From the sequence record SRR22947727_1342: a DNA stretch of 40,137 nucleotides; one strand, written 5' to 3'. Below the pieces are notes generated by a model, which was given only the letters and a program-made list of their open reading frames with translations, did no database searches and was not told where the DNA came from. Positions 1 to 40,137 of the stretch are shown piece after piece. Position 1 is the stretch's first letter. Each line of letters starts with the position of its first letter. Made by a program: the position numbers and the translations under genes.

Positions 1-1
1 G

Positions 2-643
2 TTTCGGATTGAGCCGCATCCCTATGCGTCTGTCGGAGCTCCCTATGGCCAAGGAAAGGACCCGTTTCGTTTGCGATCCGGTGTCGTCAGGCGCTTACTT
101 CAGGCGCAGGATCAATTGCGTCACCGTGCCCCTGAGCTCCGTTTCGCCATCTTCGATGCATGGAGACCGATCAGCGTTCAGGCCTTCATGGTGAATTACA
201 CCATCGATCAGCTATGCCGAGAACGGGGTGTCGATCGCGATGATCCTCGTCAAGCAGCTGACTTGCAGACTGTGGAATCTGACGTGGGGCGCTTTTGGGC
301 TCCACCGAGTCGAAATCCTCAGACCCCTCCCCCCCATAGCACCGGCGCTGCTGTGGATCTCACCCTTGCAACGGATGCTGGCGAGCTGCTGGCGATGGGT
401 TCACCGATTGATGCCATTGGAGCCGTTTCAGAACCTGATGTCTTCGCCAATGCATCCGATCCAGCGGAGCAGCTCTTTCATCAACGCCGAGACCTTTTGC
501 GCACGGTGATGGCGTCTGCCGGGTTTGCTCAACACCCAAATGAATGGTGGCACTATTCCTATGGCGACCAATTGTGGGCTTGGCGGAGTGGCGCCGAAGC
601 AGCGATCTATGCGGAAGCAGGAAGCAATTCAGCAACCCCTTGA
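2..643 (+). CDS. D-alanyl-D-alanine dipeptidase (M15/VanX-DdpX family), 5'-truncated by the window edge
   Basis: The frame is open from base 2 (FRIEPHPY...), upstream of the ORF-track start at 71. VanX-type motifs: DAWRP, PPHSTGAAVDLTL, NEWWHYSYGD. The 3' end overlaps the sir 3' end by 37 bp. Confidence 0.88.
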   Translation, partial: FRIEPHPYASVGAPYGQGKDPFRLRSGVVRRLLQAQDQLRHRAPELRFAIFDAWRPISVQAFMVNYTIDQLCRERGVDRDDPRQAADLQTVESDVGRFWAPPSRNPQTPPPHSTGAAVDLTLATDAGELLAMGSPIDAIGAVSEPDVFANASDPAEQLFHQRRDLLRTVMASAGFAQHPNEWWHYSYGDQLWAWRSGAEAAIYAEAGSNSATP

Positions 644-2349
644 TCGCCAAGTTTGTTGATGTGATCTCCAAAGCTCCTTCTCCCACCAGCTGCTTTCCAG
701 CTCAGCAACAGTGGCTCGATGGTTTGCTCTAGATCCTTGAGTGGAAGCTTCTCCACGTAAGGGCGCGCCAGATTTTGCAAATTCGGGGTGCCGCCCAGCC
801 AGAGCTGGTATTGATTCACCCCATTTCCCACCAAGGCAAGCTCAGCCATGTAGGGCCGTGCACAGCCATTGGGGCAGCCAGTCATACGCACCAGTAGGGA
901 TTTTTCAATCTCCAGACGTCTGAGCTGGGCATCGAGTCGATCCAACACATCGGGAAGAATCCGCTCGGATTCTGTAATCGCTAAACCGCATGTCGGCAGT
1001 GCTGGACAGGCAATCGCATGTCGGGCCAAGGGTGCCGGTGACTCCGGTACATCAAAGCCAAGCTCAGCCAAAGCCGATCGAATACCAGCGCGTTGTGCGG
1101 TTCCGATGTTGCAGAGCAATAGATCTTGGTTTGCCGTGAGCCTGATTTCCAGCTGATAGGTCTCGACGAGCTGCCGTAGCCCTTGCTTGAGCTTCCCTTC
1201 CAACCGGCCGCATAGCAGGGGTAGTCCCACAAACCAGAGCCCGGCCCGCTGACGGTGCCAACCCAAGTAGTCGAGGAGTTTGGGTTTGGGTTCGTTGCGG
1301 AGTCCTGTGAGCTCAGCCTTGAAATAATCCTGCTGCAACGTCTGGCGGAACCATTGAATTCCTTTGTCGTGCAGCAAATATTTCATCCGAGCGTGGGGTC
1401 GGATGACCCGGTCGCCATGGTCTCGCTGTAGCGCGAGGATCGACTGAACCACGTCTAAGACGTGTTCTGCTGCAACGTATCCGAGGGGATCAGCGATGCG
1501 AGCGAACGTTTCTTCCTTGTTGTGGGTGCGTCCCATTCCACCGCCCACATAAACATTGCAACCTTTCAATTCTCCAGACGGATGGGTGAAGACCACCAAT
1601 CCGATGTCTTGCGTGAGGAGATCGATGGAGTTGTCGCCGGGCACGGTGACGCCAACTTTGAATTTTCTTGGCAGGTAGGTGTCGCCGTAGAGAGGCTCAG
1701 CCTTACTTCCGGAGTAGACCCTGCCTTCCGATTGGCGTTGTCGCGCCTGTTTTACCGCCTTGGATGGTTTGAAGCGATAGCTGAGGTCGCCATCCACCCA
1801 AAGGTCGAGATACGACCCTTCAGCTGCTTCTGGGCTGAGCAGGTCGGCAATCTCGTCAGCTAACTGCCGTGCAGCTGGGTAACCACCTTTTTCATAGGGG
1901 GCAGGGGGAGCCATCACATTTCTGTTGATGTCGCCACAGGCAGCAAGGGTGGATCCCAAGTTGCGCACGATGGTGCCGATCACCTCTTTCAGATCGGCTT
2001 TAGGGATCCCGTGCATCTGGAAGGCCTGACGGGTCGTGGCTCGAAGGGTTCCATCTCCAATTCGGTTTGAGAGCTCATCGAGGGCCAAAAACAATTGGGC
2101 AGGGATTCGTCCACCCGGGCTGCGAAGCCGCAGCATCATTTGCCAGCTGCGGATCTTGTCGGTTTTTCTGAGTTCTCGGTGGTGCTGTTGATAGCTGCCA
2201 TGAAACTTCAGGAGCTGAACAGCGTCCTCGCTGAAGCGCACCTCATCGTTGCCAAGTTCCGTCAACAACGGCTCGCGCAGATGGTCGCTGTCGAGCTTGC
2301 GTTGCTCTGCTTTTGAGAGGCTGTTGGTTTGAGGTTCCGCCACGTCCAC
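607..2349 (-). CDS. sir: Ferredoxin-dependent sulfite reductase (siroheme/4Fe-4S)
   Basis: 580 aa. Motifs LKFHGSYQQ, RATTRQAFQMHG, ACGDINRN, YLPRKFK. Siroheme/Fe-S cysteine motifs CPALPTC and TGCPNGC. Confidence 0.93.
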   Translation of the reverse strand: MDVAEPQTNSLSKAEQRKLDSDHLREPLLTELGNDEVRFSEDAVQLLKFHGSYQQHHRELRKTDKIRSWQMMLRLRSPGGRIPAQLFLALDELSNRIGDGTLRATTRQAFQMHGIPKADLKEVIGTIVRNLGSTLAACGDINRNVMAPPAPYEKGGYPAARQLADEIADLLSPEAAEGSYLDLWVDGDLSYRFKPSKAVKQARQRQSEGRVYSGSKAEPLYGDTYLPRKFKVGVTVPGDNSIDLLTQDIGLVVFTHPSGELKGCNVYVGGGMGRTHNKEETFARIADPLGYVAAEHVLDVVQSILALQRDHGDRVIRPHARMKYLLHDKGIQWFRQTLQQDYFKAELTGLRNEPKPKLLDYLGWHRQRAGLWFVGLPLLCGRLEGKLKQGLRQLVETYQLEIRLTANQDLLLCNIGTAQRAGIRSALAELGFDVPESPAPLARHAIACPALPTCGLAITESERILPDVLDRLDAQLRRLEIEKSLLVRMTGCPNGCARPYMAELALVGNGVNQYQLWLGGTPNLQNLARPYVEKLPLKDLEQTIEPLLLSWKAAGGRRSFGDHINKLGDQGVAELLPASA

Positions 2350-2436
2350 AGAGCCTTCTCTTGCTCAGATCAGGAGTTATCCGCAAACCGTAGCGAAACG
2401 GCTTCCAATACAGTCGGCTTGGCTCCTGTCCGTGTC

Positions 2437-4599
2437 GTGACAACAACGTTTCTTCTTGAAATCGGCACTGAAGAATTGCCGGCAGATTTTGTGCGTCAAG
2501 CGCTCGATCAACTCCGAGAACGGGTTCCGCACGACCTTGCTGAAGCACGGTTGAGCCATGGATCGATTTCGATCTTTGGAACCCCACGCCGTTTAGTGGT
2601 GTCGGTCCCCCACTTGGACGACCGTCAACCCGATCTCCGTGAAGAGCGAAAAGGTCCTCCGGTTGCTCAGGCTTTCAAAGATGGTGTTCCAGGCCCCGCA
2701 GCGATTGGCTTCGCCAAACGCTGCGGCATCGATGCATCGCAGCTCGAGCAACGCGATACACCCAAAGGTCCGTGTGTCTTCGCCACAGTGTTGACGGCAG
2801 GGCGCGACGGTGTGTCTCTGCTTAGTGAGCTAATCCCATCCTGGATTGATGCACTGCAGGGCCGTCGCTTTATGCGATGGGGAACTGGGACCCAGCGCTT
2901 CAGTCGACCCATTCGTTGGTTGGTGGCGCTCCATGGCGACGATGTGATCGATGTGGAGATGCCTGGAGCAGACCCCGTGGTTCGAAGCGACCGCTTCAGC
3001 CGTGGCCATCGTCTCCATGGCAACCAACAGTTGTGTATTGCGTCGGCGAATCAGTACGTCAAAACCCTCCAAGAGGCTGGGGTTGTGGTGGATCGCGATG
3101 AACGATCTCGCCTGATCCGAGCATCGATCGATCAAGGGGCTGAAGCCGCAGAGGGGGAGGCCAACTGCCCAGACAGACTTTTTGAAGAACTCGTTGATCT
3201 TGTTGAGGATCCCCGGGTTTTGCAGGGGCAAATTGCGGAGCGATTTCTGCAATTACCCCCTGAGGTGATTTCCACCGTGATGCAAGCGCATCAGCGCTAT
3301 GTGCCGTTGCAGATTCCTGGACTCGACCCAGACCCGTTGCGATTAACGGCCGAGGCGGTCCTGCGCCCTGAGTTTTTGTTGGTGGCGAATGGCCTTGAGC
3401 AGGCCTCGGCGTTGATTACCCGGGGCAATGAGCGGGTCTTAGGAGCTCGTCTTGCCGATGCAGAGTTTTTCCTCGAGGTTGATCGACGTCAGGCCAGTGC
3501 GACGCGTCGTGATGCTCTAAGCCGCGTCACGTTTGCCGAGGGGCTTGGCAGTCTTCGTGATCGTTGTGATCGGATTGAACGCCTCACAAACCAGCTCTTA
3601 ACTGACCTTGCGCTGTCGGATTCGGTTGCTACGGCGACCCGTCGTGCGGCACATCTGTGCAAGCACGATCTTGTTAGTCAGATGGTGGGTGAATTCCCTG
3701 AACTTCAGGGGTTGATGGGAGGCAAATATCTACTGGAGGAAGGCGAATCCCGCGATGTGGCGCTGGCGGTTGTGGAGCACTACTTACCCCGGGGTGCAGG
3801 AGACGATTTGCCGAGCACTGATGCTGGTGCCGTTGTGGCCCTGGCTGAGCGATTTGAGCTGCTACTCAGCATTTTCGCCAAGGGGGAACGCCCCACTGGC
3901 TCATCCGATCCCTACGCCCTACGTCGGGCGGGCAACGGTGTGCTGCTCATTCTTTGGAATCAAGGTTGGAAAATCGATCTCAATGTCTTTCTTGCTAAGG
4001 CCGTTGAAGCCTGGAGAGAGCTTTTTCCAGCTTTTGCGGTGGACACAGCCCAATTGACCAGCGATCTCTCAGCCTTGTTGCGACAGCGCATCACGTCGCA
4101 ACTCGAAGACGATGGTTATGCCACCGATTTGGTTCAGGCGGTGGCTGGCGACACAGTTTCGACGACGCGGCTGTTGCGCGATCCCCTGGATGTGCGGGTT
4201 CGTATTCAACTGCTGCGTGGCTTGAGAGATCAGGGGCGATTGACGGCTGTGCAAGCGGTGGTCCAGCGTGCTTCTCGTTTGGCTGAAAAGGGTGACCTAC
4301 CATTAGAAGTGTTGTCCAGCACTGAAGTGGTGGACCCTTCGCGGTTTGAGTCGGCCAGTGAGAAGGGGCTGTTCAACGCGACAAAACGATTGAATCCCCT
4401 CGCTGAACGTGGTGCCTATCAAGAACTCTGTGACGTTCTCGTGGAATCAACACCGGCACTTGAGGCGTTCTTTGATGGTGACCAGAGTGTGATGGTGATG
4501 GCCGATGATCCGGCCCTTCGAATGAACCGACTCAACTTGCTCGGGGTGTTACGCAATCAAGCGGCTGTCTTCGCTCAATTTGAGTTGATTCAAAGCTGA
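2437..4599 (+). CDS. glyS: Glycine--tRNA ligase beta subunit
   Basis: N-terminal FLLEIGTEELP, then TPRRL, FSRPIRW, EFPELQG, PTGSSDPYALRR and C-terminal RMNRLNLL. Start moved to GTG 2437 because the ORF-track extension from 2329 overlaps sir. Confidence 0.96.
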   Translation: MTTTFLLEIGTEELPADFVRQALDQLRERVPHDLAEARLSHGSISIFGTPRRLVVSVPHLDDRQPDLREERKGPPVAQAFKDGVPGPAAIGFAKRCGIDASQLEQRDTPKGPCVFATVLTAGRDGVSLLSELIPSWIDALQGRRFMRWGTGTQRFSRPIRWLVALHGDDVIDVEMPGADPVVRSDRFSRGHRLHGNQQLCIASANQYVKTLQEAGVVVDRDERSRLIRASIDQGAEAAEGEANCPDRLFEELVDLVEDPRVLQGQIAERFLQLPPEVISTVMQAHQRYVPLQIPGLDPDPLRLTAEAVLRPEFLLVANGLEQASALITRGNERVLGARLADAEFFLEVDRRQASATRRDALSRVTFAEGLGSLRDRCDRIERLTNQLLTDLALSDSVATATRRAAHLCKHDLVSQMVGEFPELQGLMGGKYLLEEGESRDVALAVVEHYLPRGAGDDLPSTDAGAVVALAERFELLLSIFAKGERPTGSSDPYALRRAGNGVLLILWNQGWKIDLNVFLAKAVEAWRELFPAFAVDTAQLTSDLSALLRQRITSQLEDDGYATDLVQAVAGDTVSTTRLLRDPLDVRVRIQLLRGLRDQGRLTAVQAVVQRASRLAEKGDLPLEVLSSTEVVDPSRFESASEKGLFNATKRLNPLAERGAYQELCDVLVESTPALEAFFDGDQSVMVMADDPALRMNRLNLLGVLRNQAAVFAQFELIQS

Positions 4600-4610
4600 C
4601 GGTTTCGTTG

Positions 4611-4654
4611 GCAGCGGCGCCTCGAAAGGCTATCGAGGAGCTGCTGCATTTTTT
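4611..4654 (+). terminator. Intrinsic terminator downstream of glyS
   Basis: Stem GCAGCGGC-G-CCTCGA / TCGAGG-A-GCTGCTGC with loop AAGGCTA, followed by ATTTTTT; begins 12 nt after the glyS stop. Confidence 0.75.
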
Positions 4655-4736
4655 CGACATCACCGATCAACAGAACGCATCAGAAACGGGCTCTCAGCAA
4701 CAAGCTCCGGTCGTGATTCGTTAGGGAGGTAATGGT

Positions 4737-4898
4737 TTGGGATCCATTGAGGCGGCATTGATCATTGCCGGTGCGGCGATTTACGCCATCAATGTGTGGT
4801 CAACCACCAAAAAAGAAACTGCCCCAGGCAAGAACCTGGAGCAGGGAATCGAACGGCTGAAGGACGCCGCGGGTCAAGCGATGGACTCTCGCCAGTGA
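4737..4898 (+). CDS. Small hypothetical membrane protein (53 aa; below the ORF-track cutoff)
   Basis: GGGAGGT Shine-Dalgarno at 4724-4730, TTG at 4737, TGA at 4896-4898. Translation MGSIEAALIIAGAAIYAINVWSTTKKETAPGKNLEQGIERLKDAAGQAMDSRQ: a hydrophobic N-terminal helix followed by a charged helix. Confidence 0.6.
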   Translation: MGSIEAALIIAGAAIYAINVWSTTKKETAPGKNLEQGIERLKDAAGQAMDSRQ

Positions 4899-4917
4899 GG
4901 TTGGAGGGAATCTGGAG

Positions 4918-6276
4918 TTAATTCACTCCGGCTTTTTCTTTCCTTTCTTGTTCCTTGGCTTGGGCTTTGATCTGTTGGGAGGCTTCCTCTGCGAGAAAAT
5001 CACCATCAGAGCGACCCACTGCTGAAGGCACTGGCTTGTAAACCGGAGGAGCAAGCGCTTCTCCACGGAGCAAACTTCCCAGGGTGCGCAGCGTGAGTTT
5101 CACCTGTTGCCAGGGATTCATCAGCACCACCCGCTTGTAGAGGTAGCTGTCAAAGGTGAGGCGTTGTACATCTTTGTCGTCGCACATTTCGACAAAGGCT
5201 TCCCGCGCTGCGTCGTTCCGATAAAAAATGCGTTGCAAGATATCGAGAACGGCATAGGTAGCGCCGTATTTCCGATCCCAACGCTTGAGATAGGTGGATT
5301 TGATTTGCTTCTCCGTCGGAACGTTCGCACCGTTGTTGGAGATTTCAACAATCGCTTCCGCGCACATCCGGCCACTTTTGGCAGCGAAGTAGATCCCTTC
5401 TCCAGAACTTTTGGTGACGTATCCAGCGGCATCACCCACAAGCGCCATGCGTCCAACGACGCGGCGAGGCCGTGGATGCTCTGGGATTGGGTGAGCTTCA
5501 ACCTTGATCACTTCACCCTTGAAAAGCCGTTTGGTGGCGCGTTCACGGATGCCCTTCTGCAAACCCTTAATCAGGCTTTGGTTTTGTTGCATCGTGCCGG
5601 TACCAACCGCCACGTGGTCATATTTCGGGAACACCCAGGCATAGAAATCGGGCGACACGTCTGTGCCGACGTACATCTCGGCGAGATCCTCGTAATAGGT
5701 CATCTCCTCAGGCGGAAGTTTGATCCGTTCCTGGAAAGCAATCGCCACGTTGTAATCACCGGCGTCCATCGCCTTCGCCACACGCGAGTTGGCGCCATCG
5801 GCACCGACGATCAGATCCACATCGAGGGTTTTAGGTTCACCTGTAGGACCGCCACTGCTGTAGTCGGCGTAATGGATGCAGTACGGCCCTTGACGATTTT
5901 TGCCGGTGTCGATTTTTTGCACCAGGCCATTGATCAACGTGGTGCCAAGGTCCGCCGCGCGGTTCCGTAAGAAGGCATCAAACACCTCCCTTCGGCACAT
6001 ACCGATGTAGGCATTTTCGTCGTAACCGAGGGGATCGAGCTGAATATCCACCTCTCGATTGGAGGGGGAAATCATTTTCATGTTCCTCACCTTTCGATCG
6101 ATGATCGAATCAGGGAGGTTGAATTCCTCAACCATGCAAAGCGGAATGGCACCACCACAGGGTTTGGCGTTGTCCAGTTTTCGCTCGAACAACCAAGTTT
6201 CGATTCCAGCCTTCGCGAGAATTTCCGCCGCGCAAGAACCACTTGGTCCTCCGCCAATCACTGCGACTCTCAACAT
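4918..6276 (-). CDS. chlP: Geranylgeranyl reductase
   Basis: 452 aa. FAD-binding VIGGGPSG, AKPCGGAIP, GADGANS, YAWVFPK, LVGDAAG...GEGIYFA. Confidence 0.96.
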   Translation of the reverse strand: MLRVAVIGGGPSGSCAAEILAKAGIETWLFERKLDNAKPCGGAIPLCMVEEFNLPDSIIDRKVRNMKMISPSNREVDIQLDPLGYDENAYIGMCRREVFDAFLRNRAADLGTTLINGLVQKIDTGKNRQGPYCIHYADYSSGGPTGEPKTLDVDLIVGADGANSRVAKAMDAGDYNVAIAFQERIKLPPEEMTYYEDLAEMYVGTDVSPDFYAWVFPKYDHVAVGTGTMQQNQSLIKGLQKGIRERATKRLFKGEVIKVEAHPIPEHPRPRRVVGRMALVGDAAGYVTKSSGEGIYFAAKSGRMCAEAIVEISNNGANVPTEKQIKSTYLKRWDRKYGATYAVLDILQRIFYRNDAAREAFVEMCDDKDVQRLTFDSYLYKRVVLMNPWQQVKLTLRTLGSLLRGEALAPPVYKPVPSAVGRSDGDFLAEEASQQIKAQAKEQERKEKAGVN

Positions 6277-6384
6277 CTCAGCAAAACTCCGCTGGTCTGT
6301 TTTTTAAAGCTACTACCGAGAAATCAACTTGTCTTGGTAGCACGGGCTTACACCCTTACGATCGAAACAACATGCATCAGCGCT

Positions 6385-7137
6385 GTGGTTCGGCCATCCT
6401 CTGCGCGACGCTCTGAGCGCGATGACATTCCCGTTGCACAACGCTCTCGACCGCCACGTCAACGCAAACAAAACAGCGGGCTTGGTCTGTTAATGGGGTG
6501 TCTTTTCATTGGCGGTGGGAGTGTTCTGGCCGTGATGGTGGCTCCACAGTTGTTGATGGGCATGGCCCCAAGTGAACCGTTTGAAATTCGTGAATTTCGT
6601 CAACGGCCCGATGCAGATGGTCGTTTGCTAGGTCACTTTCCTTACCGCGAGGCCTTAATTGAAGAGCTGATTGTTTTTCAACCCGGCGTGGAATTGCATG
6701 TTGATACGGCAGCGGCATTGAATTCGATGATGAATGCCGCCATTGCTGATGGCATTGATCTTCGTTTGCTCAGCGGGTATCGCTCTCAAGCACTTCAGGA
6801 ATCAATCTTTTTCGATGTGGCATCGGAACGCAATCAAACGCCTGAAGAGCGTGCGCAGGTTTCAGCTCCCCCTGGGTATTCCGAACACAGCACTGGTTAT
6901 GCGATCGATCTCGGCGATGGGGAGGCTCAAGAAACCAACTTGTCCACGCAATTCCAAAACACCCAAGCCTTCCGATGGCTACAAGATCACGCTGCTCGTT
7001 ATCACTTCGTTCTCTCGTTCCCTGATGGAAACGATCAAGGGGTGATGTATGAGCCGTGGCATTGGCGATATGAAGGCTCCGCAGACGCCCTGCGTCAATT
7101 TGAAGCTGCTCGTCGCTACTCCCGTCCTCGCCCGTGA
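6385..7137 (+). CDS. D-alanyl-D-alanine carboxypeptidase (M15B/VanY family), membrane anchored
   Basis: Motifs SGYRS, SAPPGYSEHSTGYAID and YEPWHWRY, with an N-terminal TM segment. Start GTG 6385 is likely; the ORF track starts at 6334. Confidence 0.88.
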   Translation: MVRPSSARRSERDDIPVAQRSRPPRQRKQNSGLGLLMGCLFIGGGSVLAVMVAPQLLMGMAPSEPFEIREFRQRPDADGRLLGHFPYREALIEELIVFQPGVELHVDTAAALNSMMNAAIADGIDLRLLSGYRSQALQESIFFDVASERNQTPEERAQVSAPPGYSEHSTGYAIDLGDGEAQETNLSTQFQNTQAFRWLQDHAARYHFVLSFPDGNDQGVMYEPWHWRYEGSADALRQFEAARRYSRPRP

Positions 7138-9689
7138 AGTCTCCTGAGCTGTTGTCCCCAGCTGGAGACTGGGCTGCTCTTAAAGCGGCAGTTGCATCCG
7201 GTGCCGACGCGGTCTACTTCGGTGTTGATGCCTTCAATGCAAGACAGCGTGCCGAAAACTTTCGTTTGGAAGAACTGCCGCAACTAATGCATTGGCTGCA
7301 TCAGCGCGGTGTGCGGGGCTTCCTCACCTTCAACGTGCTGGTATTTAGCGAAGAGCTGGAGTCGGCGGCCCAGTTGCTCCTTGCTGCAGATCAAGCCGGT
7401 GTTGATGCGGTGATTGTGCAAGACGTTGGCCTTTGTCGATTAGCCCAACGCTTGGTGCCGCGATTAACCCTGCATGGTTCGACGCAGATGTCGATCACAA
7501 GTGCCGCGGGTGTGGCCCAAGCCGCTGCTTTGGGTTGTGAACGGGTTGTTTTGGCTCGTGAGCTGTCTTTGCAGGATCTTGAGCGGCTTCAAAATCAGCT
7601 CACCCAGAGGCATTTGCAAATTCCTTTGGAAGTGTTTGTGCATGGCGCGTTGTGTGTGGCCTACTCGGGCCAGTGCCTCACGAGTGAATCGTTGGGGCAA
7701 CGCAGTGCCAACCGTGGTGAATGCGCCCAAGCCTGCCGCCTTCCCTATGAAATGGTCGTGGATGGCACGTCTCATTCCCTTGAAGATCAGCGTTATTTGC
7801 TGTCCCCACAGGATCTTGCCGCCTGGGAACTGCTGCCGGATTTGCAGCGCATTGGTATCGCCAGTCTCAAGATTGAGGGTCGCTTAAAAGACGCCACCTA
7901 TGTCGCTGCTGTGACGGAGGCCTATCGCAATCGGCTGGATCAGCAGGAAGAAGACTCTTCAGCAGTGCGACGACAGCTGGAGCTTGCCTTTTCCCGTGGT
8001 CTGTCCACCGGTTGGTTGAAGGGAGTGAACCACCGTCAATTGGTGCATGGGCGTTGGAGTAAGAAGCGAGGCCCGTTGGTGGGGCAACTTTTGGGTGTTG
8101 AGCGGGGGGGATGGCTTCAAATTCGAAGTCGTGAGCGGATTCGGCCAGGCCAAGGCATTGTTTTGGAGGTGTTGTCGTCTGATCCGTTAACTCCACCCCG
8201 TGAGATTGGTGGCCGTGTGATGGCCTGTGAGCAGATCGGTCGAGAGCGTTTGAAACTTCGTTTAGGTCCTCACCGTCTTGAGACCGAAGCGCTGAGGGCT
8301 GGTGCATCGGTATGGCTTACGAGCGATCCGGCTTGGCAAGCCCAGTGGCAACGAGCCTCCCGTCGCGTTGTCGAGCCCGTATCAACCCCTTTGGTGGTTG
8401 CGGTGGTTGGTGCGGTGGATCAGCCCCTAACGATCGAGGTCCTTCAACCGAGCACCGCAGGACTCAGCGTGAAAAGCGCGATGCCTCTTCAAGTCGCAAG
8501 CCAACGCCCACTGGATCACCAGCGACTGACTGAGCAACTGGGACGTCTGGGGGGCACGGCTTGGCGGTTAGAGCGCCTTGAGCTCCATCTGGAGGGGGAT
8601 CTCTTCTTGCCCGTAGCTGAACTGAATCGGATGCGTCGTCAACTGCTGGATGCGCTTGAAACCTTCGCAGAAGCTGAGGAAGCCTCAACGGCAGATCCTG
8701 CGGTGACTGTGGATAGTGGGCTGAATGTGCATGACGTCCTCGTGCCGATGCTGAGCTCCCTCGCGGGCTCTTCGACCCCTCTAAACCCTGTGGATCCTCA
8801 GGTGCCTGGTTTGGTGGTGCTCGTGCGCAGTCTTCAGCAGCTAAAGGCCCTTAAGGCTTTGCCTACGTCAATGGCTCCCATTCGATCGGTTGTGGCAGAC
8901 CTCGAGCATCCGCGTGAAGTGCGTGAAGCCGTTGCCATCGCACGTGGGCATTGGCCAGAGGGGATTTGGCTGGCCGGTTCCCGTGTCACACGCCCCAATG
9001 AACGGTGGACTTTGGAACCCTTAATTCGAGCCCGACCCGATGGCTTTCTGGTTCGCAATGCCGATCAACTGGAAACCTTGTCTCCACTAGCACCTTGTAT
9101 CGGTGATTTCTCCTTGAACGTCGCCAACCCCCTGGCGATGTCTTGGTATCGCGAGCATTGGGGTCTGAAACGCCTCACAGCGAGTTACGACCTCAATTTG
9201 CAGCAATTGCTTGATTTGACCTCCCATGTCGATGCATCGGCGCTGGAAATCACGCTCCACCAGCACATGCCCTTGTTCCACATGGAACACTGCTTGTTTT
9301 GCGCCTTCCTTTCCGAAGGACATGACCACACAGATTGCGGTCGTCCCTGCGAGTCGCACACGGTGACATTGAGGGATCGCAGCGGCGTTGAACATCCGCT
9401 GCGCGCTGATTTGGGATGCCGCAACACCCTGTTTAACGGCACGGCCCAGACCGGGGTTGAGGCTCTCCCCGTCTTAAGAAAGGCAGGTGTGACCTCTTTT
9501 CGTCTCGAGTTATTGGATGAGGATGCTGAGTCGACGCTGAGGCGTGTGCGTCTTTATGCCGATGCGTTGGCGGGTCGACTGGCTTCTAAAGACGTTTGGC
9601 GCCAGGAACGCATCCACGACCAACTTGGCGTCACGCGAGGGAGCCTGTTGGTGAAGGGGCCGGAAAAGACCAGTCGCGTCTCACGTTGA
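7134..9689 (+). CDS. U32 family protein with C-terminal extension (RlhA-like rRNA hydroxylase/DUF3656)
   Basis: ELLSPAG, GADAVYFG, EVFVHGALCVAYSGQC...SANRGECAQACR (Fe-S cysteines), SLKIEGR. 851 aa; GTGA overlap with the upstream stop. Confidence 0.85.
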   Translation: MKSPELLSPAGDWAALKAAVASGADAVYFGVDAFNARQRAENFRLEELPQLMHWLHQRGVRGFLTFNVLVFSEELESAAQLLLAADQAGVDAVIVQDVGLCRLAQRLVPRLTLHGSTQMSITSAAGVAQAAALGCERVVLARELSLQDLERLQNQLTQRHLQIPLEVFVHGALCVAYSGQCLTSESLGQRSANRGECAQACRLPYEMVVDGTSHSLEDQRYLLSPQDLAAWELLPDLQRIGIASLKIEGRLKDATYVAAVTEAYRNRLDQQEEDSSAVRRQLELAFSRGLSTGWLKGVNHRQLVHGRWSKKRGPLVGQLLGVERGGWLQIRSRERIRPGQGIVLEVLSSDPLTPPREIGGRVMACEQIGRERLKLRLGPHRLETEALRAGASVWLTSDPAWQAQWQRASRRVVEPVSTPLVVAVVGAVDQPLTIEVLQPSTAGLSVKSAMPLQVASQRPLDHQRLTEQLGRLGGTAWRLERLELHLEGDLFLPVAELNRMRRQLLDALETFAEAEEASTADPAVTVDSGLNVHDVLVPMLSSLAGSSTPLNPVDPQVPGLVVLVRSLQQLKALKALPTSMAPIRSVVADLEHPREVREAVAIARGHWPEGIWLAGSRVTRPNERWTLEPLIRARPDGFLVRNADQLETLSPLAPCIGDFSLNVANPLAMSWYREHWGLKRLTASYDLNLQQLLDLTSHVDASALEITLHQHMPLFHMEHCLFCAFLSEGHDHTDCGRPCESHTVTLRDRSGVEHPLRADLGCRNTLFNGTAQTGVEALPVLRKAGVTSFRLELLDEDAESTLRRVRLYADALAGRLASKDVWRQERIHDQLGVTRGSLLVKGPEKTSRVSR

Positions 9690-9746
9690 GATAACCTTTC
9701 GCAGCGCCGTCGTGGCGTTCTTCACAATTCCTGACGAATATCCCGT

Positions 9747-11549
9747 ATGAGCGCCCAGCAAAAGGCGATTCGCAATATCGCGATCATCGCCCACGTTGAT
9801 CATGGCAAAACGACCTTGGTCGATGCCCTGCTGGCGCAATCCGGAATCTTCCGCGACAACGAAGCTGTTCCGACGTGCGTTTTGGACTCCAACGATTTGG
9901 AGCGTGAGCGCGGCATCACCATTCTCTCGAAGAATGCAGCTGTTACTTACAACGACACGCGGATCAACATTGTTGATACCCCTGGCCACGCTGATTTTGG
10001 TGGTGAGGTGGAGCGGGTGCTCGGCATGGTTGACGGGTGCTTGCTCATCGTTGATGCCAACGAGGGCCCGATGCCCCAAACTCGCTTTGTGCTCAAGAAA
10101 GCATTGGAGCAGGGCTTAAGACCGATCATCTTTGTGAACAAGATTGATCGGCCCCGGGTTGATCCCGAAACCGCAGTCGACAAGGTGCTCGATCTGTTTA
10201 TCGAGCTGGGTGCTGATGATGACCAGTGTGATTTCCCTTATTTATTTGGTAGCGGTCTTGGTGGTTTTGCGAAGCCAGATATGAAAACAGAGAGCGATAA
10301 TATGCGTCCTCTCTTTGATGCAATTCTCCGTCATGTCCCGCCCCCAGTTGGCGATGTAACCAAGCCACTCCAGCTTCAAATTACAACTCTCGATTATTCA
10401 GACTTTCTGGGTCGAATCATCATTGGTCGAGTTCATAATGGTGTGATTCGCAAAGGGCAAAATGCGTCCTTGATCAAGGATGACGGAAGTCTTAAAAAGG
10501 GAAGAATTAGCAAACTATTAGGTTTTGAAGGCCTTCAACGGGTTGATATTGATGAGGCTTCCGCTGGCGATCTTGTTGCGGTTGCTGGCTTTGATGATGT
10601 CAACATCGGCGAAACGATCGCGTGCCCTGATGAACCGAAGGCGTTGCCTCTGATCAAGGTGGATGAACCTACCCTTCAGATGACGTTTGTTGTCAACGAT
10701 TCTCCTTTTGCTGGAAAAGAAGGAAAGTTCGTCACAAGCCGTCAGATCCGAGACCGACTGCAGCGAGAATTACTCACGAACGTTGCTCTAAGAGTTGAAG
10801 ATACGGATTCCCCAGACAGTTTCGCTGTCAGCGGACGGGGAGAACTCCACCTGGGAATTTTGATTGAAACGATGCGCCGGGAGGGCTTCGAGTTTCAAGT
10901 GTCCCAACCTCAGGTGATCTTTCGCACAATTGATGGAACACCTTGCGAGCCAGTTGAAACTCTCGTCATGGATGTGCCTGAGGCTGCGGTTGGATCCTGT
11001 ATCGAAAAGCTTGGAACCCGTAAGGCAGAAATGCAAAATATGGAAACAGGAACTGATGGTCGAACCCAACTGGAGTTTGTTGTTCCCTCACGGGGATTGA
11101 TTGGTTTCCGTGGTGAATTTATTCGTGCCACAAGAGGAGAGGGAATTATGAGCCATTCCTTCTTTGAGTATCGCCCAATGTGTGGCGAATTTGATACTCG
11201 TAGAAATGGTGTTTTGATCGCATTTGAAGAAGGAACAGCAACGTTCTATGCATTGAAGAATGCCGAAGATCGCGGCCAGTTCTTTATCACACCTGGCACA
11301 AAGGTCTACAAAGGAATGATTATTGGTGAAAATACTCGTCCGCAAGATATGGAAATCAATATTTCTAAGGCAAAGCAAGTCACGAACATCCGCTCCGCAG
11401 GTGCTGATGTCTTGGATACTCTCCAATCTCCAATTCAGATGACCCTGGAGCGTGCATTGGAATACATCGGACCTGATGAAATGCTTGAAGTCACGCCTGA
11501 GTCGATTCGTTTACGCAAATTGCCGGCCAAGAAGATGGCAAAACGTTGA
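9747..11549 (+). CDS. typA: Translational GTPase TypA/BipA
   Basis: [37 protein letters not shown] and C-terminal [11 protein letters not shown]. Confidence 0.97.
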
Positions 11550-11914
11550 TGGCCGAGGAGCCGCAGGCAGATCCCCGCTTTCAGAAAGCTGTTGAACTCT
11601 TTAATGATGGTGAGTGGTACGACGCTCATGATGTCTTTGAAGAGCTTTGGCATGAAACGGCCGATCCCCATCGACGAAGCTTGCAAGGTGTGCTTCAGGT
11701 CGCTGTGGCTCAACTGCATTTGCAGCGTGACAATCGACGTGGAGCAACGATCCTTTTTGGCGAAGCTCTCGGCCGTTTAAAGCGTCCAGGAACCCCTGAT
11801 TTGGGTCTTGATATCGAAAGCCTGTGTGCCACTGTTGAGCAGCGGCTTCGATCTCTTCAACGCGATCAAGATCCCGAGTTGTGCACTGTCCCTGTTTTGC
11901 GGGTTGTCGACTAA
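11549..11914 (+). CDS. DUF309 domain protein
   Basis: FNDGEWYDAHDVFEELW and QGVLQVAVA are typical of DUF309; TGATG overlap with the typA stop. Confidence 0.85.
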   Translation: MAEEPQADPRFQKAVELFNDGEWYDAHDVFEELWHETADPHRRSLQGVLQVAVAQLHLQRDNRRGATILFGEALGRLKRPGTPDLGLDIESLCATVEQRLRSLQRDQDPELCTVPVLRVVD

Positions 11915-11949
11915 AGAAGGCTAAAATCCCACAACCTGCTGCAAGTGGT

Positions 11950-12384
11950 GTGATCGCTTTAGGGACGCTCCGATTGAAAAATATTTATTCACTTTTCCTT
12001 ACGGCATCGTTATCGCTTTGCTGTGGAATTGTTAATGCTCAACAATCAACTGAGACTGGATTGATTACGATTGAATCGGATCAGCAAACCGCAGATAATT
12101 CGATTGGCGTTGTAACGGCTCAAGGAAATGTTCGACTTGTCCATGTTGACCGTGGCATTGTCGCCACAGGTCGTCAGGCTCAATATTTTATGAAAGAAGA
12201 GCGCATTGTCTTGAGTGGAGATGTTGATATTGTGCAAAAGAATGGCGACTTACTTCAAGCCGATAAGATTGTTTATTCCTTGGCCGACGAACGAGCACTG
12301 GCGACGCCATCTGAGAATCAACAGGTATTCAGTCAATGGAGTTTTGGTGGTGATGCTGATGATTCCACCCAGGTAATCCCATGA
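11950..12384 (+). CDS. lptA: LptA/OstA family LPS transport periplasmic protein
   Basis: Signal-peptide-like segment followed by ITIESDQQ...AQGNV...LSGDV beta-jellyroll pattern; directly upstream of lptB. Start uncertain (GTG 11950 or TTG 11974). Confidence 0.75.
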   Translation: MIALGTLRLKNIYSLFLTASLSLCCGIVNAQQSTETGLITIESDQQTADNSIGVVTAQGNVRLVHVDRGIVATGRQAQYFMKEERIVLSGDVDIVQKNGDLLQADKIVYSLADERALATPSENQQVFSQWSFGGDADDSTQVIP

Positions 12385-13109
12385 GTCTGGAGCTCCAAAA
12401 TATCTCCATCTCTTTGGGTGGACGACAGCTCGTTAAGTCCGTCAACATTGATCTCTCTCCGGGAGAGGTTGTCGGTCTACTTGGTCCAAATGGGGCTGGT
12501 AAAACAACCACGTTCAATCTTGTCATCGGATTGCTTCGTCCCGACGTTGGTCAGGTTTTGCTGGATGGACAGGATGTCACTCAGCGATCCATGCCCGAAC
12601 GCGCGAGGTGCGGTATCGGTTATTTGCCTCAAGAAGCCAGTATTTTTCGGCAACTTACTGTGCGGCAAAATCTTGATCTAGCCCTTGATCAAACAGGTTT
12701 AATATCAACAGAGCGTCGTGATCGACGCAACCAACTCATCGATGAGTTTAACCTTAGTGAGTTCATTGATCGTCGCGGCTTTCTACTGTCCGGTGGTGAA
12801 CGGCGACGCTGCGAAGTCGCAAGGGCTTTAGCGGTTGGCCGTGATGGCCCTCAATATCTCCTCCTAGATGAACCTTTTGCCGGTGTTGATCCTCTGGCCG
12901 TGGCCGATCTGCAGAGTTTGATTCAATCGTTGCGGCACCGTGGCATGGGAATTTTGATCACCGATCACAACGTGAGAGAAACGCTGGCGATCACGGATCG
13001 AGCCACAATCCTCAATGACGGTGCAATTTTGGCATCAGGTCGGGCTGAGCATGTGTCTAAAGATCCGTTGGTACGTCGTTATTACCTTGGCGAGGACTTT
13101 CAGCTGTGA
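12381..13109 (+). CDS. lptB: LPS export ABC transporter ATP-binding protein
   Basis: Walker A GPNGAGKTT, GYLPQEASIF, LSGGERRR, LLDEPFAGVDP, ITDHNVRETL. Confidence 0.94.
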   Translation: MSLELQNISISLGGRQLVKSVNIDLSPGEVVGLLGPNGAGKTTTFNLVIGLLRPDVGQVLLDGQDVTQRSMPERARCGIGYLPQEASIFRQLTVRQNLDLALDQTGLISTERRDRRNQLIDEFNLSEFIDRRGFLLSGGERRRCEVARALAVGRDGPQYLLLDEPFAGVDPLAVADLQSLIQSLRHRGMGILITDHNVRETLAITDRATILNDGAILASGRAEHVSKDPLVRRYYLGEDFQL

Positions 13110-14260
13110 TTAGAACTTGTAGCCGTTGGATTCACAAACTATCTCTCCTGGACCGATGGTTGCTTGCTGAGATCGCTGCCCCCCTTCTTTTTGCCGTTGC
13201 TGCTTTTACGGTGTTGGGGCTCTCCATTGGAGTGATGTTTGAGCTTGCAAGACGTCTTGTTGATGGTTTGCCGATCTTGGTAGCGCTCCAGCTGCTCCTG
13301 CTCAATATTCCAAGTTTTCTAGTTCTCTCACTACCGATGGCGACCTTGTTCGCAACGCTGCTTGCCTACAGCAAGTTGTCATCGAACAGTGAGCTGACGG
13401 CCCTTCGTAGCCTTGGTGTTTCAACGACACGCCTTGTTGTTCCCGCCTTAGCTCTATCAATCTTTCTAACTGGCCTCACGTTTGTTTTTAATGACGTCAT
13501 TGTTCCAAGGGCCAATACCCAGGCTGAAATAACGTTGCAACGAGGTCTTGGCCGTGCTCTTGCTACTGAAAAAGGTAAAGATATTACCTTTAATAGTTTT
13601 GGCAAAATTTACGATCCAAAAACAGAAACAAGTTCTACAGGGTTGCGTCAACTATTTTACGCAAGACGTTTTGAACAAGGGGAAATGTTGGATGTTACGC
13701 TCCTCGATTTCTCCCGGGCCGATTACCGCCAGATGTGGATTGCAGAGCGTGCTGTTTATAACGAATCAAAATCAATGTGGGAGTTCTTCAATGGACAGGT
13801 TCTAACTCTGAATCCAAATGGAAGTACGACCCGTTTGGCATTTGATGAAAACTTCTATCCACTAAGCTCTGGTCCCCTTCAAGTCGCAAAATTGCCAGAT
13901 GATGCTAACGATATGACTTTATCACAAGCAATATCGGCAGAAAAAATTGAATCTAATGCAGGAAATATCAAAGCAGCTCGAAAGTTAAGAGTTCGGATTC
14001 AAGAGAAATTCTCATTTCCCATGGCGTGCATCGTTTTTGGTTTAATCGGTAGCAGTCTTGGTGCACGGCCTGGATCTCGCACCAGTCGAAGTCAGGGGTT
14101 TGGTGTCAGTATCCTTCTGATTCTTGGTTATTACGCTCTGAGCGTTAGCTTTAGCTCATTAGGCGTAAGTGGAATTCTTCCACCGTTTTTGGCTGCTTGG
14201 CTTCCGGTTCTGATCTCCCTTGGAGCTGGTGGCTTGCTTTTGCGCCAGGCCAGTCGTTAG
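13106..14260 (+). CDS. LptF/LptG (YjgP/YjgQ) family permease
   Basis: LDRWLL, LSSNSELTALRSLGVS, FLAAWLP; about six TM helices around a periplasmic domain; coupled to lptB. Confidence 0.9.
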   Translation: MIRTCSRWIHKLSLLDRWLLAEIAAPLLFAVAAFTVLGLSIGVMFELARRLVDGLPILVALQLLLLNIPSFLVLSLPMATLFATLLAYSKLSSNSELTALRSLGVSTTRLVVPALALSIFLTGLTFVFNDVIVPRANTQAEITLQRGLGRALATEKGKDITFNSFGKIYDPKTETSSTGLRQLFYARRFEQGEMLDVTLLDFSRADYRQMWIAERAVYNESKSMWEFFNGQVLTLNPNGSTTRLAFDENFYPLSSGPLQVAKLPDDANDMTLSQAISAEKIESNAGNIKAARKLRVRIQEKFSFPMACIVFGLIGSSLGARPGSRTSRSQGFGVSILLILGYYALSVSFSSLGVSGILPPFLAAWLPVLISLGAGGLLLRQASR

Positions 14261-14298
14261 CGCTCCGCGCCAGACTCTTTATCACCCCTTGATTTGGT

Positions 14299-15213
14299 TT
14301 GTTGAACGCTCCGTTTGAACTGGTAACAAGCCTTGGGTTTGCGGCTTTTGTTCTTCTGTTGATTGCCCTGCCGATTGCGTTCTGGTCGGTATCCAGCGAC
14401 TCCAGGCCTGGTGTTGTTCGCTTGTTGGTTGCGGTCGCGAACCTTTTGCTCACGGCTCAACTTGTACTCCGCTGGTGGCAGTCGGGTCATTTCCCCATCA
14501 GCAACTTGTACGAATCGCTCTGTTTCCTTGCCTGGGCATGCACCCTCACGCAGTTGGTTGTTGAGCGTGCATGGCCATCACCCATTGTTGCTGCTGCCGC
14601 CACTCCGATGGGATTGGGCTGCATCGCATTTGCGAGCTTTGCACTACCGGATCAATTGCAGTCGGCTGCCCCATTGGTGCCTGCTTTGCGCTCCAGTTGG
14701 TTGGTCATGCATGTGAGCGTGATCATGGTGAGCTATGCCGCATTGTTAGTGGGTTCGTTGCTGTCCTTGGCGGTCTTGGTGATGGATCGAGGCGAAGCCT
14801 TGCAGCTTCGAAGTAGTTCGATTGGAAGCGGTGGATTTCGCCAAGCAGTCACAACTCCTGATTCAGGCTTCTTACAACTTCAATCTCTCGAGATCAGTAC
14901 AAATGAGCAGCTAGATAGCCTTAGTTATCGCACAATAACGGTTGGATTTCTAATGCTTACTGTTGGAATTATTAGTGGGGCTGTTTGGGCAAATGAAGCC
15001 TGGGGTAGTTATTGGAGTTGGGATCCCAAGGAAACTTGGGCTTTGATTTGTTGGTTGGTCTATGCCGCTTATTTGCATACGCGACTGAGTCGAGGTTGGC
15101 AGGGTCGTCGCCCTGCTTTTGTCGCTGTCATCGGTCTTGTTGTGATTGCCGTTTGCTATATCGGTGTGAATCTTTTGGGTATTGGATTGCATAGTTATGG
15201 TTGGTTTTTCTAG
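14299..15213 (+). CDS. ccsB: Cytochrome c biogenesis protein CcsB (cyanobacterial CcsA/Ycf5)
   Basis: [36 protein letters not shown] (WWD motif), GLHSYG. Confidence 0.95.
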
Positions 15214-15423
15214 ATACATGAAAACCTAAGAAAGATATAAAAAAGATATCTTAAGAATCATCAGCAGGTAGTAATCGTGCCCTTTTGCTTAGTATGGTCT
15301 CAAAGGCTACCTACACTTTTAGTAGGATTTATCACAAGTGTAGTTAAATATGAATTATTTCTAGATAATTCCCACCCGTTTGACAATCGTTTATAGTTTA
15401 AGATAGGTAATAATCGTCAATAA

Positions 15424-16206
15424 ATGACTTCGATGAGTGGTAGTGCCTTAGATGCTGCAATTTGGTCATTGGTAGCAATGGTTCCAGTCGTAATCTCTGC
15501 CTGGTTTGGACTGAAATTCCAACCATCAAAAAAATTAACTGGTTATTTCCTTGCGTTTAGCTCCGGAATGCTCATAGCATTGCTTTCGTACGACTTGGTT
15601 GAAGAGGCATTCCGAATATCTGGCCCCTATTATGCTATGTTCGGGTTGTTTTTAGGTCTAATCGCTTATCAAGTATCCAATTACTTGGTAGCTAAATTTG
15701 GTGTGAAACGTCGTCAATCTGTAAATTGTGGAGGTATTGGTCATTTAAGTATAGAACAACAACAAGAACGAACTACTGCAATTGCGTTACTGATTGGAGC
15801 GGCATTGGATGGCATCCCTGAATCAATGAGCATTGGGATTACCTTTTTAGAGAACCCACTCGTAAGCAGTTCCGTTGTTCTTGCTGTTGCAGTGGGAAAT
15901 ATTCCAGAGGGTCTTGCAAGTGGTGCTGGGCTTAAACGAAGTGGTGTATCCCGCACTAATATTTTACTGTTGTGGTCTTCTGTTGTCATTGTATGCGTCG
16001 TATCGTCAGTGCTTGCCTGGTTGCTGATGAAGGAAGCACCCGATGCAATGAAGGGCCTAATTACTGCTTTTGCAGGAGGAGGTGTGCTGGCAATGACATT
16101 TCAAGCCATTATTCCTGAAGCCTATGAAGAAATTAAAGATTGGATTGGTCTCATTGCAGGAGTTGGTTTTGCCATTGCTTTTCTTGTATCACACCTGATG
16201 CACTGA
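15424..16206 (+). CDS. ZIP family (ZupT/GufA-like) metal transporter
   Basis: About eight TM helices; LAFSSGMLI, LDGIPES, GNIPEG, FAGGGVL...IIPEA. Confidence 0.85.
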   Translation: MTSMSGSALDAAIWSLVAMVPVVISAWFGLKFQPSKKLTGYFLAFSSGMLIALLSYDLVEEAFRISGPYYAMFGLFLGLIAYQVSNYLVAKFGVKRRQSVNCGGIGHLSIEQQQERTTAIALLIGAALDGIPESMSIGITFLENPLVSSSVVLAVAVGNIPEGLASGAGLKRSGVSRTNILLLWSSVVIVCVVSSVLAWLLMKEAPDAMKGLITAFAGGGVLAMTFQAIIPEAYEEIKDWIGLIAGVGFAIAFLVSHLMH

Positions 16207-16355
16207 TTCATTCGTCTGACTATATATAGCTGTCGGCAGACACAACCTTCCAATTGCGATCTTCTGAATTTCATAATGATTCAACTCCCTCCGTTTGCTA
16301 TAAAAGGAAAAAGAAGCTTTGAAGGCTTCTCTTTAGTAAAATCGATGTATCAAGG

Positions 16356-18521
16356 ATGACAACTGCACCGGTTCTAAATGATCACTCGTTGAAGAGAAGC
16401 CCCCTAGAACCCAGTGGTAAGACATTTCGCTTATACCAGGGCTCACCGCACCCTTTTGGAAGTACTGCAGAGAGCGGAGGTGTTAATTTTTCTCTTTATA
16501 GCTCTAGTGCAACAAATGTTACGCTCCTGATTTTCGATAAACCAGATGATCTTAACCCGTTAGTTGAGATTAATCTGGATAACACAAACAATAGAAGTTT
16601 TAATATCTGGCATGTTTTTGTTGAGGGTGTAAAGCCAGGGATGGGATATGCCTATCGTGTGGATGGTCCTCATGAACCCTGGAATGGTCATCGCTTTGAC
16701 CCAGAGAAGGTTTTAGTCGATCCTTATTCAAAAGGGAATTGTTTCAAGCTATGGGATCGTGGAGCTGCTTGTGTTCCAGGCGATAACCTGCACAAATCCC
16801 TTCGTAGCGTTGTTATTGATGTTGATGATTATGACTGGGAGGGTGACCAGCCACTGAAAGTACCAATGGCTGAAACAATTGTCTATGAGATGCATGTTGG
16901 TGGATTTACGAAAAGTCCGACGAGTAATGTTGAAAATCCCGGAACGTATTTAGGACTCATTGAAAAGATCCCTTATCTTAAGAGCTTAGGCATAACAGCA
17001 GTTGAGTTGCTACCAGTTTTTAGTTTTGATCACACTGACATATTCAAAGAATTTGAAGGTCGAAAACTTAAGAATTATTGGGGATATAGCACGATGGGAT
17101 ATTTTGCGCCGCACCAGGATTACTGCATTAATGATGAAATAACAGAACATTTAAATGAATTTCGAGATATGGTTAAGGCTTTGCACAAGGCAGGAATTGA
17201 AGTAATTTTAGACGTTGTTTACAATCATACTGATGAAGGTAATCATCAAGGCCCAATGTTTAGCTTTAAAGGAATTGATAATTCATCATATTATTATTTA
17301 ACTGGAGCTGATGGTAACAAAGATTTTTATTATGACTACACTGGATGCGGCAATACCTTTAACTGTAATCATCCTGTCGGCGAAAAACTGATTATTGATT
17401 CACTTCGTTTCTGGGTTAAGGAAATGCATGTGGATGGTTTCCGATTTGATGAAGGTTCTGTTCTCAGCCGAGGAGAAGATGGCACTCCATTAGAACATCC
17501 ACCTGTTATCTGGTCGATTGAACTAGATGATCTTTTAGGACAAGCCAAGGTGATTGCCGAAGCTTGGGATGCTGCTGGTCTTTATCAGATTGGTACGTTT
17601 CCAGGTGCACGTTGGGCTGAATGGAATGGTAAGTATAGGGATTGCATCAGGGGTTTTGTAAAAGGAGACCCAGGACTACTTGGAGAGGTAGCAGGTCGTC
17701 TAACTGGAAGTGCAGATCTTTATCAATATCGACATCATGAACCCACCAATAGTGTGAATTTTGTTTGTGCCCATGATGGTTTTACATTGTATGATTTAAC
17801 GGCATACAATGAAAAACATAATTGGGCTAATGGTGAAGGTAGTAATGATGGTATTGATGATAATGTGAGCTGGAACTGTGGTGTCGAAGGTGAAACTGAA
17901 GACTCCTGGATTAATGATTTAAGAAAAAGACAGGTTAAAAACTTTGCAGTTACACACATGCTTTCAATGGGTGTACCTATGATTGTGGCAGGAGATGAAT
18001 TCATGCGCAGTCAAGGTGGTAACAATAATACTTACTGTCATGACAATGAAATCAATTGGTTTGATTGGAATAAAATTGCATCGAAGGATAGTCAAGAGAT
18101 GATCCGATTCTGGTCTCTCTTAATTGATAAACGTAAAAAGTATATTGACCACTTCAAGGGAAAGTATTTCTCAGGAGATTCTAATAAGTATGGTCTATCA
18201 GATATCTCATGGCATGGTACAAAGTTATACAGTCCTGGTTGGAATGATGCGCAGGGTCGATGTCTTGCAATGACTCTTGGTGATACTGCACAAGATAGTG
18301 ATCAAACCCTTAATATTCATGTCATGTTTAATATGTACTGGGAATCTGTGGAATTTGAAATACCACAAGTCAATGGTCTTAGGTGGTATCGAGCTATTGA
18401 TACCTCACTTCCTTCACCCAGCGACATTGCTCCGTTTGAAGACCAAGTAACTATTGATGATACTAACTATACCCTTACTTCTAGAAGTATTGTTGTTCTT
18501 GCTTCGAGGGCTGTTACTTAA
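16356..18521 (+). CDS. glgX: Glycogen-debranching enzyme/isoamylase (CBM48 + GH13)
   Basis: GVNFSLYS, YEMHVGGFT, LGITAVELLPV, NYWGYS, DVVYNHT. Catalytic residues in GFRFD(E), IAEAWD and FVCAHDGF. Also SQGGNNNTYC. Confidence 0.93.
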   Translation: MTTAPVLNDHSLKRSPLEPSGKTFRLYQGSPHPFGSTAESGGVNFSLYSSSATNVTLLIFDKPDDLNPLVEINLDNTNNRSFNIWHVFVEGVKPGMGYAYRVDGPHEPWNGHRFDPEKVLVDPYSKGNCFKLWDRGAACVPGDNLHKSLRSVVIDVDDYDWEGDQPLKVPMAETIVYEMHVGGFTKSPTSNVENPGTYLGLIEKIPYLKSLGITAVELLPVFSFDHTDIFKEFEGRKLKNYWGYSTMGYFAPHQDYCINDEITEHLNEFRDMVKALHKAGIEVILDVVYNHTDEGNHQGPMFSFKGIDNSSYYYLTGADGNKDFYYDYTGCGNTFNCNHPVGEKLIIDSLRFWVKEMHVDGFRFDEGSVLSRGEDGTPLEHPPVIWSIELDDLLGQAKVIAEAWDAAGLYQIGTFPGARWAEWNGKYRDCIRGFVKGDPGLLGEVAGRLTGSADLYQYRHHEPTNSVNFVCAHDGFTLYDLTAYNEKHNWANGEGSNDGIDDNVSWNCGVEGETEDSWINDLRKRQVKNFAVTHMLSMGVPMIVAGDEFMRSQGGNNNTYCHDNEINWFDWNKIASKDSQEMIRFWSLLIDKRKKYIDHFKGKYFSGDSNKYGLSDISWHGTKLYSPGWNDAQGRCLAMTLGDTAQDSDQTLNIHVMFNMYWESVEFEIPQVNGLRWYRAIDTSLPSPSDIAPFEDQVTIDDTNYTLTSRSIVVLASRAVT

Positions 18522-18566
18522 GTCTTCGTCATTTTCATTAATCCCCAAATTATCTTCTTAAATTTA

Positions 18567-20726
18567 ATGACCTCCTCTAATCAACTCGCTTTTCCATTCT
18601 CCGACTTAATTGCTGGATATATTCGCAAAGTCTCCTATCCTGATGCATTTGATTGCAAAGGGGAAATCGAACTTGAAACATCCGATGGCAGGATGTTTAC
18701 CGTTAAAATTACTGATGCCGCTTATGCTGAATTAGTACGTAATCTGGGTGAACCATTTCAAATGGCACCAGATTTGTCGCAGATTCTTGTTGAAGATCGT
18801 TTTATACATGTGTATGGTATTTTTTATCCAGAGTCAGACCGTCTTAAGTTTGAAGCAAAACATATGTTGCTTTTTGGTCGCTCTAAGGATGATCTAAGAT
18901 TCGAAGACCAAAACTGGTGGATTCATCAGGTTCAGCAATTATTGAATTTTTATCTGGAGGCTCAATTTAAGGTAGTTGAAGGCGAGAGTATTAACTTTAA
19001 GAATTTCCGAACCGATCTTAGTTCTGAAGGTAAAAAACAAGATGGTGTTCAGAATTTAGATACGATTTCACGACTTATTTATGGTTTTGCATCCGCTTAT
19101 ATGATGACGGGTGATGAACGAGCATTAGAGGCTGCGCAAAATGGTACTGAATACATGCAGCGTCACTTTAGACATCAAAATAAGAGTGAAGGTATTTGTT
19201 ATTGGTATAGCCAAATTGATATTCAGGATGATGGCAGCGTTCGTAAGTACATGGGTTCTACAGCTGGTGGAGATGAGGGAGGTAATGCTATTCCTTGTTA
19301 TGAGCAAATCTATGCTCTCGCTGGACCTACACAAACTTGGAGACTCGTTGGTGGAGAGGAAATCAAAACAGATATTGACGACACCATTTCATTCCTAAAT
19401 CGCTACTACAAAGACCATGGTCCTTACGGTGGATATTATTCACATGTGGATCCTGTTACCTTTGATGCAAAAGCTGAATCTCTTGGTGTAAACAAAGCCA
19501 AGAAAAACTGGAACTCTGTTGGAGATCATGCACCTGCATACTTAATTAATCTCTATCTTGCTACAGGAGATGATAATTATGCCAGATTTTTAGAGGATAC
19601 ATTTGACACTATTTGCGATCATTTCCCCGATTATGGTTATAGTCCTTTCATGAACGAAAAGTTCTTTGATGATTGGTCTCATGATTTGAAGTGGGGTATT
19701 CATCAAGCTCGTTGTGTTGTTGGTCATAACTTAAAGGTTGCTTGGAACCTTACAAGGATGCATAGTCTGATGCCAAAAGAAAGCTATAAAACATTTGCAC
19801 ATCAAATTGCTGATGCAATTCCAGGTGCAGGCTGTGACACACAACGTGGTGGCTGGTACGACATGATGGAACGGACACTAAAGGATGGTGAAGAAAATTA
19901 TCGCCGAGTCTGGCACGACAGAAAAGCATGGTGGCAGCAAGAACAAGGTATTCTTGCTTATTACATTATGGCTGGGGTTTACGATGATAAGCCTGAATAT
20001 CTAAGCTATGCGCGAGAAGGCTCTGCTTTCTATAATGGTTGGTTCCTTGACTATGAGGAAGGTGGGATTTACTTCAACGTTCTAGCCAATGGTCAACCCT
20101 ATTCACTTGGTAGTGAGAGAGGTAAAGGTAGTCATTCCATGGCTGGATATCATTCCTTTGAACTTTGCTTCCTGTCTGCAGTTTATACAAATCTACTAGT
20201 GAACAAGCAGCCTATGGATTTCTTCTTTAAACCCAGTCCTCATGCTTGGCCAGAGAACAAACTTCGTGTTGCACCAGATATCTTGCCAGAAGGTAGTATT
20301 GAACTCTCTGAAGTTTGGATAGACGATCAAATCCATACTGATTTTGACAAAAAGAATCTAATCGTTAATCTCCCGGATAGTGATAAGCCATTACGAGTGC
20401 GAGTTCGTATTGAGCCGGCCGGGCTTGGTTTCAGTGCTGATTTACTCAGCTATGAAGATGACATTGCGACTTTTGCTTTGGATGGTGATCTTACCCGTTG
20501 TAAACTCCCTCTATTTAAGAAAGAAGTTGAGAAGCTTAATGGTGCCAAAGCCATTGTTTTAGATATGACTAATCTTAAAACCGTTGATGATGTTGGTTGG
20601 AATTACTTGTTATTTACAAAACAGCAACGCGGTGCTGACTTCGGATTATCACTTAAAGGCCTTAATCCTGTAATCAGTCAATCCCTAAAAGATGCAGAGT
20701 TAGACGAGGAATTCAATGTAATGTAG
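18567..20726 (+). CDS. AGE-family (N-acylglucosamine 2-epimerase-like) epimerase/isomerase fused to a C-terminal STAS domain
   Basis: AGE-type motifs SRLIYGFA, VVGHNLK, RGGWYD, KAWWQQEQ, GYHSFE. Residues ~622-719 match STAS (ALDGDLT...IVLDMTNLKTVDDVG...LKGLNPVI). Confidence 0.8.
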   Translation: MTSSNQLAFPFSDLIAGYIRKVSYPDAFDCKGEIELETSDGRMFTVKITDAAYAELVRNLGEPFQMAPDLSQILVEDRFIHVYGIFYPESDRLKFEAKHMLLFGRSKDDLRFEDQNWWIHQVQQLLNFYLEAQFKVVEGESINFKNFRTDLSSEGKKQDGVQNLDTISRLIYGFASAYMMTGDERALEAAQNGTEYMQRHFRHQNKSEGICYWYSQIDIQDDGSVRKYMGSTAGGDEGGNAIPCYEQIYALAGPTQTWRLVGGEEIKTDIDDTISFLNRYYKDHGPYGGYYSHVDPVTFDAKAESLGVNKAKKNWNSVGDHAPAYLINLYLATGDDNYARFLEDTFDTICDHFPDYGYSPFMNEKFFDDWSHDLKWGIHQARCVVGHNLKVAWNLTRMHSLMPKESYKTFAHQIADAIPGAGCDTQRGGWYDMMERTLKDGEENYRRVWHDRKAWWQQEQGILAYYIMAGVYDDKPEYLSYAREGSAFYNGWFLDYEEGGIYFNVLANGQPYSLGSERGKGSHSMAGYHSFELCFLSAVYTNLLVNKQPMDFFFKPSPHAWPENKLRVAPDILPEGSIELSEVWIDDQIHTDFDKKNLIVNLPDSDKPLRVRVRIEPAGLGFSADLLSYEDDIATFALDGDLTRCKLPLFKKEVEKLNGAKAIVLDMTNLKTVDDVGWNYLLFTKQQRGADFGLSLKGLNPVISQSLKDAELDEEFNVM

Positions 20727-20759
20727 CTGTACAAAGTCTTATGAATTCAATTATACTTG

Positions 20760-20790
20760 AGGGTAAGCTGTAAGCATACCCTTTTTTTTT
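20760..20790 (+). terminator. Intrinsic terminator after the AGE-STAS gene
   Basis: AGGGTA-A-GC / GC-A-TACCCT hairpin with loop TGTAA, followed by a long T run. Confidence 0.65.
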
Positions 20791-20797
20791 ATTTGCT

Positions 20798-22204
20798 ATG
20801 AGCAGTCAATTTTTAGAGCTTAATCAAAAAGGCGTTAGAGCGGTAATGAGTGGAAGAATTTATGATGCAGAAGAGTTTTTCAGGGCAGCGATCAACCTCC
20901 AGTCCAACTCATTAGAAGCAGTCTTTAATTTGATAAAGCTATTTCATATGATCCATAGGTATCAGGATGCAATTCAATTATTTAAAGAAATTACGTATGA
21001 TCAACCTACAAAAGTTTTACCGCAACAAATCATAAATATTATTGGAGATTGTGCAGTTAAAGATAAGGATTTGAAGTCAGCCTGTGAGATCTTGGGTCTA
21101 TTACATGATTCTTTCCCTCACAATATTGAGACAACCTGTCAATTTTCAAATATACTGATTAAATCAGGTCAGCTTGGTAAAGCTAAATTTTTACTCGATC
21201 AAACTAATCTATTAATTCATAATAACCCGAGTGTCCTTACTCAGCTGGCTATTACAGAAAGTGAGCTTGGATACTATGATCGAGCTGAAGAGATTCACCT
21301 ACGACTTGTTAATACCCATCCAGATCATTTCTTAAGTAATTTTAATTATGCACTATTTTTGTCAACAATTGGTCGCTATGATGATGCCCTTAGATTTTAT
21401 AATCGCTGCCTCCAAATTGTGCCTGATGCTCCAGAAGCTCTAGCCGCTATTAAGAAGCTACCATCTAATGACACCTCATTATTGTCAGAGATTTATTATT
21501 TAATTGGAATTAATCTGTATGATGAGGCTATTGTCAAATTGCAATCAGCAAAAGCAAAAATTGATCCAATATATTATTGGGCTGCAATAAGTGACATTCC
21601 TGTAACTTCAGCAGCAATAATTGAAGATACTAGTTTGGTTTCCCCTTTCATTCAGATTGAAATCTTTGATTTGATTGATAATGTTGAGGAAAAAAGTATT
21701 GATCTAGCAAGACTCGAAGACCATGTTAAAAGTCAGGAAAGTTTAATATGGGATCGTGCAGGTAAGCCAACTCAATTTGGTAAGCAATCGCACGAAATTC
21801 TTAATGGCTCACAGGATCAGTGCATTCAAGATTTGAATCGTCGGCTATTAAAATATATTCACAATTATATGACCACTCGTCCATTTCTAGCTCAGATAGC
21901 AATCCAAAAAAATATTCAATATCGACTAAGTGGATGGGCAGTTTTACTGGCTAAGGGTGGTTACCAAAAAAGACATATTCATCCTGAGGCTATTGTGAGC
22001 GGTGTATTGTATATTAAACTATCAGATCAATGCCGGTCTGACGATCAAATCGAAGGAAATTTGTCGTTCCCTTCTAGTCAATGTAGTCGTATGATAACTC
22101 CAAAAGAAGGAATGGTTGTTCTATTCCCAAGTTATTTACCACACGAAACAATTCCATTGCAAGAAGATAGTGAACGAATTTGTATTGCCTTTAATTTAGT
22201 GTAA
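20798..22204 (+). CDS. TPR-repeat protein with a C-terminal putative 2OG-Fe(II) oxygenase domain (TIGR02466-like)
   Basis: Several TPR-like helical pairs (e.g. GRYDDALRFYNRCLQIVPDAPEA). C-terminal GWAV...HIHPEAIVSGVLY...VLFPSYLPHET...RICIAFN. Confidence 0.8.
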   Translation: MSSQFLELNQKGVRAVMSGRIYDAEEFFRAAINLQSNSLEAVFNLIKLFHMIHRYQDAIQLFKEITYDQPTKVLPQQIINIIGDCAVKDKDLKSACEILGLLHDSFPHNIETTCQFSNILIKSGQLGKAKFLLDQTNLLIHNNPSVLTQLAITESELGYYDRAEEIHLRLVNTHPDHFLSNFNYALFLSTIGRYDDALRFYNRCLQIVPDAPEALAAIKKLPSNDTSLLSEIYYLIGINLYDEAIVKLQSAKAKIDPIYYWAAISDIPVTSAAIIEDTSLVSPFIQIEIFDLIDNVEEKSIDLARLEDHVKSQESLIWDRAGKPTQFGKQSHEILNGSQDQCIQDLNRRLLKYIHNYMTTRPFLAQIAIQKNIQYRLSGWAVLLAKGGYQKRHIHPEAIVSGVLYIKLSDQCRSDDQIEGNLSFPSSQCSRMITPKEGMVVLFPSYLPHETIPLQEDSERICIAFNLV

Positions 22205-22210
22205 GTTGGC

Positions 22211-23854
22211 TTAACCAAATGGTTTTACTGAATAGCCGCCAAATACTATATCTACATAAAATCTATATTGTCCAGTATGTGTAGCCGTAAATTCGAGAGC
22301 AGGGGGATTTCCGTGAGAAGTTAACTGTCCAAATCTCTTCAAAGATCGTTTTGACGGATCAGAAGCATCTGGAATACTACCTGCAAAGTCATATCCATGA
22401 CTGTCTAGTTCATAGTCAGCGTAGACAAGAGCCCACTGTGATCTATTCGCTACATACTTATAGTTATAAGTTTGTCCAGCCGTGAGGTAGATAACACGCT
22501 CAAAGGATCCGGGGCTTAATGGATTCATTAAATTACAAGCTGCAGTTGGATTCCAGGCTTCCATCTCTTTCTTTTGATCAAATGAACCGACCAAAGACAT
22601 CTCAGTAATAGAGGTCACAGGGGTGAGTTCTCCTTTTCCTGATACTACATTAATACTTAGACGGTCGGTATTTGGGTCGAAGATGAATTCCAGTTCACTC
22701 TCCATATCTAACTCGAAACAGATATTAAGTTCATGCGGTTTGCCATGCCAGGTTATGCACTCTAAGGATTGAGATGCAACTCCATCACTTACATCAAGCC
22801 AACAGCCCAATCCAACAGTATCTAGAAAAAGCTCGCTATTAGTGGCAATATTAATAACATGAAAACCTGATTTAACCTTTGTAATCAGGGAAACTTTTGT
22901 TGAACCTTCTACAGACACCATCATGCGGTCGGGATCTGTTGGATCAAATTGATTCTCTTTAAAAATACTTCCTAATAATTGAAATGTATCGCGATTATTT
23001 AAATAAATTGGCTCTCTAATATTGTCATTGCTTTGAGCTGGTTTGACTGAAAAACTTGGATTAGGTGAATCAGGTGAATGAAGCCTAAATTGGTAAATTC
23101 CATCATCTAAGACCTTGATTGTACAACCGGAATGATGCGTTGTTCCATGACTACTCCCAAATCCAGTTCCTTGCACTAAAGTATTCGCACCATCATTTAA
23201 TGCCGAAAATCCCAAGTCTTCATCTTGGTTGGATGAAATAAGAAATTGGTATACACCATCAGCACGAAAATCAATACCGCCTTTTGTTGACAATGGCACA
23301 TCGATCGTCCATAAATCTTCTGTTACTTGTGAGAATTCACGACCTTTAAGGCGACAATCAAACTTTTCAAACATATTCAAATGATCCCAGGGAAAACCGT
23401 TTAGCTGATATGAATCAAAAGTATCTACATGATGAAGAGTATCTGCTCCAGCACTTGGCGTAAGACTAAGTTTCATGGTCGATGAGTCGAATTCAAACAA
23501 GATTGACTGGCTCATATCAACTGAGAAATTTATATTACGAGTCGACTGCCCATCAGCCGTTTCTATTAGGTCCCATACCCCGTTTGCTTTATTGGAAATG
23601 GATGTTTTTAAATAACGATATGGTGAATGATTAATCACTAATCTAATTGAATATTGTCCATTGACCTCTGGAAGTTGTGGACCATTCACAGGATGTGAAA
23701 TTTGCCAACGGGTCTCCGATAATCGAACCATTTCCAATGCTGAATCAAACGGATTCCATTTCCAACGTCTTCGGTGTACTGTTCCTAATAGACTAATTGA
23801 TTCTATATTGTTCGCCTCGATATGTTTTTTGCTGTAAGAGGGTAAATTAAACAC
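22211..23854 (-). CDS. Hypothetical protein with four ~130-aa X25/SusE-like putative alpha-glucan-binding repeats
   Basis: 547-aa ORF. Repeats start at aa 19, 148, 290 and 418 (SISLLGT, SYQLNGF, TFQLLGS, EMSLVGSF...WNP...M...YNYKYVAN). No signal peptide seen. The family call is from pattern recognition only. Confidence 0.55.
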   Translation of the reverse strand: MFNLPSYSKKHIEANNIESISLLGTVHRRRWKWNPFDSALEMVRLSETRWQISHPVNGPQLPEVNGQYSIRLVINHSPYRYLKTSISNKANGVWDLIETADGQSTRNINFSVDMSQSILFEFDSSTMKLSLTPSAGADTLHHVDTFDSYQLNGFPWDHLNMFEKFDCRLKGREFSQVTEDLWTIDVPLSTKGGIDFRADGVYQFLISSNQDEDLGFSALNDGANTLVQGTGFGSSHGTTHHSGCTIKVLDDGIYQFRLHSPDSPNPSFSVKPAQSNDNIREPIYLNNRDTFQLLGSIFKENQFDPTDPDRMMVSVEGSTKVSLITKVKSGFHVINIATNSELFLDTVGLGCWLDVSDGVASQSLECITWHGKPHELNICFELDMESELEFIFDPNTDRLSINVVSGKGELTPVTSITEMSLVGSFDQKKEMEAWNPTAACNLMNPLSPGSFERVIYLTAGQTYNYKYVANRSQWALVYADYELDSHGYDFAGSIPDASDPSKRSLKRFGQLTSHGNPPALEFTATHTGQYRFYVDIVFGGYSVKPFG

Positions 23855-24085
23855 TGCGTTTAAGGGCTGACTTATAGCTACTCTAAGCTAATCTTCGTAT
23901 TTATGTCTGGATAAATTAATCATATGTATATAATTTATTATTTTTTTGTTAACCCTTGCGACTACCGATCCCCCATTGTTTATAAAAAAAATAGGTAGGT
24001 GTTGTCATTTTTACTGTCACCACCGTTTGGCATGCCTATATTTAAATTACCTGAGTTGATGCTCAGTAACTATCGCTTCACTTCT

Positions 24086-24943
24086 ATGACTAAGAAAATT
24101 TTGGTGATGCTCTCCGAGTGGGGCTACTGGGGTGAGGAACTGATTGGTCCTCTCGATGTGCTTACGAAGGCCGGTTATACCCTCGATTTCATGACCGCGT
24201 TCGGCAGAAAACCGCCTGCTCTACCGCCCAGCATGGAAGAGGGCTATTTAGATCCACCACTTAACAAGGTAGTTACCGATGCTCATTTCGCGAAGCGAAC
24301 AACTGAAGTACATGAATCAAATCTTTTAAGTAATCCAATCAACCTCTCAGAGAAACTTTCTCTGATGCCTTATTTCAATGGTCAGAACTTTGGTTTAGAT
24401 CTAGCGGCTTTTCATGATAGAAGAGAGGAATTTTGGAAGGAGTTTGTAGACCCGTATGATGCCTTGCTTCTTCCAGGTGGAAGTGGACCAATGGTCGATA
24501 TGGTTAATAATGAAAGACTTCATAATCTTATTCTAGGTTACGTAAATCGTAACAAGCTTATAGCTGCTGAATGCTACTGTGTTACCTGTTTGGCATTCGC
24601 GCGTGAGTGGTCAGATCGAAAGAGTATTATTTGGGGAAAAAATGTAACTGGCCATGCTCGTGAATATGATTACAAAGAGGGCACTGGTTTTGCTCAAATG
24701 TATGGATATGACGGAGAACCTATGAACACAAGTGCCAATTTTGGTCCTCCTTTTTATCCCCTTGAGTATATTCTTAGAGATGCTACTGGACCTAGTGGCA
24801 AATATCATGGAGGTGTCGGTAAAAACATATCTACAATCCTGGATTATCCTTTCTTGACAGGAAGATCCACGCAGGACTCTGCACTGGTCGGTGAGCTTAT
24901 TCTCAAAGTGCTTGAGGAAGGTTTAACTCGCTACGGTTGGTAA
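24086..24943 (+). CDS. DJ-1/PfpI (type 1 glutamine amidotransferase-like) protein
   Basis: KKILVMLSEWGYWGEEL (conserved Glu), YDALLLPGGSG, IAAECYCV (nucleophile-elbow Cys), FLTGRS. Start moved to ATG 24086. Confidence 0.85.
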   Translation: MTKKILVMLSEWGYWGEELIGPLDVLTKAGYTLDFMTAFGRKPPALPPSMEEGYLDPPLNKVVTDAHFAKRTTEVHESNLLSNPINLSEKLSLMPYFNGQNFGLDLAAFHDRREEFWKEFVDPYDALLLPGGSGPMVDMVNNERLHNLILGYVNRNKLIAAECYCVTCLAFAREWSDRKSIIWGKNVTGHAREYDYKEGTGFAQMYGYDGEPMNTSANFGPPFYPLEYILRDATGPSGKYHGGVGKNISTILDYPFLTGRSTQDSALVGELILKVLEEGLTRYGW

Positions 24944-24968
24944 TTTAAACCATACAAATGGTGTCTTT

Positions 24969-26729
24969 ATGACACCATTTTCAATCATCACTACTTCACT
25001 GAAAATTATGAGAGGTCATGAGGCAATTCTGCGGCAGTTTCTTGCCAACGACCTAGACCATATGTTCGGAAATCCCGGGACTGTTGAACAGGGATTTCTT
25101 GATGCCTTGGCAGATGTTCCAGATATGAAATACATTCTCACACTACAAGAATCTATAGCTGTCTTGTGTGCGGATGGATATGCACGAGCACGACTAAAAC
25201 CTGCACTTGTACAGATTCATAGTTCTCCTGGATTAGGAAATGCTATTGGAAATTTATATCAGGCGATGCGTGGACAATCGCCCCTAGTCGTGATTGGCGG
25301 CGACGCCGGTATTAAATACCAGGCAATGGACGCTCAAATGGCTGCTGATTTAGTAGCAATGGCAGAGCCTGTCACTAAATGGTCTGCAATGGTTCAACAT
25401 CCATCCAGTCTTTTGAGAATGGTTAGACGTGCGATCAAGATTGCCGCAACTCCTCCCTGTGGCCCTGTATACCTATGTTTACCTGAAGATATTCTGGACG
25501 CAGAAATAACTGAAGAGATTTTCCCTGCCCATGTGCCCAGTTTGGCAACGAGACCTAGTGAGAATGATCTAAAGGAATTAGCCTCAGCGATTGAGCAGGC
25601 CAGCAATCCCATCATTCTTGTTGGAGATGGGGTGGCTTGGACCGGCGGAGTCGACCATGTGGTTGAGCTTGCGGAAACCATGGGAGCCAAGGTCTACTCA
25701 GCAGATGGAGGTGAGATTAACTTTCCCGATGATCACCTTCTTAACTACGGTAGTACTGGTCACATGTTCGGTGATGCAAGCCTACCTATCACAAAAGGTT
25801 GTGATCTCTGTATCACCCTTGGAGCCTACTTACTACCAGAAGTATTTCCCCATCTGGGAGACATTTTTGATCCGAAGGCGATTGTCATTCATGTTGATAC
25901 CGATGTCAATAATATTGCCAAGAATCATCGGGTTGACATTTCCTACGTCGCAGAACCTCACACCGTAATTGAGGGTTTGATGCCCCTTGTTAAGCAGTTG
26001 CCTCAGGATTGGCACAATGCTGCACAAGCGAGAAGACAACAGCTGCAAAGCGAATCCCCTGTGATCATTAATGACGTCGACGTCAATTATGAAGTTGTTC
26101 CAAAACACTCAAGCGAGGAGTATGACGGTAAGAAATTGTCAATGAAGTCGGGTTATTTTATCAAGACTCTTTCCGAAATGCTTCCCGATAACAAAATAAT
26201 ATTTGATGAAGCATTGACCAATTCCCCTCCAGTTAACAAATATCTGCCAGGGCGTGTACCAGGCGATCGAATGTTGACTCGTGGGGGGTCTTTGGGTACC
26301 GGTTTCCCCGGTGCCATCGGTGCAAAAATCGCATATCCTGATCGATGCGTTGTTGGTTTCTCCGGAGACGGTGGCAGTATGTATACAATCCAGTGCTTAT
26401 GGACAGCAGCAAGGCACAACGTCGGAGCCAAATTTGTGGTCTGCCAAAACAGGTCTTATAAGCTATTGCAGGCAAACATCAGTAAGTTCTGGGCTGAAAG
26501 AGGAATTGAAGGACGGGAGTTTCCGCTCCCATTTGATCTTTCCAAGCCCGAAATTTGCTTCAATGAAATTGCTCATAGCTTCGGTGTTGCTGGTGAAAGA
26601 GTTATTCGTCCTGATCAGGTGAAAGATGCGATTGCAAGAATGCTTGCCCATGACGGCCCTTATTTGATCAACCTTGTGCTAGACGGTTCGATTCGACCAG
26701 ATCACATTGGTGTTCATTGCGGACAATAG
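24969..26729 (+). CDS. Thiamine-diphosphate-dependent enzyme, benzoylformate decarboxylase-like
   Basis: FGNPGTVE, LQESIAV (catalytic Glu), IHSSPGLGNA, GGSLG, ThDP/Mg motif GDGGSMY...CQNRSY. Alternative start ATG 25008. Confidence 0.88.
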   Translation: MTPFSIITTSLKIMRGHEAILRQFLANDLDHMFGNPGTVEQGFLDALADVPDMKYILTLQESIAVLCADGYARARLKPALVQIHSSPGLGNAIGNLYQAMRGQSPLVVIGGDAGIKYQAMDAQMAADLVAMAEPVTKWSAMVQHPSSLLRMVRRAIKIAATPPCGPVYLCLPEDILDAEITEEIFPAHVPSLATRPSENDLKELASAIEQASNPIILVGDGVAWTGGVDHVVELAETMGAKVYSADGGEINFPDDHLLNYGSTGHMFGDASLPITKGCDLCITLGAYLLPEVFPHLGDIFDPKAIVIHVDTDVNNIAKNHRVDISYVAEPHTVIEGLMPLVKQLPQDWHNAAQARRQQLQSESPVIINDVDVNYEVVPKHSSEEYDGKKLSMKSGYFIKTLSEMLPDNKIIFDEALTNSPPVNKYLPGRVPGDRMLTRGGSLGTGFPGAIGAKIAYPDRCVVGFSGDGGSMYTIQCLWTAARHNVGAKFVVCQNRSYKLLQANISKFWAERGIEGREFPLPFDLSKPEICFNEIAHSFGVAGERVIRPDQVKDAIARMLAHDGPYLINLVLDGSIRPDHIGVHCGQ

Positions 26730-26811
26730 ATATGATTTTTCTAATACTATTCTTCTCATCTGGATAGAATCTATCCAATTACAACTTCTGAATTTTTTTA
26801 TCCTCTATAAA

Positions 26812-27237
26812 ATGTTTACACATCCCGAGATCTGGTCTTTTGCATCAAATTGGTATCGCTACCTAGATGTTCATGCTCCGCTTGATAGCTTTAGGCCTTT
26901 GCTCACTGATAATGTTCAGCTTGTTTTCCCAGAGGCAACAGTCACTGGCTTTGAGGGTTATTCCAGTTGGTACAACAATGTTATTAATATATTCTTTGAC
27001 GAACAGCATACGCTTAAGATTGCAGATATTGCCAACCAAACTGATGAATCATGTGAAGTTCATGTTGTTGTTAATTGGCATGCAAGTATTTGGAATGCAC
27101 CTGAAGCACGTAGTACTCGTTTGATGATGGATGCCGATCAAACTTGGGAGGTAATGCGAACTTCAAATGGACAACTTGCTGTTTCTAAATATATTGTTAA
27201 TTACATGACATACGAGCCTGGCTCTTGTAAGCTTTAA
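26812..27237 (+). CDS. SnoaL/NTF2-like fold protein
   Basis: 141 aa from ATG 26812. WYRYLDVH helix, FPEATVTGFEG..W, then beta strands VVVNWHA and ADQTWEV. The ORF-track extension from 26707 is unlikely. Confidence 0.7.
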   Translation: MFTHPEIWSFASNWYRYLDVHAPLDSFRPLLTDNVQLVFPEATVTGFEGYSSWYNNVINIFFDEQHTLKIADIANQTDESCEVHVVVNWHASIWNAPEARSTRLMMDADQTWEVMRTSNGQLAVSKYIVNYMTYEPGSCKL

Positions 27238-27282
27238 TTACTTTCATCATCACTTGCGCTTTTTTAGTCTTTACTTTTTATT

Positions 27283-27678
27283 ATGAAAAATGTTCCTCAC
27301 AGCAAGCTCGGTGATCTTTACCGGGCACACATTAATTTAATCCTTAAAAAGGATATTGATGGCCTTCTTTCCCAGTACGCAGATGATGCGCTATTGATTT
27401 CTAGTTTTGAAAAATCACCGAAATATTTTCGAGGAAGTAAAGAACTCGAAGTCCATTTTCAGGGTATTCTTGGTATCCAAGGCCTGGATACAGAAATTGC
27501 ATTTTGGGGAGAGACAGAAAACCCCACGACACTAATGATTGTTGAGGCTATAACTATGCAAACTCCTGATGGTGAAGCGAAGATGCGATTTGCTGATAGT
27601 TGGGTTCTCAATGAAGAGGGGCGTATACAGATTCACTTCGCTGGTATGACTCAGTATCCTGATGGTTCAATAGCCTGA
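27283..27678 (+). CDS. SnoaL/NTF2-like fold protein
   Basis: KDIDGLLSQYADDA...FRGSKEL...FADSWVLNEEGRIQIHF matches the SnoaL_2 pattern. Confidence 0.8.
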   Translation: MKNVPHSKLGDLYRAHINLILKKDIDGLLSQYADDALLISSFEKSPKYFRGSKELEVHFQGILGIQGLDTEIAFWGETENPTTLMIVEAITMQTPDGEAKMRFADSWVLNEEGRIQIHFAGMTQYPDGSIA

Positions 27679-27685
27679 GAATATT

Positions 27686-28099
27686 ATGCTTCAAATTATT
27701 TCACAATTAGCCCTCACCTGCAAAGATCAGAAAGTAACGGAGGATTGGTACGTTAGGAATTTCGGATTTCGTCGAGCTCGTGTCGCTACATTACCTGATG
27801 GAGCCCAGATTATATTTATAAAAATGGCTGATTCAAGTTTTTATCTAGAATTATTTGCTGCAGACAGCGAGAATCCGTTGCCTGATCCTATAAATGATGG
27901 TCCTTCATATCCGGCATTTAGGCATCTGGCTTTCAAGGTTGATGATGTTGACAAAAAGCTCTCTGAGATTAGTCCTTTGGAGATAACACTTGGACCACTA
28001 GACTTTGATGCCTTCATCCCAGGATGGCGAACAGCCTGGTTGAAGGATCCTGATGGCCGAATTATTGAAGTGAGTCAAGGCTTTGTGGACGAACTTTGA
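27686..28099 (+). CDS. VOC family (glyoxalase/bleomycin resistance) protein
   Basis: SQLAL...WYVRNFGF...LELF...FRHLAFKVDDVD...WLKDPDGRIIEV. The putative metal ligands are Q/E/H/E. Confidence 0.9.
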   Translation: MLQIISQLALTCKDQKVTEDWYVRNFGFRRARVATLPDGAQIIFIKMADSSFYLELFAADSENPLPDPINDGPSYPAFRHLAFKVDDVDKKLSEISPLEITLGPLDFDAFIPGWRTAWLKDPDGRIIEVSQGFVDEL

Positions 28100-28464
28100 T
28101 TTCCTTATTCTAAATTACATAACCTCAATTTTTACTCATGTCAGTCTTTTCATAACCATACGAATAAGCTGAATCCAAATCCAACACCGTTAAGGAACTC
28201 TGGAATCGCTAAAATTAATTGTCAGCTTCTCGTGAGTCGATTAGTTCCAAAAAACTTTAGCCCAACTTGGATCTTTAACAATAATCGCAATTGAGCCTAT
28301 AATTATGGTTTATTTTTGGTGATTAATCGACCGACAATTAAGGGTTTTTTTAATCTCTTCCAATATATAATAGAAAAAGATTATTTTTTGTTGTTCATAT
28401 TGGTTCCTTTGAAGCCGTTGGTGTTGTCATGATATGCCAGGGAATCTTAATCACTCCTTCTAGG

Positions 28465-29562
28465 TTAGGAAGGCGGTTGATACCTAATGTTTCCATGCTT
28501 TCGTTGGTAACTTGTGATTCCGTCGCGGTGCCACACCCCAGGGGAGTCAATGTCTTGGTCTTTACTTACAATTCGAAGTTGTGTTCTCACATCGTCAATA
28601 TTCATGTTTTTGTATTTAAAGTAATCGATCCCATACATCACATCTCGATTGCATATTCTCCCTCGACGTATTGCATCAGCCACTCTTTCCGGCATTCCAG
28701 GTAGGTCAAGGTGTCCTTTGTCTGCATTTAGAACGCCTCCACCCCAGGATTCAAGTCGACCTGTTTCAAACAAACTCACAATGGCTACCAAGAAGGAAAA
28801 CCCTTTAACGTCTGGAATCGCTGAGCCAATAAACGAGAATACTTCCAGCTCTCCCTCGATGGTTGTGTTGTAGTCACACAGCAAATGAATCCAATCGTGT
28901 TGAGCGATCGATGGATTTACGCTACCTTTTTGACCAGTAAATACAAAGCCTCTACCCTGATAGTATTCCCAAATATTCCTACCTAAAGTCCCTCTCTCAC
29001 AATTTTCTAGATCCATCCACTGTTTAAGAAGTTTTGGATCATCGTCATCAAGTTCAAAAGGATCTGTCAATGTTTTATTAACTCTCATCTTCGTTGATCC
29101 TTTTTTTAAGAGTTCTGGATTCCCCATGTATCCTTTTCTTGCCAGATCAGTAGCTGCGATACCATATGCTCCTTTACTGTAATCACGTGCAATTTCAATA
29201 AACTCGTCGTTTACATTTAATGATTTTGCTATTTTGCTAAGGGCTTGGGTTGCTTGAAGTGGCATTGGATCTAGTATTAGTTCAACTAAAGTAAACAATT
29301 GAAACAGACGGTGGCGAATAGTTTGATCCACATTTTCCATTTGTTTTTCAAGATTATCTAGATCTTGCGTCTTAGTTAATGCCTGTTCAACCGTCATTTC
29401 TATACCCAAGAGAGCACTTCCTATCGCGTGTATCAAGTGAAGCTGAGTTATCCCTGAAACTCTTTTTACATTACCGTACTTGGCCAATGAATAAATACTT
29501 TTCAATGCTACTTCTCGTTGCATTTTGCTCAGATTTTTAAAATCAGGATCGAGATGTATCAT
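28465..29562 (-). CDS. Coq4-motif (HDxxH-x11-E) metalloprotein with an N-terminal helical domain
   Basis: GTLGRNIWEYY followed by HDWIHLLCDYNTTIEGE, an exact HDxxH-x11-E. The N-terminal ~150 aa are helical, possibly TerB-like. Confidence 0.65.
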   Translation of the reverse strand: MIHLDPDFKNLSKMQREVALKSIYSLAKYGNVKRVSGITQLHLIHAIGSALLGIEMTVEQALTKTQDLDNLEKQMENVDQTIRHRLFQLFTLVELILDPMPLQATQALSKIAKSLNVNDEFIEIARDYSKGAYGIAATDLARKGYMGNPELLKKGSTKMRVNKTLTDPFELDDDDPKLLKQWMDLENCERGTLGRNIWEYYQGRGFVFTGQKGSVNPSIAQHDWIHLLCDYNTTIEGELEVFSFIGSAIPDVKGFSFLVAIVSLFETGRLESWGGGVLNADKGHLDLPGMPERVADAIRRGRICNRDVMYGIDYFKYKNMNIDDVRTQLRIVSKDQDIDSPGVWHRDGITSYQRKHGNIRYQPPS

Positions 29563-29686
29563 CGTTGATTTTTGCCTGTCACGAATTTAGGTGAAATAGC
29601 GGAGGTCAATTTTTTTGCCATAATAGTTTAATTATAATCATTTACATTGGAAATGATTTTTATAATATTAATCATTTGTTACGATT

Positions 29687-31057
29687 CTAAACTTGCACGG
29701 TTACGCTTGAGTCAGTCAAGTCTCTGATATCATTTTTCTCAGAACATATGGTGCATATCGCCATAGACAACACTGCCGTTGTTGCAGCTCTTGGAAGGGT
29801 AAGAATCGGATCAATAGCTAAAAGCAGCACAAGGACGGGTGGAACTGGCAATGCTAATGCTGTTAGTGCTAATCCAATGGTCGGCACAACTGAGACTCCA
29901 GTCAAGCCTGCTGCTGATATTCCGGTAACAATCCCGAGAATAAGAACCTCAATTAATTTATAAGGAGTTAATGGTACTTCAAAAAGATTTAACGCAAATG
30001 TTATAGCTATGATGTTATATATGATATTTCCCATACTTGATACCAATAAGCTTAGCGATGCTGCAACCTCCGATTGGCTTGTGTTCCTTCCTAATTTTTC
30101 CATCGACCTAATAATTGTCGGATAGCAGGCCAAACTGCTACCAGTCGAAAGTCCCAATAAGAATACAGAATCGGCTGGATTATCGTGCATTAGTTTTCTT
30201 TCGTCTAAACTTGTAAATCTTTTAAAAATTAATCTACTTACTCCTAATGAAGCTATTGATCCCAACAACATACAGATTGTCAAATTCAATAATGCAACGA
30301 TCATTTCTGAGCTAATTGTTGCGAAAGATCCTGCTATTAAGCATATTATAACTAGAGGAGCAATTAGTAATAATTCATCTAAAACCTTCAGAGCAACATC
30401 ATAGATGCTTCTTACAATCAAAAGTAATGGTTCGGCCTTGCCGACTGGCAATAGTGATAACCCCCAACCCAATAAGCAGGAACCTGTAATGACCTTTAAA
30501 GTTTCGTTATTTGATGCATCTCCAATTATATTTATAGGCAATATATCTTTAAACCACTTGAAATTATCAATACTACCTTCATTGATCGTATTTAAGGACA
30601 AGTTTATATCAGTAACGTCTAACATGTATCGACCTATCGAAAGTTTCCCATCGGGCGATAAAATCCCTGGTTTTTGATACAACGCAAGTAACAAAGCAAA
30701 CAACGATACAAATATAACGATTGTTGCTAGTGTAAGTATTAATCGTCTTGTAAAGTTAAACTTTGATTTCTTTTCCTTTGATATTGTTAGTATTGAATGA
30801 GTTGACAAAATCACTGCTGCAAGTACTAACGGTATTGCAGGAAAGGATATTAATTGAACGAGTGATAATCCTAATGAATTCAAACTTCCCGATGCCTCAG
30901 GAAATACCAAACCCAATAATAGTGAAATCGGTAAAATATAAATTAAAAAAGACCTCAGTGATCTCAGTTTCCGAAGAGAATCTCTTAAGTTTGTGTACTT
31001 GAAAATAATACCTCGTCTCGGAAACTTCATTTGTGTTTCTCTCGAATTAGTATCCAT
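29687..31057 (-). CDS. Dicarboxylate/amino acid:cation symporter (DAACS/SDF family), divergent
   Basis: Multi-TM; ILPINI, LSTGSSLACYP (HP1), ISAAGLTG (HP2), LLLAIDPILTLPR (TM8). Start ATG 31057 lies 1 nt after the upstream stop. Confidence 0.8.
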   Translation of the reverse strand: MDTNSRETQMKFPRRGIIFKYTNLRDSLRKLRSLRSFLIYILPISLLLGLVFPEASGSLNSLGLSLVQLISFPAIPLVLAAVILSTHSILTISKEKKSKFNFTRRLILTLATIVIFVSLFALLLALYQKPGILSPDGKLSIGRYMLDVTDINLSLNTINEGSIDNFKWFKDILPINIIGDASNNETLKVITGSCLLGWGLSLLPVGKAEPLLLIVRSIYDVALKVLDELLLIAPLVIICLIAGSFATISSEMIVALLNLTICMLLGSIASLGVSRLIFKRFTSLDERKLMHDNPADSVFLLGLSTGSSLACYPTIIRSMEKLGRNTSQSEVAASLSLLVSSMGNIIYNIIAITFALNLFEVPLTPYKLIEVLILGIVTGISAAGLTGVSVVPTIGLALTALALPVPPVLVLLLAIDPILTLPRAATTAVLSMAICTICSEKNDIRDLTDSSVTVQV

Positions 31058-31058
31058 T

Positions 31059-31943
31059 TTAGTTACAACCTCTACTTGTATTTTTGTTGAAGAAGCACTC
31101 ATATTCTTCCATAATCTCTGTATCTGTCTTTACACCCAACTCCTGAGTTATGTAAAAGTCTAGCATTGGTGATAAATCTGGATTCACCTTAGACGAAACA
31201 TACATTGAGATATGATCAATTTTGTCGTCAAAAAGTATTGGCACAAAATCGAGAGATAAGTTTGGTTTTTCATAAACAATCTTTTTAACTTCTGTAGCAT
31301 CTCTGTAAATTGCATCCACTTTATTGTTGCTTAGAGCAGTTTTGCAAGTATCCCAGTCTTTTAATCCAACCTTAATTGCATTTGGGAATAGCTCTTTTGC
31401 AAATTCACCGTAAGAAGAATCCTCAATAAAGCCAATTCTTATTTTAGATGCAGTTAAAACAGGTGCTAAATTTTCATTTGGAATTTGTCCTTGTATTTTA
31501 GAAATAATTTTTCTATTTGCAAGTAAAGCATGTCTAAACTTCATGTATTCGTGTGGATGTGCATCTTCCATACGTTTATAGAATGTGCTTAATTTACCTA
31601 TTGTTAAATCAAAATCTTCTTCTCCAGTCCTTTTTAGTAACCCATTATATGTCTTTGACTTTTTATCAAATACAGCTTCCACTCCGATATTTTGTGCAAA
31701 CCCTCTCACAATATCAATATCAATTCCTTCCATCTGTTTTGTTCTATTATCATAATAGTAATAAGGTGGTGTGTCGTATGGTGGTATGCCAACCTTAAAA
31801 TAACCCCGATCTAATATATTTTGAAAATATTCTATCTCTGCTGAGTAACATTGCCCTCCAAATGAACCCAATGCCAATATGACAATTAAAATACCAAGAC
31901 AACACGTTTTACTTATGGATTGTAATTCTCTCTTAATTCGCAC
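31059..31943 (-). CDS. Periplasmic substrate-binding protein, family 3 (amino-acid type)
   Basis: Signal peptide, then ILDRGYFKVG, PPYY, GIDIDIVRGFA, FDLTIG, ALSNNKVDAIYRD. Confidence 0.85.
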   Translation of the reverse strand: MRIKRELQSISKTCCLGILIVILALGSFGGQCYSAEIEYFQNILDRGYFKVGIPPYDTPPYYYYDNRTKQMEGIDIDIVRGFAQNIGVEAVFDKKSKTYNGLLKRTGEEDFDLTIGKLSTFYKRMEDAHPHEYMKFRHALLANRKIISKIQGQIPNENLAPVLTASKIRIGFIEDSSYGEFAKELFPNAIKVGLKDWDTCKTALSNNKVDAIYRDATEVKKIVYEKPNLSLDFVPILFDDKIDHISMYVSSKVNPDLSPMLDFYITQELGVKTDTEIMEEYECFFNKNTSRGCN

Positions 31944-32243
31944 TTTTTTGAATAATACTCTCTATACTCTAGACCTGTCCTGATCGAGCTTGGATGCTAT
32001 TGATGCCTTTCTACATTCTTTTTTACTAGTCTATTGTTTTGTAATCATTACCTGGCATTCTTGATCTTAGTCTCTGATGCGAAGTGTGCTGTGTTGCTTG
32101 TTTCTAAATATTCAATGTCTGAATGTCTCTATTTATTTATTTTTATTCAATTATTTATTATCTTAAGACATTAATGGAGTGAAACTAATCTGATATTTTG
32201 AGATAATAGTCCTTTTGGCCTAAGTATTAGATTTTTTGTAAAT

Positions 32244-33032
32244 TTACACTTTTTTGTGTTTAATTTCTTCAATATCCTGATGAACTGATCCAACTTTTTC
32301 GTATTGAGTATTCATATCAATGATATTTGCAGTCAAGAATGTTACACATATAATACCAAGTAGAGCGAATATTCCGGAAACGGTTTTACCCAGCGATGTC
32401 ATTGGTGTTATATCGCCGTATCCTATCGTTGTAACACTTACAAATGAGAACCAAAATGCTCTTAAAATTGAACCAAAATGAACAGCGTCATAACTTTTTT
32501 CTATTATATACATTAACGCTGCCATGATGTAAGTGATTATCGCCAATAATGTTATTGGAAAAAAAGTCTTTGCCGGATTTGCTGTCAATATATAATTAAG
32601 ACGATTTAGTATTTCCCTTAATTCTGAATTGTATATTATAAGTAATACTTTTATCAAGTAAAGGCCAATAACAGGTGCTGATTCATTTGGAAAGTAGTTA
32701 GTGGTTAGCAAAAAGAGAGTTAGGGCGTCAAGAAACTGTCTAAGCCCAAATATTGATCTCAATAATCCAATAGTTCTATAATTAGTCAATGACCATGTAT
32801 TCGATACCTTGCCGATAAAGTCCGAGATAAAATAGAGTTCTATTAAGTTATAGATATAAGGGATATATAAAGAATGAATAATCCGACTAAGACTTTGTTC
32901 TGTTGAAAGTGCAACAGTTACTAGAAATATAAAAATTGTAATATATGTAAGCTGATTGTATCGTGAACCTGAGAAACCTCCTTCATAATCCCCAAAATAC
33001 CAATCATCTATTTTACTTCTTCCATTTTTCAT
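32244..33032 (-). CDS. Potassium channel protein (pore domain)
   Basis: FGSILRAFWFSFVSVTTIGYGDITPMT contains the TxGYG selectivity filter; several upstream TM helices; no RCK domain seen. Confidence 0.9.
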   Translation of the reverse strand: MKNGRSKIDDWYFGDYEGGFSGSRYNQLTYITIFIFLVTVALSTEQSLSRIIHSLYIPYIYNLIELYFISDFIGKVSNTWSLTNYRTIGLLRSIFGLRQFLDALTLFLLTTNYFPNESAPVIGLYLIKVLLIIYNSELREILNRLNYILTANPAKTFFPITLLAIITYIMAALMYIIEKSYDAVHFGSILRAFWFSFVSVTTIGYGDITPMTSLGKTVSGIFALLGIICVTFLTANIIDMNTQYEKVGSVHQDIEEIKHKKV

Positions 33033-33035
33033 TCT

Positions 33036-33731
33036 TTAGATGATTCCTCTCTTGTTTATAAACAGTCTGATTACAGACCAGGCACCAATTGTAACTTTTA
33101 AACCAGCAACAATATTTAGTATTGGAATATATATATTTTGAGGGATCCACGTAAATGGACTTGTTGGATAAACAACAGAAGTAAAACTCATTATGGCGAA
33201 TATAATAAATGCGATTACTGCGATTTTCTCAATTACCGCCGCATTTGATCTCCCATAAAATTGTTCAATTTCGTTTAATCGTCCTGTTATCATTAAGAGT
33301 GTAACAGATGTTGCTCCTGCTACACCGGCGGCAAATCCTCCACCAGGCGTTATATGTCCCCTGACTGCCAATTCTACCGCTAAGAATGCACTTAATAATG
33401 CAACAAAGTCCAATAGTGATATTATCACAGGGTCTTGTATTCCAATTAATCTTGTCTCTGATGTTTCATCAGCCAGCAAAATTTTCACCCCTAGTCCCGC
33501 AACTGTAAAAACTGTTACCTCACCAATAGTATCAAATAGTCTACTTCCTAAAATGACAGCTGTAACTGAATTTGGTATGTTTGTTAGTGTCGTTAAATAA
33601 TCGACAATCTGGTTTGTATCTCTTGGTATAGCTTCGGGTCTTAATAGTAAGCCAACTAACATTACTATTGAAATTGCTATTAGGTATAGTGTTGATTTTA
33701 CTGTCTGAGCTAGTTTTCGTGAATCATTCAT
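33036..33731 (-). CDS. mrpB: Mrp/Mnh Na+/H+ antiporter subunit B
   Basis: NSVTAVILGSRLFDTIGE and GHITPGGGFAAG. Confidence 0.88.
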   Translation of the reverse strand: MNDSRKLAQTVKSTLYLIAISIVMLVGLLLRPEAIPRDTNQIVDYLTTLTNIPNSVTAVILGSRLFDTIGEVTVFTVAGLGVKILLADETSETRLIGIQDPVIISLLDFVALLSAFLAVELAVRGHITPGGGFAAGVAGATSVTLLMITGRLNEIEQFYGRSNAAVIEKIAVIAFIIFAIMSFTSVVYPTSPFTWIPQNIYIPILNIVAGLKVTIGAWSVIRLFINKRGII

Positions 33732-34306
33732 GATTGTTCTCCAGGTTTCATTTCTTTTGTTGATGTAAATATTTCTGTAGGGAAAGATTTGTCTTTAAAG
33801 TATTTTGTTGCTTTTAGGTTTTGAAATAAAATATATGATTCAATAAACAACCCTCGGCTATCAAGCACTGCATGTGGAGATCCAGATAATGTTGTTTCCG
33901 ATAGTATCTCATCGTAACTAGTAGAATTTTTTTCAAAATCTTTTTGTAAATACTTTACCTGTAAATGCAATTCGTTGAATATATCAGTTATCTCTTTCAA
34001 TAGTAATTCAGTGATTTCGAAATTCTCCGGGTATATTATTAAAACTGTATAACAGGCTCTTATCGTGATTATATAAAGTATCGCTGATAAAAGTGTTCCT
34101 ACCAAGACTTCTGTTAGTGCAACATCTGGTGCTCCAACTGCTGCATATATCAAGGCAGCAATCGACCCCAAAAATGATCGATAGATTAGTCCTCTTATAG
34201 GTGACTCAGTTTTGATCAGAAGTACTCCCAGGACGGGTAATATCAACTCAATAGGTAGTAATAGTAACGAACCAGTCATTTGACTGCCTAATATCATTAA
34301 AGTCAT
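33728..34306 (-). CDS. DUF4040 Mrp/Mnh subunit (MrpA C-terminal/MrpB-associated)
   Basis: YAAVGAPDVALTEVLVGT motif; 4-bp overlaps with both neighbours. Confidence 0.85.
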   Translation of the reverse strand: MTLMILGSQMTGSLLLLPIELILPVLGVLLIKTESPIRGLIYRSFLGSIAALIYAAVGAPDVALTEVLVGTLLSAILYIITIRACYTVLIIYPENFEITELLLKEITDIFNELHLQVKYLQKDFEKNSTSYDEILSETTLSGSPHAVLDSRGLFIESYILFQNLKATKYFKDKSFPTEIFTSTKEMKPGEQS

Positions 34307-34572
34307 GATTTATTCGTTACAGTAGCCAGTAAATATGAAAAGAAAGTATTCCACAATATTAGCGATATAGTTGCGATACTAAGGATTGCCCAATGGTCGT
34401 GATTCCTTATCAATAAACCAATGATTATAAATATTGATCCTACCGTATCAGAGACGGTTAAAGTGTGTAATTTGTAGAACAATGAATGCTTTTTATTTAG
34501 TATTGGTATTGTTCCCCAAAACCATAGGATTACACCAAGGATGACAGAAGCGTAGGAGATTGTATTTCCCAT
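34303..34572 (-). CDS. mrpG: Mrp/Mnh antiporter subunit G
   Basis: KLHTLTVSDTVGS motif; three TM helices; position in the operon. Confidence 0.85.
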   Translation of the reverse strand: MGNTISYASVILGVILWFWGTIPILNKKHSLFYKLHTLTVSDTVGSIFIIIGLLIRNHDHWAILSIATISLILWNTFFSYLLATVTNKS

Positions 34573-34575
34573 TCT

Positions 34576-34848
34576 TTACTCCTGTAGCTCCGTTAGACTT
34601 AATATTACCATTCCAGCATCACCACTAATCAGAATTATTGCTCCTATTGAGCCAATCATCCAATCTCCTCTAAATACTCCGTAGGCAATGATAAACATTG
34701 CTATTTTGCTTCCGAAACTCGTCGCGACAGCTATACGCTCCGTAATCGTCTTACACCTTCCAACCCCCGCAACAGAGATTAAGCTTGCTGCAATCATAGA
34801 TAGTAATATTACCAAATCTATATTTTGCATCGGAACAAATGTAATCAT
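34576..34848 (-). CDS. mrpF: Mrp/Mnh antiporter subunit F
   Basis: 90 aa with three TM helices (ERIAVA..., ...SGDAG); located between E and G. Confidence 0.7.
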   Translation of the reverse strand: MITFVPMQNIDLVILLSMIAASLISVAGVGRCKTITERIAVATSFGSKIAMFIIAYGVFRGDWMIGSIGAIILISGDAGMVILSLTELQE

Positions 34849-35258
34849 TGTCTTTTACCGGTTTCTTTTAATGTATGAGTTTTCCAAAATCTATTATCTT
34901 TTGAACCTGTGACTAACGACATTGGTGTTGCTGTGATTACTAGAACGTCAATAAATGTTGCAAGCTTCGAGCCTTTCCGTGCGAACAAATTCTTCTCTTC
35001 TTCTGAGTGCACATCTTCAGGATTGTAGATTAGCATTAGCTGGATTGTTTCTTTTATGAGTTGTAGTGGAACTGCTATAATTCTAATTATAGAAGGAAGT
35101 ATTGCCTCCAATTTAAGATTTTTATAATTTCCAATTGGTATAATTATTGATAAGAATAGTCCTCCTATCAAGTTATATTGTTGAAAATTACCAGTTACTA
35201 AACCCCACAAAAATGTCCGAAAGATAAGGATCGTCAATAAGCGAATCACGGTTGTCAT
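34845..35258 (-). CDS. mrpE: Mrp/Mnh antiporter subunit E
   Basis: FLWGLVTG...NLIGG N-terminus and VITATP motif. Start moved to ATG 35258, just after the mrpD stop. Confidence 0.75.
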   Translation of the reverse strand: MTTVIRLLTILIFRTFLWGLVTGNFQQYNLIGGLFLSIIIPIGNYKNLKLEAILPSIIRIIAVPLQLIKETIQLMLIYNPEDVHSEEEKNLFARKGSKLATFIDVLVITATPMSLVTGSKDNRFWKTHTLKETGKRQ

Positions 35259-35262
35259 CTTT

Positions 35263-36762
35263 TCAAATTTTAAAGTAGAAGAGGTTTGCAAGTAACAGTG
35301 CGGCAACAACAAATGGCGCACCGACTAGATCTAATGTTTTAGTGACTGGCTTTACAAAGTTCTCCGTTTGTAGACCAGCTACTGAAGTATATAAGAAAGA
35401 TGCTAGTACAATTGCTGTTAGTGAACTTTGAATATTTTCGTAGTAATATGCCCCAGGATAACTTAAACTGAATGCGATAATCAATATCCCCGATGTAAAT
35501 AATATTATTGTTTGAGCATTGATTTTTGTATTATTTTCTAATTTGTGAGGACGTACTTTTGACATGTTGCGTCTATACAGACTAATCCTAGTCCATATGA
35601 GTCTGGCGTATACCGTTGCTGTTAGTAGTGTAGAAGTTGAAGTTATTAGAGATGCTTCTAACGGTATATCCCCTTTTAACCATGTTTTTGTTATAAAACC
35701 CGATGTAAACGGTAATCCAATAATTGATAGAGATGCAATAACAAAAGTTGTTACTAGTAGCCATTCAGGCACATTTGTTGGCGACTCCTGTTCGGAATAG
35801 TGTCCGGTGTCTTTCTCATCTGGTGACGATAGAGTTACAAATAAAAGTGTTTTACATAATCCATGTTGCATTGCATATATACATGCGTACGATGGTGATA
35901 ATATTGCAAGCCCTAATTGAGATACAGAACTCCAGCCTAACGCTCTCCCGTCATCTCTTTCAAACACCGCATATAATGCTGCGACAATTGCGCTTAGAAC
36001 ACCAATAACAACCATTGAGTTGCCAATGGGCTCCATACTTACACTCAATCTTGCAATGGGAGCTACACCCGCACATGTTACGCAACCTGACAAAATTGCT
36101 GCCGTTTGACGATTGGCGTGCGAATAGATGTTTGGTACCCAAAGCCCGCAGATGAAGATTCCTGCTTTTGTTAAAAGACCAGCAACAATTAGGCACAATG
36201 CAGGTGTTGTTGCTGTTGATAGGTCTGATATCAAAAATGTGCCCGAAAATTGAAATCCTTGTACAACACCTATCAAATATATCAACATTGCAAGTCCGCC
36301 GCCTATCAAGTATTGAAAGGAGTGAAATAGAGATTTATTGTCGTTTCTATCTGCTATGAGGATGAAGGCGCAGAAACCAGTCAATTCCAATGCGATGTAG
36401 ATACTAATCAGATCCTGTGCCGAAAATGAAACTGTCAATGCAGTTAACAAAACGAGGCATATTTGATAGAAGTAATGTGATAATTTATCTCTGTACAAAC
36501 TTAAAACGATTAATAAGGATAGACTTGCTCCAAGAAGTAGAGGAAATGTATATTGATCAAATGAAAACTCAATTCCACCTGTCCACATTAGTTTATATTT
36601 TGTTTCAAATCCGGTAAATATTCCTCCCAGTGAAATAGCTGCGATTCCCAACAGTGTCAGCATTGATATTGGATATATCAATTTTGGCTTTATGCATCCT
36701 AAAAACCCTAAGGTTGCAGGTAAGTAGGTTAATACAACAAAGAAAATTGGCGAATCTATCAT
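35263..36762 (-). CDS. mrpD: Mrp/Mnh antiporter subunit D (NdhD5-like antiporter-like subunit)
   Basis: DLISIYIALEL (TM5 Glu), LLTKAGIF...LWVP (TM7 Lys), WSSVSQLG, QHGLCK, GLPFTSGFITK (TM12 Lys). Confidence 0.88.
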   Translation of the reverse strand: MIDSPIFFVVLTYLPATLGFLGCIKPKLIYPISMLTLLGIAAISLGGIFTGFETKYKLMWTGGIEFSFDQYTFPLLLGASLSLLIVLSLYRDKLSHYFYQICLVLLTALTVSFSAQDLISIYIALELTGFCAFILIADRNDNKSLFHSFQYLIGGGLAMLIYLIGVVQGFQFSGTFLISDLSTATTPALCLIVAGLLTKAGIFICGLWVPNIYSHANRQTAAILSGCVTCAGVAPIARLSVSMEPIGNSMVVIGVLSAIVAALYAVFERDDGRALGWSSVSQLGLAILSPSYACIYAMQHGLCKTLLFVTLSSPDEKDTGHYSEQESPTNVPEWLLVTTFVIASLSIIGLPFTSGFITKTWLKGDIPLEASLITSTSTLLTATVYARLIWTRISLYRRNMSKVRPHKLENNTKINAQTIILFTSGILIIAFSLSYPGAYYYENIQSSLTAIVLASFLYTSVAGLQTENFVKPVTKTLDLVGAPFVVAALLLANLFYFKI

Positions 36763-37100
36763 TTTTCTAAGTTTGTGTATTTTAAAAGTGGAGTTGAGCG
36801 ACTAAGCCGTAGTGCGATAGTACATAACAATGCTTGTGTAGCAAAACCAATCACGATCGCAGTGAGTATGATCGCTTGAGGATATGGATCCGAATAGTCC
36901 GCATATCTCTTGGCAGAAGTTAATATTGGCGTCTGGGAGCCTGATGTTGCTGCTATTAATACGAAAATACTGATTGTTGCTGTATCAATAACATCTAGCG
37001 AGAATAGTGAATTAATCAGAGACTTTGAATTCAATATTCCAAAGCATCCTATTATTAAAAGAACAATTGCTGGTAAAAGTATAATGGTATCTAGTGTCAC
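36759..37100 (-). CDS. mrpC: Mrp/Mnh antiporter subunit C
   Basis: DPYPQAIILTAIVIGFA signature; GTG start. Confidence 0.92.
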   Translation of the reverse strand: MTLDTIILLPAIVLLIIGCFGILNSKSLINSLFSLDVIDTATISIFVLIAATSGSQTPILTSAKRYADYSDPYPQAIILTAIVIGFATQALLCTIALRLSRSTPLLKYTNLEK

Positions 37101-37423
37101 TTCTACTTGATTTTAATCATTTTTTTTATAATAGCTCCGCACCTTGCTTTTTGACTATGTTCGTTCACCTAATGTAATCTTTCACCATTAACTGTTTTAC
37201 CCCCCTCCATATATTTCGTAATTACCTATTTATTTTTTTGTCTCTTATCTACTTGATTTGATTTATACATTTTGTGCACGATTTTTTTATTCAACATCCT
37301 TTTTTGTATTCTTAGATACTTTCTATTCTCGCTTCATTCTTTTTGAATCCTCGTTTTTGTAACCCTATGATTGGAGTGTGGCAATTTTTTTTTAACACTC
37401 CATAATGGAGTTCATCAATCGAT

Positions 37424-38593
37424 TTGTTCGGTTTGGCTTCCACCTCTGAGTCTGCAGTGAAGTTTGATATTCAATCGCTTTTCCCCTTTTTTATTGGTGG
37501 CCTTTTCTTATTTTTAATTGAGTTTACTCATGTTCTGGATTGGCTGCTCGTACAACCAACAGTTGTTGTCCTCCTTGGTTTGTCAATTCTTAGCTCTGTT
37601 GTTTTGCTACTTTCCTCTAGCGTTGTTGGTCATGCTGATCGTGTGGCCGATCGGGTTGGTCAGCCTTATGGAACGCTAATCCTCACTGCCGCAGTTATGA
37701 CAATTGAACTTTCCTTGGTCGCAAGCACCATGTTGACCGGTGAGAGCAATCCAACTCTTGCTCGTGATTCCATGTTTTCTGTTGTCATGATTACATTGAC
37801 TGGTGTTACAGGTGTATCAAATGTCATATCTGCTCTCAAACGTCGGGATTTAGTCTCTAACGGTGTGTTGGATACAACTCAGTTAGCAGCGCCAAACCTA
37901 CTCGGTGCCCTTACCTATTTTGATTTAATCAGCACAATGTGCGTTCTTGCACTTGTGATTCCAAATTTTAGCCGTTCAACTTCTGAGGCAAATTTTAGTA
38001 TGCCTGTTAATATCGTTCTTACTGTTGTTGCTATTGGTGTTTATGCTGTTTTTTTAACGGCTCAGATGGGTAGTTATCGATCTCTTTATACTGAACGAGA
38101 TTCGCTAATTGCTTCTGGCTCAGAAGACTTTGATGGACATATACATTCACACCAACCACTTTGGCTGCCCACTAGCTTCTTAATTGTTGGCCTTCTTCTT
38201 GTTTGTCTGATTGCTGAATCAATGGGTCAACTCATTGAAACGGGTATCACGGATCTTGGTTTGCCTTCTTCACTTGCTGGTGTTCTTGTAGCTGGTCTTA
38301 TTCTTGCACCTGAAGCAATCAATGCTTTGAAAGCCGCTTCTCATGGTGAAGTCCAGCGTTCTATTAATACTTTGTATGGCTCTGTTGTTGCCACCGTAAG
38401 CTTGACAGTTCCTGCCGTCTTGATTCTTGGGGAAATTACCCATACCAATGTCATCCTTGGCCTGGAACCTTTCGAAATGGTTTTATTGTCTTTAACGCTT
38501 CTGCTTAGTTATCCCCATGCTCGTCTTACTGGGATTGAAGGAATGATGAAAATCGTTATTTTTATTTTCTGGATTCTTTTACAAGTCGCTTAG
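37424..38593 (+). CDS. chaA: Ca2+/H+ antiporter (CaCA family, ChaA-like)
   Basis: Alpha repeats GQPYGTLILTAAVMTIE and LILAPEAINALKAA, plus LARDSMFS and LTVPAV. Start uncertain (TTG 37424 or GTG 37457). Confidence 0.85.
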   Translation: MFGLASTSESAVKFDIQSLFPFFIGGLFLFLIEFTHVLDWLLVQPTVVVLLGLSILSSVVLLLSSSVVGHADRVADRVGQPYGTLILTAAVMTIELSLVASTMLTGESNPTLARDSMFSVVMITLTGVTGVSNVISALKRRDLVSNGVLDTTQLAAPNLLGALTYFDLISTMCVLALVIPNFSRSTSEANFSMPVNIVLTVVAIGVYAVFLTAQMGSYRSLYTERDSLIASGSEDFDGHIHSHQPLWLPTSFLIVGLLLVCLIAESMGQLIETGITDLGLPSSLAGVLVAGLILAPEAINALKAASHGEVQRSINTLYGSVVATVSLTVPAVLILGEITHTNVILGLEPFEMVLLSLTLLLSYPHARLTGIEGMMKIVIFIFWILLQVA

Positions 38594-38710
38594 TTATATG
38601 TTTTATGTTTTTTCCTGCGCTTTCGTCTGAATTTCCTCTACGGTCTCTTTCAGGAAACAATAACCTTATCATTTTGATAAGGTGCATTTAGGTTTATTAT
38701 TTATTGCTGA

Positions 38711-39382
38711 TCAACTATTTTTTTTGCTGTCTCTTATACCTTGAATGGCTTCCGCGTAGTTGGGTTGATTGAATACACCTGACCCAGAAACTATGGCATT
38801 GGCACCAGCATCGATTACTTTCCATGCATTCGATCCTTTGATACCACCGTCCACTTCAATCCATGGGTCTAAGCCGCGTGCGTCACACATCTTGCGCAGG
38901 TCACTGATTTTCTGCACCTGATTTTCGATAAAGCTTTGTCCGCCAAATCCAGGATTGACACTCATGATGAGAACCAGGTCACACAGTTCAAGGCAATATT
39001 CCAATGTGTCGATCGGTGTCCCAGGATTGAGGACTGCACCAGCCTTTTTACCAAGATCTTTGATCTGTCCAAGGTTTCGGTGCAAGTGAGGGCATGCCTC
39101 GACCTGAACCGAAATAATGTCGGCGCCCGCCTTGGCGAAATCCGGTACGTATTTTTCGGGCTCCACGATCATTAGGTGAACATCGAGAGGCTTTTGCGTC
39201 ACTGGGCGCAGAGCCTCAACGATTAGTGGCCCTATGGTGATGTTGGGGACAAATCGTCCATCCATAACATCCACGTGAATCCAGTCAGCACCTGCCTTGT
39301 CGACGGCCTCAACCTCTGCTCCGAGTCTTGAGAAATCGGCTGAGAGAATTGATGGGGAAACAACAAGGCTTTTGGCGGACAT
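38711..39382 (-). CDS. rpe: Ribulose-phosphate 3-epimerase
   Basis: [48 protein letters not shown]. Start moved to ATG 39382. Confidence 0.97.
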
Positions 39383-40089
39383 CGCAGCGTTAACCGTTTG
39401 ACGCTGCAATGTTACATCGATAACAACACCGAGCTTTCGGCTTTCCACTCCAGTCTTCTCCTGCCATCTAATCGCCATGTTTTTTCCGTCTGCGTCCCAC
39501 GCCTAAGCTGTCTGTTCGACTGCGCATTTCTGAACTTTTAAATCACTTGATAGTAGGCATTACTTTCGTAGCAAGTTTTTTACTTGTTTAGTTTAATCAG
39601 TTAGTTATTGCGGTTTAATTCATTTTTTTGCTGCTTAATGTTTGCGACATTGCTTTGTATCATCTTGATATCTCCCTTGTGTTTTGAAACTCTTTCTGAT
39701 TCCGTGTTGTCAATCAATTCGCAGTCTGGTTTTTCTTCTATTCCTGCATGATTATTCGTGAAGCCGACTGATTCATGTTTGCATACTCATTTTGAAATCG
39801 ATCTATTCCCTGCATTGAAATCCATAGCAAGTGAGTCGGTTTGGCTCGATTCAACTTGAGGCGTGTCCTTGATTTATTTTGTACTTCCCGGGTGCTTTTG
39901 TAAGTGTTGAACGCCTCTTAGCAACCTCAAAAATGCGTCGAGATTTTTTTGAAGCTTCCCCTCGCATCTGAGACTGGGGTATCGCTGATACAGTGAGCCG
40001 CGCTTTTAAGCCGAGATCGACTGCGACATGGGCCAACTGCCCTGTCAGCACGCCTCGCTAGCCCATTAACCCTTTTTATCCGGAGTCCC

Positions 40090-40137
40090 GTGGATCAGTC
40101 GCTAATTCAGGAAATTCTCGAGATCGTCGAGCAGGCC
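40090..40137 (+). CDS. glpX: Class II fructose-1,6-/sedoheptulose-1,7-bisphosphatase, 5' fragment
   Basis: GGAG at 40082-40085 and GTG at 40090. Translation MDQSLIQEILEIVEQA resembles the cyanobacterial GlpX N-terminus; it lies divergent from rpe, as expected from recalled synteny. Confidence 0.8.
   Translation, partial: MDQSLIQEILEIVEQA

Follow-up and report, generated by a model that had tools for sequence, protein, structure and literature searches.

The closest described system is the icfG operon of Synechocystis (slr1852-1862), for which a GlgX / AGE-like / STAS layout has already been published. In the available parts of PMC12329169 and PMC8670252, the cluster is listed as an AGE-like protein, a STAS protein, GlgX2, another STAS protein, a PP2C phosphatase, and a kinase; its regulatory proteins have been studied, and its enzymes have not. 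The older literature (Beuf 1994, Shi 1999, Gonzalez 2001) is cited in PMC12329169. In the accessible text of that paper, the kinase is an anti-SigC factor that phosphorylates the STAS proteins of the cluster, and glucose sensitivity at low carbon is reported for icfG mutants.

The genes studied here are located in a window (i.e. the whole analyzed stretch of DNA, 40,137 nucleotides of record SRR22947727_1342) at positions 16356-28099. These nine accessory genes are a reduced, marine-cyanobacterial copy of a cluster common to several bacterial phyla. In that cluster, a spare GlgX and a sugar-epimerase-like protein (the icfG core) are joined to small enzymes of predicted carbonyl chemistry. The best explanation (probability roughly 60%) is that the whole represents a single picocyanobacterial version, streamlined and acquired horizontally, of a two-module cluster that is widely conserved, and it is highly probable that the genes form one functionally linked system of the icfG type. 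Module A consists of the additional GlgX paralogue together with the AGE-fold sugar isomerase/epimerase and its STAS domain, and represents the enzymatic core of the icfG-type carbon-regulation cluster. In the window it is without kinase and phosphatase genes, with the STAS domain fused to AGE and with Asp in place of the phospho-serine. Module B comprises a ThiJ-like cysteine enzyme, a benzoylformate-decarboxylase (BFDC)-like ThDP enzyme, a pair of NTF2-fold proteins, and a VOC protein.

Gene content and genomic setting

All nine ORFs were confirmed (Table 1). The nine consecutive accessory genes with named domains of the original prediction are thus real, and their domain matches were borne out. 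Three of its start codons were wrong; homologues favor the shorter ThiJ-like, ThDP, and ORF7 proteins. The analysis shows the gene content, the folds, conserved catalytic-type residues, and the cross-phylum linkage.

Table 1. Positions of the cluster genes and of the fused STAS domain in the window.
Feature	Length (aa)	Position	Strand	Basis
GlgX-type accessory glycogen debranching enzyme	721	16356..18521	+	TIGR02100, Pfam domains
AGE-fold sugar epimerase/isomerase-like protein with C-terminal STAS	719	18567..20726	+	PF07221, AlphaFold2/Foldseek
STAS domain of the fusion (ca. residues 622-719)		20430..20726	+	profile match to SpoIIAA
TPR repeats with C-terminal 2OG-Fe(II) oxygenase domain	468	20798..22204	+	PF13759
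Multi-domain protein with X25/CBM-like putative alpha-glucan-binding modules	547	22211..23854	-	X25 matches in relatives
ThiJ-like DJ-1/PfpI-superfamily protein	285	24086..24943 (ORF opens 23999)	+	PF17124
BFDC-like ThDP enzyme	573	25008..26729 (ORF opens 24969)	+	three TPP domains
NTF2-fold protein (ORF7), dehydratase-like type	141	26812..27237 (ORF opens 26707)	+	AlphaFold2/Foldseek
SnoaL_2/NTF2-like protein	131	27283..27678	+	PF12680, sub-threshold
VOC (glyoxalase/bleomycin-resistance/dioxygenase) superfamily protein	137	27686..28099	+	PF00903

The nine genes sit in a stretch of ca. 40% GC beside a flank of 53% GC. This low-GC island also carries unrelated ion-transport genes. A scan for promoters and terminators gave no signal above chance level. 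In 13 DNA runs of marine, estuary, or seawater origin, taken from 9 studies, 0.86-0.90 of the sampled words of the stretch were present. Contigs assembled from RNA libraries (2 studies) map onto genes of both modules, transcription not being proven by such contigs.

Linkage was surveyed in the best 80 of 329 ThiJ-like loci of reference genomes, every locus having been picked through ThiJ.

The GlgX and AGE-STAS proteins

GlgX scored 708 bits against the TIGR02100 equivalog model (cut-off 640.9) and had the complete architecture (CBM48, GH13 alpha-amylase, and isoamylase C-terminal domains, all above their Pfam cut-offs), which substantiates the earlier GlgX/isoamylase call. Because related genomes hold 2-4 full-length GlgX copies each, the gene of the cluster is an extra paralogue.

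The second protein had been called an AGE-family enzyme with a STAS domain, and both parts of that call held. It scored 41.6 bits against the Pfam family GlcNAc_2-epim (PF07221; cut-off 23.4) and has 4493 relatives; as a single sequence it found no match among PDB chains with phmmer. Its AlphaFold2 model (pLDDT 82, pTM 0.83) features an N-terminal beta domain (ca. residues 14-102) and an (alpha/alpha)6 barrel (ca. residues 117-545). The best Foldseek matches were cellobiose 2-epimerase 3wkf (E = 6e-16), glucose 2-epimerase 8h1n, and mannose isomerase 5x32, with TM-scores of 0.75-0.81 relative to the target for enzymes of these three types; over the AGE superfamily structures the TM-scores of the barrel were 0.72-0.81, again relative to the target. 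About 200 columns of the barrel are invariant, and several of these are His. AGE enzymes use a pair of catalytic His residues, one of them in a GHxxE motif, together with the Glu of this motif. The invariant GH(387)NLK aligns with GHAIE of 8bry, with the His kept and the Glu replaced by Lys. The second catalytic His is probably that of the invariant YH529, which was picked by conservation. Because GHNLK replaces GHxxE, catalysis may differ or be lost.

A profile of the fused STAS domain, built from 58 homologues, matched SpoIIAA (1auz, E = 3e-4); the window domain alone fell below the Pfam cut-off (17.7 bits vs. 22.6). Its motif, VDDVGW, places an Asp at the column of the phosphorylatable Ser, where a Ser-site motif would read DSSG or SSAGL. 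Among the fused homologues this column holds Ser or Thr in 24, Asp or Glu in 22, and other residues in 12 of 58. The standalone STAS proteins of the clusters have M[S/A]SAGL in 12 of 12 cases, i.e. the Ser is kept.

These features bear on the idea that the AGE barrel is mainly a sugar-binding sensor, whose STAS domain would signal the products of glucan breakdown to a cascade of partner switching (anti-sigma kinase, PP2C), the neighboring enzymes being a regulon or incidental partners. The exchange of Glu for Lys in GHxxE would suit such a sensor, as would the STAS domain being fused to AGE or encoded directly after it in every version seen, and the anti-SigC kinase of Synechocystis that, in the available text of PMC12329169, acts on the STAS proteins of its cluster. 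However, the window and its picocyanobacterial relatives are devoid of the cluster kinase and PP2C and have Asp for the phospho-serine, yet the AGE barrel is highly conserved. Catalysis is compatible with a sensor role, and a sensor would leave unexplained why module B is co-located across ten or more gene orders. A mainly sensory role is regarded as quite improbable.

The ThiJ-like, ThDP, NTF2-fold, and VOC proteins

The assignment of the first module B protein to the DJ-1 superfamily is upheld by its score against ThiJ_like (PF17124; 82 bits, cut-off 30) and by a conserved nucleophile, the invariant C192, which in alignments falls on the nucleophile Cys of both 1u9c and 4p5p. Its PDB relatives are exclusively uncharacterized structural-genomics proteins. 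The protein is 65-80% identical between phyla, and 2300 proteins match it at E <= 0.001. The elbow motif is E-C-Y-C, with Tyr after the Cys, and is invariant in 12 of 12 sequences; the Glyoxalase III / Hsp31-PfpI type has a Cys-His dyad at this elbow.

For the ThDP enzyme, the earlier BFDC-like designation was retained: it has three TPP domains, and its nearest relatives and best PDB matches are BFDCs (E = 1e-58). It scored below the cut-off of the BFDC equivalog NF005485 (298 bits vs. 493). GNPGT (with Thr for Ser), LQE, IHS, and FPDDH align with the active-site motifs of BFDC chain 6a50; the BFDC active-site residues are Ser26, Glu47, His70, and His281.

Two SnoaL proteins had also been predicted. 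ORF7 matched no family in Pfam or NCBIfam; its AlphaFold2 model (pLDDT 89) resembled 3b8l, scytalone-dehydratase-like 3ef8, and LinA 3s5c in Foldseek (TM 0.7-0.8 relative to the target), and it occurs in 48 of the best 80 loci. The 131-aa protein, found in 30 of these 80, scored 22.3 bits against SnoaL_2 (PF12680; cut-off 27), a threshold that its homologue at locus L030 passes (39.5 bits); it has weak profile matches to MonB and ketosteroid isomerase and is 62-90% identical across phyla. The prediction therefore stands for the NTF2-like fold of ORF7, as modeled, and fails for a Pfam SnoaL-type domain above the cut-off in either protein.

The VOC superfamily call was correct (PF00903, 36.5 bits; cut-off 20.6). 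The protein fell far below the cut-offs of all NCBIfam glyoxalase I and methylmalonyl-CoA epimerase models. Its gene is present in 24 of the best 80 loci.

The TPR-2OG oxygenase and the 547-aa protein

These two proteins are additions specific to picocyanobacteria. The former was rightly named a TPR/2OG oxygenase: 2OG-FeII_Oxy_5 (PF13759) is matched with 75.6 bits, and several TPR families are matched as well. Its gene is present in 13 of the best 80 of 329 loci (12 picocyanobacterial, one with a doubtful label), and that of the 547-aa protein in 17. The latter had been described as a four-repeat, putatively glucan-binding protein. Comparing it with itself by BLAST disclosed no internal repeat, and the four repeats were not borne out. 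The guess of glucan binding gained support. The window protein itself is below the cut-off for the X25 pullulanase domain (21.6 bits vs. 27). Of 17 family members, 10 match X25_BaPul_like at E <= 0.01 (best 4e-9), and one matches CBM_20; look-alikes in the ESM Atlas bear X25, SusE/F, and CBM48. The protein has no signal peptide, and its N-terminus is not hydrophobic.

Linkage across genomes

Around ThiJ, the ThDP gene was found in 69 of the best 80 of 329 loci, adjacent to ThiJ in most, and a GMC oxidoreductase in 33. GlgX or AGE was located within 10 kb of ThiJ in 34 of the 80, and both in 22. The loci surveyed came from picocyanobacteria, other cyanobacteria, Actinomycetota, and Desulfobulbales, and linkage is kept, across at least ten gene orders, in Cyanobacteriota, Chloroflexota, Actinomycetota, and Desulfobulbales. 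Taxon groups were assigned from record titles, some of which look wrong; two loci labeled Pseudanabaena and Pimelobacter (L014 and L015) match the Synechococcus UW140 loci. Partner genes in other phyla include a GMC oxidoreductase, a second DJ-1, a Mo aldehyde oxidase, EthD, and a LarA-N-like gene; they fit the carbonyl theme and prove nothing.

Neither GlgX nor AGE was in the fetched DNA of 46 loci, and whole genomes were searched for 25 of them. AGE was found no more than 5 kb past the fetched flank in 15 of these 25, and five of those 15 loci had the order DJ-1, VOC, AGE, STAS, GlgX, (STAS), then PP2C. In two further genomes (L020 and L022) AGE was 26 and 51 kb from ThiJ, and in four it was on a different contig. 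No AGE gene turned up for L012, L018, and L040, whose genomes are possibly incomplete MAGs.

Of 301 cyanobacterial genomes, 9 had ThiJ and 26 had AGE, with an overlap of 8 genomes (Fisher p = 8.7e-9; neither this test nor the counts are phylogenetically independent, given that every locus was selected via ThiJ and that the genomes are related). The two genes lie within 12 kb on one contig in five of the eight. Module A is often alone, i.e. 18 of the 26 AGE-bearing cyanobacterial genomes are without a ThiJ match. The AGE-only cyanobacterial loci had the order DJ-1-like, AGE, STAS, GlgX in 8 of 8 cases, and a second STAS and PP2C in most.

The AGE and GlgX trees split congruently into a fused-STAS and a split-STAS lineage. 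A single clade of picocyanobacterial ThDP enzymes (21 rows, SH-aLRT 100) goes with both of these deep AGE/GlgX lineages; hence the modules have been joined on more than one occasion. The co-occurrence check that had been proposed (AGE, DJ-1, ThDP, SnoaL, and VOC with glgX/STAS across distant phyla) was run and passed, and the two halves thus belong to one conserved system.

Were the genes chance neighbors, i.e. unrelated genomic-island cargo with no shared function, the ion-transport genes on the island and the chance-level promoter/terminator scan would be as expected. That reading is contradicted by linkage that recurs in four phyla, in at least ten gene orders, and in both AGE/GlgX lineages of the trees, and by a phyletic overlap of 8/9 against a background of 26/301. 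It was rejected as extremely improbable.

Proposed route and alternatives

In the favored two-module reading, the accessory GlgX, aided by the cytoplasmic X25-type glucan-binding protein, would free short malto-oligosaccharides from glycogen. The AGE enzyme would act at C2 of the reducing-end glucose by aldose-ketose isomerization or epimerization. Module B would act on the C1-C2 carbonyl species that result (a 2-oxoaldehyde or a 2-oxo acid), rearranging them as a glyoxalase does, decarboxylating or ligating them with the help of ThDP, and dehydrating them. From family chemistry we infer a dicarbonyl conversion of the glycogen-derived sugar; every substrate and the order of the steps, too, we infer. 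The specific chemical route is offered tentatively, at a rather low probability. It is doubtful that an undescribed, non-phosphorylative route, processing at C1-C2 the glucose units that a dedicated GlgX frees from glycogen, is the missing enzymatic output of the icfG partner-switch. Its steps would be isomerization or epimerization by AGE, an oxidation that yields a 2-oxoaldehyde or 2-oxo acid, rearrangement by ThiJ/VOC, decarboxylation by the ThDP enzyme, and dehydration by the NTF2 proteins; if true, it would explain the glucose sensitivity of icfG mutants. A GMC oxidoreductase, a small DJ-1, a standalone STAS, and PP2C, all found in fuller versions, are absent from the window. Given the missing GMC oxidoreductase, any oxidase-dependent route is incomplete in the window.

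Module B might instead detoxify methylglyoxal, glyoxal, and sugar dicarbonyls that rise as by-products of glycogen mobilization. It would then be kept beside glycogen-mobilizing genes for co-regulation, with no designed flow of carbon from the glucan. Glyoxalase III belongs to the DJ-1/PfpI family and glyoxalase I to the VOC family, which favors such protection. So do the DJ-1-like gene directly before AGE in 8 of 8 AGE-only cyanobacterial loci and the typical stress and detoxification families added in fuller clusters (second DJ-1, Mo aldehyde oxidase, NmrA-like reductase, CMD). However, the unusual conservation of ThiJ and the 131-aa NTF2-like protein (identities above) and the strict ThiJ-ThDP adjacency fit a dedicated substrate better, the VOC protein scores under the cut-off of every glyoxalase I model, and neither a BFDC-like decarboxylase nor up to ten NTF2/SnoaL paralogues per cluster are known to take part in detoxifying dicarbonyls. 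The glucose sensitivity of icfG mutants at low carbon, as reported in the available text of PMC12329169, would also agree with protection from carbonyl stress, which is considered plausible if rather unlikely.

The fuller clusters also invite the thought that a small sugar-derived natural product or signal (e.g. of the osone or pyranone type) is made from glycogen-derived glucose. Many SnoaL paralogues occur per cluster, and in some clusters an OprB porin with a lipoprotein-type SnoaL, or an MIP channel, might export a product. Enzymes often used for tailoring include NTF2/SnoaL-fold cyclases and dehydratases, EthD, GMC oxidases, and ThDP carboligases, and these enzyme types would serve such a purpose here. 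Yet there was no enzyme that makes a core scaffold (PKS, NRPS, terpene synthase, or sugar nucleotidyltransferase) in any annotated locus, a hydrophobic N-terminus was absent in 44 of 45 F9-family SnoaL paralogues examined, and the tie to a carbon-regulation switch suits primary metabolism better. Biosynthesis of this kind is deemed very unlikely.

Comparison with known systems

Fungi and algae convert glucan or glucose to dicarbonyl sugars by the anhydrofructose pathway and by pyranose 2-oxidase, via glucosone to cortalcerone. The idea held in common would be that sugar from a storage glucan is turned, unphosphorylated, into 2-keto sugars that are then dehydrated. The GMC oxidoreductases in 33 of the best 80 loci would be in keeping with it. 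By contrast, no homologue of alpha-1,4-glucan lyase or aldos-2-ulose dehydratase was seen, and the window itself has no GMC oxidase; the likeness is an analogy of chemistry only.

With AGE enzymes (cellobiose 2-epimerase, glucose 2-epimerase, mannose isomerase, YihS sulfoquinovose isomerase), the window protein shares the (alpha/alpha)6 barrel and a GH motif that aligns with the AGE of 8bry. It differs in its low identity (ca. 15%), an extra N-terminal beta domain, a further beta domain, the STAS fusion, and GHNLK for GHxxE. The ThiJ-like protein has the ThiJ_like and DJ-1_PfpI domains and the nucleophile-elbow Cys of glyoxalase III (DJ-1/Hsp31), but its Cys is followed by Tyr (ECYC), not His, and its 285 residues include long insertions. 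The VOC protein has the fold of glyoxalase I, yet is below all glyoxalase I cut-offs. The ThDP enzyme resembles BFDC (MdlC) of the Pseudomonas putida mandelate pathway in its three ThDP domains and its aligned GNPG(S/T), LQE, xHS, and FPxxH motifs; no mandelate racemase or dehydrogenase gene is nearby, and its fixed partner is the ThiJ-like protein.

With SpoIIAA/RsbV partner switching, the cluster shares a STAS domain that matches SpoIIAA by profile, and PP2C and RsbW-type kinase genes are present in fuller clusters. The STAS domain of the window is part of an enzyme-like protein, its phospho-serine is Asp, and no cluster kinase or phosphatase was found: tblastn of the window with standalone STAS and GAF-PP2C queries gave no match, and there were no HATPase or SpoIIE domains among the window ORFs scanned (small ORFs covered in part).

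The nearest system is the icfG operon. An icfG-type trio (adjacent AGE-like, STAS, and GlgX-paralogue genes) was found at 16356-20726, and the left half of the cluster is the icfG form without kinase and phosphatase, hence already known. The claim that no characterized pathway has this enzyme set accordingly gives way for the GlgX/AGE-like/STAS part. The cyanobacterial locus L086 (unknown, CMD, DJ-1, AGE, STAS, GlgX, STAS, PP2C, RsbW-type kinase) has the gene list and order published for slr1852-1862, as far as the available text gives them. Its AGE and GlgX are 53% and 44% identical to the window proteins. Relative to the operon, the window is without the second STAS, PP2C (IcfG), RsbW-type kinase (Slr1861), CMD, and small DJ-1, and its STAS domain is fused to AGE with Asp at the phospho-site; it adds the ThiJ-ThDP-NTF2-NTF2-VOC operon, the TPR-2OG oxygenase, and the X25 protein.

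Gene content and genomic setting

The nine consecutive genes claimed in the original prediction were confirmed by ORF listing and domain scans. Two parts are distinguished here: module A (GlgX and the AGE-STAS protein, AGE denoting a sugar epimerase-like fold) and module B (ThiJ-like, ThDP, ORF7, the 131-aa NTF2 protein, and VOC). Homologue lengths point to the shorter starts tabulated for ThiJ, ThDP, and ORF7.

Features of the window and of two comparison loci
Feature	Coordinates	Strand	Description
Low-GC island	15300-38600		Mosaic; 31-47% GC per 1-kb window vs. ~53% in left flank
Nine-gene cluster	16356-28099		Modules A and B with two further genes
GlgX			708 bits vs. TIGR02100 cut-off of 640.9 (domain scan)
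AGE-STAS			AGE-like, 719 aa, C-terminal STAS domain
TPR-2OG	20798-22204		TPR + 2OG-Fe(II) oxygenase
X25 protein		Opposite to rest of cluster	547 aa
ThiJ_like	24086 (candidate start)	plus	First of five-gene run
ThDP	25008 (candidate start)	plus	Three-domain; benzoylformate decarboxylase (BFDC) closest
ORF7	26812 (candidate start)	plus	141-176 aa; no family assigned in domain scans
131-aa NTF2 protein		plus	Weak SnoaL_2
VOC		plus	Last of five-gene run
365-aa ORF	28465-29562	minus	Convergent with and downstream of cluster; no Pfam/NCBIfam family
rpe	38711-39478		GC climbs back; right side of island
Locus L086, 707-aa gene	16964-19087		Follows kinase gene; weak LarA N-terminal (lactate racemase) domain
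Locus L062, ThiJ pair	10000-15000		Two inverted copies around a palindromic ORF set (family F4)

The left flank consists of core picocyanobacterial genes (e.g. bipA, lptF/G, and ccsA) and has a GC content of 53%, compared to 40% in the cluster stretch. In related picocyanobacterial loci, the GC content of the cluster was lower than that of the flanks in high-GC hosts and higher in two loci labelled Prochlorococcus; a departure in both directions fits horizontal acquisition. Among the best 80 of 329 loci, those closest to the window were labelled marine Synechococcus or Parasynechococcus (86-93% protein identity). Beyond the cluster, the island holds a ZIP transporter, an SDF symporter with an SBP_bac_3 protein, a two-pore-type ion channel, Mrp/Mnh-type antiporter subunits, and a Na/Ca exchanger. 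The 365-aa ORF has a 72%-identical copy at the matching position in one comparison locus only (L002). A tRNA scan of the window returned zero genes, and thus no tRNA-linked island border. Promoter-like sites (40 vs. 42.8 expected) and terminator-like sites (13 vs. 10.3 expected) in 15000-29800 did not inform the operon limits.

Linkage across genomes

A search of species-representative genomes with a ThiJ alignment gave 329 loci, of which the best 80 were taken with flanks of up to 10 kb. Genes in these loci were counted using tblastn together with a de novo clustering of every ORF.

Gene occurrence in the best 80 of 329 ThiJ loci
Gene	Loci (of 80)
ThDP	69
ORF7	48
GMC oxidoreductase	33
131-aa NTF2 protein	30
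AGE	29
GlgX	27
Small DJ-1	24
VOC	24
GlgX or AGE	34
GlgX and AGE	22

The 34 loci carrying GlgX, AGE, or both were divided among picocyanobacteria (13), other cyanobacteria (9), actinobacteria (9), Desulfobulbales (1), and doubtful labels (2). Five loci (L001, L005, L007, L014, and L015) were labelled Opitutales, “proteobacterium”, Verrucomicrobiales, Pseudanabaena, and Pimelobacter simplex, respectively, and their clusters share gene order and 71-98% protein identity with picocyanobacterial ones; these MAG contigs have probably been put in the wrong bin or mislabelled, and L014 and L015 were accordingly counted as picocyanobacteria.

Neither GlgX nor AGE was found within the fetched flanks (up to 10 kb) of the 27 Chloroflexota loci, which whole-genome searches showed to be an effect of flank length. 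From the 46 loci devoid of both genes, 25 genomes were searched whole. AGE was located no more than 5 kb past the fetched end in 15, on the same contig at 11-40 kb from the locus edge in three, and on another contig (or with a contig end cutting the cluster) in four; no match was found in the remaining three, all MAGs. Five extended loci read either DJ-1, VOC, AGE, STAS, GlgX, (STAS), GAF-PP2C or VOC, DJ-1, GlgX, AGE::STAS. In three Chloroflexota MAGs (G304, G312, and G320), in-frame stops break the AGE gene or it is spread over two ORFs, which may reflect pseudogenes or errors of long-read assembly. The inverted ThiJ pair of L062, a Chloroflexia contig with its AGE on another contig, may have arisen by inverted duplication or through faulty assembly.

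A phyletic test independent of synteny was also carried out. Of 301 sampled cyanobacterial genomes, nine had ThiJ, 26 had AGE, and eight had both (Fisher p = 8.7e-9, uncorrected for relatedness); module B in cyanobacteria is almost always accompanied by module A. The proposal that the genes form one system had come with a gene-neighbourhood test, and its outcome is supportive, as modules A and B were kept together in no fewer than ten distinct gene orders. The reading favoured initially, of two or three island modules with no relation to each other, was overturned by these comparative data, and chance juxtaposition is excluded for practical purposes.

Phylogenetic analysis

The AGE and GlgX trees show a congruent split. 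One deep clade has 17 GlgX rows, and in every one of their loci an AGE of ~606 aa is followed by a separate STAS gene. The other clade (26 rows) belongs to fused AGE::STAS loci, the fusion being seen in 22 and AGE lying outside the fetched DNA in four. In the ThDP tree, all picocyanobacteria form a single clade (21 rows, SH-aLRT 100) that includes partners of both AGE/GlgX lineages, so the modules were joined, or one of them was replaced, more than once. Such repetition favours selection on linkage over hitch-hiking on one island.

The AGE-STAS protein

In an AlphaFold2 model built from 58 homologues (pLDDT 82, pTM 0.83), a beta domain at the N-terminus is followed by an (alpha/alpha)6 barrel, another beta domain, and the STAS domain. 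The structures closest to the barrel were cellobiose 2-epimerase, glucose 2-epimerase, mannose isomerase, and YihS (E down to 6e-16; TM 0.72-0.81 relative to the target). The family profile matched SpoIIAA (E = 3e-4) and aligned the sequence GHNLK with GHAIE, the corresponding motif in an AGE enzyme. The fusion family numbers 4493 proteins at E <= 0.001 and, by source names, ranges over cyanobacteria, Pirellulales and other Planctomycetes, Opitutaceae, Electrothrix, and Rhodospirillaceae.

The window's fused STAS carries Asp at the phospho-site; a phosphorylatable Ser was present in 12/12 standalone STAS proteins of the clusters. Among the 58 fused homologues, this column holds S/T in 24, D/E in 22, and other residues in 12. 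The Asp may represent a phosphomimetic state or independence from phosphorylation, and the latter would fit with the absence of kinase and phosphatase genes. A purely sensory AGE-STAS, a reading that the STAS domain brings up, is judged improbable.

Other proteins of the cluster

The ORF7 model (pLDDT 89) is an NTF2-like cone with dehydratase-type members closest. A profile-profile comparison found no relation to the 131-aa NTF2 family (probability 0.3); the two proteins are therefore not close paralogues. The 547-aa protein, described earlier as having four repeats, yielded no internal repeat in self-BLAST at E <= 10. A signal peptide is absent, 10/17 members of its family matched the glucan-binding X25 domain of pullulanase, and its look-alikes in the ESM Atlas carried X25, SusE/F, or CBM48. 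The ThiJ-like protein is 65-80% identical from cyanobacteria through Mycobacterium and Chloroflexota, and its DJ-1-type nucleophile cysteine is retained within E-C-Y-C, an unusual motif. The ThDP enzyme fell under the BFDC equivalog cut-off in a profile scan; its retained motifs are those of the BFDC active site. The cluster GlgX is a second copy, and three related genomes had two, three, and four full-length GlgX genes.

The picocyanobacterial version of the cluster is streamlined. In that of the window, GMC oxidase, small DJ-1, standalone STAS, PP2C, EthD, and Mo aldehyde oxidase are all missing, and no kinase domain was found among the window ORFs scanned. The TPR-2OG oxygenase and the X25-type protein are lineage-specific additions (13/80 and 17/80 loci, respectively, of the best 80 of 329).

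Several variants were observed elsewhere. A MIP-family channel gene (family F27), absent from the window, adjoins the X25-protein gene in seven picocyanobacterial loci (L006, L010-L012, and L014-L016). In three cyanobacterial loci (L025, L027, and L030), an OprB-type carbohydrate porin lies between SnoaL genes; the SnoaL protein beside it has a signal- or lipoprotein-like N-terminus, and the other paralogues look cytoplasmic. In three Chloroflexota clusters (L050, L074, and L079), some SnoaL members of family F9, 430-435 aa long, have an N-terminal extension whose G-R...S-R-x-H motif resembles that of FHA domains; if so, the cluster would gain a phospho-threonine reader.

Occurrence and expression

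Thirteen DNA runs from nine studies contained 0.86-0.90 of the words sampled from a 10-kb segment of the cluster; their labels are seawater, marine, aquatic, or estuary metagenome, and one run is possibly the window's source. Because this version is common in marine and estuarine metagenomes, it may matter for the turnover of carbon stores in abundant ocean phototrophs. Four RNA-library runs (two studies) gave contigs on GlgX, AGE, the X25 gene, ThiJ, ThDP, ORF7, the 131-aa gene, and VOC; some were identical to the window, and two span the ORF7/131-aa junction. These contigs are consistent with both modules being expressed in the sea, and they cannot exclude DNA carry-over or show co-transcription. 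Contig cover of about 21072-22033, in the TPR-2OG gene, was zero in two RNA-library sets (X14 and X17) and near zero in the others (X15 and X16), a gap that proves nothing.

Proposed chemistry

The support for a mechanism consists of linkage and family chemistry. The recurring families all work at sugar C1-C2 or on small carbonyl compounds: AGE enzymes catalyze C2 epimerization or aldose-ketose isomerization; DJ-1, ThiJ, and VOC proteins, 2-oxoaldehyde rearrangement; BFDC-like ThDP enzymes, 2-oxo-acid decarboxylation or carboligation; and LarA-N-like proteins, 2-hydroxy-acid racemization. GMC oxidoreductases, Mo aldehyde oxidases, and NTF2-fold dehydratase-like proteins also recur in the clusters. 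The reading we prefer, with a probability of about one in four, is a route in which GlgX would free an oligosaccharide that would pass via AGE to carbonyl intermediates, with module B handling these. A protective, detoxifying role coupled to glycogen mobilization is rated only slightly lower; natural-product synthesis by these enzymes is less probable, as is the sensory reading of AGE-STAS.

Relation to the icfG cluster

The icfG cluster of Synechocystis (slr1852-slr1862) has been tied since the 1990s to the balance of glucose and inorganic-carbon metabolism. Recent work connects the kinase of the cluster to SigC, a sigma factor that limits growth (PMC12329169), and another paper places Slr1855, annotated as N-acetylglucosamine 2-epimerase, in operon slr1852-1862 (PMC8670252). 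Other papers give slr1852 and slr1854 as unknown and slr1853 as carboxymuconolactone decarboxylase (CMD). The M. smegmatis SigF regulon was considered as a precedent and rejected, as the GlgX, STAS, and epimerase genes listed for it lie at loci unrelated to each other (PMC4694148).

Fuller clusters than that of the window encode standalone STAS proteins and a GAF- or Cache-SpoIIE PP2C phosphatase. ThiJ had no match in 18 AGE-bearing genomes of the 301-genome cyanobacterial sample; all eight examined had, in this order, DJ-1-like, AGE, STAS, and GlgX genes, mostly then a second STAS and PP2C. One such AGE-only locus (L086) runs unknown, CMD, DJ-1/PfpI, AGE, STAS, GlgX, STAS, and continues with Cache-HAMP-PP2C, an RsbW-type kinase, and a LarA-N-like gene. 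The last, of 707 aa, adds a further 2-hydroxy-acid-type enzyme family to the neighbourhood.

Literature searches for the joined cluster or the whole enzyme set found no paper describing it. The label “undescribed” thus holds for the joined cluster, but its left half is icfG-type: L086 has the published icfG gene list in the published order, and AGE-only loci with this gene set identify module A as an icfG-type core that often stands alone. The enzymatic core of the icfG cluster is conserved far outside cyanobacteria, is recurrently joined to a fixed set of carbonyl-chemistry enzymes, and persists in marine picocyanobacteria with no kinase or phosphatase found in the cluster. Together, these properties make the enzymatic side of the icfG cluster (AGE-like, GlgX2, and DJ-1-like proteins) open to testable enzymology with named candidate substrates.
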